Part shown: positions 1-64,000 of the stretch, one piece after another
Numbering within the stretch: the first letter of the stretch is position 1
Layout of the letters: each line of letters starts with the position of its first letter
From: Chamaesiphon sp.
Lineage (GTDB): Bacteria; Cyanobacteriota; Cyanobacteriia; Cyanobacteriales; Chamaesiphonaceae
NCBI GenBank assembly: GCA_965246715.1
Contig: CBDFFH010000002.1
Location: 1 to 64,000 of the forward strand
DNA length: 64,000 bases
Reading direction: 5' to 3'
Notes under the pieces: model-generated
Databases searched by the model: none
What the model was told of the DNA's origin: nothing
What the model saw: only the letters and a program-made list of their open reading frames with translations
Translations under genes and position numbers: made by a program

Positions 1-576
1 TTGTTGGTCGGCAGCCGTGTAACTAACCTCCAACAGTTTTGTGCCTTGTTCTTTCCCATCTTTGGTAACTTTGAGCCGATCGATCTTTAGATCCCGCAGC
101 AGCGATTCGTAAGTGATTTTGGGGTAGCGCTGCTGAAGCTGCTCGACAATTGGGAGCAGCAGCTTGGAACTCTTTAAGATCCGAATCTGGGTTTCATAAT
201 CTAAAGTTGAGTTCTGCTCGACATTACTTTGAGCTTCCTCGATCGATCGTTCGGATGTTTGAGCGCGCACGAACGAGCGCGAAGATTTAGCTTCAGCAGT
301 CGCCGCTTCAACCTGAAGTTGGAAAGTACCTTCGTATTTGGGTTTGGTTGTGGCACCGATCGCGAATAATACTCCTGCCGCCACAGCTGTTGTTGACAGG
401 GCGATCGTGACAATCAGCGGGGCTTTGCGGCGGATGACGCTAAACACCCAAGTTAAATCCCATAGTTCTTCATTCCGATCGAAGGTAGGGAGCCGATCTG
501 CTGGAACGACGATCTCAGGTGCCTGGGATCGGCTGACAGCTAATTCTGATGACTGTGGAGAATGAGATGGTTTCAT
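1..576 (-). CDS. Wzc/GumC-type polysaccharide chain-length determinant/co-polymerase, N-terminal part (runs off window)
   Basis: Manual translation from ATG 576: MKPSHSPQ...WDLTWVFSVIRRKAPLIV(TM)...PKYEGTFQLQVE...DYETQIRILKSSKLL...GTKLLEVSY. Open to the window edge and divergent from the EPS cluster. Confidence 0.8.
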   Translation of the reverse strand, partial: MKPSHSPQSSELAVSRSQAPEIVVPADRLPTFDRNEELWDLTWVFSVIRRKAPLIVTIALSTTAVAAGVLFAIGATTKPKYEGTFQLQVEAATAEAKSSRSFVRAQTSERSIEEAQSNVEQNSTLDYETQIRILKSSKLLLPIVEQLQQRYPKITYESLLRDLKIDRLKVTKDGKEQGTKLLEVSYTAADQQ

Positions 577-1680
577 AAAATTAATATCCCTAATCTGTCA
601 CTCCAGACACAGCATGATGTTCCGTAACTTGCCAAGTTAGCTTGCTGCCTGAGTTGTGATGTTGATTTTTTAACATGCTTGTCTGCGCAAAGTTGAAAAT
701 TGAAACTAACAATAAAATCGTTCGTGCTTGCTCTGTCGTTAATCTATGTTCGCATTTACGAGCGATTTTACCGTCCCGAACGCGATCGATCGGGGACAAA
801 AAAGGCACAATGAAAATTAAAATTATGAGTGAAAACACTAAGCCACAACTGCATTTATATCGAAAAACACCGCTCAAACCCCCGATCGTTAGGTATCTTT
901 GCTGCGTGAAATTAATACCGATCGAGCAAATTTTGTTTCATTTAATACATGTTTGACTGGCGTTTATGTGATTGGCAGGACGATACATCGATATTTTTAC
1001 AGCATATATAGTATAGATTTAGCTTTTTAGTGATGACAAAATAATCACTGTAACTCTTGCATAGTATCGATTCTAGAAAATTCAGCCTATTTGTCACAAC
1101 TTTGTATATTTTTTATATTGTAGATTTATTTTTTATAAAGTCATCAGTTATTTTACTGAATTCTAATTGAAGTTAATGGCAGTTAGATTTATCGCTTCAG
1201 TATGTATGTATTATATGCTTTTATAAAATCTAGTTGCGATCTATGCCAGAACTGGCTTACGTCGGTATTAGGGTTTTACGCATATTGGCTCAATTCAAAA
1301 TTAATGAAATATGAGATGATAAAACATCAATCCATAGCGTGAGCTTTATATTTGTCAACCGATATCGTTAGGTCGATCTAGAGACAGAAAGCTCGATATC
1401 CATTGCAGTAATTTTGATACTTATGCGAGCATAAATTACTCTTGCGATCTGGCTTTCATCGGAGTAGGGTAAACTGCTCATCGATCGAGGAAGTATTACT
1501 TAGATCGGCAAATTGCGATCGCGATCGCTTCACAAGTGGTTGCGATTGATGTAACTATGTGGATGAATAGCGATCGGGATCGATTGGATGATAATCAATT
1601 GTAGGGGAAAAGGAACACCTAAATTAAGCTCCGACGATTGAGAATTGGAAATCTTATAAAATGGAGCTGTCAGTCTAGTT

Positions 1681-3078
1681 ATGAAATTACTGCTGAATCC
1701 TATAATTCTTAGCTTGTTGTTTGCCATTATTGCTGTCGTTTCTTTGATTTTAATTTATCTGATAACTCAGGAAAAGCTTAAGCCAAACTTATTAAATCTC
1801 GAAGAAGGTTTTACCTTTGTAGTGATGACGTTACTATTAGTAGGTGATTCTCAATCATATGTAGGTAATTTGAGCTTACAATATTTAAGCGATCGCTCAG
1901 AGAACCGTAACGCACCTGCATATGTTTTTATTCAATTTATGGCTTACATAATAGCGATATTTGTGACAAGATCTCGGATCCATTATTTTATTAAAGCGAT
2001 AATATTTTTGGTTAGAGATCCTTTTCTTGTTGGCTTGCTCGTGCTAACCGTTCTATCTTCTTTTTGGTCGCAAACGCCCCTAGATACATTCAAGGCAAGT
2101 TTAGTTCTACTAGTGCTCGTTTTATATTCTAGCATTATTGCATTACGATGTAATTTTCAAGAATTAACAAAATATTTACGATATTTTGGCGCATGGGTTG
2201 CAATATCTAGTGCATTATTACAAATTTTATTACCATCACTATTGAAAAATGATAAAGGTGGCTGGCAAGGAATTGCCGGACATCCCAATACATTGGGCTA
2301 TGTAATGGCCTTGACAACAATTTTGTGGGGATTAAATGCAATCGATCTGCCAAAAAAGCGATGGCGATCGATTAGCATGGCTATGCTAGCATTTACCGTG
2401 ATGGTGCTAACCAACTCAAGTGGCACATTGATTACTTTTGTGGTACTGGTTTGTCTGTCGCTCTTATTTCGGATGCTAAAACACCTCGATTTTCGACAAA
2501 TATTTACCGCCGTCCCATTCTTTTTTGCGATCGGTATTCCATCTTCGCTATTACTAATAATTAATAAGAGTAAAATTTTGGGGATCTTTGGCAAAGATGA
2601 AAACTTGACTGGTCGAGGGGATTTTTGGCCAGCGATTTTAGCGGCGATCCAGCAACGAATATCAGTTGGGTATGGATATCATGGCTTTTGGCAAAGTTGG
2701 CGCGGTACAGAAAATCCTGCCGCACACATCAGAACGATTAACTTTGTGCCGACACATTCGCACAATGGTTTTCTTGAATTAGCCTTAGCTTTAGGTTTAG
2801 CTGGTGTCGGACTATTCGCTTTCTCATTGATTAGAAATATCGCCTGTACACTTGCCGTTATGTATGATGGCAAAACAAAGGAAGCAGAGATCTCACTTTT
2901 ATTTATAGCTTTTGTGATTTATTCTAATCTTTCCGAACCAGGGTTGTGGGATGTTGGTTATCATGTAGTTATTTATACTATATTATCAACTAGACTCGGT
3001 ATTGAAGTCGCAAAAATAAATTTAAGTAGCAAACATCTTCAGCAAGCATCTTACAATTACACAGATCGATTTTTATGA
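1681..3078 (+). CDS. O-antigen ligase/Wzy-like polysaccharide polymerase
   Basis: Multi-TM; GHPNTLG, LTGRGDFW and HSHNGFLE motifs. Confidence 0.85.
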   Translation: MKLLLNPIILSLLFAIIAVVSLILIYLITQEKLKPNLLNLEEGFTFVVMTLLLVGDSQSYVGNLSLQYLSDRSENRNAPAYVFIQFMAYIIAIFVTRSRIHYFIKAIIFLVRDPFLVGLLVLTVLSSFWSQTPLDTFKASLVLLVLVLYSSIIALRCNFQELTKYLRYFGAWVAISSALLQILLPSLLKNDKGGWQGIAGHPNTLGYVMALTTILWGLNAIDLPKKRWRSISMAMLAFTVMVLTNSSGTLITFVVLVCLSLLFRMLKHLDFRQIFTAVPFFFAIGIPSSLLLIINKSKILGIFGKDENLTGRGDFWPAILAAIQQRISVGYGYHGFWQSWRGTENPAAHIRTINFVPTHSHNGFLELALALGLAGVGLFAFSLIRNIACTLAVMYDGKTKEAEISLLFIAFVIYSNLSEPGLWDVGYHVVIYTILSTRLGIEVAKINLSSKHLQQASYNYTDRFL

Positions 3079-4448
3079 ATATACTCGATCGATTGACTGA
3101 GATCGTAGATCGCTCTGGCCCTAAGTTCCAAAGAATACTTGGCAATATTGTCTGGTTATTTGTCGATCGGGTCTTATCGATCGGGGTGGCATTTTTCATC
3201 AGTGTTTGGGTCGCTCGGTATTTAGGGCCGAGCGACCTTGGTACTTTCAAATATGTGAATGCTTTTGTATTTCTGTTTTCTCCATTGGCAACTTTAGGCA
3301 TGAATAATGTTGTCATCAGAGAATTGGTGGAAGACCCAGCCGCCAAGAATGAAATCATGGGCACGGCTTTTTTCCTGAGAATCACTTGTGGCTTCTTAAC
3401 TACACTGCTAATTATTCTTAGTGTATTTCTCTTTCCGCCTGAAAATTCAAATATTCAATTATTTGTTTCAATATCAGCTTCGATATTTCTCTTCAAGGTT
3501 TTTGCTGTTATTGATGACTGGTTCCAATCTCAGGTAGAGTCCAAGTATCCAGTTTTTTCAAGAAATATCACTTTGGTGGTATTGTCGACTTTAAAAATAG
3601 CTTTTATCCACTACCACGCACCATTAATTTTATTTATTTGGTTGCCAGTTATCGAAGCTGCACTTTACAGCTTTTTAATAGTTATTTTTTATGGCCAACG
3701 GAACCATTATCAGAGCTTGTTAAGTTGGAAATTAAATTTAGATCGGGGAAAATATATTTTCCAGGAATCTTTGCCGCTGCTATTTACGGGTATCGCAGTA
3801 AGTCTGTATTTAATGGCCGATCAGGTGATGTTAGGCCAAATGGCCGGAAATAGGGCAGTCGGTATTTATTCAGTGGCAGCTAGTCTGAGTGAAATGTGGT
3901 ACATGATTCCAGGGATATTCAGTTCGTCGCTTTATCCTGCTGTGATTAAGTTGAAGCAAGCTGATAAGCAGATATATACTAAACGGCTCCAGCAATATTA
4001 TGACCTGATGGCTCTAATGGCTTACGGTGTAATCGCCTGCGTTCTACCTGCTGCTGGTTTTGTAATTAATGCACTTTATGGCGCTGACTATGCAGCAGCA
4101 ATTCCAATTTTGTATGTTCATTTGTGGACTTGTTTGTTCACTTTCATCGGGATCGCACAAAGTACTTGGCTGACATCAGAGGGATTACAAAAGCAAAACT
4201 TTATTGCCACAGCTGTAGGTGCAGTCTTAAATATTTTACTCAACCTTTGGCTGATACCTTTTTTGGAAGGTATGGGTGCAGCAATTGCTACTCTCATCTC
4301 ATATGCAACTGCCAGTTATTTTTTCTATCTCTTCTTTCCAGAAACTAGATCGAACACTTTTTTGATGACCAAATCTTTACTATTACCACTAAGAATTGTA
4401 CTGTATGGTTTCAAATGGATCGGTGAATTTTTCCAAAGAAAAAAATAA
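3075..4448 (+). CDS. wzx: Wzx flippase
   Basis: ARYLGP, ADQVML...VGIYSVA, LNLWLIP..G.GAAIAT; 4-nt overlap with the upstream gene. Confidence 0.9.
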   Translation: MNILDRLTEIVDRSGPKFQRILGNIVWLFVDRVLSIGVAFFISVWVARYLGPSDLGTFKYVNAFVFLFSPLATLGMNNVVIRELVEDPAAKNEIMGTAFFLRITCGFLTTLLIILSVFLFPPENSNIQLFVSISASIFLFKVFAVIDDWFQSQVESKYPVFSRNITLVVLSTLKIAFIHYHAPLILFIWLPVIEAALYSFLIVIFYGQRNHYQSLLSWKLNLDRGKYIFQESLPLLFTGIAVSLYLMADQVMLGQMAGNRAVGIYSVAASLSEMWYMIPGIFSSSLYPAVIKLKQADKQIYTKRLQQYYDLMALMAYGVIACVLPAAGFVINALYGADYAAAIPILYVHLWTCLFTFIGIAQSTWLTSEGLQKQNFIATAVGAVLNILLNLWLIPFLEGMGAAIATLISYATASYFFYLFFPETRSNTFLMTKSLLLPLRIVLYGFKWIGEFFQRKK

Positions 4449-4485
4449 GTATCTCGATAGTTTATAATTAGAATTATTTAATAAA

Positions 4486-5679
4486 ATGCTACAGATTAAA
4501 CCAACATTCGATTGCAAGTCTGCTTGCCCATACTGTTCCACTGTACTCAAGCCGATCGACACGCTATGGATGGGGATGCATACTCTGGTTAAGTCTGAAT
4601 GCGGTGGATGCCGTGCTGAGATTATTGAAGATTTAAAGGTTAGCCATGCTTTATTACTCGATCCTAACAAAATAGATCTCGAACAAGGAAAGATTTTTAG
4701 CAAAGGATTAGGAACTCCACCATTGCTAGAGAATCTTCACGATCGAGTGCAACTAGAATGCAAGATCGAAAAAGAGATTTTGATAAAATTTGATCGAGTA
4801 ATCGTTCTAAATTGTATCGATTATCTCTATGGACATTGTTTGTTGAAGTTGTTAAATATTCAGAGGCATCTGGAAGATTTCCCAGATTATGGAACAATTG
4901 CAATCGTTCCTCAATTTCTCCGCTGGATGATTCCCGAAGGCGTTGCCGAAATCTGGACGGTAAATATTCCGCTAAAACATGCACTGCTTTGTTATCCCAC
5001 ACTTAACGATTTTGTACATACAGAGTTCGATCGGTTTGATGAGATTTATGTGAGTAAAGCCTATTCGCATCCTAGTCAGTTTGATATTGCTAAGTTTACA
5101 CGAGTCAGTAAGCACGATTTTAATCAAAAACAGGTGAGGATATCCTTTATTTGGCGAGAAGATCGGCTGTGGTGCAATAATTTGCTAACTAAAGTTTTAA
5201 AGAAAATGAACTTAATAAACTTAGCACTACTCATCCAAAATAGAAAAATTCAAAGTGTTTTCGACCGGATTCGATCGAAGTTGCCGACAGCAAAATTTAC
5301 GGTTGTGGGTCTAGGAACTAAGACAAACTTTCCCAACTGGATTGAGGATTACAGAGTTAAAAAATTTGATGAAGACACCGAGCAGAAAACTTGTCAAATC
5401 TACGCTGATAGTCGTTTAACGATCGGCGTACATGGTTCTAATATGTTGTTGCCCTCTGCCCATGCCGGGATGACGATCGATATTTTACCAGAAGATCGCT
5501 TGGGAAATTTCGCTCAAGATATTCTTTATCAAGAGCCGGATCCAAGATTTGCGTCCTTTCGATATCGATATTTATCTTTTCATATTAGTACTTCTGAGTT
5601 GGCAGATATCAGTTCGAGCATGCTGTTGTATCACCATGATTTTTACGAACTCATGGTTAAGAATCAATCCCGATCCTAG
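4486..5679 (+). CDS. Hypothetical polysaccharide-cluster protein (N-terminal CxxC...CxxC, GT-like C-terminus GVHGSNM)
   Basis: 397-aa ORF inside the EPS operon. Confidence 0.65.
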   Translation: MLQIKPTFDCKSACPYCSTVLKPIDTLWMGMHTLVKSECGGCRAEIIEDLKVSHALLLDPNKIDLEQGKIFSKGLGTPPLLENLHDRVQLECKIEKEILIKFDRVIVLNCIDYLYGHCLLKLLNIQRHLEDFPDYGTIAIVPQFLRWMIPEGVAEIWTVNIPLKHALLCYPTLNDFVHTEFDRFDEIYVSKAYSHPSQFDIAKFTRVSKHDFNQKQVRISFIWREDRLWCNNLLTKVLKKMNLINLALLIQNRKIQSVFDRIRSKLPTAKFTVVGLGTKTNFPNWIEDYRVKKFDEDTEQKTCQIYADSRLTIGVHGSNMLLPSAHAGMTIDILPEDRLGNFAQDILYQEPDPRFASFRYRYLSFHISTSELADISSSMLLYHHDFYELMVKNQSRS

Positions 5680-5771
5680 CTGGATGTCAATACACTAAAC
5701 AAACCCTTGTTGATAACTTACATTTGTTAGATTGTGGCGATAAGATAAATATAAATCCTGATAAATCTCTA

Positions 5772-6740
5772 ATGAAAACTCCTATTGCTTTAATTATCTT
5801 TAACCGTCCAGATTATACCGCAAGAGTGTTTGAAGAAATCCGTCAAGCCAAACCACCACAACTACTAGTAATCGCAGATGGGCCTCGCCCAGACCATGTG
5901 GAAGATATCCAAAAGTGTGCTGCTACTCGGGAAATTATCGATCGAGTCGATTGGGAGTGTGAAGTATTCAAAAACTTTTCAGACACAAATTTAGGCTGTG
6001 GAGTGCGTCCGGCCACAGGTATTAGTTGGGTATTCGAGAATGTCGAAACAGCCATCATTCTTGAGGATGATTGTATCCCCCATCCATCCTTCTTTGCATT
6101 TTGTGATGAGTTATTAGAAAGATATCGCCATGATACTCGGGTCATGCATATTTCTGGCAATAATTATTGGTCCAACAAACATCCGCGTGCCGAGAATTAT
6201 ACTTTCTCGCGTTACCCGATGTCTTGGGGCTGGGCAACCTGGAGACGGGCATGGCAACACTATGATTTTGATATGAAGCTGTGGCCAGAGATCGCGCAGA
6301 AAAAAATATTGCTGGATTTATTAAACGATCGACATACAGCACAGACTTGGACGAAAATTTTCCAGGATGTCGTTGACATGGATTTGGGCTGCTGGGACTT
6401 TCAATGGATCCTGACTTGCTGGCTGCAAAATGGTCTAGCGATCCTGCCCAATATCAATTTAGTTTCTAATATTGGATTTGGTGACGATGCAACTCATACA
6501 TTCTCAGCAGATTCAACTTCGGTGGATGGGTTTCAGCTCAGTGTTCCTGCCGATAAAATGACATTTCCCTTAAAAAATCCTCAGATGATGATTCCGGATT
6601 CACACATCGATCGATTCATCCAAGATGCTATCTATGACTATTTCCCAAAATTACCAAAAAAAATTCGCTTAAAACTAAATCGCATTATTTTCAACAAGTC
6701 AGGTTTTCGCTTGAATACTTCGTTAGATTCTACTCAATAA
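5772..6740 (+). CDS. GT2-like glycosyltransferase (HlpA-like)
   Basis: MKTPIALIIFNRP, IADGPR, IILEDDC, WGWATWRRAW, NIGFG. Confidence 0.85.
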   Translation: MKTPIALIIFNRPDYTARVFEEIRQAKPPQLLVIADGPRPDHVEDIQKCAATREIIDRVDWECEVFKNFSDTNLGCGVRPATGISWVFENVETAIILEDDCIPHPSFFAFCDELLERYRHDTRVMHISGNNYWSNKHPRAENYTFSRYPMSWGWATWRRAWQHYDFDMKLWPEIAQKKILLDLLNDRHTAQTWTKIFQDVVDMDLGCWDFQWILTCWLQNGLAILPNINLVSNIGFGDDATHTFSADSTSVDGFQLSVPADKMTFPLKNPQMMIPDSHIDRFIQDAIYDYFPKLPKKIRLKLNRIIFNKSGFRLNTSLDSTQ

Positions 6741-6753
6741 GGAAAATCAACTT

Positions 6754-7734
6754 ATGTTGTTTCATGGTTTTTACATTCTGTCTACTCAGCCGTTGATAGT
6801 TTCGACTTTCAGTAGCTATCCCTTCAACACCAAAATCCCTTTTGCCAAGAAAATTCTCGGTGATTGTTATGATGAAATAGCTACACCATTTTCGTTTAAT
6901 CCTAAATATGTTTTAGAATTTGTCGCGGGCTGGGCGGCACCATCCTACCGAATGGCCCAGTTTAAAGTCAGACAAATTGCGCATCAATTCGAGCAGCGAT
7001 CGCATTACTTGGTGGTAAATGCGGCAGATGAGGATCGGGTCAGAAAAAAATTTCTAGTTCGTGGCGAGCGGTTGAGTGCAAATATTTACATCAACGAGCA
7101 TCTGTACCAGCCATTAGCCGAACCCAAAATTTATGATGCTATCTATACCGCGCAGTTAGCAGCCTTTAAGCGACTTTCACTGGCAAAAGAGATCGAGCGA
7201 CTGATGGTTGTCTCTTATGGTGGCGATCTGCACTCTTTTTGTCCGGAACTCAATCACGCTGAGTTCAATCGTGAGTTTCTGCCTCGGACTGAGTTGGCAA
7301 AAAAATACAATCAGGCTTATGTCGGTTTGTGCCTGTCGGCAAAAGAGGGTGCAATGCTGGCCTCTTGTGAATATTTGCTGTGTGGGATTCCGGTAGTTAG
7401 TACGCCCAGTAAAGGTGGACGAGATGAGTTTTTTAGCCCCCAAAACTCGTCGATAGTACCCCCAGATGCCGATCTCGTTGCGCGAGCCGTCCGGCAGTGG
7501 AAAACTAATCCTCCCGATCCGGCTGAAATTCGTGGGGGGGTGTTACGCAAGATCGACTCGTTGCGGTTGGAATATTGTACGTATATTGCTGACCTGATCG
7601 CGCGTGGTGGTGGCGGCAGGAAAGATCCCGCATATCTCAACGATCGATATTTCAACAATCCAGATGGGATCGCTACCCGGTTTGTCAAATTCAAGGATTT
7701 ACACCATGTCGATTTAGATAAGTTTTCACTATAG
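6754..7734 (+). CDS. Glycosyltransferase (GT-B/GT4-like)
   Basis: LS..EG...AS.EYLLCGIPVVST motif. Confidence 0.7.
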   Translation: MLFHGFYILSTQPLIVSTFSSYPFNTKIPFAKKILGDCYDEIATPFSFNPKYVLEFVAGWAAPSYRMAQFKVRQIAHQFEQRSHYLVVNAADEDRVRKKFLVRGERLSANIYINEHLYQPLAEPKIYDAIYTAQLAAFKRLSLAKEIERLMVVSYGGDLHSFCPELNHAEFNREFLPRTELAKKYNQAYVGLCLSAKEGAMLASCEYLLCGIPVVSTPSKGGRDEFFSPQNSSIVPPDADLVARAVRQWKTNPPDPAEIRGGVLRKIDSLRLEYCTYIADLIARGGGGRKDPAYLNDRYFNNPDGIATRFVKFKDLHHVDLDKFSL

Positions 7735-8029
7735 AAATTATAAATTATCGCTAATCTAATCATCTTTTTACTTTTTCGGCTCGGCGCATCAAGGTAATTA
7801 AGGTCGCCGCGATCGATATTATTTTAATTTTATAAATTAGCTAATATTTAAAATCAATCTAGGGAATGCTGCCCATGATTTGCACCGCGTTTAATTCATC
7901 CTAATCGAGCCAAGACTCGCTCGCACGAGGCTTAATGGTAATATCTTCAACGAGTTATAAACATTAATTTGCGAACGGGAAGTAACCAGTAACCAATTGA
8001 CATCGATCGCTAGTTATGCAGATAGAATT

Positions 8030-8845
8030 ATGATTTCAGAAAAATTTCCGCCAGTTAAACAGGTAATCGGTTCTCCAGTAACCGATTTACCCTTTGACAA
8101 TCAGATCGCACTGATGATGGATTGGGCCAAAGCAAGACTTAGCAAAGCTATTTGTATTGCCAATGTCCATATGCTAGTCGAGGCACATCGCCAGCCAGAT
8201 TTTGCCGCAGTCCTAAAGCGAGCCGATCTGGTCACTCCCGATGGCGTGCCGTTGGTCTGGATGCTCAAACTCATGGGATCGGTCGATCGCAATCGGGTAG
8301 CCGGATTTGACGTGGTAATGGCGCTGTGTCTCCAAGCTTCAGTGGAGCGAGTGGGCGTGTTCTTCTTGGGATCCGAAGCGGCAATTCTCCAAAAGATGCG
8401 AGTCCGCTTAGATCGAGAATTTCCAAATTTACCGATCGCGGGCATGGAACCGTTACCCTTCCGCCCCATGACTCCTGCCGAAGATGAGGCGATCGTGCAA
8501 CAAATAAATCAAAGCGGTGCTGGGATCGTCTTTCTATCGTTGGGCTGTCCCAAACAGGAAGTGTGGATGGCGGAGCATCGAGGGCGGATCCAGGCAGTAA
8601 TGCTCGGAGTGGGCGGGGTCTTTCCTGTATACGCTGGCATTCATCAACTCGCACCCCCATTTATCCGCAAAATCGGTCTGGAATGGTTGTATCGCCTCAT
8701 CCAAGAGCCGAAACGACTCTTTTGGCGGTATGCCAGCACCAATCCGATGTTTGTCTGGCTGGCGATTAAACAGTTAGTAACTAACCGGTGGAGTACTGGC
8801 TCCACCCAACATCAGTTCGATCGAACTAAGAGGGGGAGACACTAG
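8030..8845 (+). CDS. WecB/TagA/CpsF family glycosyltransferase
   Basis: ADLVTPDG, LGCPKQE, GVGG, GLEWLYRL.QEP.R. Confidence 0.9.
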   Translation: MISEKFPPVKQVIGSPVTDLPFDNQIALMMDWAKARLSKAICIANVHMLVEAHRQPDFAAVLKRADLVTPDGVPLVWMLKLMGSVDRNRVAGFDVVMALCLQASVERVGVFFLGSEAAILQKMRVRLDREFPNLPIAGMEPLPFRPMTPAEDEAIVQQINQSGAGIVFLSLGCPKQEVWMAEHRGRIQAVMLGVGGVFPVYAGIHQLAPPFIRKIGLEWLYRLIQEPKRLFWRYASTNPMFVWLAIKQLVTNRWSTGSTQHQFDRTKRGRH

Positions 8846-9922
8846 ATGGATGGCAATTTTTGGCAGGGAAAACGGGTATTACTGACGGGACATACGGGCT
8901 TTAAGGGCAGTTGGCTGTCGCTGTGGCTGCAATCTTTAGGGGCTGAGTTGTGGGGATATGCCTTGCAGCCACCGACGAATCCTAGTCTGTTTGAAGTTGG
9001 ACGTGTAGCAGGGGGGATGACTTCGGTAATTGGCGATATTACCGATCGCGAGCATTTGCAGCAAGTTGTCGCTGACTTTCGCCCCGAAATCGTCTTGCAT
9101 CTGGCGGCTCAATCGGTTGTCAGTACCTCTTACCACGATCCGGTGTCCAACTACAACACTAATGTGATGGGCACGGTTCATGTTCTAGAAGCGATTCGAC
9201 AAGTTGGTGGCGTGAGATCGGTTGTCAGTGTTACTTCGGATAAGTGCTATGAGAATCGAGAGTGGGTGTGGGGGTATCGGGAGACCGATCCGTTGGGTGG
9301 CTACGATCCTTACAGCAATAGTAAGGCTTGTGCCGAGCTGGTGACGGCAGCTTACCGCGACTCATTCTTCAATCCGGCTCACTACGCCGAACATGGGGTG
9401 GCGATCGCGACTGCGCGCGCGGGGAATGTGATTGCTGGGGGGGATTGGACTGCCGATGGTTTGGTTGCCGATATGGTGCGATCGTTATTGCAACAGCAAC
9501 CGATTTTGATTCGCAGTCCCAATGCGATCCGCCCCTGGCAACATGTATTGGATGCCTTAAATGGTTACCTGATCTTAGCCGAGAATTTGTATACCAAAGG
9601 AACTGCATTCGCGGATGCCTGGAATTTTGGCCCTTACGAATCATCGGTCAAACCGGTTGGTTGGCTGGTGGACAACATGTTGGCACAATGGGGCGAGCAG
9701 GCTACTTGGGAACTAGCCCAAGGGGGTCATTTCCACGAGCACATGTCCTTGAGTTTAGATAGTTCTAAGGCTCGATTTAAGCTGGGATGGCAACCTAAGC
9801 TGTCGCTAGCTGCTTCTCTAGAGCAGATCGTGTCATGGACTAAGGCGTATCGATCGGGTGCGGATATGCAACAGGTGACGCTTGAGACGATCGATCGATT
9901 TATGAAAATTAGCGCACAGTGA
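8846..9922 (+). CDS. rfbG: CDP-glucose 4,6-dehydratase
   Basis: TGHTGFKGSWL, TSDKCY, DPYSNSK, RAGNVI.GGDW, RPWQHVL. Confidence 0.95.
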   Translation: MDGNFWQGKRVLLTGHTGFKGSWLSLWLQSLGAELWGYALQPPTNPSLFEVGRVAGGMTSVIGDITDREHLQQVVADFRPEIVLHLAAQSVVSTSYHDPVSNYNTNVMGTVHVLEAIRQVGGVRSVVSVTSDKCYENREWVWGYRETDPLGGYDPYSNSKACAELVTAAYRDSFFNPAHYAEHGVAIATARAGNVIAGGDWTADGLVADMVRSLLQQQPILIRSPNAIRPWQHVLDALNGYLILAENLYTKGTAFADAWNFGPYESSVKPVGWLVDNMLAQWGEQATWELAQGGHFHEHMSLSLDSSKARFKLGWQPKLSLAASLEQIVSWTKAYRSGADMQQVTLETIDRFMKISAQ

Positions 9923-9937
9923 ATAGAATAGATTTTT

Positions 9938-9957
9938 GTAGGGTGGGCACTGCCCAC
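9938..9957 (+). repeat. GTAG-type REP, class A (GTAGGGTGGGCAnTGCCCAC). Other copies at 29039-29058, 29251-29271 and 30406-30426 (minus), 32811-32830 (plus), 33042-33060 (minus, degenerate)
   Basis: Six near-identical palindromes with a GTAG foot. Confidence 0.8.
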
Positions 9958-10042
9958 AGCAAGGATTTGAGATGCTTCTAGTCTTGTCGATCGGGTGCTT
10001 AGTTTTAAGTTACTGGTGGGTGGAACCCGGATCTGGGGGAGG

Positions 10043-10114
10043 CTTGTCTTGGCTCATAGTCGGTGCACCGACTATAGCTTTTCGCGTCGGGAAACCCGAC
10101 GGGCGCGAGCCGCT
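10043..10114 (-). mobile_element. Small structured dispersed element AG-CGG...CAAGAA/CAG family (longer copy with an extra palindrome)
   Basis: Shares ends with 21891-21940 and 59851-59900; sits in the loop of a TCTGGGGGAG/CTCCCCCAGA hairpin. Confidence 0.55.
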
Positions 10115-10523
10115 CCCCCAGACCCCCCGTTGAAGGGCGGGGTGCCGCCCCTCAAACTCCCCTGCACAAGGGTCGATCTGTGGGTAGCTTAGAGCGCTTC
10201 GCATTAGCTTCGCACTGTGGGTCGATCTGTGAATTGGATTTGTGGATCGGGTTCTTAGATTTCTAATATCTACGATATTTCAAAAACCAGAAGTTATCGA
10301 TTGTCCATCCTTATCCCTAACTCAGGTTCCCTTAGTTCGTTAAAACGAACTTTTGCTCCTAGCCCCAAATTCATTTGAGGGCGATTCGGGAGCGAAGCTA
10401 GGAGACATCGATTCTCCAAGGAGCAACTTGAGCCAACGCACATTCTCATCCCAATTTCACCTTGATTTATAACAACAGATTTATATTTTTGTCCACTTTA
10501 TTTTTGATTATTGGAGCAAACTG

Positions 10524-11801
10524 ATGACGACACCAACAATGAGCGAACCGAAGATCGAGAAATCGATCGATACATTACCAAAATGCCAATTTTGTCAACA
10601 TCCACTGACGCATACGCTGGTCGATCTGGGGATGTCGCCTTTGTGTGAGAGTTTTGTGAGTGCCGATCGCGTCAATCAAATGGAGGCATTTTATCCGCTG
10701 CATGTGCGTGTATGTGACAATTGTTTGCTGGCACAGCTAGAAGCCTATGTGAGTCCAGAACATATTTTTACTGAGTATGCCTACTTTTCCTCGTTTGCGG
10801 ATACTTGGCTGGAGCATTGCAAGGCTTATACGGCGATGATGGTGGAACGATTTGGACTAAACGAACAGAGTCAGGTGATCGAACTGGCGAGTAACGATGG
10901 TTATTTGCTGCAGTACTTTGTCGAGCGCAAGATTCCCGCTTTGGGAGTCGAACCAGCAGCGAATATTGCTAAAGTAGCGATCGCGAAAGGAATTCCGACG
11001 ATTAATGAATTTTTTGGCCGAGAATGCGCGCGAAAATTGGTAAGCCAGGGCAAGCAGGCGGATCTGATTGCGGCGAATAACGTCTTGGCTCACGTTCCCG
11101 ATCTGAACGATTTTGTAGCCGGAATTAAAATCTTGCTCAAGCCTCAAGGTGTGGCAACTGGTGAGATTCAGCATCTGATGCGGTTGATGGAGTCGAATCA
11201 ATTCGATACGATCTACCACGAACATTTTTGCTATCACACCCTCTCGACGCTAGAAAAAATCTATGCCGCGCATGGGATGACGATTTTTGATGTGGAGGAA
11301 CTACCAACGCATGGCGGATCGTTGCGAATTTATGCTTGTCATCAAGACGATCTAACTAAACCCGTCAGCGATCGTGTTATCGATCTCAAAGAGCGCGAAC
11401 GTGCAGCTGGCTTTACGTCGATCGATCGCTATACCAATTTTGAGGAACAGGTACGCGAAACCAAACGCAAGTTACTGGATTTCCTGATTCAGGCGAAGCG
11501 GGATGGTAAAACTGTCGTCGGTTATGGCGCACCAGGGAAAGGTAACACGCTACTAAACTATTGCGGCATCCGCACCGATTTTCTCGACTATACGGTCGAT
11601 CGCAATCCCTACAAACATGGGATGTTCTTGCCAGGAACGCACATTCCGATTTATCCTCCCACCAAAATCCAGGAAACCAAACCGGATTATGTTTTAATTT
11701 TGCCCTGGAATTTTAAGGATGAAATTATGCTGCAAATGAGTGGCATTAGTAAATGGGGTGGCAGATTCGTCGTCCCAGTTCCCGAACTGACTATTTACTA
11801 G
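10524..11801 (+). CDS. NDP-hexose C-methyltransferase (class I SAM-dependent, zinc-ribbon N-terminus)
   Basis: CxxC, DLG.SPLC, ELASNDG, DTIYHEH, GYGAPGKGNTLLN, LPWN. Confidence 0.9.
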   Translation: MTTPTMSEPKIEKSIDTLPKCQFCQHPLTHTLVDLGMSPLCESFVSADRVNQMEAFYPLHVRVCDNCLLAQLEAYVSPEHIFTEYAYFSSFADTWLEHCKAYTAMMVERFGLNEQSQVIELASNDGYLLQYFVERKIPALGVEPAANIAKVAIAKGIPTINEFFGRECARKLVSQGKQADLIAANNVLAHVPDLNDFVAGIKILLKPQGVATGEIQHLMRLMESNQFDTIYHEHFCYHTLSTLEKIYAAHGMTIFDVEELPTHGGSLRIYACHQDDLTKPVSDRVIDLKERERAAGFTSIDRYTNFEEQVRETKRKLLDFLIQAKRDGKTVVGYGAPGKGNTLLNYCGIRTDFLDYTVDRNPYKHGMFLPGTHIPIYPPTKIQETKPDYVLILPWNFKDEIMLQMSGISKWGGRFVVPVPELTIY

Positions 11802-11830
11802 AGCGGAGCGGGTAGGGAGGGGAATTAACT

Positions 11831-11907
11831 ATCCCCTATCCCCTATCCCCTATCCCCTATCCCCTATCCCCTATCCCCTATCCCCTATCCCCTATCCCCT
11901 ATCCCCT
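11831..11907 (+). repeat. STRR heptamer (ATCCCCT)x11
   Basis: 11 perfect copies counted, ending 4 nt before ATG 11912. Confidence 0.95.
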
Positions 11908-11911
11908 AAAC

Positions 11912-12475
11912 ATGCGGTTCACCCAAACTTCTCTAAAAGATGCCTATATCATCGAGCCAGAACGGCTTGAGGACGAGCGAGGATACTTTGCGCGCACTTG
12001 GTGTCAGCAGGAGTTTGCTCAGCACGGACTCGACTCGGAGTTGTCGCAGTGCAATATCTCGTTCAACCACAAGCAGGGAACGGTAAGGGGAATGCACCTG
12101 CAACTGTTGCCATTTGCCGAAACCAAACTGGTGCGGTGTCCGCAAGGCGCGATGTACGATGTCATCATCGATTTACGTGCCGATTCGCCAACTTTCCAGC
12201 AGTGGACGGCGATCGAATTGACGGCGGCAAACCTCAGAGCATTGTATGTGCCCAAAGGGTTTGCCCACGGGTTTCAAACACTGATGGATGATACGTCGGT
12301 CTTTTATCAGATGTCGGGTTTCTACCAGCCCGCTCACGCACGGGGGTTTCGCTGGAACGATCCTACCTTCAATATCGACTGGCCCCAGCCAGTCAATGTT
12401 ATCTCCGAGCGAGATCGTGACTATGACGACTACAGTGCGGAGCTTTTCGCGCCTGTGCGAGCGGCTTCAGCCTAA
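11912..12475 (+). CDS. rfbC: dTDP/CDP-4-dehydro-6-deoxyhexose 3,5-epimerase
   Basis: DERG.F, GTVRGMH, DVIIDLR..SPTF, YVPKGFAHGFQTL. Confidence 0.9.
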   Translation: MRFTQTSLKDAYIIEPERLEDERGYFARTWCQQEFAQHGLDSELSQCNISFNHKQGTVRGMHLQLLPFAETKLVRCPQGAMYDVIIDLRADSPTFQQWTAIELTAANLRALYVPKGFAHGFQTLMDDTSVFYQMSGFYQPAHARGFRWNDPTFNIDWPQPVNVISERDRDYDDYSAELFAPVRAASA

Positions 12476-12525
12476 TTGGAGCTATCTAGCGGGCGCTCGA
12501 TCGAACCTTAACTAAAAACCAATGT

Positions 12526-13833
12526 ATGCAAGTTAATTCAGAAATCGACGATCCGAGGCAACTCGGTTTAGATCTGTATCGTCTCATGTCCGACCTGTAT
12601 CCGATCTGCCGGAGTATTACTGGCGATGGGGTTCGCAAGACCTTATATATTCTCCAGCAATACATTCCGCTGGAGATCCATGAAGTGCCCACGGGTACCA
12701 AGGTCTTTGATTGGACGGTGCCCAAGGAGTGGAATATCCGCGATGCTTATGTCAAGAACGATCGGGGCGAGAAAGTCATTGACTTTCAGGTATCGAATTT
12801 GCATCTGCTCAACTACAGCACGCCGATTCACCAACGGATGCCCTTGTCAACATTAACAGAGCATCTATTTTCCCTGCCAGAACATCCCGACTGGATTCCC
12901 TATCGTACTGCCTACTACCAGGAAGCATGGGGATTTTGTTTGAGTCATCATGCCCTGGAACAACTTGAGGATGGAGAGTATGAAGTATGCATCGATTCCT
13001 CCCTAGCAGCGGGACATCTCACTTATGGCGAGTATTATTTGCCAGGGGAAACCGCTGAAGAAGTTTTGCTCTCATGCCATGTTTGTCATCCATCTCTGTG
13101 CAATGACAATCTCTCTGGCATCGTGCTGGCAACATTTCTGGCCAAACAGCTCGGTTCGTTGCCCAGACGCTATTCCTATCGCTTTGTGTTTGTCCCTGGG
13201 ACGATCGGATCGATTACTTGGTTGGCACTAAATGCCGATCGTACCGATCGCATCGCCCACGGACTGGTAATATCAGGGGTCGGCGATGCTGGGACGATGA
13301 CTTATAAAAAAAGTCGGCGTGGCAATGCCCAGATCGATCGGATTGTCGCCCATGTCTTGCAACATGCTGGCAAACCATATTCGATCCAAGAGTTTTCCCC
13401 ATACGGTTATGACGAGCGCCAATACTGTTCGCCAGGATTTAATCTGCCTGTCGGACGCTTGGGTAGAACGCCGTTTGGCAAATATCCTGAGTATCACACC
13501 TCTGCGGATAATTTGGATTTTGTCAAGCCAGAGGCTCTCGCCGATTCGTTGAATATTTATGCAGCCGCGATCGAGATAATCGAGCGCGATCTGACTTATT
13601 TAAATACCAATCCTTACTGTGAGCCGCAACTGGGCAAACGCGGTCTCTATAAAATGTATGGGGGAATGCAAACGAGCGAAGATGAGCGAATGGCACTGTT
13701 GTGGGTGCTGAACTTATCTGATGGGCAACATAGTCTACTGGATATCGCCGAGCGATCGGGGATCGACTTCCAGATAATTTCCAAGGCAGCGGATGCGTTG
13801 GCCCAACATGACTTGTTGCAAAAGTCCAGCTAA
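12526..13833 (+). CDS. DUF4910/M28 aminopeptidase-like polysaccharide biosynthesis protein
   Basis: PICRSITG, FDWTVP.EW, CHPSLCNDNLSG, DERQY.SPG, EYHTSAD; C-terminal HTH. Confidence 0.85.
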   Translation: MQVNSEIDDPRQLGLDLYRLMSDLYPICRSITGDGVRKTLYILQQYIPLEIHEVPTGTKVFDWTVPKEWNIRDAYVKNDRGEKVIDFQVSNLHLLNYSTPIHQRMPLSTLTEHLFSLPEHPDWIPYRTAYYQEAWGFCLSHHALEQLEDGEYEVCIDSSLAAGHLTYGEYYLPGETAEEVLLSCHVCHPSLCNDNLSGIVLATFLAKQLGSLPRRYSYRFVFVPGTIGSITWLALNADRTDRIAHGLVISGVGDAGTMTYKKSRRGNAQIDRIVAHVLQHAGKPYSIQEFSPYGYDERQYCSPGFNLPVGRLGRTPFGKYPEYHTSADNLDFVKPEALADSLNIYAAAIEIIERDLTYLNTNPYCEPQLGKRGLYKMYGGMQTSEDERMALLWVLNLSDGQHSLLDIAERSGIDFQIISKAADALAQHDLLQKSS

Positions 13834-13899
13834 AAAGTTCGATGTTAGCGATCGTCACAAATTTTGGGTCGCTTTAGCCTAATTATCATAAGTGCAGCT

Positions 13900-14640
13900 A
13901 TGTCAACATTTTTAGGTCGAGTGGCAGTGGTTACGGGTGCTAGCAGTGGTATTGGCAAAGCAATCGCGCAAGCGCTTGCCGCCGAGGGTGCAACGGTGTG
14001 TTTAATTGGGCGAGATCTGGACAGACTAACGGCTGTTACGGCATCTTTACCTGCAAGCAAGTCCAACATTTTTAACTATCAAGCAGATTTATTAGTGGAC
14101 GCAGATATCCACCGATTGGTGGAAACAATTGCGTCGGAGCACGGCCGGCTCGATCTGTTAATCCACAGTGCGGGTATTATCTTGATGGGCAATATCGAAA
14201 CAGCTAAGATTGAAGATTTCGATCGGCAATATCAGCTCAATGTTCGCGCTCCATACTTGTTAACTCAAAAGGCTTTGCCGCTAATCGAAGCTTGCCGGGG
14301 GCAAATCGTGTTAATCAATTCTAGTGTTTGTTTGAATGCCAGAGCAGGCATCGCTCAATATACAGCTACCAAGCAGGCATTGAAAGCGGTTGCTGATTGT
14401 TTGCGCGCTGAGGTCAACGCTGATGGCATCCGTGTCATTAGCTTTTACTTGGGGCGCACCAATACTCCCATGCAAGCAGCCATCTATCAACAAGAAGGCC
14501 GAATGTACCAACCCGATCTGGCGATCCAGCCAGAAGATGTCGCCGAAACCGTACTTCAGACACTGGCAATATCACATACAGCCGAAATCACTGATGTTAA
14601 CATCAGACCAATGAAAAACTTAAGTACAAACTACAAGTAA
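13900..14640 (+). CDS. Short-chain dehydrogenase/reductase
   Basis: TGASSGIG and YTATK motifs. Confidence 0.9.
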   Translation: MSTFLGRVAVVTGASSGIGKAIAQALAAEGATVCLIGRDLDRLTAVTASLPASKSNIFNYQADLLVDADIHRLVETIASEHGRLDLLIHSAGIILMGNIETAKIEDFDRQYQLNVRAPYLLTQKALPLIEACRGQIVLINSSVCLNARAGIAQYTATKQALKAVADCLRAEVNADGIRVISFYLGRTNTPMQAAIYQQEGRMYQPDLAIQPEDVAETVLQTLAISHTAEITDVNIRPMKNLSTNYK

Positions 14641-14656
14641 TCAGGAGCAATATATA

Positions 14657-15457
14657 ATGAAAGTCGTACTATTTTGTGGCGGTCTGGGCACGCGATTGAG
14701 AGAATATTCGGAAACGACACCAAAGCCAATGGTCGAGATCGGCTACCGCCCGATTATTTGGCATCTCATGCGCTATTATGCCCATTTCGGGCACAAAGAT
14801 TTCATCCTCTGCCTGGGATATAAGGGCGATTTTATCAAAAATTATTTTCTTAATTACAACGAATGCTTGTCCAATAACTTTACTTTGTCTGATGGTGGTA
14901 AAAGCGTTCGCGTCCACAATAACGATATTGAAGATTGGACGATTTCCTTCGTCGATACCGGACTAAATACAAATATCGGCCAACGCTTGAAGATCGTACA
15001 ACCCTATCTAGAAGGGGAGGAAGTTTTTCTAGCTAACTATGCAGATGGCCTGAGCAACCTGGATCTCGATGTGTATCTCGATCGGTTCTATAAGCATGAC
15101 AAGATTGCCAGTTTTCTAGCCGTCCAACCTTCGCAATCATTTCATGTAGTTTTTCTTAATGGTGATTCATTAGTCGAAAATATTCAGTCTGCAGATCGAT
15201 CGGATTTATGGATTAATGGTGGTTTTTTCGCCTTCAAACAGGAAATATTCGAGCACATTCAAGATGGGGAAGAACTCGTACTCGCTCCCTTTCAGCGGTT
15301 GATTCAAAAGCAAGAGTTGGTAGCATACCGAAATCCCGGTTTTTGGGCTTGCATGGATACGTTAAAGGAAAAAATGATGTTCGATGAGATGTATGCCAAC
15401 GGTAAAACTCCTTGGGCAGTCTGGGATGCTCCATTAACTGAAACTTTAAGTAGTTAA
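14657..15457 (+). CDS. rfbF: Glucose-1-phosphate cytidylyltransferase
   Basis: CGGLGTRL, PKPMVEIG, WINGGFF, GFWACMDT. Confidence 0.9.
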   Translation: MKVVLFCGGLGTRLREYSETTPKPMVEIGYRPIIWHLMRYYAHFGHKDFILCLGYKGDFIKNYFLNYNECLSNNFTLSDGGKSVRVHNNDIEDWTISFVDTGLNTNIGQRLKIVQPYLEGEEVFLANYADGLSNLDLDVYLDRFYKHDKIASFLAVQPSQSFHVVFLNGDSLVENIQSADRSDLWINGGFFAFKQEIFEHIQDGEELVLAPFQRLIQKQELVAYRNPGFWACMDTLKEKMMFDEMYANGKTPWAVWDAPLTETLSS

Positions 15458-15655
15458 ATCGTTCAAACAATCACAGCTTTGGAGAATCATCAATCAGCGA
15501 TCGATGCGATCGAGATCACAGTTTTGCCAAAACTTTTGTTTTTATTCATAGATTGCATAATAAGACATTGTGCGGATGTATGTTTTAAGTATGTGATATA
15601 AAATGTGATTCTTAATCGATCGTGTAGTATTCGCAATTATCAAAGTGCCTATCAT

Positions 15656-16309
15656 ATGATGAAATTTAATCTCGATCGGGAAGAGGACTCTCCATATCGG
15701 ATACTTTGTCTTGGCGCTCACAGTGATGACATTGAAATTGGCTGTGGTGGAACTTTATTGAAGTTGATGGAGCTATATCCCAACTTACATATTCATTGGG
15801 TAGTATTGGGTGCTAACGGACAGCGCGAGCAGGAAGCGTCGAACAGTGCTGCGGGTTTTCTAGCAGGGATCGCCGATCGCAAGGTTAGCATTCGCGGTTT
15901 TCGAGATGGCTTTTTCCCTTACATGGCAACTGAAATCAAAGAATATTTTGAGGAAATCAAGTTTGGAATCGTACCCGATCTAATTTTGACGCATTATCGT
16001 GAGGATCGGCATCAAGATCATCGGTTGATTTCTGACTTAACTTGGAATACGTTTCGGGAACATACAATTTGGGAATACGAAATTCCAAAGTATGATGGCG
16101 ATCTTGGCTCTCCCAATCTGTTCGTTCATCTCAGCGAAGAAATTTGCCGTAGGAAAATCACCAACCTATTCGAGCATTTCCAGAGTCAGTCAAACAAAGG
16201 ATGGTTCACCGAAGATACATTTTTAGCAATGCTACGCATCCGGGGAATGGAGTCGAATTCACCTAGCAAATATGCCGAAGCATTTTACTGTCGAAAGATG
16301 ATCGTCTAA
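15656..16309 (+). CDS. PIG-L/LmbE family deacetylase
   Basis: GAHSDD.E, D.HQDH. Confidence 0.9.
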   Translation: MMKFNLDREEDSPYRILCLGAHSDDIEIGCGGTLLKLMELYPNLHIHWVVLGANGQREQEASNSAAGFLAGIADRKVSIRGFRDGFFPYMATEIKEYFEEIKFGIVPDLILTHYREDRHQDHRLISDLTWNTFREHTIWEYEIPKYDGDLGSPNLFVHLSEEICRRKITNLFEHFQSQSNKGWFTEDTFLAMLRIRGMESNSPSKYAEAFYCRKMIV

Positions 16310-16352
16310 TATAAAAAAATATTAAATCTATTTACTTGTAAGAAAGCTATAT

Positions 16353-17306
16353 ATGACAGAAAACGCACCTCTGGTCAGTATTGGCTGTCCAACCTATAAC
16401 CGACCAAAAGGGTTACGGCACATGTTGGAATGCTCGATCGCTCAAACTTATACTAATATTGAAATTATCGTGTCCGACAACTGCTCGGAGGGAGAAGAAA
16501 CTGAGAAAGTCGTGCGCGAATTGATGCAAAAAGATGCCCGAATTAAATATTTTAAACAGTCAAAGAATATCGGCTCTTTTAATAACTATCAATTCCTGCT
16601 CGCACAGGCTCAAGGCGAATATTTTGCTTGGGCATGCGACGACGATGCCCGCGAGCCTCAATTTATTGAATCTTGTATTAAAGAATTCGAGCGGTTAAAA
16701 ACGCCATTAATCGTGAATAGTTATTCCCAGCGCGTGGATAAACAATTAGATAAGGTAATTGCGATCGATAAGGGCTGCACCACAATCGGGATGCCTGCAT
16801 ATCAACGTTATATCAAATATATCTCCACAATTTATACCGAACAGGCCGCAGTTACCGATATAAATTACGGGGTCGTTAACCGGGAAGCATTAGTAACTGC
16901 AATGCGAGATGTGCCGAATATTGCTGGTTGGGATCATGTCCTGTTAGCTCGGCTTGCTTTAGATGGAGAATTTTATACAATTCCCACTGTAATGATGGAA
17001 TCTGGAGCTTCTGGAATGAGTGTCAATCATGCCAATGTGATTAAAACTCAGCTTGTTAGTGAATCAAAATCCGCAACGATGCCCGTTTGGGTCAGGCAAA
17101 CATACCAACAACGAACGATTTGGAATTCACCAAGTCTCACTAGATTTGAAAAATTATATCTATCAACCTGGTCTTATCTTTATTACTTTACAACGCATGG
17201 GCTGAAAATGTGGGTAATAAGATTATTTCCAGAGCTTGTTTCATTGTTTAGATATCGTAATCCTCAGCGTAATAAAGGTACTAGATCGCCATATAAATCG
17301 CATTAA
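16353..17306 (+). CDS. Glycosyltransferase family 2
   Basis: VSIG.PTYN, IIVSDNCS, DDD. Confidence 0.9.
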   Translation: MTENAPLVSIGCPTYNRPKGLRHMLECSIAQTYTNIEIIVSDNCSEGEETEKVVRELMQKDARIKYFKQSKNIGSFNNYQFLLAQAQGEYFAWACDDDAREPQFIESCIKEFERLKTPLIVNSYSQRVDKQLDKVIAIDKGCTTIGMPAYQRYIKYISTIYTEQAAVTDINYGVVNREALVTAMRDVPNIAGWDHVLLARLALDGEFYTIPTVMMESGASGMSVNHANVIKTQLVSESKSATMPVWVRQTYQQRTIWNSPSLTRFEKLYLSTWSYLYYFTTHGLKMWVIRLFPELVSLFRYRNPQRNKGTRSPYKSH

Positions 17307-17593
17307 CTGCCATGTCAGAGCGGATTAGTTGCAATCGACAGCCGATCGTCTGTCTCAACTAATGTATTAATTATAACTAGAGATTCAGCTAAATGATTAT
17401 TGACATTTTGGATTTTTTTTGGCAATGATAAGAACGAAGATAGATCTGTCAAAACATTAGATCGATATCACCAAAAGTTGTGACCGCGATCGCAACTAAA
17501 AATTAGCGAACTCGAACTCGACTCAAAATACCGATACTAGTTCCGATCGAAATTTTCTCTTCAAACACACATAGTTCACCTCGGAGCGATCGA

Positions 17594-19030
17594 ATGACCG
17601 ATCCAAAAATACTCGACCGTACCAACAGCACCTGGAATACGGGAGACATCAGGGCGACCAAATTTTTAATTCGGCGGCGAACAGTCATTCGCGGCATTGG
17701 TCTAATCTTGCTGATGTTGTTAGATGCTTTGATGATTTGCTGGGCGTGGACGATCGCCGATACGCTCGGCACACCGGTCAATGGGATTCATCTATTTACA
17801 TCGATCGTCCCAATTTTAGCCCTCAGCGTTGCAACTCTAGCCGCTTCGGGGCACTACGGTAGTGATGACAAATATCATACGCTGGCGAAATTATTTAAAT
17901 CGCTGACACTAGCTCAGTTTGTCCTACTCATTGCCGCTTTTTTCTATCAACCTGGCGTTTGGGTATCTCGATCTGTTTTCATCATTGCCTGGTTACTGAG
18001 TATCATTTTTATAGCTGGCGAACGATTATTGCTCGATCTTGCGATCGCCCAAACTCGCAAGCGCAATCCAAAATTGCAGCACCCAGTATTTCTGATGGGC
18101 GATCGATCCGGCATCGAAAAAGTTCGCAAACTCTTAAGACGCTCTCAACAATTTCGCGTAGACGGAATTATCGATCTCTCAGTCTGGGATATCGAGCATC
18201 AATTAGACCAGATTATCGATCGCATCCGTGCGCTCAAAATCAGTGAAGTGTTTATTTGCTCGCATCAGTTGGTGACAAATCAGGTGGTATTATTCTGGCA
18301 TTTGAAGTCTGCAGGCGTACATTTGCGGATCGTACATACCGAGCTAGAACTGCCACAACACTGCTCTGAGACTAAGATGATCGAAGAAATACCCACAGTC
18401 CGGTTTAAATCTTTACCGATTCTCGGGGTTGATTTCCGGCTGAAATGTTTTTTGGATCTAATTGCTTCATTTTTGATTTTGATACTGATTAGTCCGATTC
18501 TGCTGATCGTGGCCATCGCGATCAAATTAGACTCGCCAGGGCCAATTTTCTATCGACAGTCCCGGGTGGGACTCAAAGGAACTCATTTCCAAGTCTGGAA
18601 GTTTCGGACGATGGTGGTAAATGCGAGTGAATTACAAAAAGAATTAGAAGCTCAAAATGAAGTTCAAGGCGGCGTACTCTTTAAAATCAAAGACGATCCG
18701 CGAATTACAAAAATTGGTAAGTTTCTCCGGCGCTATAGTCTGGACGAGCTACCCCAATTGATCAATGTCTTACAGGGTGAAATGAGTCTGGTTGGCCCCC
18801 GCCCATTGCCATTACGTGATGTGGAGCGTTTTTCTAAAGATCATTTTCTGCGGCATGAGGTTTTACCTGGGATTACAGGTTTGTGGCAAGTCAAGGGCCG
18901 ATCGAATGTCGATTCGGATGATGTCTTCTATTGGGACATCATGTATATCTTGCAATGGTCGCTGGCGCTGGATCTGAATATCTTGTTTCAGACGATCCGG
19001 GCCGTGTTAACCAGGGAAGGGGCATATTAA
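17594..19030 (+). CDS. Undecaprenyl-phosphate sugar phosphotransferase (WcaJ-like priming GT)
   Basis: KFRTM, DDPRIT.IG.FLR..SLDELPQ, SLVGPRP, PGITGLWQV. Confidence 0.92.
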   Translation: MTDPKILDRTNSTWNTGDIRATKFLIRRRTVIRGIGLILLMLLDALMICWAWTIADTLGTPVNGIHLFTSIVPILALSVATLAASGHYGSDDKYHTLAKLFKSLTLAQFVLLIAAFFYQPGVWVSRSVFIIAWLLSIIFIAGERLLLDLAIAQTRKRNPKLQHPVFLMGDRSGIEKVRKLLRRSQQFRVDGIIDLSVWDIEHQLDQIIDRIRALKISEVFICSHQLVTNQVVLFWHLKSAGVHLRIVHTELELPQHCSETKMIEEIPTVRFKSLPILGVDFRLKCFLDLIASFLILILISPILLIVAIAIKLDSPGPIFYRQSRVGLKGTHFQVWKFRTMVVNASELQKELEAQNEVQGGVLFKIKDDPRITKIGKFLRRYSLDELPQLINVLQGEMSLVGPRPLPLRDVERFSKDHFLRHEVLPGITGLWQVKGRSNVDSDDVFYWDIMYILQWSLALDLNILFQTIRAVLTREGAY

Positions 19031-19092
19031 CCAGCGTTGATTTGCGATTTAGATCTGATATTTTGGCGTGAATGAGTCGAGATGGGATTTAT

Positions 19093-19225
19093 GGCGTTGC
19101 TGAATTAATGTATGAAATGCACAAACAATTTTTGTAGGGGTAATGCCTCGTGCTTACCCCGCATCGATTCAGGGTACTCACAAGGGGCACCCCTACAAAA
19201 AATCATACCCATATTCAGCAACGCC
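19093..19225. mobile_element. 133-bp MITE, copy 1
   Basis: 13-bp TIR GGCGTTGCTGAAT; 8-bp TSD GGATTTAT on both sides; internal GTAG REP doublet. Confidence 0.9.
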
Positions 19226-19310
19226 GGATTTATTAACACCTGATATTTTAGTCGATCGCCACAGGTTGCCACTTGAGTAACATCTGCGGCGATTTTTTAT
19301 TGAAAATTTC

Positions 19311-19367
19311 CATACCCGACTATTTTAGTCGGGTATGTTTGACGGCTCGATTGAGGCATGATACTAT
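19311..19367 (+). promoter_or_regulatory. Rrf2/IscR-type operator plus sigma70 promoter of thrC-moaD
   Basis: CATACCCGACTA-TTT-TAGTCGGGTATG (19311-19337); TTGACG 19339-19344, 17-bp spacer, TGn-TACTAT 19362-19367. Confidence 0.7.
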
Positions 19368-19414
19368 CGATTTCAACCAGTTGACGGATATCTAACTCAT
19401 AGCGACATCCCACC

Positions 19415-20713
19415 ATGACCCAAGCGACCCTAAACAGCAATCGAACCACTGCCGCCAAAGGACTAGTCTGCAAAGAGTGCAAACAGGAGTACCCACTTCA
19501 AGCCACACACATTTGCGAACTCTGCTTCGGGCCATTGGAAGTACAATATGACTACGATTACCTCCGCACCAAAGTAACTCGTCAAAGCATTCAAGCTGGC
19601 CCCAACTCGATTTGGCGCTACAAAGATTTACTCCCCGTTCCCGACGAGCATATTATCGATGTCGGTACTGGGATGACTCCCCTGCTCAAAGCCAATCGGT
19701 TGGCACGTCGCCTCGGCTTAAAAAATCTCTACATCAAAAACGATGCTGTAAATATGCCCACCTTGAGCTTCAAGGATCGGGTGGTATCGGTCGCACTTTC
19801 CAAAGCCAAAGAATTTGGCTTCTCCACGATTTCTTGTGCGAGTACTGGTAACTTAGCCAACTCTACTGCCGCGATCGCCGCTCATGCTGGGTTAGAGTGC
19901 TGTGTATTCATCCCTGCTGATTTAGAAGCTGGCAAAGTCATGGGTACGGTCATTTACGGCCCGACGGTGATGGCTGTCAAAGGTAATTACGACCAAGTAA
20001 ATCGCCTCTGTTGTGAAGTCGCCAATACTTACGGTTGGGGATTTGTAAATATCAATCTGCGTCCTTACTATTCTGAAGGCTCGAAAACCCTCGGTTATGA
20101 AGTCGCCGAACAATTGGGCTGGCAATTACCCGACCACATCGTTGCACCATTGGCTTCGGGTTCGCTATTTACCAAGATTCACAAAGGTTTCCAGGAATTT
20201 GCCAAACTGGGTTTGGTAGAAGACAAGAATGTTCGCTTTAGTGGCGCACAAGCTGAAGGTTGTTCGCCGATCGCCCAAGCATATGCTGAAGGTCGTGATT
20301 TTGTCACTCCAGTCAAACCCAACACGATCGCTAAATCGATCGCGATTGGCAATCCCGCTGATGGACTCTACGCACTAGAACTGGCGCGCAAAACTAACGG
20401 AAATATCGAATCAGTCACCGATGCCGAAATCATCGAAGGCATGAAACTGCTCGCCGAAACTGAAGGCATCTTCACTGAAACCGCTGGCGGTACGACAATT
20501 GCCGTACTCAAGAAATTGGTCGAAGCTGGTAAAATAAACCCCGATGAAACCACCGTAGTTTACATCACTGGCAACGGCTTAAAAACCCAAGAAGCAATCC
20601 AGGGCTATGTTGGCGAACCCCTGACCATCGAAGCCAAATTAGATAGCTTCGAGCGCGCCCTCGAACGTTCGCAAACACTCGATCGCCTCGACTGGCAAGC
20701 AACTCCCGTCTAA
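19415..20713 (+). CDS. thrC: Threonine synthase-like PLP enzyme
   Basis: PTLSFKDR (PLP lysine), CASTGN, EGSKTLGYE, TGNGLK; N-terminal CxxC pairs. Confidence 0.88.
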   Translation: MTQATLNSNRTTAAKGLVCKECKQEYPLQATHICELCFGPLEVQYDYDYLRTKVTRQSIQAGPNSIWRYKDLLPVPDEHIIDVGTGMTPLLKANRLARRLGLKNLYIKNDAVNMPTLSFKDRVVSVALSKAKEFGFSTISCASTGNLANSTAAIAAHAGLECCVFIPADLEAGKVMGTVIYGPTVMAVKGNYDQVNRLCCEVANTYGWGFVNINLRPYYSEGSKTLGYEVAEQLGWQLPDHIVAPLASGSLFTKIHKGFQEFAKLGLVEDKNVRFSGAQAEGCSPIAQAYAEGRDFVTPVKPNTIAKSIAIGNPADGLYALELARKTNGNIESVTDAEIIEGMKLLAETEGIFTETAGGTTIAVLKKLVEAGKINPDETTVVYITGNGLKTQEAIQGYVGEPLTIEAKLDSFERALERSQTLDRLDWQATPV

Positions 20714-20789
20714 TTGGCGGAGGCCACGACGATCGGGCTAGAGTACGATCGAGTGAGAAGTCAATCCAAAATCCAAAATCTAAAATCGA

Positions 20790-21065
20790 ATGACTGTCAA
20801 AGTTTTAATCCCTACTGCCCTGCAAAAATTTACCAGCGATTTAGCGACTATTGAGTGTGACGGTAATAGTATTGCTGAGTTGCTAAATGCCCTTGAAGCT
20901 AGTTGTCCTGGAGTCAAAGCCAGATTGTGTGATGAAAGCGGTCAACTACGGCGCTTTCTCAACCTGTATGTCAATGATGAAGATATTCGCTTCCTCAGTG
21001 GCACCGATACTCCACTCAAAGATGGCGACCAAGTGAGCATCGTTCCGGCTGTAGCTGGGGGCTAG
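20790..21065 (+). CDS. MoaD/ThiS/CysO-like sulfur carrier protein
   Basis: Ubiquitin-like size with C-terminal PAVAGG. Confidence 0.9.
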
Positions 21066-21100
21066 ACTCCGATCTAACATTTATTTTTTTAGCAAGTATG

Positions 21101-21142
21101 TTTTGCCGAGCGACTCAATTGGGTCGCTCGGCAAAATTTTTT
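21101..21142 (+). terminator. Intrinsic terminator
   Basis: TTTTGCCGAGCGAC-tcaattgg-GTCGCTCGGCAAAA followed by a T run. Confidence 0.8.
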
Positions 21143-21308
21143 AGCTCGATCGAATTACATCCTCGCTAATTTCCTAAATTACCTAGCAACTATTTGAGTA
21201 ATTATCCGTCCTAATACATAAGCAGACTAAAATGTCCAAAGTTGACGGTTTGACCGAAGTGAATGTGCGAGGCTCAGAAGTAAACCAACATTTGTGTGAG
21301 GCCCGAAG

Positions 21309-21782
21309 ATGTTTGAATTACTAAGCTACAAGAAATTCCGCGATACGCCGAGCGTCAGATTTTTTGATATTACGATCCCCGAATCAAATGTCCGAGATCT
21401 AGTAGTCCATCAAGGCCCCGCAATCAGTCCACCCAACAGTGATGATGGCTACTGGCAATTTTATCTGCACCCCCATCAAGAGGACAATCTGCTCGCCATC
21501 TCAGGCGGTAGGACTTTTTATTTGGTGAATTTCACCTGGAATTATCCCTACCATATCGTGCGGTTGGAAAGCGATCGGGAGATGCTGCGGATTCCCCCAG
21601 GCACATTCCATCGTTCTGTTTCCGATACCAACGGTTCGGTAGTGATGAATCAAGCGGTACGCGATCCTCAAGCCAGTGTAGCTAGCGAGTTTCGAGTTTA
21701 CAATAGTGGCATTATTCCTCGGTTGCTACGTGTGACATCCAAATCTGCACCGTTGCCGAAATTACATGGATTTCAATGGTGA
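21309..21782 (+). CDS. Cupin-fold hypothetical protein
   Basis: YLHPHQEDNL...GGRTF and LRIPPGTFHRS cupin-like motifs. Confidence 0.7.
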   Translation: MFELLSYKKFRDTPSVRFFDITIPESNVRDLVVHQGPAISPPNSDDGYWQFYLHPHQEDNLLAISGGRTFYLVNFTWNYPYHIVRLESDREMLRIPPGTFHRSVSDTNGSVVMNQAVRDPQASVASEFRVYNSGIIPRLLRVTSKSAPLPKLHGFQW

Positions 21783-21890
21783 TTGGCATAATCCTCGGCA
21801 GTAATCATCGATAAGGAAGAGAGCTAGCTAAATTTAAATAGCTCTCCTTTTTGGAAAATGCCTAAAATTAACATCCTCACATCTTGCACC

Positions 21891-21940
21891 AGCGGCTCGC
21901 AGCCGGGAGGCTCCCTCCCGGATTATGCGAGACAAGACAG
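21891..21940 (+). mobile_element. 50-bp structured element AG-CGG...ACAAGAC-AG
   Basis: Same length and ends as 59851-59900, with covarying stems. Confidence 0.6.
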
Positions 21941-22100
21941 TACATAAAAACCGATCGCTAAGCGCGCTAACAAGGCGGTCGAATAGTCGTAAAACTTACT
22001 CGCAATTACCAAAACTAACCACTAGCCACTAAAACACTAGTAACTTTGTTTTGATGCAAGAAGTGAGCATCCTCAAGTCATCGCCGATCGATCTTTGCTA

Positions 22101-23165
22101 ATGCGAAAAGCTGTGTGGTTGACGAATACCGACAGTCAAATTCTCCACTCTCGGCAAAATATTGCTGCGGGATTGCAGTGGCTGGCGGAGTTGGGATTCG
22201 ATACGATCTATCCCACAGTTTGGACTAGAGGATATACTCTCTACCCGAGTGAAGTTGCCAACCAAAGGACGGGAGCAGCCATCTTACCACATAGCCCATT
22301 TGGCGGACGCGATCTATTAATGGAGATCGTCGAGTTGGCCGCACCATTACAGATCCGCGTGATTCCCTGGTTTGAATACGGCTTGATGGTGCCGCCACAA
22401 TCTGCGATCGCCCTCAACCACCCAGAGTTACTGACGCTCGATGTGAAGGGAAATTTACACCGGGTTCAAGGTGCCGATGGGCGAGTAGATCCTCATGCTT
22501 GGTTGAATCCTTGTCATCCTGAAGTCGGGAGGTTTATCACTGAGCTGATTGCTGATGTCGTGCGCCGATATCCCGTTGCGGGCATTCAACTCGACGACCA
22601 TTTTTGCTTTCCTCAAGAACTGGGGTACGATCGATTTACGCAGCAGTTATTCCAAGAACATCATGGTGGAGCGAGTGCGCCATTAGATCGCGATCGTACG
22701 TGCTGGAGCGATTGGCGTACCGCACGGTTAACAGAATTATTAACCCAAATCGTGGGTGCGATCCGATCGGTGCGCCGCGATTGCCTGGTCTCGATTTCAC
22801 CAAATCCGCTGAATTTTTCGCGCACGCAGTATTTAGCTGATTGGCAGCAGTGGGCCGATCTATGCTTAATCGATGAATTGGTATTACAGGTTTATCGCGA
22901 TCGATTAGCTGCTTTTAAACTCGAACTTGCCAAACCAGAGATCAAAGCGATCCGTCAAAAAATCCCCACCTCGATCGGGATTTTAACTGGATTAAAAAAT
23001 AAACCGATCGCCACCGAACTTATTCAACAACAAATTAGCGCCATTATGGCCGATCGATTTGCTGGCGTTGCTTGTTTCTTTTATGAAACGCTCTTGCACG
23101 AACGACTGATGCCGACACCGATCGCCAGAAGCCCAGCACAGTTAGCAAATATTTTCCGGAGTTAA
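22101..23165 (+). CDS. Glycoside hydrolase-like family 10 (GHL10/DUF187) protein
   Basis: GYTLYPS, IPWFEYG, LNP.HPEV, GIQLDDHF, QVYR. Confidence 0.85.
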   Translation: MRKAVWLTNTDSQILHSRQNIAAGLQWLAELGFDTIYPTVWTRGYTLYPSEVANQRTGAAILPHSPFGGRDLLMEIVELAAPLQIRVIPWFEYGLMVPPQSAIALNHPELLTLDVKGNLHRVQGADGRVDPHAWLNPCHPEVGRFITELIADVVRRYPVAGIQLDDHFCFPQELGYDRFTQQLFQEHHGGASAPLDRDRTCWSDWRTARLTELLTQIVGAIRSVRRDCLVSISPNPLNFSRTQYLADWQQWADLCLIDELVLQVYRDRLAAFKLELAKPEIKAIRQKIPTSIGILTGLKNKPIATELIQQQISAIMADRFAGVACFFYETLLHERLMPTPIARSPAQLANIFRS

Positions 23166-23267
23166 TTAACTTTATTTAAGCAGACTGTTCTCAATAAAGC
23201 TTGCTTGTTGCAAATAGCTCTTAAGTCCGATAGGATAGTGAGTAATCATTAAATCTGGTTACTGGGT

Positions 23268-23720
23268 ATGTCATTCTATACAGCAGACTCCCTCAAAGCC
23301 GAGCTAAACGAACGGGGCTGGCGGCTCACACCCCAACGAGAAGTCATTCTCGATATCTTTCAAAACCTAGCCGCAGGCAAGCATCTAAGTGCAGAAGATC
23401 TGTTCGATCTGCTCCACACTGAGGGGCATGATATCAGCTTGTCTACGATTTATCGCACGGTCAAACTCATGGCGCGGATGGGGATTTTGCGCGAACTAGA
23501 ATTAGCTGAAGATCACAAGCATTATGAAATCAATCAGCCATATCATCACCACCACCACTTAATTTGCGTGCGCTGTAATGAAACGATCGAATTTAAAAAC
23601 GAATCAGTCTTAAAAATTGGCGATAAAACCTCTAAGAAAGAGGGCTATCATCTGCTCGACTGTCAATTAACTATTCACGCCATTTGTCCCGCGTGTCAGC
23701 GATCGATTATACCGGTCTAG
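23268..23720 (+). CDS. fur: Ferric uptake regulator
   Basis: RLTPQR, HLSAE, SLSTIYRT, HHHLIC..C, C-terminal CxxC. Confidence 0.92.
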   Translation: MSFYTADSLKAELNERGWRLTPQREVILDIFQNLAAGKHLSAEDLFDLLHTEGHDISLSTIYRTVKLMARMGILRELELAEDHKHYEINQPYHHHHHLICVRCNETIEFKNESVLKIGDKTSKKEGYHLLDCQLTIHAICPACQRSIIPV

Positions 23721-23775
23721 GGAATCAGTTGGCGGATAATCGATCTAGTTCGATTATTCTTTACCGAGGATTGTG

Positions 23776-23922
23776 ATGAAGTATTTCCCTTCGATCGTAT
23801 TGCTAGCGGCGACGATCTCGATCGTTACTTTTGCTAGTCAAGCATCTGCTGCCATCTTATCATTCACCACCAACCTCTTAGGCCCGAATGAGTCACCCGT
23901 AAATGCCTCAACCGGAACGGGG
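23776..23922 (+). pseudogene. 5' fragment of a secreted CHRD-domain-like gene, cut by the group II intron
   Basis: RBS GAGGA; MKYFPSIVLLAATISIVTFASQASA (signal peptide) + AILSFTTNLLGPNESPVNASTGTG resembles a CHRD start. No continuation in the window. Confidence 0.6.
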
Positions 23923-24775
23923 GTGCGATTCGTTTCTAACTGAATCACGGTAATCAGTCCGTACATAAGTTAGACAGCGCAAGGCTCCTAGCCCCAAGCT
24001 GAACTTCTCGATGTATGAAGGTGCAAGTCCTTCTCATTAAACTCAAGAGTGAATCCTTACCTGCCCACACCGACACGACTCGGAATTCGTGAGAGTGAAG
24101 CTGGGAACAGGGCGGAATCAGGTGCGGCTCGTTTCTTTGAAACATAACACTAGTTATGGGGATAAGATTCCTTACACCGCCTTAGTTTCAATTGAAACTT
24201 TAAAGAAAGTAAGGAAAACTTCAGTTTAGTGTAGGTGAGCCGAAAATACGAAGTAAGCAAGTCCTACCCTCTAGGGATGGAGTGATGCCAGACCTACCCA
24301 CATGGACAGAGAATAAAACTCTGAAAATGAAGCTGGGAATAGGACGGGAATAACGAAGCCATAAAGTCAAATGACAGGCTGATACCCGTTAGGTAAGCGT
24401 GTAACGGTTAAGTTAAGTCTGAACCTTCTAAAAAAGCATCCAAGGCCCCCTAATCGAAAGATTAGATAATCACACAAAATAATCCGATAAGGATGAATAT
24501 ACCCACAGAGTTTCTGGTTAACATCTGTAATCCTGGGAAATGGTGGGTGAATTGAAGGAACCTAAAACCGCAAAATAACTAAACTGAGGAACGAATAAAA
24601 CAGTTTCCAATACCTTCTTCTGAGAATCTAGGATATGCCCCTAGAAGAAGTGAAGCCCTTAAATAAGGTTTAGCGGGGGAAATTGGTAAGATGCGCTCGA
24701 AAATCTGAAAGGTAAGGACTTGAAGACAACTGGGCGCGGTTTACATAGACAGATTCTCAATGCGTAAATCATGTT

Positions 24776-25970
24776 ATGACGACGGAATTAAAACCGAGCG
24801 ATAAATGGAAAATAATCCCTTGGCGAAAGCTGAGAAAGATTGTCTTCATGTCACGATGTTCAAAAAGGGATATTCGACAACCTTGGAAAAAAAGGTATTG
24901 AGAAAAGAATCCTGGAACTGGACATCGAACGGTGTTTCAACGCTATCGACCACAAATTCATTATGCGAAGCGTTCAACTACCAAGAGCAGCAAAAACCGG
25001 ACTCTTCAGAGCTATCAAAGCCGGAGTTAGAGGAGAGTTCCCTATCTCAGAGTCAGGAACACCTCAAGGCGGGACTATCAGCCCCTTACTTGCCAATATC
25101 AGCCTACATGGTCTTGAAGATCTTGGACACCAAGTCAGATGTAAAAGTATCAGGGGTGGAAGAGGTATCGACGCAATAAACGGATTCCGTTATGCAGATG
25201 ACGTAGTGTTTATTCTCAAGCCCCAAGACGATGCTATAGCCTTGCGAGAAGTAATTGACCGATTCTTAGGAATAAGAGGGTTAAAAGTAAAAGAAGCAAA
25301 AACCAAATTAGTACAAAGTACAGAAAGTTTCGACTTCCTTGGATGGACATTTGCTGTCAGAACCAATGACAAATTTATTTCTACACCCAGTCGTAAATCT
25401 GCAAAGAAAGTAAAGGCAAAAGTCAAAGAGATGATGAAAGATAGTCGATTCAATCTTGAGGAAAGAATCGATAAATGCGGTTCTATTATTCGAGGATGGA
25501 GAAATTACCACAAATACTGCGACATGAGTAGTCATGACTTATGGTCATTAAGATTATGGGTATGGAAATTCATACGCAAGCAAGGCAGATACAATCGTCA
25601 CCAAACCAACAAGGTTATTGAACGAGCATTTCCCAAAATTTCATGGAAAGTAAATAGTCATATCAAAGTAAAAGGGGATAAATCACCTTTTGATGGAGAC
25701 ATGATTTACTGGTCAAAACGGGAAAACTCTAACTATAACGGGATGACTGTAAATCTTCTGAGCAAACAAAAACACAATTGTACTTCCTGTGGATTAAAGT
25801 TCTATCCTGGGGACATTGTAGAAATTCATCATAAAGACGGAAACCATATCAATTGGAAGCTGTCCAATCTTGAAGTTTTACATCGAGAATGTCACCAACA
25901 CCAAGCCATACACGGTGAAGTGGGAGTCAGAAAGGCAAGCAGCCCATTAAAGGGTGGTAAGGCTTGTTAA
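24776..25970 (+). pseudogene. Outer intron-encoded RT/maturase/HNH with a frameshifting internal deletion of RT0-RT2
   Basis: MTTELKPSDKWKIIPWRKLRKIVF jumps out of frame to SCHDVQK...LDIERCF...GTPQGGTISPLLAN...RYADD...HNH (EIHH.DGN...HRECH). Confidence 0.8.
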
Positions 25971-26005
25971 GTAAATGTGAACCAGGAGCGTAGTGAAGGG
26001 AAACT

Positions 26006-28437
26006 GTGCGCCGTGGTACGCACTGATTGAATTGCCAACTCAGTTGGCTGGAGTTCAGGGTAACTGACTCCAAGGCGAACAACTTACCTAAACCCGAAAG
26101 GGCAAGGGGACAAGAGCATGTTCGTAAAGCGGAGAATAACAGAAAACGTGTATGTTATGGCTCTGCAACGCCTGAACGATATGGTTAAAGCTAAACTGCC
26201 TGAACCCCAATATCCAGAGGTGGAACTGCACATCCTTCGGTATCACGTTTGTACACCGATGTCACTGGTAGCCATTAATTCAACTTTCGTTAATGGTACA
26301 CCCTGACCAGTGAGCAATAAGTAATGAACTTATTCAAGGATATGAGTAGGAACCTAAGTCGTTCTTTATACGTTCATCAGTGACGGAACATGGGATTGCC
26401 TAAGGGACGCGAGTCCTATGGTGACGGAGTTCTAATAGTAGTCGTGGGAGTAACGCCCCACCAGGGCAAACGGGAGAGCCGTTTACATGGCGAAGTAGAA
26501 CAGGTAATAAAGATGAAACAGAAATCGAGAGGTACGCGAGATGCGAACAGCCGAAACGATACTGAACATCATACGTGAACGCGGACAACGTGGGTTGCCA
26601 GTAGAAGATTTGTATCGACTGCTATATCACCCAGATTTGTACTTACGCGCCTACGCCAAGCTGAACAGCAACACAGGTGCAATGACACCCGGTGCTACAA
26701 AGGAAACGGTAGATGGAATGTCCCTGGAGAAAATTAATACCATCATTGAGGCTCTGAGATCTGAGCGTTATAGATGGACACCAGCGCGACGTACCTATAT
26801 CCCGAAGAAAAACGGTAAATTACGACCCCTTGGTATGCCCTCTTGGTCTGATAAATTACTTCAAGAAGTAATTCGTTCGATACTAGAAGCTTACTATGAA
26901 CCGCAATTTAGCGAACATTCTCACGGTTTCCGACCAAAGCGTGGATGTCACACAGCCTTGAAAGAAAATTACCCAAAAAGGTCGAGCTACAAAAGTGGTT
27001 TATCGAAGGAGATATTAGTGCGTGTTTTGACAGAATAGACCATACTATTCTGGTGGAAATACTACAAGATAAAATCCACGACAATCGCTTTATCCGACTA
27101 ATTAAGGGTTTGCTTGATGCAGGCTACTTGGAAAACTGGAAATACAACTCCACATATAGCGGAGTTCCGCAGGGTGCAGTGGTAAGCCCAATACTTTCCA
27201 ATTTGGTACTAGACAAACTGGACAAATACGTCGAATGCGAACTAATACCAGCATACACACGAGGTCTTAGAAGGATTGTTTACCCTCCGTACAGAGACTT
27301 AACTAAGGCTGCATCAATTGCCCGAAAAGCTGGAAAACTGGAAGCAGCACGGAAGCTGAACCAACAGGCACAGTCAATTCCGTCCCGTGACCCCAATGAC
27401 CCAAACTTTCGTCGCCTTTGGTACACAAGGTATGCCGATGATTTCTTGTTAGGAGTAGTTGGTTCAAAATCTGAAGCTGTGGAAATCAAACAGAAAATCG
27501 CCACGTTTTTTACGTGATGAGTTAAAACTGGAACTCAGTGATGAAAAGACCCTCATCAGCCATGCAAGGGATGAGGCTGCTAAATTCCTGGGGTACGAAA
27601 TTCACATCCTACATGCCGATGATAAACATGACCATCGTGGTCAAAGATGTATCAACGGTAGCGTGGGGCTAAGGGTGCCCAAAAGCGTTATTAAAGACCA
27701 TTGTCTTAAATACATGCGCTCTGGAAAACCAATACACCTGACACAAAGGGTCAACGATGATGCCTACAGCATAGTTAGCCAATATCAAGCGGAGTATCGA
27801 GGAGTAGTCCAATACTACCGTATGGCTTATAACCTCCACACGCTATCCTTACTTAAACGAGTTACAGAGCTTTCCCTCGTAAAAACTTTGGCAAAGAAGT
27901 TTAAAACCACTTGCCAGAAAATTTACAAGCGATATCGTGCAACCATTGATACAAAGGATGGCACTTATCGGGTGCTACAAGTAACAGTGGAACGTGATGG
28001 AAAATTACCTCTGAAAACTTATTTTGGTGGAGTTTCTTTGCAGTGGAACAAGTGGGTCGAAATTGATGATAATCAGGCAAATCATATCTGGAACGGACGT
28101 AGTGAAGTCGTTCAACGCCTTTTAGCCCAAGAATGTGAAATTTGTGGAGCAACGGACAATATTGAAGTCCATCATATTCGCAAATTAGCAGATATTAAGC
28201 AACAAGGATGCAAAGAACGTCCAGAATGGATGAAGAAAATGTCGGCACGTAGACGTAAAACTTTAGTAGTTTGCCGTCAATGCCACGAGAAAATTCAATA
28301 TGGTCGCTACGATGGTGAAGCCTTCAAACGTAAAAATTACCGGAAAGCTACGTGATACGGAAACGGTCATGCGTAGTTTGGAGGGGGGTGGTTGGAAAAA
28401 GTACCAGTAATGGTAACTCGCTGGCTACCTACCCTAC
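26006..28437 (+). mobile_element. Inner group II intron (ML/IIA-like) inserted in domain V of the outer intron
   Basis: 5' GTGCGCCG; DV 28345-28379; DVI with bulged A at 28431, 7 nt from the CCCTAC end; LtrA-like ORF. Confidence 0.9.
26541..28355 (+). pseudogene. LtrA-like RT/maturase/HNH with three +1 homopolymer frameshifts (possibly sequencing errors)
   Basis: AY..L.SN.GA.TPG, YIPKKNGKLRPLG, SHGFRPKRGCHTAL, EGDI..CFD, GVPQG, RYADD, CEICG...EVHH...CRQCH. Confidence 0.85.
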
Positions 28438-28494
28438 CGCACGCCCAGTTCTAACTGAGAGGGGCGGGGCTTAATAGCCTCCCTCGACTCAACC

Positions 28495-28884
28495 CTAGGT
28501 AAGGGACGGGTGCAGGCGCAGGCGATTCAGGAAGTGGCAGCTCTGCCAGCTCAACATCCGCAGCGGGATAATGTTTTGGATTTGTTGGGGAATTTGAAGG
28601 TAATTTTGGAAGCTAGAGTAACTATCGAACCGGAGGAGCAGGAATTAATTATGCAGTTATCACCTTTGTATTTGGAAAAAATTCAGGCGGCTGAGTTGGT
28701 TGGTGAAGAACGCGGGGAGACTAGAATGGTGCTGCGATTAGTGAATCGTCGTTTTGGTGGGGTGCCGACTCAACTTTCAACCCGAATCGCGCAGTTAAAT
28801 GTATCGCAGTTGGAAGATTTGGGTGAGGCGTTACTTGACTTTACAAATTTAGAGGATCTAGAGACATGGTTGAGTCAAAATTAA
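28495..28884 (+). pseudogene. 3' fragment of a DUF4351/Rpn-like (PD-(D/E)XK-associated) gene
   Basis: Begins LGKGRVQAQAIQEV right after the intron; ends RL..RRFG...QLEDLGEALLDF..LEDL..WL. Confidence 0.75.
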
Positions 28885-29500
28885 CGATCGAATGCCATCA
28901 ATAGCGATCGATTCAAGTAAAGACGATCGAATCATGTAATAGATGCGAGCGATCGAGCCAATAAATAGCGATCGCATTTACCGAAATCGATCGATCGTAA
29001 AATGAATTCAAACCCTTGCTCTGTCTAGATTTGAAGTGGTGGGCAATGCCCACCCTACTGGGACGACCTGAATCAAAATTGACGATCGATATTATCGATC
29101 GAGGATCGCTTTGCGATCGATTATTAATGTTCGGTCGCAGAATTAACGATCGAATCTCATCAGCCACGATCGATTCAAGTAAAGACGATCGAGTTAATTC
29201 ATCAAGTGCGAGAGAATAAGCCAAAGTTGTTGCTCCGCACAAGCTTGTCTGTGGGCATCTGCCCACCCTACAGCTGATGGCTACTTTATATCAGCAGATT
29301 TACTGAAAGCAAATTGACTAGTCGTTAGGGAGCATAGACTTAGAGGGTGCTGTGGTCGCTAGCATAGATTTGGTTGACGATTTTCCCGACGTTCGATCGT
29401 TTCGATCGGTCCGCGTTCGTCGATCGGGATTAGGATGGGATATAATTACGAATATGTCTCTGACAACATACTATCTAAAGACCCGATCGATCTAGCAACA

Positions 29501-29863
29501 ATGACATGGATAGTTCAGTTTGAGGAAGATTTTGAACGAGAGTTTGACAGTTTGCCGCCGGAAGTTCAAGATATCCTGTTAGCGAAAGCGGCATTTTTAG
29601 AGGAGTTTGGGCCAGACTTGGGACGACCTCATGTGGATATTCTGCAAGGGTCTGAGTATGCCAATATGAAAGAACTCAGGTTCAATGCGATGGATGGTGT
29701 CTGGAGAGTTGCCTTTGCTTTCGACCCGCTCCGTCGTGCAATGCTCTTAGTTGCAGCTGATAAGTCAGGTGTTAGTCAAAAACGATTTTACCAGCAGTTA
29801 ATTAAGAAGGCAGATCGTAGATTTACAGATCATCTCAATCGTTTACAAGAAGAGAAAAACTAA
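29501..29863 (+). CDS. Type II toxin, RelE/ParE superfamily (HigB/Gp49-like)
   Basis: GP.LGRPHVD.L.GS..NMKELR...WRVAFAFDP.R; TATAAT at 29441 and an imperfect TATGT...ACATA palindrome upstream. Confidence 0.85.
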   Translation: MTWIVQFEEDFEREFDSLPPEVQDILLAKAAFLEEFGPDLGRPHVDILQGSEYANMKELRFNAMDGVWRVAFAFDPLRRAMLLVAADKSGVSQKRFYQQLIKKADRRFTDHLNRLQEEKN

Positions 29864-30207
29864 TGGGAACTACACTTCGCGCTAAACTTCAGAGTTTACC
29901 CCCAGAAAGACAAGCTAAAATCCAGGCGATGGCTGACGATCTAATTGCTGAGGAGATGACTTTACGCGCTCTGCGCCAAGCTAGACAATTGACTCAGGTA
30001 CAGGTAGCTCAACGGCTAAATATCGGTCAGGATGCGGTTTCTCGGATGGAAAAACGCACGGATTTACATCTATCTACTTTGATGGAAGCAATTCGAGCGA
30101 TGGGTGGTGAGTTGCAGTTAGTAGTGAAGTTTCCAGATCGACCTTCTGTAAGATTATCTGGTTTTCAAGATTTAGGTGAAAGCTCTTTGGACTCGGTAAT
30201 TGAATAA
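29863..30207 (+). CDS. XRE-HTH antitoxin (HigA-like)
   Basis: LRQARQLTQ...VSRMEKRTD..LSTL...GGEL; start overlaps the toxin stop. Confidence 0.85.
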   Translation: MGTTLRAKLQSLPPERQAKIQAMADDLIAEEMTLRALRQARQLTQVQVAQRLNIGQDAVSRMEKRTDLHLSTLMEAIRAMGGELQLVVKFPDRPSVRLSGFQDLGESSLDSVIE

Positions 30208-30428
30208 GATATCACTCACTATACTCGATCGATCTAAATGATTACGCTCGCATGTAGCAATACCAGCGATCGAATGTCATCATACCCGTTCGCGTAGCGT
30301 ACCGGAGGTAATCGATCCAAATATCACGATCGAGTTCGATCGATCGTGATACTTGGGGCGAGATTGAGCCTTAATCCGAATTTATCGCTTCGGATAAGGT
30401 TGTCCGTGGGCACCTGCCCACCCTACGG

Positions 30429-32777
30429 CTAGTTGTCTGTAACGTTAACGGTTTGAGTGGTGATGCCGCCGCGATTGTCTAGAACTTCGAGTTTGACTGG
30501 ATAGTTGCCGTTATCGAGGAAGGTGTGGTCGATCGATCGTACTTGAATTGGTGTGGTTGCGCCGTTAATATACCAGCGGTAGGTGAGGGGGTCGTTACCG
30601 ATGTCGGTGGCGGTGGCGGTGAGGGTGGTGATGGTTCCTTCGGTGATATTGTTGGGAATGGTAATGGTTTGGATGGTGGGTGGAAGGTTATTAATCGTCA
30701 GGTTTACGGTGGCGAGATTGGAAACTTGTCCGTCGGAGCCGAAGCCGAGGTAGGTGAAGCTATCGATGCCTACATAGGTGGGATCTGGGGTATACGTGTA
30801 GGTAAAGTCCCCTCCTGGGAGGGGTAGGGGTGGGTTCAGGGTGATGGTACCGTGCTGGGGTTGGTTGATGACTTGGATCTGGGTGATGTTGGTGTCGTTG
30901 GTAGTGAGTTGGGTGGTGGTGAAGGTGAGGGGGGTGTTTTGGTTGGTGGCTAGGGTGTCGTTTTTGGTGATGGGGATATTTTGGGTGTCGGTGAAGAGTT
31001 TTACGTCGTCGATGGTGACGGTGCTGGTTTTGGCACCGAATCCTAAGAGGTTGAAGTAGAGGGTGGCTTGGGTGGTTGGGGCGACTTGGGCGAGATCGAT
31101 CGTAACGATGCTACTGTTGTTACCTAGAGCGGTAATGGTGACTTTATCGCTCTTATGAATGGTGCCGTTGGCTTGGATATTTAGGAGAGAGTCGGTATGG
31201 TTTAAGCCGACACTGGTTCCGGCGAGGGGGTTGAAGGTGTTGGTGTCGAGGAGGGCGACTTCAAAAGCATCGTTGGCGGCTTTGGTGGTGTCGCCTGGGA
31301 CGAGATGGTTATCCTTGATGGTAAACTGAAGCGTCTTCGCGCCTGTGGGGATGATGAAGGCTTGGGTGAGTTCGGAGAGCTTTTGGGACTGCTCGGTGAG
31401 GGTGGCGGTGCCGTTGATGATATTGGTGGCACCTAGAGTGTTCCAGGTGGTGGGGGTGGTGAAGTCGCCGTTGGTGATACCGATGAGGGCACCAGCAGTC
31501 AGATGTGCGGTGTTAACATTACCGACACCCGACACCCCACCCCCGACACCCAAATTCAGAGCATTAATAATCGCCCAATCCATAACCGATGGTAGTTTGC
31601 GAACGCCAGGTTTGAGGCTGGTGTTCATCAGGTCGTAGGGGTAGAGGGTGCTGTCGAGGTGGGAGCCGTCGGGGGTGAGTTTGGTGGTGAGGGTGTCGGT
31701 GATGAATTTGTTGCCTTTGACGTATTTGTTGAATTCGCTGTAGCCGTTGATGATGCCGAGGGTGTGTCCCATCTCGTGGAGGATGGTGGTGAGGAGGTCG
31801 TATTTAGCGGAGGCTGGGCTGTTGGGGGTGGCTTGGAAATAGGAGTCTGTTCCGGTGAATTCGCTATTATCCTGTGGGGTGGTGTCGAGGAACCAGCCGA
31901 CTCCGTTGGCATCGTCGTCGATGGTGATGGTGGCGGTTTTGAGGGTGCCGTTGGTGTTGTAGCTGGTGATTGTGCTTTCAGCTAGTTGTCCGGTGGGGAG
32001 ATCTTGGATCTTAAAGGCAAGATCGATTGGGGTGGTTGTATGCCAGAGGGTTTGGGCGGTATTGTAGATGCTAGTAACTAATGGAGCGTTTTCAGAATGA
32101 AGAAGGTCATGACTGTTGATGAGTTGTTGGCTCGCTATGCTGCTGGGGAGAGAGATTTCAGTGAAATTAGATTGGTCGGTATCATTGGCAATCGAACCTT
32201 TAATGGCTTTAGCTTGAAAGATGTTAACTTGAGTGGGGCTAACTTTAGCAAGGGGTACTTTTTGGATGGTCAACTGGAGCGAGTTAACTTGAGTGGGGCT
32301 AATTTGAGTGGAGCTAGAGTGACAGATATCATGATCGAGGATGTCGATCTGAGTGGGGCTAATTTGAGTGAGGCTGTCTTGCAAGGTGCTAGTGCTAGAA
32401 GCACTTCCATGGAAGGAGCTAACTTCGAGAATGCCATCTTGGCTGAGTCGGGAATGGATGATTCCTGTCTCAACAATGCTAATTTCAGCGGTGCCGAACT
32501 CTGTGAAGCATTCTTCACAAGATGTACTTTTACAGGTGCTACTGTCAATATCAACGAACTTCGCGGTTGTTATCTGACTGAAACCCTTTTGCCCGATGGA
32601 GAGATTGTTACCAACGGCATCCAAGATTGAGTTGGCTGCAAAATTTTCATCTGCTAATAGTGATGCGCTACTAGGTAATAGTCCATCACTTCTCGATTCA
32701 ATTGCTTCTTCTATAAAATCTGGCAACTCTGATAAGAAATCATAGTTAGTTAGAGTCTCAAGGTAATTAATACTCAC
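30429..32777 (-). CDS. Large extracellular-type protein: HExxH metallopeptidase-like domain plus cadherin/Ig-like and PKD-like domains; N-terminal part overlaps an antisense gene
   Basis: DDDANGVGWF, YDLLTTILHEMGHTLG, DLMN; PQHGT...YTYTPD..YVGIDSFTY; GNDPLTYRW...DNGNY.V.L.V.D. Confidence 0.75.
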   Translation of the reverse strand: MSINYLETLTNYDFLSELPDFIEEAIESRSDGLLPSSASLLADENFAANSILDAVGNNLSIGQKGFSQITTAKFVDIDSSTCKSTSCEECFTEFGTAEISIVETGIIHSRLSQDGILEVSSFHGSASSTSTLQDSLTQISPTQIDILDHDICHSSSTQISPTQVNSLQLTIQKVPLAKVSPTQVNIFQAKAIKGSIANDTDQSNFTEISLPSSIASQQLINSHDLLHSENAPLVTSIYNTAQTLWHTTTPIDLAFKIQDLPTGQLAESTITSYNTNGTLKTATITIDDDANGVGWFLDTTPQDNSEFTGTDSYFQATPNSPASAKYDLLTTILHEMGHTLGIINGYSEFNKYVKGNKFITDTLTTKLTPDGSHLDSTLYPYDLMNTSLKPGVRKLPSVMDWAIINALNLGVGGGVSGVGNVNTAHLTAGALIGITNGDFTTPTTWNTLGATNIINGTATLTEQSQKLSELTQAFIIPTGAKTLQFTIKDNHLVPGDTTKAANDAFEVALLDTNTFNPLAGTSVGLNHTDSLLNIQANGTIHKSDKVTITALGNNSSIVTIDLAQVAPTTQATLYFNLLGFGAKTSTVTIDDVKLFTDTQNIPITKNDTLATNQNTPLTFTTTQLTTNDTNITQIQVINQPQHGTITLNPPLPLPGGDFTYTYTPDPTYVGIDSFTYLGFGSDGQVSNLATVNLTINNLPPTIQTITIPNNITEGTITTLTATATDIGNDPLTYRWYINGATTPIQVRSIDHTFLDNGNYPVKLEVLDNRGGITTQTVNVTDN
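32097..32630 (+). CDS. Pentapeptide repeat protein nested antisense in the 30429-32777 ORF
   Basis: Typical cyanobacterial N-terminus MTVDELLARYAAGERDFS, A(N/D)LSG repeats, C-terminal LPDG; GGAG 10 nt upstream. Confidence 0.85.
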   Translation: MKKVMTVDELLARYAAGERDFSEIRLVGIIGNRTFNGFSLKDVNLSGANFSKGYFLDGQLERVNLSGANLSGARVTDIMIEDVDLSGANLSEAVLQGASARSTSMEGANFENAILAESGMDDSCLNNANFSGAELCEAFFTRCTFTGATVNINELRGCYLTETLLPDGEIVTNGIQD

Positions 32778-32858
32778 CCGCCAGTCTTGCCATCTATTCC
32801 ACTCAGAAACGTAGGGTGGGCACTGCCCACAGACAATTTAGAGCCGAAGTCATGAGAA

Positions 32859-33039
32859 CTTAAACTGTTTTTATCGATCGAGAAATCACTTCACCAATCG
32901 ATCGAGCTTAATCACCTAAATCCTCGCATTACTAAATCGACAATGGTGCTTAAACTGTTTGCTTCGATCGAGAAATCCCTTCACTAATCGATCGATACTA
33001 ACAGACCCAAATATTTATATTACTAAATCGACAATGTGC
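32859..33039. repeat. Degenerate ~90-bp tandem duplication between two inverted REPs
   Basis: CTTAAACTGTTT...ATTACTAAATCGACAATG units starting at 32859 and 32949. Confidence 0.75.
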
Positions 33040-33276
33040 TGGTGGATATTACCCACCCTAGGGGATATTTGATGTTATTCACCAATTTCTAAATTCATCA
33101 AACTAGCTACATCTTGAGTTAACTGGATAAAATAACCGCAGCATCAATCGTAAATGGTTTCTCTGCCATTGCGATCGCGCAAGCCTGTCTCAACCTGTCG
33201 ATATTGGCGGGGGTGAGCAATGACGATCGATTCGCTAATCCGATCGAGCCATTACTTCCAGATTAGCTAAAATCAA

Positions 33277-36200
33277 TTAGACTACAACCTCCTCGCTAGC
33301 AAGTTGACTGAGGAATTGGAGCGACTTGAAAATATAGTTCGCACAAGTAGCTGGCGAACTTTGATAAAAAGCACGCCACGCAAATGATTTGTAGCGATCG
33401 TAATTAGCTGGCTCGAAGGCGGTACGATCGAGTTGGATATCGACGATCTTTGGTAAGTCTCGATCCAACCAAGCGAGTCGCACGGCATGTCCGATCAGGA
33501 CATCGAGCACGATATATTCTTCGATTTTTAGCTCGGGATTATGTTCTGATAAAGCGGCTAAAGCCATCAGTGCTTCGATGTTTAATTTACGATATTCTGG
33601 TGCAACAATTTTATTGAGAAGATGCTCGATTCGGAGGGCAAATTTCTTCTCGCCTGGGGTCATTTCGGCTAAGATTAACTCGCTATCGAGTCGATTGCGT
33701 TTTTCTAATTTATCGCCAATTGTCAACCCCTTACAATGTTCGAGCAATCGCCAGATACTCGGATAGAAATCTCGATCGACTCGCGCGATCGCGCCTTCTT
33801 TCCGACGTTGGTACAACCAATTTATCGAGGGCAAATCTAGCTCTGTCGTGGCATTGACGATCCATTCGATCCGATCCTGTGACTGGTTCAAATGTAAAGA
33901 TTCTTGCTGGAAGACGGTTTTACCTAAATCTTGATAGTCTGCCAGAACTTTATTGAGTCGCGTTTGGATTTCAAATGGACTCAGTTCCATCAATTTTTCA
34001 TAAGCTTCATCTTGAGTAATTTTTAACTCCATCACTAGTTCGCTAGTCAGTAACACAATCAAATAACCAACTCTTAATGTTAGCAACCCTTTAACCAATT
34101 GTGGCTGAGATTTGATTAATAACCCGAGATAAATAATTACTTCCTGTGTCAAGACGCGATCGCGAATATCTTCCCGACAAAAGAGATCGATTTTTTCGAC
34201 AATTTCAGTATGCGACATCGGTGCGGCGATCGCGGCATCTTCGCTATAAGCCATCCCTACCGTAATTTGTTTACCACTAATCAATATATCTGTCACCGCA
34301 TCTGATAAACTGATATCGACCTTGCCTAATAATCCCGCAGCATAGCGCACGATCGCCCACTGTGGACGATTGCTAAAACTTCCGGCCTTAAAATAAACTT
34401 CATCGAGTAAATTAGCCACAGTTACCTTGACGATCGCACCGCCGAATCCAGTATCGAATTCCAATCCTTTTAAGCGTTGGAGGGTATGTAATAGTTCGAT
34501 TTGCTGATAGAGATTTTCAGATGCGCGCAATTGCTTGAGCAGCAGTGAAGTACTTGTTTCTGCCTCTAATAAAAATTCTTGAGTATTAGTTAATGGCTGA
34601 TTGCGATCGGGATTGTAAGCTAAATAGTATTGTTTGGGTACTTGCGGATCGATTCTTGTTGCCTCAAATTTAAATGAGTTCAAATTATCGATGCGTTCGA
34701 TTCCCGCTGTAAGCTTCAATTGATTGAGCGCTCCCAACCGAATTGGCACGTCATTACATTTACCTTGTTTGAGTTCGGCAATTAGTTCTAATAATGGCGA
34801 AGCATATTGTTGCCCCTGGAATTCATCTTGACCTTCTTGTAATAACAATTTAGTCAATAATAGTGTCAGTGTCGGTCGGCCTAATTGCGTCCAATGTTCG
34901 CTAATATAGGCAATCTCTGTCTTAATTTGTGATACCAGAAAATGGTAATCGAGCGTGAGATAAAATTGTTGGCTATCTAAAAACGCGGGCAGAAATACGA
35001 TCGTTTCGCCCCGAATACTAAAGATCCGCGAAGTTGTCAGACTCCGCAAGCGTCGAAACGGACGACCAGTTAAGCCTAATTTGTCATTGCGGCCAATTTG
35101 GGTATACGCAGCGGCTAGTTCTGTCGATTGACGCACTTGGATCGGCTCTAATTGCGCGGGTATTTGCGCGGCAATGCCATATTCAGCCAGTTGTGCTTGT
35201 AATTCTTCATCTTCAGCAATTAACGCGATTTGCACCGTGCGACGACGTTTGTTTCCAATCCGTAAGTGTCGCCCCAATGGATCTAAATCTCCTGGTGCGA
35301 GAAAGCGATCGAATAATAGTTCGCCCAGGAAATATAAACTTTGCGCCCAAACTAGGGGTAAATTATCATTTGGCAGTCGCGCCTGACTGTGTGGCTGTGC
35401 TTTCTCGGCTTCAATTTTATCTTTAGGAACGTAATATAGTTCTGGCAATAATTGGATCCCATCGCGGTCTACTAATACGCTTGACAGCAATCCCCGATAC
35501 TTAGTGATTTGAGCGGTATCGCCACTAAATAACGCATCGAGATATAAATAAGTGAAAAATAACGGCCATTCACACTCGATCCCTTCAAATTGGAGTAATT
35601 CTGTGGGTTCGTAATGCAGCCGGGTATGATCTTCGATGACTGTTTGATGCCCGTCGCGCAAGAATCGCTTACAGCCATATTTACCTTCCAATTTCTCGAC
35701 GATCTTCGTGCGCGTCCGCTCGACTAATTGCGGATCTGTCACGGCAAATGCTGGAAATCCGATCGCACTCAACAATGCGGCATCGGTTTCTTTGGAACTC
35801 GACTCGCGCGGTAACAGCGATGCCAATGTCAAGCGCGCACGTGCGATTTCATCTGGTAAAACGTGAATCACCGAAGCCTGAGAACCCCGCGCCCCAAATA
35901 AGTCTAAACCATTAATTGCTTCGAGTGCCGCTTTAGCCATCCCGATCGAGCTGGCATTTAATTCGACGCTGCCATGATTGATCTTATCGCCGCGCTCCCA
36001 CAGTCCATAATCGGGCGTACGATAGGTGCGTCCGATATAATAAACCAAATTTTGGACGAAATTTACTTCATCCTGAGTATAGATACATGGCAATCCCGAT
36101 GCGGTCATTTGCGCCAGCACGAGGATAAATAATGAAGTTGCATCCAATTGCAGATGTCCCCACTCATCGTCACCGACAACGATATCCCCCGTTTGCGTAC

Positions 36201-36552
36201 TGTATTTGGCATGAAGTGCATCTAACGGCGATTGCGTCTGCTTGAATTGCTCGACCTTATCTGCTTGCCGCAACATGCAAAATAGCAACCCGCGCATCAA
36301 CTTCACGACGCTCTGCTCTAACTCAAACAATCGCCCTGGCGGGGCATCTACTTTCCGATAAGCCAGTGCCAATCCCCACACGGCCAAGATCGTATATACA
36401 TTGTCCCGAACCCAGGCATCTGTATAGTCTCCATGTGCGGTAATCGCCGTACTCGCCGGAAACAATCCCGTAATCGGATTTTGACGATCGAGGATAATCG
36501 ATTGAATTTGTTGATAGTATCGATCGAGTTGGACAGAGCGGTTCGGATTCAT
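33277..36552 (-). CDS. Glycoside hydrolase family 15 / phosphorylase kinase alpha-beta-like protein
   Basis: DAWVRDNVY, WGHLQLDA, PDYGLWERG, LLPRES.SKE, GCKRFLRDG, ECEWPLF. Confidence 0.9.
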   Translation of the reverse strand: MNPNRSVQLDRYYQQIQSIILDRQNPITGLFPASTAITAHGDYTDAWVRDNVYTILAVWGLALAYRKVDAPPGRLFELEQSVVKLMRGLLFCMLRQADKVEQFKQTQSPLDALHAKYSTQTGDIVVGDDEWGHLQLDATSLFILVLAQMTASGLPCIYTQDEVNFVQNLVYYIGRTYRTPDYGLWERGDKINHGSVELNASSIGMAKAALEAINGLDLFGARGSQASVIHVLPDEIARARLTLASLLPRESSSKETDAALLSAIGFPAFAVTDPQLVERTRTKIVEKLEGKYGCKRFLRDGHQTVIEDHTRLHYEPTELLQFEGIECEWPLFFTYLYLDALFSGDTAQITKYRGLLSSVLVDRDGIQLLPELYYVPKDKIEAEKAQPHSQARLPNDNLPLVWAQSLYFLGELLFDRFLAPGDLDPLGRHLRIGNKRRRTVQIALIAEDEELQAQLAEYGIAAQIPAQLEPIQVRQSTELAAAYTQIGRNDKLGLTGRPFRRLRSLTTSRIFSIRGETIVFLPAFLDSQQFYLTLDYHFLVSQIKTEIAYISEHWTQLGRPTLTLLLTKLLLQEGQDEFQGQQYASPLLELIAELKQGKCNDVPIRLGALNQLKLTAGIERIDNLNSFKFEATRIDPQVPKQYYLAYNPDRNQPLTNTQEFLLEAETSTSLLLKQLRASENLYQQIELLHTLQRLKGLEFDTGFGGAIVKVTVANLLDEVYFKAGSFSNRPQWAIVRYAAGLLGKVDISLSDAVTDILISGKQITVGMAYSEDAAIAAPMSHTEIVEKIDLFCREDIRDRVLTQEVIIYLGLLIKSQPQLVKGLLTLRVGYLIVLLTSELVMELKITQDEAYEKLMELSPFEIQTRLNKVLADYQDLGKTVFQQESLHLNQSQDRIEWIVNATTELDLPSINWLYQRRKEGAIARVDRDFYPSIWRLLEHCKGLTIGDKLEKRNRLDSELILAEMTPGEKKFALRIEHLLNKIVAPEYRKLNIEALMALAALSEHNPELKIEEYIVLDVLIGHAVRLAWLDRDLPKIVDIQLDRTAFEPANYDRYKSFAWRAFYQSSPATCANYIFKSLQFLSQLASEEVVV

Positions 36553-36709
36553 GTCGGAAATACTGGAGAGGGACTGGTCTCTAGTCGATTTTACTTAGTA
36601 TAAGCCGCGCGCAGCTCCAATACCAACTAATCAGTGCCTACCCGATCGGGAAAAATTATACTAAAGATCTGCTGTTTTTTGGGAATGATTGCGGTTTTTC
36701 AATTTATCT

Positions 36710-36727
36710 GTTACATTATTTAACAGG
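36710..36727 (+). promoter_or_regulatory. HLR1-like (RpaB) motif upstream of hli
   Basis: GTTACATT-at-TTAACAGG; second half imperfect. Confidence 0.4.
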
Positions 36728-36762
36728 TGATGATAAATCTTAATATATCTGGAGTCAAAGAC

Positions 36763-36915
36763 ATGCAAGCTAAAAATCAAGACGACGCAAAATTTGGTTT
36801 CACTCCTTCTGCCGAAAATCTGAACGGACGCATGGCTATGATTGGCTTCATCGCTGCTATCGTTACTGAATTAGTTACCGGACAAGGCACACTTCACTTC
36901 CTCGGCCTTATGTAA
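36763..36915 (+). CDS. High light inducible protein (CAB/ELIP/HLIP)
   Basis: [13 protein letters not shown]...ELVTGQG; RBS GGAG; hairpin plus T run at 36950-36973. Confidence 0.92.
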
Positions 36916-37021
36916 TTCTCGCTACAACATTATTAATTAGACAAACTTTGGCTGGGTATCCCCCGGCTTTTTTCATGCCGATCGAGCCAATCGGGAATTC
37001 GCAGCTACACAAAAAATATGG

Positions 37022-37154
37022 GGCGTTGCTGAATATGGGTATGATTTTTTGTAGGGGTGCCCCTTGTGAGTACCCTGAATCGATGCGGGGTAAGCACGAG
37101 GCATTACCCCTACAAAAATTGTTTGTGCGTTTCATATATTAATTCAGCAACGCC
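37022..37154. mobile_element. 133-bp MITE, copy 2
   Basis: Same TIRs; TSD AAATATGG/AAATATGA (7 of 8 match). Confidence 0.9.
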
Positions 37155-37192
37155 AAATATGATTAACTAGCGGCGAATTCATTCGCTCGGCA

Positions 37193-37579
37193 TTATGCTG
37201 CGCCTATCAGTGTTAACTCGATCGTATTACCGTCAGGATCTTGAGTAAATAAAGCCGCTCTACCAGAATTACTCATTTTAACTACCAGATTTGCTGCGAG
37301 TAGCCGTTGTTGAGCTGCAGCCAAATCTCTAACTCCCATAGCGATATGTGGATTGCGAGTAGATATACTCAGATCGATGGGAGCGGATCGATAATCCGGA
37401 TCTGCAATCAAATGCAGTTGAAAATCGCCAATTTGATACCAAGCACCAGGATAATTGAGCGATCGATCGATCCGCTGCAAGCCTAAAATATCCGTATAAA
37501 ATTCGATAGCTTTGTCTAGATCGGCTACTAATACCGCTGCATGTAGACAATTAATAATTTCGATCGCGGGAGGAAGCAT
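37193..37579 (-). CDS. VOC/glyoxalase family protein
   Basis: LHAAVLV.DL..A.EFY..ILGL, QDPDGN.IEL. Confidence 0.88.
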   Translation of the reverse strand: MLPPAIEIINCLHAAVLVADLDKAIEFYTDILGLQRIDRSLNYPGAWYQIGDFQLHLIADPDYRSAPIDLSISTRNPHIAMGVRDLAAAQQRLLAANLVVKMSNSGRAALFTQDPDGNTIELTLIGAA

Positions 37580-37756
37580 AAGCTGAGGGTAATTAAATTA
37601 AAATGTATTCCAAGTAAAGCCTACAACTATCTGGAAAAATCCGATCGTGAAGTTTATCGATCGAGGATATATTATTTCGGTAAACGATCCCAATAATTGT
37701 GTATATATCGATCGAGCTTCAATTATTTACATCAAGCAATTTACGGCTAGAAAATT

Positions 37757-38239
37757 ATGCAGAAAATTTGGCAGAGCGTTGTAGTAGCCGCAATTGTGAC
37801 TATCGGCTGGCAACATCACGATCGAGCGGTTGCTGTCACCGCAGTCGATCGGATCCAACCATCCGTGGCGACCACTGGAAAATTAGCCCAAAGCCGAAAA
37901 TCGATCTGTGCGAACATGGCATTTAGAAATAATGCGGGCATTCTGCATCAGGGTAAGTTAATGCTCAACAAGAGTGGCAATGGTTCGATGCAAGTCGAAT
38001 ATTTCAGTGCGAGCAAAAATAGGACTGAGGTGATTATCCAATCGATGACGATTCAGGACTCGCCTTATGGCATCCTTATCGTCGGCAGCAATCCAGTCTA
38101 CGCAGGAACTAGAATCAGAAACACTACCTACCATCCCGACAATTTTCTGATAAAGGTTCAAGAAAATGGTGACTATCTCTTCTTTGCATTCGACGGTCAA
38201 GGCACTAGATCGCCAGTAGATGTTACCGACTGTCGCTAG
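37757..38239 (+). CDS. Hypothetical secreted protein
   Basis: 160-aa ORF with a signal-like N-terminus. Confidence 0.6.
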   Translation: MQKIWQSVVVAAIVTIGWQHHDRAVAVTAVDRIQPSVATTGKLAQSRKSICANMAFRNNAGILHQGKLMLNKSGNGSMQVEYFSASKNRTEVIIQSMTIQDSPYGILIVGSNPVYAGTRIRNTTYHPDNFLIKVQENGDYLFFAFDGQGTRSPVDVTDCR

Positions 38240-38351
38240 CAATCGCTGCTCGTCCCCGATTGCTATCAGCAAGGCTCGGACAACGGCTTAATTACGCTCA
38301 TCTCGATTTTTGCGGATTAATACGCCCCAAATTACGAACAGAAGTAATAAT

Positions 38352-38430
38352 GCAAAGTCCGCCTTCGCGGACTAATAAACTAGTCCGCGAAGGCGGGCTT
38401 TTGCCGCTCGCGGCAACAACCGGACTTTGC
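38352..38430. repeat. Palindromic dispersed repeat AAAGTCCGCCTTCGCGGACT..AGTCCGCGAAGGC with a nested GCTTTTGCCGCTCGCGGCAACAACCGG module; also at 43334-43412 and 57547-57625
   Basis: Three near-identical copies, each between convergent genes. Confidence 0.85.
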
Positions 38431-38514
38431 ACTCTGAGGAGCGGTTTCTAACCGCTTTGCTGATAGGTAGCAACTTGAGTTAAGTAATTTTGTCAGCTGC
38501 CCCTGGGCAAATTA

Positions 38515-39930
38515 CTAAGAAGCTCTGACAATCCGCTGGGGCAAGAGTGGCGCAGTAGCACTCGATCCTCGCGCAGTAGGTGCGAGTAATGATTGAGCGA
38601 GGAGGTGACGATAAAGGTCGCTGAGTTGAACGGCGACACCAGCCCAACTGAAGTTTTGTTGAACCCTGGCTGAAGCCTGTTTGCGAATTTTGCGCGTCCA
38701 GATATCGTCAGTTAAAATTCGTTCGATCGCGTTAGCAAAGCCATCGACATCCTGCGCTGGTACTAGCAATCCAGTCTCTTCAGAAATCACTGTAAACTTC
38801 AGACCCCCAACATCCGAAGCCACTACAGGAGTGCCACAAGCCATCGCTTCGATCGCGACTAACCCAAAGGGTTCGTAGTGACTGGGAATCACGCAGACAT
38901 CGGCAGCTGTATAGTATAGCGGCAAGCGATCGTGTCCGACCATCCCGACGAATTCAGTATTAGCGATTAAGTCCAATTCCGTGACGATCTCTTCGATCCG
39001 ACGACGCTCGGCACCATCAGCTTCGAGCGGATCGCTCCCACCGACGACTAATAATTTTAAGTGTTGCGGATCGATTTCTTCACCTCGATCCAATTTGCTG
39101 CGCAATTCGCCCATTGCCCGCACGAGCGTTTCGATGCCCTTGCGTTTGTCAAATCGACCGACATACAACACGACTTTTTCCTTGGCGGGGATGCCAAGTT
39201 GTTTGCGGGCTTCCGCTTTAGAAATCGGACGGAAGTTGCCAATATCCGTCCCACAGGGCACGATATCGATCTGACCGAGGTCGGAAACCAATTTGCGTAA
39301 ATCGTTACGCTCTTGAGGGCTAGTCGCTACTACCCGCTGCGACTGTTCGAGAATTTGTTTTTCTACCTCCAATCGCGTTTTGGCAATTTCCGGAATCTCA
39401 TCGACCGCGAGGTACTTCACCGCACCGAGCGAATGATAAGTATGTAATAGTTGGATATTTTGGCTGCGTTGGAGTTGCAATCCTACCCACCCAGACATCC
39501 AGTAATTGGTGTGCGCTAGCGGATAGTTAGTGCCTTCTTTTTGCTGGAACTTCTGAAATGCCTTGACGAATTCCGGCATGTATTGAAATAACTCGTCACG
39601 CGGAATATAGGTCTCGGGGCCAGCCGTCAACCGAATCGTGCGACAGTGTGCGGAATGCTGGACGATCGTGGGGTCGTAGGGGCTACTCTTGCGAGTGAAC
39701 ATATCTACTTGCCAACCCAACTTCGCTAGTGCTTCACCGACTTGTCTAACGTAGACATTTTGACCACCAGCGGCATCTTTGCCAATTTCAGCAGCCGGAT
39801 CGCCATGTTCGGAGATCAGCGCGATCGCTTGACGGGTGGGAATTTTGGCTGGGGAGATCGGGAATGGATGATGGGATTGTGTTGTAGGAACGTTCTTAAC
39901 GATCGTTGTGGGAAATTTTCCGGTTGACAT
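38515..39930 (-). CDS. GT4 glycosyltransferase, sucrose-phosphate synthase-like
   Basis: ALISEHGDP...GGQNVYV, VDMFTR, HTYHSLG, PSHYEPFGLVAIEAMACG. Confidence 0.8.
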   Translation of the reverse strand: MSTGKFPTTIVKNVPTTQSHHPFPISPAKIPTRQAIALISEHGDPAAEIGKDAAGGQNVYVRQVGEALAKLGWQVDMFTRKSSPYDPTIVQHSAHCRTIRLTAGPETYIPRDELFQYMPEFVKAFQKFQQKEGTNYPLAHTNYWMSGWVGLQLQRSQNIQLLHTYHSLGAVKYLAVDEIPEIAKTRLEVEKQILEQSQRVVATSPQERNDLRKLVSDLGQIDIVPCGTDIGNFRPISKAEARKQLGIPAKEKVVLYVGRFDKRKGIETLVRAMGELRSKLDRGEEIDPQHLKLLVVGGSDPLEADGAERRRIEEIVTELDLIANTEFVGMVGHDRLPLYYTAADVCVIPSHYEPFGLVAIEAMACGTPVVASDVGGLKFTVISEETGLLVPAQDVDGFANAIERILTDDIWTRKIRKQASARVQQNFSWAGVAVQLSDLYRHLLAQSLLAPTARGSSATAPLLPQRIVRAS

Positions 39931-40234
39931 ATCTGCACCTCAATAAAAAATCAATCTCGATCGGTAAATTTAAGTTCAGCACCCGAGCGCTCGATCGCAT
40001 CGTGGATAATGAGCCAAGATGTAGAATCCGAAGTAATTACTCCAAAGGGCTACAACCTGTTTAACGCCCAATTTTTGCCTTGTTGCGCGGCGTTATCGAT
40101 CTGCTGAAACATTGACTCGATCGGTGGGAGATTGTCACTCTTGCCGAACGACGCGCAAGCGCGACAAATCTAGTTAGTCTGTAAAAGTGGATGTTGCTGT
40201 CAAATTCTCCTCGGCGGAGTCCTGGCAACCAAAG

Positions 40235-41302
40235 CTATCTCGAGCCGACAAGATGGCCATTATGGACGAATTTATCTGCCAAAACCTTTTGATATACAGC
40301 TTCGTAGCCTGCGGTCATTTGAGCGACGCTAAAGCGGTGGGCGACATATTCGCGACAGCCTGCGCGCGAGATCTTCGGAATTTTCGCTACCGCTGCGATA
40401 CAGTCGGCGACGGTATTGCAGATATAACCACTGACTCCATCGACAATAATTTCCGGCACCGAACCGAGATTCATGGCAATGACGGGCGTACCCGCCGCCA
40501 TCGATTCGATCGTGACTAGCCCAAATGGTTCCCGCCAATTAATTGGGAATAACGTGGCAATCGCTCGACCCATCAGTTCGTTTTTCATCAAGTGGTCGGC
40601 TTCACCCAAAAACTGAATCTGCACGCCGTCGATGTGTGGCTCGATCTCCTGCTGGAAATATGCCACATCGACAGGATCGACTTTGCCAGCCATTTTCAAG
40701 GGGATACCGGTTGCTTTGGCAATCTCGATCGCTCGATCGGGGCCTTTTTCAGGCGAGATCCGGCCGAGAAATGCTAGATAAACAGGTTCGTCAGCAGTTG
40801 GGAAGAAATGATGCGAACTGACATCGATGCTGTTGTAAACCGTTGCGACATGATTTAAGCCCAGCCGATCTTCCCGCTGGGCATTGGAAATGCTGACATA
40901 CGGTTGCGTCTTGGCATAAGCGAACATCTTCTCATTGTCTGGAGTGAAGATGCCATGCAGTGTGTGAATTGTCGGCGTTTTGGTCAGTTTGCTATAAGGT
41001 AGCGCCGCGCAGCCCATATGTGAGTGAATCAGATCGAACTCTCCAGCTCGTTCGTACACCTGAGCTAACTGGAGCATTTCATAAATGCCAGGTTCCACGA
41101 TCGTGGGATCTAACCGTAATGCTTGAGGATGGATCGACTCTAGTTTCGCGGCGGTAATCGAATCTCCCGATGCAAATAGAGTAACGTCATGCCCTCTGGC
41201 GACTAACTCATCTGTTAATAGTCCGACTACTAATTCTATCCCTCCATATGCTGGTGGGGGAACCCGTTCCCACAAAGGTGCAATTTGGGCAATTTTCATC
41301 AT
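40235..41302 (-). CDS. GT4 glycosyltransferase
   Basis: VPP.AYGGIE, GRISPEKG, W.EPFGLV.IESMA.GTP. Confidence 0.9.
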   Translation of the reverse strand: MMKIAQIAPLWERVPPPAYGGIELVVGLLTDELVARGHDVTLFASGDSITAAKLESIHPQALRLDPTIVEPGIYEMLQLAQVYERAGEFDLIHSHMGCAALPYSKLTKTPTIHTLHGIFTPDNEKMFAYAKTQPYVSISNAQREDRLGLNHVATVYNSIDVSSHHFFPTADEPVYLAFLGRISPEKGPDRAIEIAKATGIPLKMAGKVDPVDVAYFQQEIEPHIDGVQIQFLGEADHLMKNELMGRAIATLFPINWREPFGLVTIESMAAGTPVIAMNLGSVPEIIVDGVSGYICNTVADCIAAVAKIPKISRAGCREYVAHRFSVAQMTAGYEAVYQKVLADKFVHNGHLVGSR

Positions 41303-42064
41303 AATTCTCCTGAATATTGTGAGCTATTCAGTGAGTGGAACTGCATAATCTCGCTAATCTATTTAGATTAAACATCGCTATCCGAGCGATTGAAAATGGC
41401 TCTACCTACACTAATAACTCAATAAAACTATCTCGAATGAACTTAGATCGAGAGTGTAAGAACTTGTGCCAGCAATACTTGTAGCTATTGCAGCTCTTAC
41501 TATTTAGTTTTGTGTTTATTTTGTTAAAGTAACTTAACTATAGATGTAAAACCTTGTTACTGCAATAATCTTAACAAAATCTTTATATTTTAGATTTTAA
41601 TAAATTCTCTGCTGTAAATATCTCGATACTGCCTTGGATTCAGCGATTTTTACAGCTAAAAAGACATGTGTTTTAGTACATCGATCTGCGCTAACGCTCG
41701 AATGAATCGATCGATTTGTCGCGATTATTTGCAGCGTAAGTAATATTTAATACCGCTCGATTCTCTTAATTCTAAAGGAGCGGCTTTAGCACCAGTATGG
41801 GGACACCAACGCGGATGCATTTTGGTATGGCTACTGCCGATCGACAGGGGTGGTGCCATCCACGTAAAAACAGCAAATCGCTAGCGTGAAACTACCATTT
41901 CAAAACCACCCAAGCTACAGCGGGGTGTCTACCCCATCCCAATCTCCCGACCCAATTCTCGCCAGGGCCGATCGCCAATGGCTTGCATCGCAGCTCTGAA
42001 AATCTCGATCGAGTGCTTGACATATTCCCATATACCTGTGATATGATGAATAGTGTTATCGCAA

Positions 42065-42136
42065 TGGGGTGTCGCCAAGTGGTAAGGCATCTGGTTTTGG
42101 TCCAGACATTCCGAGGTTCGAATCCTTGCACCCCAG
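42065..42136 (+). tRNA. tRNA-Gln(TTG)
   Basis: TGGGGTG/CACCCCA acceptor stem; anticodon arm TCTGG-TTTTGGT-CCAGA; GGTTCGAATCC; TTGACA 42017 and TATGAT 42042 upstream. Confidence 0.97.
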
Positions 42137-42223
42137 TTAGAATTACAGTCCAACTATTTCAGTCAGAGTTCGATTGCGTATACTCTGGCTGACTGTGGTA
42201 TTAAGCAAAGGAATAGTAACTGT

Positions 42224-43036
42224 ATGAATGCTACGCGAATTCTCGCCCTAGATTTTGATGGGACGATCTGCGATGGAATGGCGGAGTATTGGCAGACGGC
42301 ATGGCGGACTTATACCCAGGTATGGCAGCTCGACAGGTTAGAGCCGTCGGCGGGAGTTGCCGAAAAATTCCGAGAATTGCGCCCGCTGATTGAAGTAGGT
42401 TGGGAAATGCCTGTATTGATTCGGGCACTGACATTAGGTATTTCTACTGAGCGCATGGTAAGTTCTTGGCAGCGGATTCGCGATCGAATCTTAGCAGACA
42501 GTCGGCTCAGTGGGGTCAAAGTCAGTCAGCAGTTGGATTTGGTGCGGGATACGTGGATTCAGCAAGATCTAGCAAGCTGGTTGCGATTGCACCAATTTTA
42601 CCCTGGGGTCGTCGATACACTCAACTCCCTGCCCGGTCGCAAAATTCAGCCAATTATTATCACTACCAAAGAAAGTCGCTTCGTCTCCCAACTTCTACAA
42701 GAGCAAGGGATCGAGCTAGCTAGTGAATTTATTTGGGGGAAAGAACTCAAGCGCAGTAAGACAGATAGCCTCAAAACGATCCTCGATCGCGGTGCGAAAA
42801 AATCGCCGACGGTGTGGTTCGTGGAAGATAAACTGAGTACGTTGGCAAAAATTGCGTCTCAGCCCGAGCTAGAAGCAGTCAAGTTATACTTAGCAGACTG
42901 GGGCTATAATACCACCGCCGAGCGGGAATCGGTGTCGCAACAATCGCGGATTCAAATGCTATCGCTGTCTGACTTACCGACACTCGGTGGCGAAGCGAAG
43001 AAAACCGCCGCAGTTAAAGCAACCTTACCAGTTTGA
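42224..43036 (+). CDS. HAD family hydrolase
   Basis: LDFDGTICD, TTK, FVEDK, LADWGYN. Confidence 0.88.
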   Translation: MNATRILALDFDGTICDGMAEYWQTAWRTYTQVWQLDRLEPSAGVAEKFRELRPLIEVGWEMPVLIRALTLGISTERMVSSWQRIRDRILADSRLSGVKVSQQLDLVRDTWIQQDLASWLRLHQFYPGVVDTLNSLPGRKIQPIIITTKESRFVSQLLQEQGIELASEFIWGKELKRSKTDSLKTILDRGAKKSPTVWFVEDKLSTLAKIASQPELEAVKLYLADWGYNTTAERESVSQQSRIQMLSLSDLPTLGGEAKKTAAVKATLPV

Positions 43037-43130
43037 TCTCGATCGAACCAGGTTAGAGCGGCGATCTCTATTTTTTAATGCCTCGCTCTCCAGATCCTCG
43101 AATTCTTGAAGAATTCGGGGATATTTAATT

Positions 43131-43263
43131 GGCGTTGCTGAATATAGGTATGATTCTTTGTAGGGGTGCCCCTTGTGGGTACCCTGAATCGATGCGGGGT
43201 AAGCACGAGGCATTACCCCTACAAAAATTGTTTGTGCGTTTCATATATTAATTCAGCAACGCC
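43131..43263. mobile_element. 133-bp MITE, copy 3
   Basis: Same TIRs; perfect TSD ATTTAATT. Confidence 0.92.
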
Positions 43264-43540
43264 ATTTAATTTTAGAGATATTTCAATACTTCTCGGATCG
43301 GAACTGCTAGCGACTGAAGTCGCTGCTAGTTACGCAAAGTCTGCCTTCGCGGACTAGTTAATCAGTCCGCGAAGGCAGGCTTTTGCCGCTCGCGGCAACA
43401 ACCGGAGTTTGTAATCTTAGCCCCGATTTCAATCGAGGGCAGTACTAGAACGTAGCAACTATTCTTAACCCGTTGGCGTAGCCTCTCCGCTAGAAGAAAC
43501 TGACGGTAAATTAGGTTCCTAACGAGTGGCGCTAACGCTT

Positions 43541-44833
43541 TCACACAAATAAGCGTAGCAAAGTAAAGATACTAGCACTAAGTAGTGAAGCGATCGGAAT
43601 TGTCACGATCCAGGCTAAACCGATCGATTTGAGAGTATCGAGGCGCACATCTTGCCAATTTTTCACCAGTCCTACGCCCACCACCGCACCGACTAAAGCA
43701 TGGGAAGTCGAGACAGGTAAACCCAATCGGGAGGCAATCAAAATCGTCGCAGCGGTGGCAAGTTCGGCCGCAAACCCACTACTAGGTTCGAGTTTGATAA
43801 TTCCCTCGCCGATCGTGGCAATAACGCGCTCGCCCCAAATTGCTAAGCCAGTGACGATCCCGATTCCACCGAGTACGAGTACCCACAGCGGAATTTCGAG
43901 ATTGGCGAGTGGGACGGTACCAGTTTTTTGGATGAAGAGGATCGTGGCTAAGGGCGCGATCGCATTACCGACATCATTGGAGCCATGAGCAAACGCCACG
44001 CAGCACGCACTCAGGAGCTGAAATCTCGCTAATTGTCGCTCGACAATCTTGCGTGCATCCAAGTTGCTAGCTAATTGCATCGGTGAGGGGATGAGTTCGT
44101 CGTCTGGCAATTTAGTTGTCAAGCGATCTTCAGCTAGTTTGCGCCAGCCGACGAGTGTAATTGCTAAAGCAGCCAGCCCACCCAATCCCAGGGCAAAATC
44201 ATGGCGGGGAACTGCGGGGAGAAAATCTAACGGGAGAGTTTCAACGACGGGTGGTAAGACAATTACCCCAAATACACCAACGAGAATCAGTGATAACCAC
44301 GGCATCCAAGTATCGATTTGCACCAGTGGTTCGTCGCGATCGAGAATCCAATATTTAATCAGCGAATAAAAGCCCGCCGCCACCACTGCGCTTACTACCG
44401 GAGTAACCACCCATGCCAAGGAAATTACGCCCAATGCCGACCATGATACTGCCTGTGCGCCTGCGGCAACCCAGCTGAATCCAGCGATCGCACCCACAAC
44501 TGCATGGGAAGACGCAACGGGTAAGTTTTTGGTAGTAGCAATTTGCAACCACAAGCCACAACTAATCAGTACCGCGATCGTCCCGATTAATAATGTTTGT
44601 GGTTGGGTGATAAAAACATCAGGATTTGTGATACTAGTAGCTAGAGTTGAAGCCACCTGTCTGCCAAATAATACCGCACCGGTAAACTCTAAAATTCCGG
44701 CAATGACGATCGCTTGTTTGAGCGTCACAGCTTTAGATCCGACAGAAGTTCCCATCGAGTTGGCAACATCATTAGCACCGAGATTGCAAGCAACATAAAA
44801 TGCTAGAAAGCAGACAAACACAAGAAATAACAT
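43541..44833 (-). CDS. Inorganic phosphate transporter (PiT family)
   Basis: GANDVANSMGT, HGSNDVGNA, GLPVSTSH. Confidence 0.92.
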   Translation of the reverse strand: MLFLVFVCFLAFYVACNLGANDVANSMGTSVGSKAVTLKQAIVIAGILEFTGAVLFGRQVASTLATSITNPDVFITQPQTLLIGTIAVLISCGLWLQIATTKNLPVASSHAVVGAIAGFSWVAAGAQAVSWSALGVISLAWVVTPVVSAVVAAGFYSLIKYWILDRDEPLVQIDTWMPWLSLILVGVFGVIVLPPVVETLPLDFLPAVPRHDFALGLGGLAALAITLVGWRKLAEDRLTTKLPDDELIPSPMQLASNLDARKIVERQLARFQLLSACCVAFAHGSNDVGNAIAPLATILFIQKTGTVPLANLEIPLWVLVLGGIGIVTGLAIWGERVIATIGEGIIKLEPSSGFAAELATAATILIASRLGLPVSTSHALVGAVVGVGLVKNWQDVRLDTLKSIGLAWIVTIPIASLLSASIFTLLRLFV

Positions 44834-44995
44834 TGCGCTAGCGATGAGGTGAGTAAAATTAATCCATTGGTGTCGTCAATTTTAACCCAGCAATAACGGC
44901 AGATGAGGCGATCCAGATCGATCGACACAAACCAAGCGCGATATTAGGGTAGAGCGGCTCTGCCAAAGATTCATAACCGATAATTCCTAATTTTT

Positions 44996-45256
44996 ATGGC
45001 ACAACACAATCCCCATAGCATTCAACTCCAAATCAATCGGATGTTCGAGAGCGGTCAATCATTATTTGCGATAACCAAAGTTCAAGATTGGCTCAAACAA
45101 AGAAATGAAGATCCCAACGATTACGAAATTATCTTTAACAAACAACCCGCACCTGTCGGTTCGCGAGCGGTGATGACCGTCACCACCCAATTGCGCCGTA
45201 AAGATGGACAAACTGTCGATGAATGGTTATTAACTCAGTTAAACGATCTGGCATAG
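44996..45256 (+). CDS. Hypothetical protein
   Basis: 86-aa ORF with ATG and normal composition. Confidence 0.6.
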   Translation: MAQHNPHSIQLQINRMFESGQSLFAITKVQDWLKQRNEDPNDYEIIFNKQPAPVGSRAVMTVTTQLRRKDGQTVDEWLLTQLNDLA

Positions 45257-45284
45257 CTTGACAATCGATCGGCAAAGATTGACG

Positions 45285-46089
45285 ATGAACACAATATCAA
45301 ACACTCCTGCTACTTTCATGTTCGATCGCAAGGTTACACCGCTACCACAATTCGAGATTCTAGATCAACCAGTAAATCTAGCTGATGATTATGTCGGCTG
45401 GTTGGTCGATCGGCTCCAACAGGGAATTGGCAGCCATGTTGTCACTATGAATGCCGAGATCGTCATTTATGCAAATCAACACCCTGAATTCGCCCAAATC
45501 GTTCGACAAGGCAGACTTAATCACACCAGATGGTTCGGGGATTATTTTAGCCTTGCGGTTACATGGGATCGTGCAGCGTAAGTATGCCGGGATCGAGCTG
45601 GGTGAAGATCTATTGCGGTTAGCTGGTAAACCAGAGCATAATTATCCGGTTTTTTTCTATGGTGGCAAACCCCAAGTAGTCGAAAAAGCCGCGAAAAAGT
45701 GGCAAACCGATTTGCCGGATCTAAATATTGTTGGTGTCCAGCATGGTTACCTCAACCCCGAGGAACAAGCCAAACTCGAACACCAATTGACCGTTACCCA
45801 ACCCAAAATTATTCTGGTAGCAATGGGGGTACCGCGTCAGGAGATGTGGATTCGCGAACATTTTCATTTGTGTCCGCAGTCAATTTGGATCGGTGTCGGT
45901 GGCAGCTTTGATGTCTGGTCGGGAGTGAAAAAACGTGCGCCGCAACTAATTCGTAATTTGAATTTAGAATGGTGCTATCGGACGCTTCAAGAGCCTAGCC
46001 GCTGGCGGAGAACGCTGGCCTTACCCCAATTTGCAGTACTGGCATTAGGTGAGAGAATTTGGCGCAAGGGTAAGCTAGTACCGAATTAG
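45285..46089 (+). pseudogene. WecB/TagA/CpsF glycosyltransferase with a +1 frameshift near 45510 (possibly a sequencing error)
   Basis: HVVTMNAE...IVRQ in one frame continues as ADLITPDG...MGVPRQE...GVGGSFD in another. Confidence 0.75.
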
Positions 46090-46396
46090 GGCGCGTTATT
46101 AGCGATCGAGTAGCAAGAGCGGTTACGCTACAGTATGTTCGCTCGGTCGCTCGCGCCAATATCCTCCCCACCAAGAACGCGGATCGAGCTTACTGGCCAC
46201 AAGCGTCCGAGCGGTTAAACGGAATAGAGCATTCTGGCAATCCTGAATGTTTGCGAATCGATCTTTAGTCGCTGTCCCGCTGCCGTTGTTATGGTCGCAG
46301 CCTCTTGTAGAAATCGCTCGATCTCGATCTCTAGCGACTATGCCCGATCCGGTTAAACTGGAGACAGAGTTCCGATCGTTCTTCATTCTTGGTTTC

Positions 46397-47722
46397 ATGT
46401 CCCTACCTGCGGAATTATTCCTAGTTTTCGTACTGATTTTGGTCAATGGCATCTTTGTGATGTCGGAGATGGCGATCGTTTCAGTCCGAAAAGTTAGATT
46501 GCAACAATTGGCGAATCAAGGCGACCGCCGTGCGAAAATCGCCCTAGACTTGTCACAAACGCCCAATCGTTTTTTGCCGACAGTACAGGTCGGCATCACC
46601 TTGATGGCGATTTTGTCGGGTGCTAGAGGTGAAAGTGCAATTTCGCGAGCCGTGACACCACTGTTGGAAAATATGCTGCCGCCACAATACAGCGAACCGA
46701 TTGCTTCAGTGCTAGCGATCGTCATTATTACCTATCTCACCCTCGTCATCGGCGAATTAGTACCCAAGCAATTAGCCTTAAATAGCCCCGAACGCATTGC
46801 GAGTCTGGTTGCTTTTCCGATCGATCTGCTCGCAAAATCTTCTACACCACTGAATATCGTCCTGAGCGGCTCTACCAATTTTGTCGTCAAACTCCTGGGA
46901 ATCAGGCCGTCGAGCGAGCCAGATGTCACTGAAGAAGAAATCAAGGTGATGATCGAGCAGGGTACCGAAACTGGGATGTTTGAGGAATCCGAGCAGAATA
47001 TGGTCGAAGGAGTATTGAGTTTAGGCGATCTCAAAATTGGTGCGCTGATGACACCCCGCCCCGATATTACCTGGATCGATATCGAAGATCCGCTCGCACT
47101 CACCCGTCAGACGATTATCGATAGCGGTTATTCACGATTGCCTGTGTGTGAAGGCGAACTCGATCGGGTGTTGGGAGTCATTCATGTTGCCGATCTGCTC
47201 TCTCAAACCTTACGTGGCGAAGAACTCAATTTGACATCTTTACGTCAACCGCTATTTATTCCTGAGAGTACGCGCGGATTGAAAGTATTAGAGCAGTTTA
47301 AAAAATTTGGCACGCATATTGCGATGGTGGTCGATGAATATGGGGTAATCCAAGGGTTGGTTACCATGCACGATCTATTTGAAGAGATCGTCGGCGATAT
47401 GACCGACTCAAATGAAGAACCCGAAGAACCTCAAATCATCCAGCGCGAGGATGGTTCGTGGCTACTGGATGGAATGCTGTCGATCGAAGAATTTCTCGAT
47501 CGCTTCGATATTCCCGAAACCGAAATGGTCGATCGAGGTAACTATCATACGCTCGGTGGTTTTGCGATCATGCAATTAGGCAGAATTCCGATTTCTGGCG
47601 AACATTTTGAATGGCAAGAATTAAAATTTGAAATCGTCGACATGGATGGTAAAAGAGTCGATAAAGTATTAGTTAAAATGCCCGACGATCGCGAACATGC
47701 GACAGAAAAGAGCGATCGCTAA
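46397..47722 (+). CDS. Hemolysin/CNNM family protein (DUF21-CBS-CorC)
   Basis: NG.F..SE.A.VS, GELVPK, MTPR, VVDEYG, TLGGF. Confidence 0.92.
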   Translation: MSLPAELFLVFVLILVNGIFVMSEMAIVSVRKVRLQQLANQGDRRAKIALDLSQTPNRFLPTVQVGITLMAILSGARGESAISRAVTPLLENMLPPQYSEPIASVLAIVIITYLTLVIGELVPKQLALNSPERIASLVAFPIDLLAKSSTPLNIVLSGSTNFVVKLLGIRPSSEPDVTEEEIKVMIEQGTETGMFEESEQNMVEGVLSLGDLKIGALMTPRPDITWIDIEDPLALTRQTIIDSGYSRLPVCEGELDRVLGVIHVADLLSQTLRGEELNLTSLRQPLFIPESTRGLKVLEQFKKFGTHIAMVVDEYGVIQGLVTMHDLFEEIVGDMTDSNEEPEEPQIIQREDGSWLLDGMLSIEEFLDRFDIPETEMVDRGNYHTLGGFAIMQLGRIPISGEHFEWQELKFEIVDMDGKRVDKVLVKMPDDREHATEKSDR

Positions 47723-47835
47723 TCAGTAGTTGGACTGTGATTGGCTGTCAAAAACCCACCTTCGGTAATTGCCGACATTTTCAAAGCGGAGAGCAATCGC
47801 GATATTATAGAGATGAACTCTATCCGATCGATGGC

Positions 47836-48258
47836 ATGACCTTTACTTTATTTGGTCGCTGGCAAATTCGAGTTTTATTATTAGCGACAGTGGGATTGGT
47901 GCTGACGATCGGGATGGCAATTAAAGCTGGCGGTGCGCTCGCCGGACAAACAGTACTCATGTTGCTGTATTTAGGTCTATTTGGATTGGTGTGGGATGCG
48001 ATCTACCATCAATTGCAACGATTGCGCTGGGATGGCGATTGGAATGGGTTGTTGCAATTGGGTGGGGCGATTTGGGAAGGAATCTTTCTCGTGATGTCGA
48101 TCGAGTTGGGATTGCCAGGAATCGATCGAGTTCACTTCAATCTGGCTGGCTTTATCGGGTTCTATACCCTACTGTGCGTTCTAAATTTTGTCGTCACTCA
48201 CTCGCTGTTGCGAATTCTCTCACCATATTCGCGCTTCAATGGGGGACAATGGTTCTAG
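47836..48258 (+). CDS. Hypothetical membrane protein
   Basis: Four hydrophobic segments; RWDGDW. Confidence 0.65.
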   Translation: MTFTLFGRWQIRVLLLATVGLVLTIGMAIKAGGALAGQTVLMLLYLGLFGLVWDAIYHQLQRLRWDGDWNGLLQLGGAIWEGIFLVMSIELGLPGIDRVHFNLAGFIGFYTLLCVLNFVVTHSLLRILSPYSRFNGGQWF

Positions 48259-48350
48259 TCTAATCGTGGCTAGCGTTGCTCGCTCGTCCTCGATCGATCG
48301 GACAGTGTAAGTTTAGTTCGCAATCGTCCCATCAATTTTATCAAAATTTT

Positions 48351-48785
48351 ATGTTAAATCGCACGATCGCGACATTTGCTGCGGCGGTAATGCTATTTAT
48401 GGCTAGTTGGACGATCTCGCCGACAGCTTTGGCAATCACGCCGATCTCGCTCAAAGATCTCAGTTATAAAGATTGTCCGTCGGATGTTGCTGCAGGTGCT
48501 GTAACCAGTGGCGGCGTGACACAAGAAGCTAGTTGTTTCTTGATCGTGGGCAAAGCGGAAAACAAATCGGGCAAAGATGTCTATGATGTCGATGTCTTTG
48601 GCAGGATCTATGATGCCGACAATAATAATGTCCTACCAAATCGGGGACGTGTGGGTCTGATCGATCGGGTCGTTCCCGGAACTAGTGATTTTGAGATGCG
48701 AATTACCGTTCCCGAAAATTTGTCATTACCATTGCAACTAAAAAAATTTAAGGCATCGGGATTTACTACTAAAATCAGACAATAA
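48351..48785 (+). CDS. Hypothetical exported protein
   Basis: Signal peptide ending ALA; VFGRIYDA. Confidence 0.7.
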   Translation: MLNRTIATFAAAVMLFMASWTISPTALAITPISLKDLSYKDCPSDVAAGAVTSGGVTQEASCFLIVGKAENKSGKDVYDVDVFGRIYDADNNNVLPNRGRVGLIDRVVPGTSDFEMRITVPENLSLPLQLKKFKASGFTTKIRQ

Positions 48786-49027
48786 ATCAGCAATTTGACT
48801 GACAAAACTTTGGTGTTAGCGGTTGTTTGCTTAACTCTTCCGTAGGGTAAACGCTAGTAGATAAACAAAACCCGCCTGCGCGGGTTAAGAGAATATTTAG
48901 TCTCCGAAGGTGGGCTTTGACGATCTAGCGCGTTTTCGAGCGCCAGCTCTCAAATGACTCATCCAGTCTCGAACGATATTTATTAGATTTTTGCTAACAA
49001 ATAGGTTGAGTTAATAGTATGAATTTT

Positions 49028-49300
49028 CTAAGCGTTGCGGGTAACTAAACTCCACAGGAAGATCGCTACCATCGAACCCAGTACCGCAAAAATCAATGAA
49101 GGAATTAAGGTGCCAGTGGCAACAGCGCCAATGGCGAATCTACCTGTTGTAATCAAAGTATATAGAGTACCACCGACAAAAGCGCCGACAATACCTAAGA
49201 CCATTGTCGAAAGAATTCCGCCGCCTTGAGTACCAGGATAAATCAATTTGGCGAGTGCGCCAGCTACTAAACCGAGTACTGCCCAACCAATAATCTGCAT
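49028..49300 (-). CDS. GlsB/YeaQ/YmgE family membrane protein
   Basis: GLVAGALAK.I.PG...LGIVGAFVGG. Confidence 0.85.
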   Translation of the reverse strand: MQIIGWAVLGLVAGALAKLIYPGTQGGGILSTMVLGIVGAFVGGTLYTLITTGRFAIGAVATGTLIPSLIFAVLGSMVAIFLWSLVTRNA

Positions 49301-49439
49301 AGCATTAATGCTCCATTTCTAGTGTTTAGGTCGATGCCTTATCTTACCAATTTTAATTGAATGCTAAAACTAGCTTAAAGATCGGTTTTCCCTATTCTAG
49401 CCGATCGGTCTAGTTCGCTTCGGATGGGTTAATTAATTC

Positions 49440-50774
49440 TTAACTTTTAGCACCAAATCCAGTCTTTTTAGGCGGCGATTTAGTCTTAGCTTTATCTTTA
49501 CTCACTTCGAGGACTGCTGCTTGAAACAGCTCGTGTAAATGAACCGGCACGCTAGCTAAATCGGGCAAATCTGGTTCCAGATATTTATTAAATTTTGTCA
49601 GTAACGAGTCTAAATCTGTTGCTAGATTAAAGTCTGGTTGTTGGACGATCTGACCGATCGCGGTTTGGAGCTGTTGGGGAAACCGCGCTGCCAAGCGTCG
49701 CCAGACAAATGTATTATTTTGGGGATCGGTGAGACATTTGTGGATAAAATTCAGCTCTGCGGGCAAATAGTGCGGATTGACAGGTGCCAAGAGCGTCTGC
49801 AAGCGCGGATAATCTGCCAAAAACATTTGGCCCCAATATTCATGACTCAGCGCGGTGACGGCAACTGCTTGTTGCAACTGCTTGGGAATCTCGACCTTAG
49901 GCGATACCATCTTGTCAGTGGCAGTTTTTGACCCTTGGGAGCTATCCGTTTCGGTCATGCCGAGGGTTTGGGTCAAAGCTTGTAACTCTTCGGTGGAGAC
50001 CCCCGCATCGTTGGCAATTTCAGCGATCGATTTCGATCGATCGACTCCCGCTGCATCCATCTGCCGATCGGTAATCCAGGTCTGAAATTCACCGATCCGC
50101 GTTTGGAGTTCTCTCCCAGACAGCGTCAGTTCGTCAGTGCCAAAAAATTCGACAAATCGATCGTGATAGATGGCGACTGATTCCCAAGCAGCAGCTAGCA
50201 GTTCGGGTGCATTACTGTAAAGATAATGCGGGTAATTTTGGCGAAAAGCACCGATTGCCACGGCTAATTTCGGTCTACCCAATCGCCCTAGCGAGATCCA
50301 AGGTGCTAAAATCGCCCAATCGATACCGACAATCGGACTGAGCTGGGCGATAATCACCTCTCCTACCTTCAATCGGGTGGTTGCAGCCTGAGCCTGGGCA
50401 TCGGCAAATTGGATGCGATAGTGCTTGGCAGTCAGCCAATTTCGCACTTCCAAGCCATTGGGGTAGATTTCGACGATCGCCATCAGTCCGACAAAGCTGC
50501 GCCGCCAACTCTCGATCCGCTGACGATCGGTTGGTGTCAGCTCTGGACGACTGTCCAGAAACAAGTCGAGCAAGGGACGACCTTCAACTTCCCCCTCGAT
50601 CGCAAATCGATGCACGATCAGTTTCCGTTGTCCCGGATCTAGTTGCGGATTGCGGATTAGTTGCCTCGCAGTAAAGCTTTCTAGCGCTGATGCGACGCTC
50701 CCTTCCGTTGTTTCGATAAACTCGATAATCGATGCCCACAAAATACCAGCTCGGGAGAAGAGAGGATCGAACAT
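49440..50774 (-). CDS. Hypothetical protein
   Basis: Long ORF with KKTGFG C-terminus. Confidence 0.7.
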   Translation of the reverse strand: MFDPLFSRAGILWASIIEFIETTEGSVASALESFTARQLIRNPQLDPGQRKLIVHRFAIEGEVEGRPLLDLFLDSRPELTPTDRQRIESWRRSFVGLMAIVEIYPNGLEVRNWLTAKHYRIQFADAQAQAATTRLKVGEVIIAQLSPIVGIDWAILAPWISLGRLGRPKLAVAIGAFRQNYPHYLYSNAPELLAAAWESVAIYHDRFVEFFGTDELTLSGRELQTRIGEFQTWITDRQMDAAGVDRSKSIAEIANDAGVSTEELQALTQTLGMTETDSSQGSKTATDKMVSPKVEIPKQLQQAVAVTALSHEYWGQMFLADYPRLQTLLAPVNPHYLPAELNFIHKCLTDPQNNTFVWRRLAARFPQQLQTAIGQIVQQPDFNLATDLDSLLTKFNKYLEPDLPDLASVPVHLHELFQAAVLEVSKDKAKTKSPPKKTGFGAKS

Positions 50775-50830
50775 AAGCAACTTTAAATATACACGGTACC
50801 TATTCTCAGTCTACCCTACCCAATTCACCT

Positions 50831-50856
50831 GTAGGGGTGCCCCTTGTGAGTAACCT
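50831..50856 (+). repeat. GTAG-type REP, class B (GTAGGGGTGCCCCTTGTG(A/G)GTA..CT); solo copies also at 52754-52779 and 59783-59808 (minus)
   Basis: Matches the REP half carried inside the MITEs. Confidence 0.8.
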
Positions 50857-51019
50857 AGATCTAAGCTAGTACTTTACTCCCGAAAGCCATTGACTTCGAT
50901 CTTCTTGCGTCGATCGGAAAACCGTATAATAGATGTGAGCCTCGGTCGGCATAAAATGGTAAAGATAGATCGCTTGCCATAAGCCTAAACCCTCTACTCC
51001 GCATCCCAACCTTCTAAGC

Positions 51020-52078
51020 ATGACATCCGAACTGATTCGTCAACGAGCCGATCTGATTAACACTCAAGTAATTGCCAAAGATACCGGTAAACGCTTGGGA
51101 ATTGTCAAAGATCTATTAGTAGATATCGATAGTCGGGAAGTAGTCGCGCTCGGATTGCGTGATGGTTTTTTGGCGGCACCAGGCGGGCTAGTCAAGCACA
51201 TGTATCTCACCAGTGTCGAGAAGATGGGCGATGTCGTCCTCGTGCCCAATGATGACGCGATCGAAGATCTCGACCCCGAAAATTATACCAATCTAATCAA
51301 CTGTGAAGTCATTACCGAAACTGGCGACATGCTCGGTAAGGTACGGGGCTTCAAATTTAGCTGCGATGATGGCAAACTCACTTCCATTATTATCGCCGCA
51401 CTCGGACTGCCATTAATTCCCGATAACGTCATCAGTACGTATGAATTTTCGATCGATGAAGTTGTCAGCAGTGGCCCCAATCGGTTGATTGTTTTTGAAG
51501 GTTCCGAAGAACGACTCGAACAACTATCTGTTGGTTTCCTCGAACGGATCGGACTCGGCAAAGCGCCTTGGGAAGACGAATACAGCTATCGTCCACCAGT
51601 GATTCGCCCTGAAAATCAATTAGCTCCTGGGATACCTATCGCTCCGCCCCCACAAATAGTACGCCCCGCTCCACCAGTTCAACAACCCGTATGGCAAGAA
51701 GAAGACGATAACTGGCAGGAAGTTCGATCGGCACCATTGCCCCAAAAACTTCAGGCTGAAGCGCGTTATTATGACGACGATGATGATGGCGAAAATTGGA
51801 GCGAACCCAGCCACGAGAAACCTTTGCCAGCCAAGGTTTATCAAGATGTGCCCTATACCGTTACCCCAGCCGCAAAATCGATCCGTCAGGACAGCGTAGC
51901 TATCGATGAGGATGAGGATGAGGATGTGCTCACTTTAGATGACGATCCGTGGGGGAAAGATCGTCAATCGTTAGACTCTCAACGACCAAAATTAAATATC
52001 CCCCCAGCCAACCCGAAGATCGATCTCCCGCAAACTGTCAAGCAAGTTGAGTATCAGGAACAAGAGGAAGAAATCTAA
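51020..52078 (+). CDS. PRC-barrel domain protein with acidic disordered tail
   Basis: Two PRC-like repeats (VI...TG.RLG.V; VITETG..LGKV). Confidence 0.85.
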   Translation: MTSELIRQRADLINTQVIAKDTGKRLGIVKDLLVDIDSREVVALGLRDGFLAAPGGLVKHMYLTSVEKMGDVVLVPNDDAIEDLDPENYTNLINCEVITETGDMLGKVRGFKFSCDDGKLTSIIIAALGLPLIPDNVISTYEFSIDEVVSSGPNRLIVFEGSEERLEQLSVGFLERIGLGKAPWEDEYSYRPPVIRPENQLAPGIPIAPPPQIVRPAPPVQQPVWQEEDDNWQEVRSAPLPQKLQAEARYYDDDDDGENWSEPSHEKPLPAKVYQDVPYTVTPAAKSIRQDSVAIDEDEDEDVLTLDDDPWGKDRQSLDSQRPKLNIPPANPKIDLPQTVKQVEYQEQEEEI

Positions 52079-52113
52079 CTCACCAGCTAATTAAGACTAA
52101 AATCCAAAATCGG

Positions 52114-52674
52114 ATGACCCTAGCAGAAATTCAGTCGTTTTTAACCAACCGCTTCGGACGAACGGTGCAACAACTCGATGCCGATTCTTATCAGGTAGAT
52201 ACGCCAGATTATCGATTATTAGTAATTCTTTCGGCAGCGCAGTCTTGGGTGAGAATGTTAGTGCCGATCGCACCTGCAGCCGAGGCGATGACCTTTGTTG
52301 AGGAGTTTTTATCGGCTAACTTTGATGTGACCTTAGAGACGCGTTATGCCCTGCATCAGGGCGTATTGTGGGGCGTATGGCAACATAGCGTTGCGGGATT
52401 GACGATCGAGGATTTTAGTACGGCGATCGAACATATTCTCGAACTCAAACAAGTCGGGATCGATCGAGCGTTTCGGGATTTCACAACCAAACAAGTCCGA
52501 GAAATCGTAAAAATTGCCAAGCAACGTGGCGATACACTCGCCCAAACAATGCAAACGCTCGATCGCTTTTATGCTGAGGGAATTATGGGCGATATCGGTG
52601 CGACTGAAGATACCCGCAAGGAGATGATGACGGCGTGGCAGTATCAATTAGAACGCTTGTGGAATGAATCGTAA
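52114..52674 (+). CDS. Hypothetical protein (YbjN/chaperone-like)
   Basis: L.ANFD.T.E.RYAL.QGVLWG. Confidence 0.65.
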   Translation: MTLAEIQSFLTNRFGRTVQQLDADSYQVDTPDYRLLVILSAAQSWVRMLVPIAPAAEAMTFVEEFLSANFDVTLETRYALHQGVLWGVWQHSVAGLTIEDFSTAIEHILELKQVGIDRAFRDFTTKQVREIVKIAKQRGDTLAQTMQTLDRFYAEGIMGDIGATEDTRKEMMTAWQYQLERLWNES

Positions 52675-52896
52675 TTGAGGGAGTTGACTGTGCTGAATTG
52701 GGATAGCCTCACATCTTGGCTCGGTACAGAAACATTAGTAAAATCATAGATTTGTAGGGGTGCCCCTTGTGGGTACCCTAGATCTAGGCGATCGACTAAT
52801 TGAATCGTTCGAGCCAGATCTAATGATGGCGATCGATCCGGTCTTGCGATCGCCTGATTAGCTTGCTAAAATATAATAAGTTACAATAGCAGTTAT

Positions 52897-53097
52897 ATGG
52901 CACGGCAACTCAAACGCTGGGAATCCCCCCGCAAAGAAGGGAGAAACGATAAAGGTAAAGGCGGTTCGGCACGTCAGCGACAAATCAAAAAACGCAATCA
53001 GATGCTCCGCAACAAGCTTAAAGAAGGCGGCAACGATAACACTAGCAAAAATAACAATCCAAAAAAGGGAGAGAACATGATTCTCTCCCTTTTTTAA
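52897..53097 (+). CDS. Small basic hypothetical protein
   Basis: 66-aa K/R-rich ORF with TATAAT upstream. Confidence 0.55.
   Translation: MARQLKRWESPRKEGRNDKGKGGSARQRQIKKRNQMLRNKLKEGGNDNTSKNNNPKKGENMILSLF
53061..53095. terminator. Bidirectional intrinsic terminator
   Basis: AAAAAAGGGAGAGAA-catga-TTCTCTCCCTTTTTT between convergent genes. Confidence 0.85.
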
Positions 53098-53130
53098 TGT
53101 CGATCGCCAGATCGATCTCGTCGGTAAATT

Positions 53131-53655
53131 CTAACTTTCGTGAGACGAGCGCAATAAATAACCGCTAGCAGAGATTAAGAGAATCGCGATCGCTAAATAT
53201 AGCATCTCCGTCACTGAGTTGACATGCAGCTCCATCACGCGCTTAAAAAAACTGACGATTAGTACCACAATTACCACTTTCAAAATTTTATCCTTGAGTT
53301 GGTCGAGCGATTTAACTTCTAATATTTGCAACTCGTCACTCTCTCTGGCAATATCGATCTTAGAGATAAACAATTCATACACGCCAAAGCTAAAAATCAG
53401 TAAAACGATCCCGATTAGGTACAGATCGATCCCGCCGATTACGCCACTCATGATTTTAGCTACAGTATTCTCCGAAATTTCCTTGCCCACGATGAGGTTG
53501 ACGTATTCACCCAATACCAGGATGATTTCTAAGCTACCCAAGATAAATAAGACTACCACACTAATGATGCCGAACACGACGGGTACAATCGCTAAAAAAC
53601 GCACCGTCCATAAAGACTTTTCGACAATTTGTTCTAACTTTTCTTTCGGATTCAT
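53131..53655 (-). CDS. YqhA/UPF0114 family membrane protein
   Basis: ID.YL.G.VLLIF..G.YELFISKID, SLDQLK.K. Confidence 0.88.
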   Translation of the reverse strand: MNPKEKLEQIVEKSLWTVRFLAIVPVVFGIISVVVLFILGSLEIILVLGEYVNLIVGKEISENTVAKIMSGVIGGIDLYLIGIVLLIFSFGVYELFISKIDIARESDELQILEVKSLDQLKDKILKVVIVVLIVSFFKRVMELHVNSVTEMLYLAIAILLISASGYLLRSSHES

Positions 53656-53768
53656 TTTAAGTTGTGTGGATCGATCGGTCTATGTTCTATTATTGGCACA
53701 CAGATCGATGCGTCGAAATCACCCGATCGATGTTAGTTCGAGCTGGTGATGTCAATTTACGAAGGTCT

Positions 53769-55421
53769 TTATTTAGTCAATTCCACCGTTACGGTTGCGG
53801 ACATCCCTGGGGCAATGCGCGACTCATAACCTTTCAAGCTTTGGGGATCGAAGACGACCTTCACAGGGATGCGCTGAACGATTTTGGTAAAGTTACCAGT
53901 AGCATTATCGGGAGGTAGCAACGAAAATCTCGCGCCAGATGCAGGTGCAACACTTTGCAGGCGACCAACAAATGGATGGTTGGCCAAAGAATCGATTTTA
54001 ACTTCAACTGTTTGCCCTGGCTGCATTCTACTAAGTTGTGTTTCCTTGAAATTGGCAACTACCCACGGATTGTTATCGACAATCGCCATTAAGGGCGTGC
54101 CGGATTGGGTTTGCTGGCCGACTTCGACTCGTTTGTTACCAATTCTGCCGTTATTTGGTGCGACGATATTGGTGTAGGACAGTTGGAGTTGGGCATCCTT
54201 AAGCGTAGCTTCGGCTTGAGCGACATTGGCAAGTGCGGCTTGATATTGACTCTTGTTGACATCCGTTTGAGAGTTCGCAGCACGAGCTTGCTCGACGCTG
54301 CCTTGGGAAGTGGTCAGTTGGGCTTTGGCGCGATTGACTCCCTCTTGGGCTTGGGCAACTCGGGAACGAGCTTGTAATACCCCCGATTGCGCCTGGGCGA
54401 ATTGAGATCTTGCTCTAGCTACGCCTTCTTGCGCTTGGGCGAGTTTGGCTCTAGCACTGACGATCGATTCTTTTGCTTGGGAGACACGGGATCTAGCTTG
54501 CTGAACTGCTTGAACGGCAGCGCTGCGTTGGGCGAGGGTAGCTTGATAAGTAGCTCTGGCGGTATCTAACTGCTGTTGTGGTGCGGCTCCGGCTTGTTGC
54601 AAGTTTTGGTAACGTTGGAAATCCGCTTTTGCTTTGATTAAATTCGCATCGATTTGGGCGACTTGCGCTTGAGCGGCAGGAACGCCCGCCTCGGCTTCGG
54701 CCAGGGATGCTTGGGCAGCGGGAATAGCAGACTGCGAATCATTTACTGCGGCGATCGCGGCACCAATTGCCGACTGGGCCTGAACTACAGCGGATTGGGC
54801 GATCGGTACTCCCGATTGGGCTTCGGCCAGAGCGGCTTGGGCACTGGAGATTCCTGCCGTAGAATTAGATACTCCGCCTTGAGCCTGAGTGCTACTAGCA
54901 GCGGCATTTTGAGCGGCAACTTGAATATTTGATTTTGTAGTAGCAGCTTGGCGTTTAGCAGTCTCTAGTGCGGCTTTTGCTTGAATTACTCTAGATTGGT
55001 AGTCGCGCGGATCGAGCTTGATGAGAGTTTGTCCGGCAGTTACCTGTTGATTGTCTGCGACTAAAACTTGGGCGACATTACCATTCACGCGCGCACTGAT
55101 GGGATAGATATCTCCGGTCACCGTAGCATTATCGGTCTCTTCGTGAGTCTGGGCAAATTGCCACCACCGCAACCCAAAGATGCCAGCTACAGTCGCAACT
55201 CCTAGGCCGATCGCGAGCAACAAGATCTGCTTTTTGCTGGGATGAAAGCCATGCTTGCGCTTGGGTGGAACTGCTGGATCTGCGACACTCGACCCAGCCT
55301 CAACAGGGACTAGTTCCGAACCTTTTACAGCCAGATCTGATTCCCGATCCAATTGTTTGTGACCATTGGATGTCGCGGTAGGGGGGTGTGCTGGAAGTGG
55401 CTGGGAATCGGTCAGTTTCAT
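53769..55421 (-). CDS. EmrA/HlyD family efflux adaptor with extended coiled coil
   Basis: ETDNA, ANFKETQL, FSLLPPDNATGNFTKIVQRIPV. Confidence 0.92.
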   Translation of the reverse strand: MKLTDSQPLPAHPPTATSNGHKQLDRESDLAVKGSELVPVEAGSSVADPAVPPKRKHGFHPSKKQILLLAIGLGVATVAGIFGLRWWQFAQTHEETDNATVTGDIYPISARVNGNVAQVLVADNQQVTAGQTLIKLDPRDYQSRVIQAKAALETAKRQAATTKSNIQVAAQNAAASSTQAQGGVSNSTAGISSAQAALAEAQSGVPIAQSAVVQAQSAIGAAIAAVNDSQSAIPAAQASLAEAEAGVPAAQAQVAQIDANLIKAKADFQRYQNLQQAGAAPQQQLDTARATYQATLAQRSAAVQAVQQARSRVSQAKESIVSARAKLAQAQEGVARARSQFAQAQSGVLQARSRVAQAQEGVNRAKAQLTTSQGSVEQARAANSQTDVNKSQYQAALANVAQAEATLKDAQLQLSYTNIVAPNNGRIGNKRVEVGQQTQSGTPLMAIVDNNPWVVANFKETQLSRMQPGQTVEVKIDSLANHPFVGRLQSVAPASGARFSLLPPDNATGNFTKIVQRIPVKVVFDPQSLKGYESRIAPGMSATVTVELTK

Positions 55422-55600
55422 TTAAACCTCTTGTATCGATAGATTTATGGTCTGGACAAGATCGGGGATAAATGTGGCAACTTCGCTGCTGCGTCCGACT
55501 AACTGTAACAATTAGGGCTGGATCTCGCGCTCTACCGGATGGGGTAATTGTCGATTCCATGCTAATTTGGCTAGTTTGCGGGTACCTCGACCTAAATAAT

Positions 55601-55618
55601 TAACTATCTGGTTAGTTG
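55601..55618. promoter_or_regulatory. TetR/AcrR-like operator palindrome between divergent efflux genes
   Basis: TAACTATC-TG-GTTAGTTG. Confidence 0.4.
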
Positions 55619-55876
55619 TTCTATTATATCATTTTGCTTAACATAGAGGTAAGCGAGCGCAATAAATTACTTGAGTAGTAAATTCAAGATTGCTCCACAT
55701 GTATCAATATCTCACTGGCCAAGGCTTTGCCAAGAAGATTGACAGATCTTCATCACCAGGATCGGACTTGTCGAAGTTAGGATCGAAGCATTGATGGCGA
55801 TCTCGGATAGCCAAAGCCGTCACAAGCTGTAGATCCATGCTCCCGAAGCGTTTTTGAATTAACTGAGGTAAATCAC

Positions 55877-57448
55877 TTGACCACGATCGCCGCACAGCAA
55901 CCACCACAACAAGTACCACTCAAAACCTGGATCGGCCTGCTTGGAGTAATGATCGGCGCATTTATGGCGATCTTGGATATTCAGATAACCAACTCGGCGC
56001 TCAAAGATATTCAGGGCGCACTATCTGCTTCGATCGAAGAAGGTTCGTGGATTGCCACATCCTATCTAGTCGCCGAAATTGTCGTGATTCCGCTGACTGG
56101 GTGGTTGAGTCGAGTATTCTCGATTCGCACCTACATCCTGGTAAACGCCGCACTATTTTTAGTCTTTTCGATCTGTTGCGCTTTGGCGTGGGATTTGAAT
56201 TCGATGATCGTGTTTCGGGGCTTACAGGGCTTCACCGGCGGCGTATTGATTCCGATGGCATTTACGATCGTCTTGACGACCTTACCGCCAGCCAAACAAC
56301 CGATCGGTAACGCTCTATTTGGTGTGACGGCTGTATTTGCGCCGTCAGTCGGCCCCACGATCGGTGGCTGGTTGACTGAAAATTTTGGCTGGCAATATAT
56401 CTTTTATCTCAATATCATTCCTGGGTTAGCCTTAATTGCGGCAGTCTGGTATGCGATTCCGGCTGGGGCGATGCAGTTAAATTTACTCAAAGGTGGCGAC
56501 TGGTTTGGGATTGGCGCGATGGCGATCGGGTTGGCTTCGCTGGAAGTAGTTTTAGAAGAGGGCAATCGCAAAGACTGGTTTAGCTCGGAACTAATCAGCC
56601 GACTGGCAATTACTGCGGTAATTTTCCTGACGATATTTTTTACGATCGAATTTACTAGCAAACGTCCGTTTATCAATCTGCGGTTGTTAAAGCGGCGGAA
56701 CTTTGGGCTGTGTACGATTATTAATGTCGCGCTGGGATTGGGTTTGTATGGTTCGATCTATATTTTGCCGCTGTATCTGTCCCAGATTCAGGGCTACAAC
56801 GCGCTCCAGATCGGTGAAGTGATTGCCTGGTCGGGGATTCCTCAGTTGTTTTTGATTCCGTTGATTCCCAAATTGATGCAACGGTTTGATGTACGGATTT
56901 TGTTAGCAACGGGGGTGAGTTTATTTGCAATTAGTTGTTTTATGAATTCAGATCTGACGGCGGATGTCGGGATGGATCAATTACGATTTCCACAGATCGT
57001 CCGCGCGTTCGGACAACCGCTGGTGTTAATCCCGTTGACAGCTACAGCTACGGCAAATATGGAAAGATCGGAAGCTGGTTCGGCATCGGCGCTGTTTAAT
57101 ATGATGCGAAATCTCGGCGGATCGATCGGGATTGCCACGCTCGGAACGATCTTGGATCTACGGGAGAAATTTCATTCGAGTATTATCGGCGAATCTGTCT
57201 CGCTCTACAATCCCGCCACCCAAGAGCGACTGAATCAATTGCAGCAAAATTTTATCAGTCGCGGGATCGACCCCAGTACGGCTTATCAACAGGCGATCGC
57301 CGCGATCGATGCCACAGTTCGCAAACAGGCGTTCGTGCTTGCCTACGGCGATTGTTTCTACTTTGTCGGCTGTTCTTTGCTAGTGGCTGGGATTGCAGTA
57401 ATATTCATCAAGAAGGTGAAGGTGAGCGGTGCGGGTGGCGGACATTAG
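55877..57448 (+). CDS. EmrB/QacA (DHA2) MFS efflux transporter
   Basis: GAFMAILD.QI, W..TSYL, GPTIGGWLT, LEEG...DWF.S, NMMRNLGGSIG. Confidence 0.92.
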   Translation: MTTIAAQQPPQQVPLKTWIGLLGVMIGAFMAILDIQITNSALKDIQGALSASIEEGSWIATSYLVAEIVVIPLTGWLSRVFSIRTYILVNAALFLVFSICCALAWDLNSMIVFRGLQGFTGGVLIPMAFTIVLTTLPPAKQPIGNALFGVTAVFAPSVGPTIGGWLTENFGWQYIFYLNIIPGLALIAAVWYAIPAGAMQLNLLKGGDWFGIGAMAIGLASLEVVLEEGNRKDWFSSELISRLAITAVIFLTIFFTIEFTSKRPFINLRLLKRRNFGLCTIINVALGLGLYGSIYILPLYLSQIQGYNALQIGEVIAWSGIPQLFLIPLIPKLMQRFDVRILLATGVSLFAISCFMNSDLTADVGMDQLRFPQIVRAFGQPLVLIPLTATATANMERSEAGSASALFNMMRNLGGSIGIATLGTILDLREKFHSSIIGESVSLYNPATQERLNQLQQNFISRGIDPSTAYQQAIAAIDATVRKQAFVLAYGDCFYFVGCSLLVAGIAVIFIKKVKVSGAGGGH

Positions 57449-57675
57449 ATAACGTGAGTTTCTCCTACCGGAGAGGCTACGCCAACGGCTTAAGGATATT
57501 GGCTCCGCTCTGGCTCCGCCCTCGATTGAAATCGGGGCTAACGTTACAAAGTCCGCCTTCGCGGACTGAATATCTTAGTCCGCGAAGGCAGGCTTTTGCC
57601 GCTCGCGGCAACAACCGGACTTCGCATCATGAGCCGAGACTTTAGTCTCCAGGCTCCTCTTATCCCGAACTCAGG

Positions 57676-59613
57676 TTAAATATCTAAATCCATCATATTT
57701 AGTTTAGAACCATATGTTTCAATAAATTCCCGACGTGGCGCGACTCGATCGCCCATTAAGATTGTAAAAATCCGATCGGCTTCAGCAGCATCTTGAATTT
57801 CAACACGTTTGAGCGTGCGAGTTTGTCGATCCATTGTAGTCTCCCACAACTGCTGGGGCATCATTTCGCCCAATCCTTTAAACCGCTGAATATTGTAGTT
57901 GGCATTAGCCGGAAACTCAGCAATCTTTTGTTGCAACTCGCGTTCGCTATAGCAGTAATAGTGATTGCGCCCGCGTTCTAATTTATAGAGCGGTGGGCAA
58001 GCAATATAGATATAACCTTCTTCAATTAAGGCGCGTTGGTAGCGATAGAAGAAAGTCAGCAATAGCGTCCGAATGTGGGCACCATCTACGTCGGCATCTG
58101 TCATCAAACAGATCCGGTGATAGCGAAGCTGTTCGGATTTGAAATCTTCACCGCGAACTCCGAGTCCTAATGCGGTAATTAGCGCCTGGATTTCGGTGTT
58201 TTTGTAAATCTTTGAATCTTCAGTTTTTTCGATGTTCAAGATCTTACCCCGGAGCGGTAGGATCGCTTGAAACCTTCGATCCCGTCCTTGTTTTGCCGAA
58301 CCTCCTGCTGAGTCACCTTCGACGATAAAGATTTCAGATTCGCTCGGATCTTTCGAGCTACAATCTGCCAATTTACCAGGCAAAGTTGAGGATTCTAATA
58401 CCGACTTCCGGCGGACTAATTCCCGCGCTCTTCGGGCTGCTTCGGCGGCATTGAATGCTTGAATTGCTTTCTCTAAAATTGCGTCAGCAATATTGGGGCG
58501 AAATTCGAGATATTCAGTCAAGGCTTCAGAGACGATCGAGTCTACAATGCCCCGAACTTCAGTGTTACCTAACTTAGTCTTGGTTTGTCCTTCAAATTCA
58601 GGATTTGGTACCTTCACCGAAACAATTGCTGTTAAACCTTCGCGGATGTTTTCACCACCTAAGTTGGAGTCACCTTCTTTAAGTTTATTCCGTTTGCGGG
58701 CAACGGCATTCATCGTCCGCGTCAAGACGACTTTCAAGCCTTCTAAATGCGTCCCACCATCGATCGTCCGAATGTTATTCGCAAAACCTAAAACGTTATC
58801 GCTATAAGCATCAATACACCATTGCAGAGCGACTTCGACTTGAACTTTATTCTTCTCGCTTTGGATATAGATTACTTCTTCATGTAGCGGTTGCTTATCA
58901 GCATTGATATAGGAAACATATTCCTTAATCCCACCTTCATAGTAGTAATTTTCGACTTTGGGTGTATCGGTACCCAATAATTCCAACCGATAATCGGTAA
59001 AGCTGATCCGAATCCCTGCATTGAGGTATGCTAATTCTTTGAAGCGACTGGCTAAGGTATCGAAATCAAACTCGATACTCTCTTTGAAAATCTCTGTATC
59101 TGGTAAAAATGTGACCGTCGTACCCGTCCGATCTTCTGGACTGGGAACGACTTCCAATCCCGACACCGCGATCCCTTTTTCAAAGCGTTGGGTATGGATT
59201 TTCTGGTTTCGCCAAACTTTGACTTCTACTTGTGCAGAAAGCGCGTTTACTACCGAGATCCCGACTCCATGCAATCCACCTGAGACGGTATAACCACCAT
59301 CGCCAAATTTACCACCAGCGTGAAGCACGGTTAAAACTGTTTCGATCGTTGATTTACCAGTTTGGGGGTTGATACCTGCGGGAATCCCCCGTCCATCATC
59401 GACTACTGTTACCGAGCCATTGGCGTTAATTGAAATATCGATGTTTTTGCAATGACCAGCCAGTGCTTCATCGATCGAGTTGTCCGCAACCTCGTATACT
59501 AGGTGATGGAGTCCTTTCGGCCCTGTCGAACCGATATACATCCCCGGTCGAACTCGGACGGCTTCTAGTCCTTCGAGTACGCGAATGTTACCGTCATCAT
59601 AATCAGTGGTCAT
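57676..59613 (-). CDS. gyrB: DNA gyrase subunit B
   Basis: [60 protein letters not shown]. Confidence 0.98.
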
Positions 59614-59850
59614 AAACGATGCTCCAATAATTGGTTCCAAGCCGCCTTTGGCTGCATTGATGATAAAATCACTCCAAAATTATAACACAAATAGGTTATA
59701 GGCGACGCTAGATAGTTCTGTGAATATTTTCTAGATTGGGATGGCTCCTAAATATTTATTAGTTTTCAGCACTATCCCTCGCAGGGTACCCACAAGGGGC
59801 ACCCCTACAATAAATCTCAAAATTCCCTCTTTTCTTATTCCCCTCCTCGG

Positions 59851-59900
59851 AGCGGTGCGCCACCGACGGGTTTCCCGTCGCTCACGGCGCAACAAGACAG
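59851..59900 (+). mobile_element. 50-bp structured element inserted into a CCCCTCC..GAGGGG.TAGGGGTGGGTTC repeat
   Basis: An empty version of the host repeat is present at 30808-30837. Confidence 0.65.
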
Positions 59901-59903
59901 GGG

Positions 59904-61148
59904 TTAGGGGTGGGTTCCGGATTTGAGGCGGGTTTGTTTCGATTTCTCACGGGCTAATTCTCGCTCCTTTCTATATAGTTCGGCGGCATTGGATGCCTGA
60001 ATTGCTCGATCGATAATTGCATCAGCAACATCAGGATGAGATGCTAAATATACTGTCACGGCTTCGGACACGATCGAATCTACAATCCCGCGCACTTCAC
60101 TATTCGCTAATTTAGCTTTAATCGGGCCTGCCCACTCTGGATTTGGCAGTAACACCGACACAATTGCGGTTAAGCCGTTACGCGTATATGCGTCATTGAG
60201 ACTAGCATCTTTCGATTGGATTCTATTTTGTTGACTAGTAATTTGATTTAAAGTGCGATTTACAGCCATTTTTAACCCCTCGCAATGCTGCCCCCCTTCC
60301 ATCGTTTGAACTGTATTGGCAAAGCCAAGAATGTTATCAACATCGGTATCTAGACACCACTGAAGTGCTACTTCTACCCGAACCCGATCTTTTTCCGTCC
60401 TTGCATAAATAACATCCTCATGTAACGGCTGTTTTTCACGATTGAGGTAGGCGAGATAATCCCGCAATCCGCTTTCATAATAGTAGCTTTCTAGCTTGGG
60501 TTCGTTTATTTCTAATGATTGGAGCCGATAATCTGCAAAACTAATCCTAATCCCTGCATTGACACCAGCTAATTCTCTAAATCGATGCGCTAGGAGATCG
60601 AAATCAAACTCGATCGTTTTCTGAAAAATCTCTGGATCTGGTAGAAAGGATATTGTCGTCCCTGTGCAATCGTTTTCACTGGGTGAGATTTCCAATTCTG
60701 ATACTGCAAACCCTTTCTCGAAGCGTTGAGTATGGAGTTTACCATCGCGCCAAACCTTAACTTCGAGTTGAGATGATAGGGCGCTAACTACCGCAATCCC
60801 GACTCCATGCAAATTGCCGCCAATTCTATAATCACAATCTCTAGATTTGCTGACATAAAGATGCGTAAAAATTTCTTCGATCGAGAATTTACCAATTTGG
60901 TTATTTTGCTCGCTTTCAATCCCGCGCCCGTCATCGGTTACAGTAATCGAACCATTAGCATTAATCGAGATATCGATATTTTGGCAGTGTCCCGCTAGTG
61001 CTTCCTCGATCGAGTTATCGACAACCTCATATACTAAATGATGCAGACCTTTCGATCCGGTCGAACCGATATACATCCCTGGTCGGACACGGACGGCTTC
61101 TAGTCCTTCGAGTACCCGAATGTTACAGTCATCATAATCATCGGTCAT
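59904..61148 (-). CDS. Diverged GyrB paralog: ATPase and transducer domains only, no TOPRIM
   Basis: Collinear with gyrB up to ..RARE; altered ATP lid and QTK loop; stop codon lies inside a repeat. Confidence 0.85.
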   Translation of the reverse strand: MTDDYDDCNIRVLEGLEAVRVRPGMYIGSTGSKGLHHLVYEVVDNSIEEALAGHCQNIDISINANGSITVTDDGRGIESEQNNQIGKFSIEEIFTHLYVSKSRDCDYRIGGNLHGVGIAVVSALSSQLEVKVWRDGKLHTQRFEKGFAVSELEISPSENDCTGTTISFLPDPEIFQKTIEFDFDLLAHRFRELAGVNAGIRISFADYRLQSLEINEPKLESYYYESGLRDYLAYLNREKQPLHEDVIYARTEKDRVRVEVALQWCLDTDVDNILGFANTVQTMEGGQHCEGLKMAVNRTLNQITSQQNRIQSKDASLNDAYTRNGLTAIVSVLLPNPEWAGPIKAKLANSEVRGIVDSIVSEAVTVYLASHPDVADAIIDRAIQASNAAELYRKERELAREKSKQTRLKSGTHP

Positions 61149-61310
61149 AAGCAACGCTCCGTTAATGGGCTGCAAGCCACCTTTGAAACACAAAAGATCG
61201 AATCGCCCCAAAGTTATAACATAAGCATTCTAAAGAGGGCAATAGACACTTCCGTGAATGTTTTAAACAAGATACCTTAACCTAATAAACTTTATTGCAG
61301 AACGCTCTCA

Positions 61311-61338
61311 ACTGTTCACTGTTCACTATTCACTGTCC
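61311..61338 (+). repeat. STRR heptamer (ACTGTTC)-like x4
   Basis: ACTGTTC ACTGTTC ACTATTC ACTGTCC just before the miaA ATG. Confidence 0.7.
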
Positions 61339-61342
61339 CCCT

Positions 61343-62251
61343 ATGCTCATAGTTATCTGCGGTGCGACGGCGACGGGGAAATCAGGACTAGCGATCGAGA
61401 TAGCCCAACGGCTTAATTCCAGGATCGTCAGTGCCGATTCGCGGCAAATATATCGGGAGTTTGATATTGCTACTGCGAAAGTATCTGCTGCCGAACTGGC
61501 CTTGGTGCCGCATTACCTTGTTAGTACATGCGATCCTAATTATACGCTAACGGTTGCGGAATATCAATTACAGGCACAGCAACTCATCGAGACGTTTCAT
61601 CAGCAACAGACCATTCCGCTCTTAGTTGGGGGAACGGGACTATATATTAAGTCAGTGGTGAAAGGGATGAAGATCCCGCGCGTCGCACCACAGCAAGAGT
61701 TGCGATCGCAATTAACTAGATTGGGGCAGGTGCAGTGTTATCAGATCCTTCAGCAAGTCGATCCACAAGCAATGCAAAAGATCCATGCCAACGATCCGAT
61801 TCGGACGATTCGCGCCCTAGAAGTTTATTATGTGACGGGTCGATCGATCTCCAGTCAGCAGGGTGAAGCTCCGCCGAGTTATCCAGTGTTGCAAATCGGT
61901 TTGGATTGTACGGATTTAGATGTGCTGACGCAACGGATTCAGCGGCGGACAAAGCAGATGATTGAGTTGGGTTGGGAGGCAGAAGTTGCATATTTAGGCG
62001 CAAAATATGGCTGGGATTTACCATTACTAAATACGCTGGGATATGCCGAGATGCGGCAGCATTTGCAGGGCGAAATTAGTTTAGCAGAAGCGATCGATCT
62101 TACCATTGTACATACACGTCAATTTGCCAAACGCCAGCGGACTTGGTTTCGCGCGATTCCCGAAATCGAGTGGTTCGATAGCGACGATAAGATGTTGCTC
62201 GATCGGGTGTGGGCGAGGATCGATCGATTTTACCGCGATTACAATCGCTGA
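61343..62251 (+). CDS. miaA: tRNA dimethylallyltransferase
   Basis: GATATGKS, SADSRQIY, VGGTGLY, RALEV, TRQFAKRQRTWF. Confidence 0.96.
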   Translation: MLIVICGATATGKSGLAIEIAQRLNSRIVSADSRQIYREFDIATAKVSAAELALVPHYLVSTCDPNYTLTVAEYQLQAQQLIETFHQQQTIPLLVGGTGLYIKSVVKGMKIPRVAPQQELRSQLTRLGQVQCYQILQQVDPQAMQKIHANDPIRTIRALEVYYVTGRSISSQQGEAPPSYPVLQIGLDCTDLDVLTQRIQRRTKQMIELGWEAEVAYLGAKYGWDLPLLNTLGYAEMRQHLQGEISLAEAIDLTIVHTRQFAKRQRTWFRAIPEIEWFDSDDKMLLDRVWARIDRFYRDYNR

Positions 62252-62324
62252 GCTACTCGGATTCGGCAGGTCTTTTGTAGCTCGATCGGGGAATGCTATA
62301 GATACAGCGTCCCGCCTTTTCGCC

Positions 62325-63380
62325 ATGCCTGTAAATGTTGACACCATAACAGAGATTCTTGAATACCGACTCAACCAAGCTTTGCCCGACTGCGGGATTT
62401 CAGTCAAGTTTGTTGCACCGACGTTGAAGATCCGCACGACTCTAGCTCAGCCAACCGATCTCGAAATTCGATCGATCGTTCGAGCTTTGCAAATTTGCCG
62501 CGATAATCTCTCTGAGCTGACGATTCAAACCGTTACGATCTATGGATTGCGCGATAATCGGGTCGTGCTATGGAAAAAATCTTTTCCGATAGCGCGAGTA
62601 CTTGCAGAAGAGCGCAAGAGCGAGCATGATTCCGATTTATTTTCGTTTGAGAATCAGTATGTCAATCGCTTTGCTGTGCCGATCGCTTTTTTATTTAGCG
62701 CAATCTTGTACTGGAGCAAATTAGATCTACTGTTGTTGGGAATGCGGATTTGGATTCATGAGATCGGACATGCAGTGGTGGCATGGTTTTCGGGCCGCAG
62801 AGCAACACCGTTACCTTTTGGCTGGACGAATGTTAGTCTCGATCGCTCGCCGATCGTCTATATTTGTTTTCTAGGATTGTGGGGACTGCTATTTTATAGC
62901 GGATGGAAGGAGCGCAAACGTTGGACAATGGGAATTGCAGTTGTTGCAACACTCGTACAATTTGGGATGACGTGGTATCTGTCCCAAGACGCGTTTGAAA
63001 TGTGGTTTGCGTTTGGGGGTGTCGGTGGGGAATTTTATGTCAGTACGTTGCTAGTAGTTGGCTTTTATCTGCCGTTACCCGATCGCTGGCATTGGGGATT
63101 TTGGCGCTATCCAGCATTATTGATGGGTGCTAGTACCTTTTTTAATGCGTTGAGTTTTTGGCATCAAGTGAAACGGGGCACTGCGGCCATCCCGTGGGGG
63201 ACAATGTTAAATGGATCGGGAGATGCTGGTGGCGATATGAATCAGCTCCACGATTTCGGTTGGAGCGATGGGCAGATCGTGAATACTTATATCGCGATCG
63301 GCCAGTTGTGTTTGTGGGTGACGATCGGGATTTATGTAGTGCGGGCGATCTCTTCGCACCGTAAAGGTTTGAATCTATAA
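62325..63380 (+). CDS. Membrane protein with M50-like HExGH motif
   Basis: IWIHEIGHA in hydrophobic context; multiple TMs; GGDM. Confidence 0.7.
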   Translation: MPVNVDTITEILEYRLNQALPDCGISVKFVAPTLKIRTTLAQPTDLEIRSIVRALQICRDNLSELTIQTVTIYGLRDNRVVLWKKSFPIARVLAEERKSEHDSDLFSFENQYVNRFAVPIAFLFSAILYWSKLDLLLLGMRIWIHEIGHAVVAWFSGRRATPLPFGWTNVSLDRSPIVYICFLGLWGLLFYSGWKERKRWTMGIAVVATLVQFGMTWYLSQDAFEMWFAFGGVGGEFYVSTLLVVGFYLPLPDRWHWGFWRYPALLMGASTFFNALSFWHQVKRGTAAIPWGTMLNGSGDAGGDMNQLHDFGWSDGQIVNTYIAIGQLCLWVTIGIYVVRAISSHRKGLNL

Positions 63381-63436
63381 ATTAATTCCCAATCGCGGAT
63401 TGAGAGCGCCACAGATTCGGCGATCGATCTTATTTT

Positions 63437-64000
63437 TTAAGATTGAATTAAGAGATCGATGCGATCGAATGCATGATTGACTTGATGCCACAATTGTTGA
63501 TTGTGGGGGTCGGCTTTGAGTGCCTTTTTTAGATAAATCCGCGCTTTATTTAAGTCGCGCCGATCGATTAATTGATAGCCATATTGAGAGTAGATAATTC
63601 CTTGCCATTGACAAACTTGTTTGTCTGCGGGCGAATGGCGCGCCAATCCTTCGATGAGGACGATCGCTTTAAGATATTGTTGCTGACGCAATAACGTCCC
63701 AATCTCCCCATATAATTGCCACTTTAATTCAGACTCACCCGACTGGGGAGTCTGCGGTTCTGGCTGGGGAGCTGGACGAGAGACATTCTTGACGGTAGCT
63801 TGTGGCGCTGTCGATCGATCGGTTACGGTGGGCGAAGGTAAAGACGAACGCGAACCAAGATTATTTAGTAAAGTTTGATAAGCCTGACTGAGTGTGATAA
63901 ATCGTTGATGTGCTTCGGTATCGTCAGGATTGAGATCGGGATGCCATTTGCGCGCTAACAAACGGTAAGCAGTTTTTAGCTCGTCGAGCGATGCTTCGCG
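63437..64000 (-). CDS. DnaJ-domain/TPR protein (5' end outside window)
   Basis: LK.AYR.LARKWHPDLNP J-domain; C-terminal TPR-like helix. Confidence 0.85.
   Translation of the reverse strand, partial: REASLDELKTAYRLLARKWHPDLNPDDTEAHQRFITLSQAYQTLLNNLGSRSSLPSPTVTDRSTAPQATVKNVSRPAPQPEPQTPQSGESELKWQLYGEIGTLLRQQQYLKAIVLIEGLARHSPADKQVCQWQGIIYSQYGYQLIDRRDLNKARIYLKKALKADPHNQQLWHQVNHAFDRIDLLIQS

Follow-up and report, generated by a model that had tools for sequence, protein, structure and literature searches.

A group II intron, here called intron B, was found inside domain V (DV), the catalytic hairpin, of other introns, and it belongs to a lineage with this habit that spans several phyla. In the window (the whole stretch of DNA analyzed, 64,000 nucleotides), B is the innermost layer of a nest whose outer exons come from two different genes and whose DV halves come from two different introns. 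Both mismatches had been noticed in an earlier sequence-only reading, and both are confirmed here. That reading traced them to a single event; we find that they are better explained by two. B is a more general finding than the local nest in which it was noticed.

Intron B and its target

Intron B (26006 to 28437; all features are on the plus strand unless stated) is IIA-like and encodes an LtrA-related protein with RT, maturase, and HNH domains. It has a GUGYG 5′ end, a DV and domain VI, and an AY 3′ end, with a match to Rfam RF00029 at the 3′ end. In the copy on contig C20, a single open reading frame (ORF) carries the RVT_1, Intron_maturas2, and AI2M-like HNH domains. Among solved structures, the protein is closest by a wide margin to LtrA (5g2x_C, E 5e-115) of Ll.LtrB, a group IIA intron of the ML class; B itself is a candidate member of that class.

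The genome contains five full copies of B, and every one lies in DV of another intron. The sequence-only reading had already placed B in DV of two different hosts. The ORF is intact in four of the five copies; the window copy is frameshifted. The four intact copies are identical and occupy different hosts, which points to recent mobility; B may be able to self-splice and retrohome.

The predicted EBS1 of B (26283 to 26288) lies in a hairpin loop and is complementary to the GAAA loop of DV plus 2 nt, and a predicted EBS2 lies at 26226 to 26230. At B's own sites, predicted EBS1 and EBS2 were complementary to the 5′ exon at 5 to 6 of 6 and 3 to 5 of 5 positions, respectively. Across the B clade, EBS1 covaries with the GNRA loop of DV: 133 of 150 pairs were complementary against a shuffled mean of 112, and 0 of 5,000 shuffles scored as high, a fraction that comes from related sequences and is not a true probability. 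Sites of the clade fell in DV of another intron in 9/9 cases in this genus and in 26 of the 31 readable sites clade-wide, across six phyla. These counts were read by eye; automatic classification of flanks erred in both directions. The clade tree was built with FastTree and carries SH-like support only. DV insertion sites may already be listed in intron databases or supplementary tables.

A three-layer nest with the exons of two genes

The sequence-only reading described a twintron. The nesting stands, while the number of layers is three rather than two. The outermost intron, X, begins at 23923 and is represented by a 5′ fragment of 199 nt from domain I (23923 to 24121). Inserted in this domain is intron A, which starts with its own 5′ end and breaks off after the DV 5′ half (24122 to 26005). 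This additional intron start is marked by GTGCG at 24122. The homology of A to contig C32 begins exactly there, and the homology of X to contigs C9 and C43 (all from the same genome) stops at 24121, one nucleotide earlier. The predicted EBS1 of A (24514 to 24519) pairs at 6/6 positions with the X sequence preceding 24122. About 400 nt are missing from the N-terminal part of the RT/maturase ORF of A, which ends at a stop at 25970. The DV 5′ half of A (25986 to 26005) consists of the lower stem, the upper stem, and the GAAA loop plus 2 nt that form the target of B. Intron B follows, and then an X-type DV 3′ half with domain VI (28438 to 28494), from an X intron whose 5′ end is on contig C34. The 3′ splice site was placed at 28494, where X-type contigs diverged in 4/4 public runs compared.

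The 5′ exon (23776 to 23922) comprises the first 49 codons of a gene for a CHRD/PEP-CTERM-type secreted protein. It had been read as a signal peptide plus a CHRD-like start, and this identification held. The exon by itself has no Pfam match and has a signal-peptide-like start; the exon that completes it, which begins at 17420 on the minus strand of C34, matches CHRD (PF07452), and the two together form a single open CHRD ORF. In G011, a close relative used for synteny, the CHRD gene is intact and lacks an intron, with the same junction at contiguous coordinates 4020159/4020160. The 3′ exon (28495 to 28884) contains the C-terminal 129 codons of a DUF4351-containing gene (PF14261), again as first read. 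The reciprocal junction that the sequence-only reading proposed to look for is present on C34, where the CHRD 3′ exon is accompanied by the 13 nt that are left of the DUF4351 5′ exon. The C34 flank WLRI runs on into LGKGRVQ of the window 3′ exon, and in G011 the C34 left flank is followed by the DUF4351 tail and then by the window right flank. When we searched the genome for the DUF4351 N-terminal half (tblastn with the first 169 amino acids of a paralog), we recovered four complete paralogs, one distant one, and three short fragments, none of them tied to this locus. The outer exons therefore belong to two genes, rather than to the single gene expected for a functional twintron, and read-through from the 5′ exon reaches a stop after 55 codons.

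The window and C34 share a 4.4-kb repeat (24038 to 28443 in the window). Over this repeat, the only differences are a 1,511-nt insertion sequence (IS) in C34 and four 1-nt insertions in the window. In the piece of X, the final 84 nt are identical between the two copies (84/84), while the first part matches at 83 of 125 positions (66%).

A hybrid domain V

Removal of B leaves a DV in which the 9-bp lower stem pairs at 6/9 positions and the upper stem has two mismatches, the counts given in the sequence-only reading. Its prediction of the missing partner was also borne out: the C39 and C43 copies have ..TTCACGCTACG.., with which the same DV 5′ half pairs at 9/9 positions. Excision of the inner intron thus restores no intact outer intron, given the hybrid DV and an X domain I reduced to 199 nt. 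The split DV was undetected by Rfam even at an E value of 0.1, and a loose DV pattern searched across the genome returned mostly chance hits.

The nest on C34 carries the same mismatch of an A-type and an X-type DV half. Because both nests share it, the exchange of exons did not cause it. In addition, an X-type DV 5′ half was found upstream of B at none of the five copies in the genome, and therefore no re-pairing of flanks can remove the mismatch. These two observations rule out a single crossover between B copies as the source of both mismatches. A mobile chimeric unit (A 5′ part, B, and X 3′ part) is ruled out as well: the X 3′ ends differ between the window contig (C2) and C34, and the A protein is deleted. 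The DV mismatch requires a loss of sequence inside the three-layer nest. Its probable origin is a deletion, predating the exon swap, between two B copies of one nest, followed by copying to the second locus. Of the original interpretation, the insertion of B into DV of different hosts and the derivation of the flanks from two loci stand and recombination through copies of B is likely, whereas the fusion of DV halves and exons in one event does not hold. Deletion as the cause of the exon swap is replaced by a separate reciprocal exchange through the 4.4-kb repeat.

Proposed history and alternatives

We propose the following history. X-type introns, at sites that can be read directly, would have entered the CHRD gene and the DUF4351 gene before the other layers arrived. 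Intron A would then have homed into domain I of X, and B into the DV loop of both A and X, at sites whose positions and EBS/IBS complementarity are directly visible. Two direct copies of B would next have recombined, and the loss of the A 3′ end and the central part of X would have brought the A DV 5′ half up against the X DV 3′ half. Telling against this step, an uncollapsed precursor, in which two B copies flank those lost parts, was absent from the genome and from the portions of G011 examined. Gene conversion would have copied the cassette of X end, A, and B to the second locus, which we infer because the 84/84 identical tract adjoins one that is 66% identical. Last, a crossover within the 4.4-kb repeat, present in the assembly and presumably also in cells, would have exchanged the flanks by an inversion of ~326 kb. 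We hold this full account to be somewhat better supported than not. Its last step taken separately, a real ~326-kb inversion between inverted nests, seems modestly probable from the sequences. The product of the nest is likely dead, with neither gene spliced, because X lacks the segment of domain I that should recognize the CHRD exon, the A protein is deleted, the hybrid DV has five mismatches, and read-through ends after 55 codons.

The inversion is geometrically plausible. When contigs are ordered by G011, C2(+) is followed by C34(+), an adjacency taken from that relative, and the two nests then lie inverted and 326 kb apart; the swap therefore amounts to a viable inversion. In the gene order of G011 itself, the loci are direct rather than inverted and are separated by 449 kb; this reading therefore depends on another rearrangement of C2 (213 to 269 kb) being real. 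This genome shows several further rearrangements relative to G011.

The most serious alternative is that the exon swap is an assembly switch within an identical stretch of 3.3 kb (or 1.1 kb), with both nests and the hybrid DV real and the two CHRD halves facing each other in the cell. We consider this a distinct possibility, though the less probable one; misassembly had been raised as an alternative from the outset, and it remains a live one. A reciprocal swap between inverted repeats is a classic case that assemblers leave unresolved, and the swap lies within such a repeat. The window copy of B also carries four private 1-nt homopolymer insertions (26965, 26991, 27506, and 28396) that are absent from the other four copies. 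They fall within 1.4 kb, against a background of 43 such insertions in 459 kb (these four included and counted more than once), and the one at 28396 was absent in 4/4 public runs, a pattern that points to a consensus with little read support within the repeat. Gaps between neighboring contigs sit in unique DNA, suggesting low coverage. In a second nest (C32/C43), the flanks are also nonmatching and C32 ends inside the repeat, a pattern that fits either frequent recombination or frequent misjoining.

Against a switch, the assembly looks like a long-read assembly. A longer repeat of 5.4 kb and all copies of B and of IS elements are placed within contigs, 15 near-full IS copies are free of homopolymer errors, and the ends of one contig overlap by 12 kb. 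Real rearrangements relative to G011 are common, and an inversion would have met no counterselection because both genes were already inactivated. Public data consisted of 24 listed runs, none of them a long-read run of this strain; the five that we compared gave short contigs, none of which spans either nest and whose depths were not taken as copy number. In one, a contig ran across the boundary between X and A for 1,079 nt without a single difference.

The remaining alternatives concern DV itself. The hybrid could predate B, if microhomology between the GAAA loops in the DVs of A and X led to a deletion and a single B then homed into the result. This would need one insertion of B, and GAAA is common to both loops. 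We nevertheless regard it as improbable: the breakpoints on both sides coincide with the usual site of B, 2 nt past the tetraloop; recombination would use a direct repeat of 2.4 kb far more readily than 4 to 6 nt; and X-type DVs are targets of the B family in other cyanobacteria (L090 to L093). Still less credible is a collapse by the assembler of tandem B copies, which would have dropped the A 3′ end and the X middle and left no hybrid DV in cells. Tandem 2.4-kb repeats can collapse, and contigs of <6.5 kb are absent from the assembly. Against this, the same mistake would have to have been made at both loci, in an assembly from long reads that keeps the five B copies apart. Finally, both X introns have the same phase, so exact removal of 23923 to 28494 would leave an open frame for a signal peptide-DUF4351 fusion of 178 amino acids, yet a working chimeric intron is scarcely believable when the predicted EBS1 of A matches X before 24122 and not the end of the CHRD exon, X keeps just 199 nt of domain I, and the hybrid DV has five mismatches.

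Comparison with known systems

There is published precedent both for nested arrays and for the shuffling of exons through intron copies. In Thermosynechococcus elongatus, the exons of a pseudogene are split between the intron copies TeI4f and TeI4g, which was read as homologous recombination (PMC2882425). The present nest resembles this case in its split exons, and TeI3-in-TeI4 in having identical inner introns in diverged outer ones. In that twintron, the inner intron has no ORF and is inserted at the start of the domain IV ORF, whereas B codes for a protein of its own and occupies DV; the present nest is also three-layered, and its DV is itself hybrid. The multilayer arrays of Methanosarcina acetivorans, another likeness, were attributed to repeated homing into introns followed by trimming through homologous recombination (PMC4424553). 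According to that review, they have no coding exons, and the title of a cited paper gives intron ORFs as the targets. The introns of the present nest instead target DV and domain I, and its outer layers lie within protein genes.

In the Euglena chloroplast psbF twintron, a group II intron lies within DV of another (PMC8393795). As described in that source, it is a single organellar case, while B represents a protein-encoding bacterial clade in six phyla with a covarying EBS1. In the Ll.LtrB family, near-identical introns have mediated exon shuffling at the DNA level, giving chimeric relaxase genes (PMC7947834). Those introns, in that account, target relaxase genes and their chimeras can function; B targets a ribozyme DV, and its chimera is likely dead. 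The Trichodesmium erythraeum group II twintron is reported as intact, sequentially spliced, and located in a protein gene (PMC4649490). Its host intron starts with GUGCGAUUC like X, and its inner intron lies in domain I like A; unlike it, the present nest is deleted and hybrid, with mismatched exons.

Implications

The local nest is probably an inactive stack of introns, and rearrangement by way of intron copies has been described before; for the specialist, the interest lies in the target of B. To our knowledge, DV is the sole element common to all group II introns, and an intron that reads its tetraloop would therefore find a place to home in any genome that carries introns. Such targeting would make the host intron depend on prior removal of its parasite. 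It would also distribute the same 2.4-kb sequence, as a repeat, to corresponding catalytic sites, and this offers a mechanism, open to testing, by which intron lineages could exchange domains. We tentatively suggest, as an idea that we do not yet favor, that the B clade is specialized on the universal GNRA loop of DV and serves as a standard cassette for crossovers because its identical copies occupy the same catalytic position in unrelated introns. If so, chimeric group II introns would have a general route of origin: the cassette would attach the 5′ part of one ribozyme to the DV 3′ half plus domain VI of a second and would rearrange chromosomes in the process, and the present nest would be an example caught in the act.

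Structure of the intron nest

In this 6.1-Mb genome of 55 contigs, cyanobacterium-like by its genes and by the nearest relatives of its introns, a nest of three group II introns at 23923-28494 lies between exons of two different genes. The layers run from the 5' exon of a CHRD gene (23776-23922; 49 residues with a signal-peptide-like start), through the first 199 nt of the outermost intron (X), the middle intron (A) from its 5' end to the middle of its domain V (DV), and the innermost intron (B; 26006-28437), to the 3' half of the DV of X with its domain VI (DVI) and the 3' exon of a DUF4351 gene (28495-28884). The sequence-only reading had described both exons correctly and had placed B in a DV, but it counted two introns, missing A, whose start is marked by a second GTGCG, at 24122. 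Homology to X-type introns (contigs C9 and C43) ends at 24121, exactly where A-type homology (contig C32) begins, and public contigs carrying X without A diverge past the same position; X-type 3' ends diverge past 28494 in 4/4 of the public runs compared. The predicted exon-binding site 1 (EBS1) of A (24514-24519) pairs at 6/6 positions with the X sequence preceding A.

The open reading frame (ORF) of A is about 400 nt shorter than that of its relative on C32. At 24763-24850, the start region of this ORF is fused in frame to reverse transcriptase (RT) sequence some 400 nt downstream, a deletion common to both copies of the nest. Judged by exon frame and DV restoration, the X-type introns at 28494 and at locus L005 have apparent ..AACC ends versus the usual AY.

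Exchanged flanks at a second locus

The same nest occurs on the minus strand of contig C34. Window positions 24038-28443 match it exactly, with two kinds of exception: the C34 nest holds one insertion sequence (IS; 1,511 nt, its target duplicated over 10 nt), and the window copy of B alone has four homopolymer insertions of 1 nt each. The sequence-only reading had claimed that the exons came from different loci and had named a reciprocal junction as the thing to find; that junction is present on C34, with the CHRD 3' exon and the end of the DUF4351 5' exon. Joined, the window 5' exon and the C34 3' exon form a single open CHRD reading frame, with a tail that we take to be PEP-CTERM-like. The terminal WLRI codons of the C34 5' flank run on into LGKGRVQ of the window, as in paralogs and in an intron-less contig from a public run; the DUF4351 5' exon upstream of these codons is gone. 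The close relative G011 (~96% identical) has an intact CHRD gene without any intron, the two exon matches abutting at 4020159/4020160; the C34 left flank, a DUF4351 tail, and the window right flank lie together there at 4.47-4.49 Mb. The exon partners on C34 and the layout of G011 therefore show that, in the assembly, the flanks are reciprocally exchanged.

Nearby, a 782-aa ORF with Ig/PKD domains (30429-32777, minus strand) stops abruptly, and a remnant beside the C34 nest on the same strand carries what is presumably an FG-GAP-like motif (no Pfam match); a single large surface-protein gene may have given rise to both. A Gp49-like gene (29435-30207) shares one base with an HTH gene; the two probably form a toxin-antitoxin pair, which is not collinear with G011 at this locus.

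In G011 the two loci are in the same orientation, 449 kb apart. The far end of C2, the contig whose first 64,000 nt are the window, and the start of C34 are adjacent there (4040495 and 4039134), and the orientation of C2 relative to G011 flips internally within an IS-rich stretch between 213 and 269 kb. On the C2(+), C34(+) path, the nests are inverted and ~326 kb apart; the swap would therefore be an inversion, survivable by the cell. We regard a real inversion, fixed or flipping, as fairly probable and a switch between copies in the assembly as less so. Against a real event stand the four private homopolymer insertions, which point to weak consensus in the window copy of B, and a second nest, on C43, whose flanks are also non-matching (its right flank pairs in G011 with the left flank of C32, 854 nt away). 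The assembly looks to have been made from long reads: a 5.4-kb repeat is placed mid-contig, and only 2/110 contig ends lay in repeats of ≥700 nt and ≥98.5% identity, both being the 12-kb self-overlap of one contig. The end of C32, within an intron nest, fell under this filter. Contig C18 (32-35 kb), with a 12.2-kb terminal direct overlap, is an untrimmed circular element.

A hybrid domain V

When B was excised in silico, the DV lower stem formed 6/9 pairs at the window, bearing out the mismatch claimed earlier between the two halves; the same 5' half formed 9/9 pairs at C39 and C43 and 8/9 at C20. Among the five B copies, the preceding DV halves are four A-type and one other, and the following halves are two X-type, two A-type, and one other. 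Because these types are unequal, the mismatch survives any re-pairing of flanks, and it is an event separate from, and older than, the flank exchange.

Both hybrid-DV joins coincide with the usual B site. The X 5' fragments of the two loci are identical at 83/125 positions in their first part and at 84/84 in their last 84 nt, where other X-type pairs share 61-75/84. On the simplest route that we infer, X would have contained A, and each would have carried B in its DV; recombination between two direct B copies would then have removed the A 3' end and the middle of X, and gene conversion, which fits the identity pattern, would have copied the cassette into the second locus. No uncollapsed precursor of the nest was found in the genome or in the stretches of G011 compared. 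The product is likely dead: read-through meets a stop at codon 55, as does splicing from the start of A. Exact excision of 23923-28494 would give an open 178-aa fusion, but no site that would bind the CHRD exon was identified.

Elsewhere in the genome, the nest on C43 (34301-43584; L002:3301-12584) has four layers. Directly after the DV 3' strand of an X-type intron comes an A-type intron, its EBS1 loop complementary to the insertion site; a third intron separates the A-type DV from its DVI, and the DV of this third intron contains B. At L005 (C9:155697-158839, minus strand), an X-type intron with an IS in its domain I sits in the DV upper stem of a degenerate intron, 3 nt from the B site. A truncated A-type intron lies at the end of a DV 3' strand, 14 nt past B (L003:6583; C39:118582). 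In this genome, no fewer than three intron families have inserted into DV, at differing offsets.

Domain V as the probable target of intron B

B encodes a protein with RT, maturase, and HNH domains, the closest solved structure being LtrA, and has matches in 4/27 genomes of the genus. In these genomes, a DV 3' half follows 9/9 B 3' ends (five here, two in G011, and one each in G020 and G023), and a DV loop plus 2 nt precedes 7/7 5' ends. We retrieved 158 related loci, 79 from genomes and 79 from metagenomes, each set the best 79 of >550 matches. In a tree of B and the 156 sufficiently long loci, B fell within a 35-row clade (SH-like support, 99) spanning Cyanobacteriota, Deinococcota, Bacteroidota, Planctomycetota, Chloroflexota, and Acidobacteriota, some of these names being our assignments from the genus. 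Of the 34 members besides B, three lacked a readable flank; by eye, 26 of the remaining 31 lay in DV, two of them copies in one genome, and the other five were outside DV or ambiguous. Of the 122 rows that fell elsewhere in the tree, many without a readable flank, none had the DV-loop site on both flanks; three showed the 3' pattern only, and one 5' flank (L148) was DV-like. Six further rows, distant relatives of B (L117, L200, L156, L166, L221, and L230), are sited at the DV 3' strand, not the loop, and fall in three separate places in the tree, which suggests that DV targeting may have arisen repeatedly. Public runs X1 and X2 contain a derivative of a B relative that lacks the ORF, represented by B-like contigs of high depth from which 26557-28339 is missing.

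In 25 sequences whose EBS positions were set from an alignment, predicted EBS1 paired at 133/150 positions (shuffled mean, 112) and predicted EBS2 at 99/125 (shuffled mean, 80); 0/5000 shuffles reached either value, counts that are not probabilities, since the sequences are related. Four of five GAGA-loop targets among these sequences occurred with TCTC, and GAAA loops with TTTC or TTTT. Among relatives with both flanks, 17/20 formed at least 8/9 DV lower-stem pairs; of the others, one lay outside DV, one had a mis-called boundary, and one (L177) had mismatched halves as at the present locus, a possible independent hybrid DV. On this metagenome contig (L177:138 and ~2590), the host of a B-clade intron is another intron of that family, apparently without an ORF. 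Hybrid DVs are uncommon in this sample of 20 relatives, which limits the case for a novel mechanism.

Relation to known intron rearrangements

The assembly does contain the structure that was noticed, and a better description of it is a three-layer nest that has collapsed, been duplicated, and had its flanks exchanged reciprocally. Shuffling of exons between copies of an intron is reported in T. elongatus (PMC2882425) and in lactococcal relaxases (PMC7947834), and nested arrays trimmed via recombination in Methanosarcina (PMC4424553); twintrons are reported in DV for Euglena psbF (PMC8393795) and in domain I for Trichodesmium (PMC4649490). A full-text literature search, with subscription papers mostly outside its coverage, found no description of a bacterial intron clade specialised on DV. 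The rearrangement by itself is of a known kind; the inner intron, which probably homes to DV, and the hybrid DV that results appear to be a new variation.

Follow-up and report, generated by a model that had tools for sequence, protein, structure and literature searches.

In the stretch of DNA analysed here (64,000 nt, hereafter the window), a group II intron lies inside domain V (DV), the catalytic hairpin, of another group II intron. This raises the question of whether its position is accidental, or whether it belongs to a lineage that seeks out DV as its homing site, and what happens to an intron that is interrupted there. An earlier note on this DNA had described an intron specialised to parasitise the DV of other group II introns, and its individual claims are taken up below where the evidence bears on them. 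The features of the locus are collected in Table 1.

Table 1. Features of the nested introns and their flanks, in window positions
Feature	Position	Strand	Basis or remark
Secreted CHRD-domain gene, 5' part, interrupted by intron A; 3' part on contig C34	23776..23922	+	in-frame join
Outer group II intron A, first 199 nt, covering part of domain I	23923..24121	+	starts GTGCGATTCG
Host intron B, CL-type as judged by its RT family, lying in domain I of A	24122..26005	+	starts GTGCGGCTCG
RT remnant of host B	24776..25970	+	Pfam RVT_1 and GIIM
Host DV 5' arm and tetraloop: triad AGC 25987-89, IBS2 25994-98, IBS1 26000-05	25986..26005	+	sequence; covariation register
Inner ML/IIA group II intron, occupant of other introns' DV	26006..28437	+	five full genome copies; Rfam RF00029
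EBS2 (CUGCA), pairs with exon -8 to -12, 4/5 here	26226..26230	+	covariation scan
Id3 hairpin; delta 26281-82 (pairs with +2, +1), EBS1 26283-88	26271..26297	+	fold, covariation
RT-maturase-HNH endonuclease gene	26541..28355	+	window copy in three frames; intact in four other copies
RT gene frames, window copy	26541-27038, 26945-27517, 27459-28355	+	three frameshifts
Own DV of the inner intron, 35 nt	28345..28379	+	extra 5'-strand upper-stem base at about 28357; Rfam consensus
Domain VI, branch A at 28431, 7 nt from AC end	28380..28437	+	sequence; Rfam alignment
3' arm of DV and domain VI, A-type intron (not host B)	28438..28493	+	no pairing with 5' arm
DUF4351 gene fragment, 3' flank; fits C34-copy 5' flank, not CHRD gene	28494..28884	+	Pfam DUF4351

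The inner intron and its site in domain V

The boundaries proposed for the inner intron, 26006 and 28437, proved correct: it starts with GTGCG and ends with AC, and Rfam RF00029 matches at 28343-28437 with 47.1 bits. It carries the hallmarks of group II introns (5' GUGYG, 3' AY, a DV with the AGC triad and a domain VI with a bulged A), and its ends are conserved throughout the RT clade. The intron had also been called complete, which does not hold for the window copy, whose RT is split into three ORFs by extra single bases. There are four of these bases, all in homopolymer runs, at about 26965, 26991, 27506 and 28396. The genome (6.1 Mb, 55 contigs) contains five full copies of the intron and one 3' fragment, and an intact RT ORF is present in 4/5 full copies, the window copy being the one that lacks it. 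The other four are mutually identical (2428 nt, with an intact RT of 603 aa), and the four extra homopolymer bases are the sole difference between them and the window copy. Frameshifts and junctions were checked on contigs from four public runs, in which the extra base is absent at 26991, 27505/6 and 28396. Because these contigs lack three of the extra bases and the other four genome copies are intact, the extra bases are probably sequencing errors. None of the public runs containing the stretch is recorded as RNA; one of them, guessed to be RNA, gave short pieces only, with no joint.

The best PDB match of the intact protein is LtrA (E 5e-115, residues 10-584), the next best match having an E value of 8e-36. 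Its Pfam domains are an RT closest to that of LtrA, Intron_maturas2 and an AI2M-like HNH, and the pieces of the window copy agree with them. As LtrA is the best solved relative, the intron is filed as ML class, subgroup IIA, and the assignment made from the sequence at the outset is further upheld by the position of delta beside EBS1 and by a branch A 7 nt from the YAY end. The IIA structure is described here for the Id2 and Id3 stems, the EBS elements, DV and domain VI, the MFE folds of domain I being unreliable elsewhere; an Rfam scan of 23500-29000 found no family of group II domains I-IV.

Versions of the DV invader that have lost the ORF also occur in genomes (L047, L062 and L011, of 938, 1037 and 1622 nt), and an ORF-less form is present at high depth in two public runs (X1, X2; window 26557-28339). 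Wherever their flanks are visible they are still in DV, and they are likely mobilised in trans. The 3' fragment in this genome adjoins an IS-like transposase piece (C17:35675-36260), and the same region holds another DV, unoccupied, whose 5' arm measures 21 nt and forms 0/5 pairs with EBS2.

The insertion point lies where it had been placed, 2 nt 3' of the DV tetraloop, with the AGC triad at 25987-89, the GAAA loop at 26000-03 and the junction at 26005/26006. All five full copies in the genome occupy the identical position within DV, their hosts being no fewer than three distinct introns, so that the site cannot be due to chance. The lineage beyond this genome was sampled by gathering loci through RT similarity alone, blind to their flanks. 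The set comprises 71 loci from GTDB genomes, the 80 best among 579 metagenome matches, 79 loci on viral contigs (out of the 80 best among 196), 4 loci from a search of 401 genomes, and 10 plasmid records chosen among 50 listed of 798 matches. End profiles placed 165 5' ends and 182 3' ends, of which three doubtful ones were later dropped, and the rebuilt empty site was accepted as a DV when it had the triad, 7/9 lower-stem pairs and 3/5 upper-stem pairs, with genome DNA as the random control for this pairing rule.

It had been predicted that relatives would lie in DV at the tetraloop plus 2 nt, and this is where most of the close ones were found: among distinct two-sided sites, the rule was passed by 31/40 at an RT identity of at least 60%, by 5/29 at 50-60% and by 0/47 below 50%, against 186 of 20000 random joins (0.9%), relatives in such counts not being independent samples. 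For one-sided sites the corresponding numbers are 30/37, 3/28 and 0/10 (random 2.0% and 0.3%), calls by eye marking two of the passes as false (L056, L137) and two of the failures as real DVs (L013, L082). The nine close two-sided failures consist of three chimeric DVs (the window, C34 and L015), two degenerate look-alikes (L081, L086), three retargeted introns (L033, L090, L242) and L147, which is inside another intron's domain I. At this last locus a second intron start occurs 180 nt after that of an ML intron, the intron being nested in the domain I of a relative.

The triad stands at -19 in 39/42 occupied sites. The RT tree has 97 rows, namely unbroken single proteins whose flank is known and five distant ones. 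A clade of 43 of them, supported by an SH-aLRT of 95, contains 34 DV-loop sites. DV-labelled loci with a named phylum represent nine phyla, 26/43 of them being cyanobacterial. The host RTs at ten scanned sites are of the RVT_N+GIIM, ML, GIIM-only and GIIM+HNH types, that is, at least four Pfam architectures, and the hosts therefore belong to several intron classes. The lineage sits at one fixed position inside the catalytic DV of other group II introns.

A fixed register might also be the legacy of a single ancient insertion into DV, carried ever since as a composite twintron without repeated homing. In this genome, the host 5' parts of the window contig (C2) and of C34 are 99% identical, and the same DV arm occurs on C43 and C39, as such descent would have it. 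However, the hosts of the four identical inner copies are either unrelated or 69% alike, and across genomes the hosts differ in RT architecture while the register stays fixed, which makes a single insertion extremely improbable.

Target recognition and the extra base in the intron's own domain V

The elements that recognise the target were located by a covariation scan of 84 introns, in which every domain I column was compared with each exon position from -16 to +3 and Watson-Crick pairing above independence was measured in a total of 7546 cells. The best cells are 26230/-12, 26229/-11, 26281/+2, 26226/-8 and 26285/-3, and from them follow EBS1 at 26283-88, delta at 26281-82 and EBS2 at 26226-30. 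EBS1 thus coincides with the Id3 loop ACUUUC that had been proposed for it, pairing with -1 to -6, and the complementarity claimed for the window site exists at 5/6 positions. Neither of the two outcomes that the earlier note had named as refuting its reading, relatives mostly outside DV or an EBS1 in some other loop, was thus observed. The Id3 hairpin (26271-26297) is likewise confirmed, since it is present in all four folds holding all of it and its stem covaries: each of 7 pairs is retained by 40-45 of 46 introns, and double changes are numerous. For delta, 26281/+2 is the third-best cell and 26282/+1 pairs above expectation, and EBS2 provides the two top cells of 7546 and three further ones in the top 11. 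The element had earlier been sought in CCUUCG at 26234-39, but this segment was rejected: it shows no excess pairing in the scan, and 26237-39 lie inside a conserved stem that is paired in 44-46 of 46 introns. The site, its lineage-wide register and the assignment of EBS1, EBS2 and delta can be regarded as established.

Several relatives have left DV, and their EBS changes match, which makes them a control provided by nature (L033, L090, L034, L056, L086 and L242, mostly Proteobacteria, with several Rickettsiales). EBS1 and EBS2 are altered to suit the new site with 6/6 and 5/5 pairs in both L033 and L034, 6/6 and 4/5 in L090 and L056, and 4/6 and 5/5 in L242. The hosts of these retargeted members may lack other introns as targets. 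Pairing is not always perfect at DV: a C-C mismatch at -2 is found in all five genome sites, and two members pair poorly (L017 at 7/13, L018 at 6/13).

In this genome, 1007 sites pair at 9/11 or better with EBS1 and EBS2. Because about 1000 genome sites pair equally well by the EBS elements alone, the protein probably reads more of DV than these elements do, by analogy with LtrA. The same abundance of pairing sites, together with the several members with imperfect pairing and the Proteobacterial members outside DV, could instead point to a promiscuous retrotransposon with a loose preference for GAAA, the DV insertions being the harmless survivors of selection. Yet harmless sites in a 6.1-Mb genome far outnumber a dozen DVs, and 5/5 copies are in DV; the UUUY core of EBS1 is kept in 36/43 DV-site members; and the members outside DV have matching altered EBS elements, not loose fits. 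Promiscuity is accordingly very improbable, and specific recognition of DV is the reading followed below.

Specific does not mean universal. The earlier note had placed the target in nearly every group II intron; the targeting of DV stands, but the breadth was too wide, because EBS2 must also fit, DVs with a longer arm are rarely occupied (an extra upper-stem base is found in 3/42 occupied sites) and suitable-looking DVs are empty in this genome. In a census of the genome's DVs by nhmmer, which misses interrupted ones, at least three empty DVs score 9-10 of 13 (two of them scored by hand). As for prevalence, 3/401 genomes of the phylum have a match at E 1e-100, counting the intron's own genome and one genome with the sister lineage; since repeats frequently fail to assemble, this figure is weak.

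The intron's own DV carries an extra base on the 5' strand of its upper stem, which is an insertion with respect to the Rfam consensus. The 5' arm of the own DV is 21 nt long in 51/54 DV-targeters at an identity of at least 60%, the other three having a five-base loop; this length is found in 0/66 introns below 50% and in 0/14 sister introns that target other intron motifs. The occupied target DVs have a 20-nt 5' arm in 39/42 cases and a longer one in 3/42. With EBS2, the real target forms on average 4.0 of 5 pairs, other introns' DVs 3.28 and the own DV 1.15 (n=34), and the total pairing of the own DV is below that of the target in 32/34 introns. Own-type DVs account for 0 of 42 occupied sites, and 0/6 own-type DVs in this genome are occupied. 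From these sequence comparisons it is reasonably likely that the extra base shifts the EBS2 register and thereby spares the lineage from targeting its own DV, a form of self-immunity.

Homing into DV could be real and the extra base nonetheless a neutral or structural trait of the lineage. An AU test of one origin for a Bacillus/Priestia pair (L246, L250) and the main clade gave p 0.76, the constrained tree being the better one, and since a single origin is not rejected, the extra base may have arisen once and been inherited. It is retained by the retargeted members, occurs in L249 without loop targeting and is absent from L045, a DV-targeter, and odd upper stems are seen in other sister lineages too. 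On the other hand, the extra base appears on the very branch where DV targeting appears, the pairing with EBS2 has been lost selectively (to 1.15 of 5, where other DVs reach 3.28), and no own-type DV figures among the 42 occupied sites. We consider neutrality unlikely, and self-immunity the better account. The free trees hint that the Bacillus/Priestia pair acquired DV targeting and the extra base independently, but this reading was set aside, as the AU test does not support it.

The chimeric host at the window locus

That the inner intron lies in another intron's DV is correct as regards the DV site, but a single host is not what is found, for each arm derives from a different intron. They pair at 6/9 lower and 3/5 upper positions. 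The B-type 5' arm is found identically on C43 and C39, where it rebuilds a perfect DV, the C43 host having 14/14 pairs. In a public contig, the 3' arm seen at the window locus follows an A-type 5' arm with no insertion between them (loose end before 28438). The alignment of the intron A fragment with an A-type intron on C43 holds precisely as far as 24121, and behind this position public contigs diverge. Intron B extends here from its 5' end through the 5' arm of its DV and is about 69% alike to the B-type introns on C43, C32 and C39; its RT has an internal deletion of about 410 nt near the N-terminus (57 nt here versus 467 nt in the C43 relative).

Further copies of these elements were seen in the genome. 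The C34 copy of host intron B has an additional insertion, about 1.5 kb long, within its RT gene (C34:20758-22265). Other B-type (CL) introns are located at the DV base or the DV/DVI junction of other introns (C43:36507, C43:38797, C32:34538 and C39:118582), and B-type nested arrays with stacked domain VI copies are found on C43 at about 43537 and 43574. In the wider surroundings of the window locus, a Fur-family regulator lies upstream of the CHRD gene (23268-23720), a Gp49-like (DUF891) gene and the HTH gene behind it (29435-30205) resemble an ordinary toxin-antitoxin pair of the RelE/HigBA type, and a tRNA gene is present at 42065-42136.

The flanks, too, are exchanged. The 3' flank of the C34 copy (Pfam CHRD, E 1.8e-15) is in frame with the 5' flank of the window copy, and since the latter reads in frame into the former, the two loci have been swapped across their shared repeat. 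As judged from the sequence, this swap could have arisen either in the cell or in the assembly. The simplest account of the chimeric DV would be that A and B each held an invader, and that recombination between the copies removed the end of B and most of A.

Chimera and swapped flanks alike might be produced by an assembly mis-join across identical 2.4-kb repeats, a view to which the four homopolymer errors of the window copy and the reciprocal swap of the C2 and C34 flanks lend some weight. However, C2 and C34 both have a B-type 5' arm and an A-type 3' end, which a simple mutual swap cannot yield. Moreover, L015, from a different genome, shows the B/A-type mismatch as well, and in L039 an ML-type domain VI follows a non-ML RT. 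A mis-join is therefore distinctly unlikely as the source of the whole, even though the flank swap alone may be an artefact. Besides recombination between invader copies, decay after inactivation could add to the poor pairing of occupied DVs, in which the lower stem has at most 6/8 pairs in 6/39 cases versus 1/101 intact DVs.

The earlier note had also expected the host to splice once the invader had done so. At the window locus this is excluded, the host being a deleted chimera with a mismatched DV. Ordered splicing cannot rescue the locus, since the RT is frameshifted and the host DV chimeric. Removal of the inner intron, which restores the outer one in a serially splicing twintron, does not do so here, most of A being gone. 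For intact hosts, such as the one on C43, it is a sound and plausible expectation from the sequence that the invader would block host splicing until it has itself been spliced.

Proposed mechanism, related lineages and known systems

Taken together, it is very likely that an LtrA-like IIA lineage homes into a fixed DV position of other introns, probably by retrohoming. In the mechanism proposed here, the invader would be transcribed from its host context, and maturase-assisted splicing would restore DV. As known from the mechanism of Ll.LtrB, the RT-bound lariat would then reverse-splice into the DNA of another intron's DV, with EBS1 recognising the conserved GAAA loop and the two bases after it, EBS2 the 5' strand of the stem, and the protein additional DV bases beyond the EBS pairing. 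The HNH domain would cleave the opposite DNA strand, and cDNA synthesis would follow. The extra base of the own DV would put the partner of EBS2 out of register, conferring self-immunity, and an invaded host would be unable to splice or spread before the invader splices out. Finally, identical invader copies in different hosts would recombine, deleting the intervening DNA and fusing halves of DV that belong to unrelated introns. Such recombination would have produced the window locus, composed of the A 5' fragment, the B body, the invader and the A 3' end.

Other ML relatives also lie within group II introns. Metagenome loci with 55-58% RT identity (L091, L092, L104, L105, L127 and L139) are inserted directly after the YADD codons of other RTs, and four YADD-site ML relatives form a clade in which EBS1 is altered to match; by their sequence, these YADD-site introns appear to be the IIA counterpart of the published IIB-like YADD-homing group. 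Another ML clade (SH-aLRT 99; L098, L109, L237, L241, L244 and L247) is located in the DIxxC-FD motif of group II RT genes; it is mostly cyanobacterial, and L244 is annotated between two RT gene halves. Three further ML relatives (L248, L152 and L129) sit at the 3' base of other introns' DV, a second DV site.

The broadest reading of these data is held tentatively, at a little short of an even chance. It sees the DV lineage as phylum-spanning, self-immune parasites that suppress the spread of their hosts and, as centres of recombination, swap ribozyme halves precisely at DV, and as one branch of a motif-targeting ML radiation. In this joint reading, hosts may be of any class, immunity is due to a one-base bulge, and the targets of the radiation are the DV loop, the DV base, the YADD codons and DIxxCFD. 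If it is true, group II introns have a parasite of their own, which, inserted where no host can disregard it, would act as a natural brake on intron spread and has been overlooked by standard pipelines. The prediction of one-base self-immunity probes how its own targeting shapes the catalytic domain of a ribozyme, recombination between invader copies would offer a concrete route to shuffle DV and domain VI among intron classes, and the relatives whose EBS elements were swapped in nature reveal the targeting code by which a new LtrA-like system retrohomes.

The available text of one survey gives other introns as the commonest neighbours of group II introns (PMC7306698), and that of two pipeline papers states that nested introns are dropped or escape detection (PMC4028801, PMC8919778). 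No DV target is mentioned in the portions available of a plant twintron paper (PMC7049729), a database paper (PMC3245105) and a review (PMC8632793), nor in those of two mobility papers (PMC12584367, PMC8643678) and of the same pipeline papers. A full-text literature search returned no account of the DV site, and an earlier mention is possible in intron compilations, databases or supplements. That introns home into other introns is already published; the DV target, the corrected recognition map and the prediction of self-immunity appear to be new.

One precedent in terms of strategy is the YADD-homing group. B.th.I3, M.a.I5, UA.I3 and P.l.I2 are described in the available text of Tourasse and Kolsto 2008 (PMC2504315) as homing into the YADD motif of other RTs. 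As in the DV lineage, a conserved piece of other group II introns serves there as a renewable homing site, and twintrons are made. However, the YADD homers are IIB-like, lack an endonuclease and hit a protein gene, whereas the DV lineage is IIA/ML, has an HNH and hits the ribozyme. The inner intron does not belong to that group, which inserts right after the YADD codons, is IIB-like and has no endonuclease: here the target is DV, and an HNH is present. Unlike a protein-gene target, DV is the active-site hairpin that is essential for any host splicing.

In the nested introns of Methanosarcina acetivorans, according to the text available of a review (PMC4424553), repeated site-specific homing is balanced by recombinational deletion. 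The window locus resembles these arrays in that homing into other introns is offset by deletion through homologous recombination. Their target, in the 2003 work of Dai and Zimmerly, is said in the title to be the intron ORF. In contrast, recombination here joins the DV halves of different introns.

Twintrons of cyanobacteria offer a further comparison. The inner introns of the TeI3/TeI4 twintrons of Thermosynechococcus elongatus lie in domain IV, as given in the available text of Mohr et al. 2010 (PMC2882425), and that of the Trichodesmium twintron Tr.e.I7/I8 lies in domain I, sequential splicing having been shown (available text of Pfreundt and Hess 2015, PMC4649490). With both systems the present introns share a cyanobacterial host, identical inner copies in diverged outer introns, and exon shuffling by recombination. 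Those inner introns are IIB, each is confined to one genus and none is in DV; the DV lineage differs on all these points.

In its own architecture, the invader is most like Ll.LtrB of Lactococcus lactis, a IIA intron of the ML class whose protein LtrA is its best PDB match, far above the RTs of class C and of T. elongatus. Both have the RT-X-HNH layout, EBS1 and delta on one loop, EBS2 about 55 nt upstream, and a branch A 7 nt from the YAY end. Unlike Ll.LtrB, whose homing target is a relaxase gene, the DV lineage targets the catalytic RNA domain of other introns, and its own DV is 35 nt long.

Follow-up and report, generated by a model that had tools for sequence, protein, structure and literature searches.

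Introduction

The described systems closest to the locus reported here are the nuclease NucA of Anabaena with its inhibitor NuiA (PDB 2O3B) and the polymorphic toxins that carry a Tox-NucA domain (PMC3482391). NucA/NuiA shares with our locus the nuclease family, the catalytic residues and a partner gene just downstream on the opposite strand, but in our case the nuclease belongs to a giant protein and is accompanied by a pentapeptide-repeat protein instead of NuiA, and the partner gene is nested in the frame of the host. The Tox-NucA toxins, as far as described in the available text of PMC3482391, resemble it in the large repeat protein, the variable GH/N/E nuclease, the adjacent partner gene, the HExxH peptidase, the orphan cassettes and the arrays of partner genes; they differ in that their toxin is C-terminal, whereas it is internal in the nested form found here. 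In the same text, peptidases of polymorphic toxins are proposed to release the toxin, Imm36, SUKH and NTF2 are given as immunity proteins of Tox-NucA, cyanobacteria do not appear in the Tox-NucA row, and the word pentapeptide does not occur.

Adjacent nuclease and pentapeptide genes have been described in T6SS regions, where GH-E HNH nucleases, which are also His-Me finger enzymes, are accompanied by YjbI-like pentapeptide genes; the nuclease group and the secretion system are different ones, and overlap is not mentioned in the available text (PMC5714182). The effector TseG itself contains pentapeptide repeats according to the available part of PMC10933656. MfpA and Qnr belong to the same repeat family as the protein studied here and are also net negatively charged, MfpA acting on gyrase by DNA mimicry (PMC8145042, available text).

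Well-supported protein genes that are fully nested in antisense are few in bacteria, and the cases in the available text of PMC9927249 and PMC8850804 are restricted to single species or genera. Among these, olg1/olg2 of Pseudomonas aeruginosa are similar in being long embedded antisense ORFs with stop-codon depletion and purifying selection, but are described as young, overprinted and taxonomically restricted (PMC8850804, in the part available), whereas we deal with an old family with many variants across cyanobacterial families, whose nested gene is likely linked to its host by function. The system described below appears to act in the manner of polymorphic toxins, with a partner comparable to NuiA, in a gene architecture that we did not find described; no account of a nuclease with a nested pentapeptide gene was found in a search of mainly open-access papers without their supplements, those of PMC3482391 in particular.

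Results

Pentapeptide-repeat gene in the window

The window, which is the whole stretch of 64,000 nucleotides analysed from a contig of Chamaesiphon sp., contains the features given in Table 1. The first-pass annotation had described the plus-strand ORF as a pentapeptide gene with its own GGAG, and this was confirmed: the product matched PF00805 with 82.3 bits (Pfam cut-off 20.2) and contains the tandem A(D/N)Lxx repeats of that family. It contains 25 D/E compared to 13 K/R residues. Unlike MfpA and Qnr, it falls far below the NCBIfam equivalog cut-offs of the gyrase protectors (46 vs. 360 bits for MfpA, 36 vs. 240 bits for Qnr), and its proposed target is a nuclease rather than gyrase. A scan for promoters and terminators gave matches at chance level only.

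Table 1. Features of the nested locus and their positions in the window.
Feature	Position	Strand	Remark
Open host frame of 802 codons; 782 aa if read from GTG 32777	30429..32837	-	5′- and 3′-truncated remnant of giant gene
C-terminal tail of NucA-type nuclease	32669..32804 (lower coordinate approximate)	-	Profile positions 224–269, 34 bits
Host linker, mirror translation of pentapeptide gene	32031..32663	-	S/I/T/Q-rich; predicted unstructured
Leishmanolysin-like zinc metalloprotease domain (predicted)	31548..32030	-	Conserved motifs; fold of relative L079
HEMGH of protease domain	31764–31778	-	
DGSHL, putative third His	31656–31670	-	
DLMN, putative Met-turn	31623–31634	-	
Big_9/Cadherin_5 Ig-like domain	30690..30977	-	
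First PKD domain; remnant stops here	30438..30689	-	Full-length hosts have many more PKD
REP-like 20-mer, palindromic, at 5′ truncation point	32811..32830	+	
Second REP-like copy, inverted, abuts 3′ truncation	30406..30426	-	
Pentapeptide-repeat gene, intact, 177 aa	32097..32630	+	Pfam PF00805; fully nested antisense; likely nuclease immunity protein
GGAG, Shine-Dalgarno-like	32083..32086	+	10 nt 5′ of ATG; from sequence

The gene was found to be exactly codon-to-codon with the open minus frame, as noticed before, so that TTA, CTA and TCA codons on the plus strand would be antisense stops. None of its 19 Leu and 14 Ser codons is one of these, while four neighbouring genes contain 8–77 each, and the chance of this absence is about 4e-5 at the codon usage of the stand-alone pentapeptide genes of the genome; among 177-codon windows of long ORFs, 11 out of 4799 were free of the three codons. 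Stand-alone pentapeptide genes do not share the avoidance. The genome was found to contain 28 pentapeptide ORFs, of which only the gene in the window and a copy on contig C36 lack the three codons, and all 26 stand-alone ORFs have 4–41 of them. The depletion claimed in the first-pass annotation was thus upheld by each of these comparisons.

Truncated host frame and orphan cassette

The nested gene had been placed inside a large metalloprotease/adhesin-like gene, which holds for the open frame but not for an intact gene. The 782-aa ORF aligned to residues 8589–9330 of a 9337-aa protein (G011; 67%) and is truncated at both ends. About 46 last residues of the nuclease survive while the catalytic part is deleted, and the catalytic core of NucA-type Endonuclease_NS was absent from the window copy (profile positions 224–269 only). 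In-frame minus starts are present at 32777, 32726, 32624, 32384 and 32273, and the next only at 31772, inside HEMGH; it is thus correct that there is no start between the beginning of the pentapeptide gene and the peptidase region. The GTG at 32777, from which the 782 aa are counted, was rejected as true start: it is very likely not a real one, because it encodes a Val of the final strand of the deleted nuclease domain, within the tail matched with 34 bits.

The truncation points are marked by REP-like repeats, a 20-mer at 32811 and an inverted copy at 30406; when up to 3 mismatches are allowed, 137 copies similar to the one at 32811..32830 are present in the genome. No full-length giant gene was found in this assembly. 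With only the nuclease tail left and repeats on both flanks, the copy in the window must be regarded as an orphan cassette, in which a likely immunity gene is intact and the nuclease was lost by deletion at a REP-like repeat. It is improbable that the 782-aa ORF gives a working protein.

A paralogue is present in the same genome (C36:36536–40840), with a 1434-aa frame that is 60% identical to the window frame over the aligned part and in which the corresponding position is taken by a different nested pentapeptide gene. Just upstream of this nested gene it contains a full DNA/RNA non-specific endonuclease domain. PF01223 and the GH/N/E pattern place the domain of the paralogue and those of its relatives in the NucA-type Endonuclease_NS, the conserved Glu itself being missing from the C36 copy. 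A toxin domain further upstream, which the first-pass annotation had suggested to look for, is thus present in the paralogue and in the full-length hosts.

Conservation of the nested arrangement

A search with the protease domain gave matches in 13 of 41 relatives, in 7 of 401 genomes of the phylum and at 46 loci of named genomes, among them Nostoc, Calothrix, Tolypothrix, Rivularia, Richelia, Anabaena, Desertifilum, and Aphanocapsa. The range covers Chamaesiphon, Nostocales and others, and several of the loci are on plasmids. Sixty-one distinct loci were selected by the HEMGH protease domain alone after removal of duplicates; distant or partial HExxH matches (L014, L022, L023, L026, L029, L047, L099) were left out, and these were without a nested gene. 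Directly upstream of the protease domain, 55 of the 61 loci have an antisense pentapeptide gene, which in 52 is in register with no stop in the host and in three lies in a host that is also broken in the protease. The six loci without it comprise one contig end, one decayed and four truncated copies. All 26 loci with a full nuclease contain the nested gene. Stop-free antisense genes are thus the rule among homologues, as the proposal of two coding strands had required.

The length of the linker equals that of the pentapeptide protein plus about 50 residues (r 0.97), and in L119 three pentapeptide genes are nested in tandem within one host frame. The nested proteins have a median identity of 35%, all 51 that were aligned matched PF00805 at E ≤ 0.001, and an SD-like word precedes the gene in 38 of 52 loci. 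In 12 of 12 close pairs the pentapeptide frame showed pN < pS. Conservation of the host linker was below that of the pentapeptide in 11 pairs and equal to it in one; the linker's own pN was close to pS in several pairs and exceeded it in one. Besides, a host His opposite the start ATG of the nested gene is invariant in 25 aligned nuclease-bearing hosts. These results support selection on the pentapeptide at the protein level, and on the host frame mainly to keep it open. The substitution test in two frames was clear for the pentapeptide and weak for the linker, and the claim that both strands are coding stands for the selection seen across many genomes, but probably not for the minus ORF of the window, which is a remnant.

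The nested arrangement is almost certainly real and selected in full-length hosts. That only one strand is coding, the overlap being due to a shadow ORF open by chance or to misassembly, is very improbable. The truncated minus ORF of the window may well be untranslated, and the antisense of pentapeptide genes reads as pseudo-repeats; against this, both frames are kept in 52 divergent loci, host frames stay open for as much as 10,783 aa and have recognised domains before and after the overlap, non-nested relatives carry antisense stops (see below), and a contig from a public run, which may be from the source sample, is identical over 32105–32834.

In Shigella, the small genes set1AB are nested antisense in the gene of the autotransporter Pic, a secreted protease, and encode a proposed toxin, a case of narrow range. 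The gene nested here is, unlike set1AB, a likely antidote and polymorphic.

Giant host proteins

Among full-length hosts, that of G011 has 9337 aa and that of G013 at least 10,783 aa up to the contig end. The domain order assembled from these two is CARDB repeats, He_PIG/Ig repeats, an RHS-like piece, nuclease, linker, protease, Ig, many PKD, and Calx-beta/DUF4114. The overlap therefore falls in a linker within the giant protein; the partner gene is indeed hidden there, but not in a variable N-terminal region as had been proposed. HlyB- and HlyD-type genes flank the giant gene of G011, and a HlyD gene is present downstream of the host in Nostoc flagelliforme. This adjacency suggests that the giant protein would be exported by a type I system.

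The structure nearest to the nuclease is Anabaena NucA (E 7e-77; fold match Z 21), and its catalytic residues are largely kept (GH 26/26, N 24/26, E 25/26). In the protease, HE-x-GH is invariant and two further motifs are conserved, DGSH and DLMN, which we take to be the third His and the Met-turn. A 645-aa model of L079 matched leishmanolysin (1lml; Z 9.6, rmsd 2.5, 141 residues aligned), while the domain of the window modelled alone gave a pLDDT of 43. By these motifs and the modelled fold the protease is a leishmanolysin-like metzincin with predicted activity. In the L079 model both nuclease and protease are folded and the linker has a pLDDT below 50, mostly about 20; a mirror beta-helix fold of the linker was unsupported by this model, which was built on a shallow alignment. 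Complex prediction for the L079 nuclease with its pentapeptide protein and Mg gave a score of 0.01 (mark 0.32), which was counted neither in favour of binding nor against it.

Pentapeptide gene and nuclease as partners

In 26 loci, identities of the pentapeptide correlated with those of the nuclease (r 0.55) and little with those of the protease (r 0.19), nuclease and protease being uncorrelated (r 0.00), with all figures inflated by linkage and shared ancestry as the loci are not independent. The nearest neighbour of the pentapeptide was that of the nuclease in 11 of 26 loci and that of the protease in one; weak tracking of the protease was seen (partial r 0.23, permutation p 0.006). The metalloprotease was therefore rejected as partner. 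The nucleases are far more variable than the protease (median identity 36% vs. 67%).

A nuclease-centred search, with a profile built from nested hosts, matched in 163 of 401 genomes. We examined 71 nuclease loci (30 returned by the search, 40 chosen by frame length and one from this genome); two listed long-frame matches and 95 unlisted matches lie outside this set. In frames of at least 600 aa, a pentapeptide gene follows the nuclease in all 39 loci examined: 16 are nested (seven already in the protease set), 22 are convergent without overlap and one is on the same strand, which places the partner opposite to the nuclease in 38 of 39, as in NucA/NuiA. The partner is of another family, since nuiA was not detected behind any of the 39 with one NuiA query. 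The 32 shorter nuclease frames are followed by nuiA in 15 cases (by the same single query), a pentapeptide gene in four and neither in 13, and the two genes did not occur together in any of the 71 loci. In Tolypothrix PCC 7601, nuiA is convergent behind nucA; the pentapeptide gene thus holds the place of the inhibitor. The partner proteins are net acidic in 52 of 52 nested and 18 of 21 convergent cases, compared to 16 of the 26 stand-alone pentapeptide proteins of this genome.

In the nested form the nuclease is internal; among the 39 long-frame loci it is C-terminal in 22–23. Two nuclease/pentapeptide cassettes without nesting are found in tandem in Oscillatoria PCC 7112, behind a giant gene with an ADP-ribosyltransferase domain at its end and the same pre-toxin region as the cassettes.

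The effector/partner, toxin-immunity-like reading of the first-pass annotation is favoured by co-variation, position and exclusion of nuiA, with the correction that the partner is the nuclease and not the metalloprotease. Two other functions were considered. It is improbable that the nested gene is a real partner but no inhibitor, acting as an export chaperone of the nuclease or as an antisense unit that couples expression. Linkage alone could yield the co-variation, and known pentapeptide DNA mimics act on gyrase; on the other side, the pentapeptide gene sits in the nuiA position and excludes nuiA, is retained in orphans without nuclease, is multiplied in arrays, and encodes a protein under purifying selection. 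The functions of cyanobacterial pentapeptide proteins are mostly unknown (PMC8145042, available text), which leaves room for such roles.

Somewhat less improbable, though unlikely, is a surface nuclease that acts on extracellular DNA in scavenging or biofilm remodelling and is no weapon, with the pentapeptide inhibitor guarding the cytoplasm before export. NucA as nearest structure, adhesin-like hosts with many Ig and PKD repeats, the lack of a recognised translocation domain in the hosts, and the guarding of the cytosol by NuiA (PMC13522737, available text) are in line with it. It does not fit well with the hypervariable nucleases beside a conserved protease, nor with orphan cassettes, pentapeptide arrays and an ADP-ribosyltransferase in the same context, which are marks of inter-strain conflict; besides, a short nucA is retained separately in many genomes, including the present one.

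Nested and convergent forms

Each of 25 non-nested (convergent) family members with a usable start call contains 2–19 TTA/CTA/TCA codons (25/25; L166 and L171 were left out). At the aligned positions, the nearest nested relatives have mostly TTG or another Leu codon, and TTG makes up 61% of the Leu codons in nested genes vs. 20% genome-wide. In a nuclease tree (FastTree), the nested and convergent forms interleave with 14 and 13 label changes, of which at least 12 and 11 are forced by well-supported branches. The state thus switched repeatedly between nested and convergent. The 28 short stand-alone nucleases form one branch of their own (support 99), a further difference from Anabaena NucA/NuiA. 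De novo overprinting of a young, family-less gene does not describe this case, as the nested genes belong to PF00805 and have non-nested homologues.

Discussion

The genomic association makes it probable that the locus encodes a polymorphic nuclease toxin with a likely cognate immunity gene antisense in the linker of its host. A large multidomain repeat protein with a linked exporter, of which it would be the substrate, a variable toxin domain exchanged on a conserved scaffold, with an ADP-ribosyltransferase found in the same context, and orphan cassettes with arrays of partner genes are all features of polymorphic toxins. The giant protein would leave the cell through the adjacent HlyB/HlyD system. 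The acidic beta-helix of the pentapeptide protein may bind the active site of the nuclease, perhaps as a DNA mimic, and would protect the producer and its kin, while the metalloprotease may cut the unstructured linker and free the nuclease.

Nuclease and immunity gene may be swapped as one cassette ahead of the conserved protease. Where no domain comes after the nuclease, the immunity gene would simply be the next gene, mostly convergent; where the giant ORF continues past the nuclease, it would read the antisense of the immunity gene and stay open via avoidance of TTA, CTA and TCA. Nesting would allow the giant ORF to extend beyond the nuclease without removing the immunity gene from the exchangeable cassette, and would make the pair hard to separate. 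The orphan in the window would confer immunity without the weapon.

Several observations speak against a toxin with its immunity protein. A breakpoint inside the conserved protease would carry the gene along with the nuclease whatever its role, a nuclease at the C-terminus, as in 22 loci, is hard to reconcile with type I export by a simple C-terminal signal, there is no obvious way of entry into target cells, and the host linker is weakly constrained as a protein. We still slightly favour the widest form of the toxin-immunity reading, namely a widespread cyanobacterial toxin system in which DNA-mimic pentapeptide immunity proteins of a new class are encoded antisense in the linker of giant exported nuclease toxins, with repeated switches between nested and side-by-side forms and orphans scattered by REP/RAYT.

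The locus represents a family-wide case of nesting in more than 50 sequences, which share kinship, with built-in non-nested controls and a testable function. It bears on how long overlaps arise and persist and on how cyanobacteria compete, and is a natural parallel to engineered gene entanglement. It also bears on the roles of cyanobacterial pentapeptide proteins, which are almost completely unknown according to the available text of PMC8145042. If the proposed system is true, a large unexplained branch of these proteins would have a function, and it would often have been missed since annotation shows one strand only.

In gene tables of plasmids, which are incomplete, the giant gene is listed alone in Anabaena PCC 7122 and Gloeothece PCC 7822, and in the table of Nostoc flagelliforme the pentapeptide gene is shortened and the host ORF ends early. 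Annotation of this kind hides the nesting.

Association of orphan cassettes with a REP-like repeat

The REP-like repeats bracketing the paralogous cassette L001, the neighbouring RAYT-like gene, and the presence of the repeat at the 5′ break of 10 further cassettes (truncated or 5′-cut) suggest that orphan cassettes may have been captured via REP/RAYT. Contigs from a public run were found to connect positions 31802, 31934, 32002, and 32163 of the window to approximately 32805–32811, i.e., to the REP-like repeat, with short sides. These junctions likely represent cassettes of other strains, cut at the same repeat. The Gp49/HTH gene pair beside the window cassette is of HigBA-like toxin-antitoxin type.

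Features of the paralogous cassette locus and other genes in the window
Feature	Location	Remark
L001, paralogous cassette	G000:C36:36431-41879	REP-like repeat on both sides, as for window cassette
Y1_Tnp (RAYT-like) transposase gene	G000:C36, 41015-41611	adjoins L001 cassette
Gp49 (DUF891) + HTH gene pair	window 29435-30207	directly adjoins cassette
Reverse transcriptase/maturase genes of group II introns (2)	window 24805-28355	second broken across 3 frames
Surface polysaccharide cluster	window 1681-19030	O-antigen ligase, C-methyltransferase, sugar transferase

Nested genes in giant host genes

Three tandem pentapeptide genes in L119 (16-1480) and a double pentapeptide unit in L086 (2763-3800) were each nested within a single open host frame, making up nested immunity-like arrays. 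Genome G131 contained a single 8564-aa frame (C83:8889-23228; L169, L109) with two nucleases, each having its own nested pentapeptide gene; the domain after the first nuclease and nested gene was not a protease, and thus the protease is not needed for nesting.

A giant-gene array in genome G011 (C3:808778-858514; L032-L035), adjoining HlyB/HlyD and interrupted by insertion sequences, contained two nuclease/nested-gene/protease modules. On a plasmid of Oscillatoria PCC 7112 (L101:1-11146), a giant DUF4114 gene with an ADP-ribosyltransferase domain at its end was followed by a 61-aa Cys-rich gene, possibly an immunity gene, and then by two non-nested nuclease/pentapeptide cassettes that shared a pre-toxin region with each other and the giant gene.

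An entire module, close to Nostocales copies, was also present in a record labelled Bacteroidota (L069), reflecting either mis-binning or transfer.
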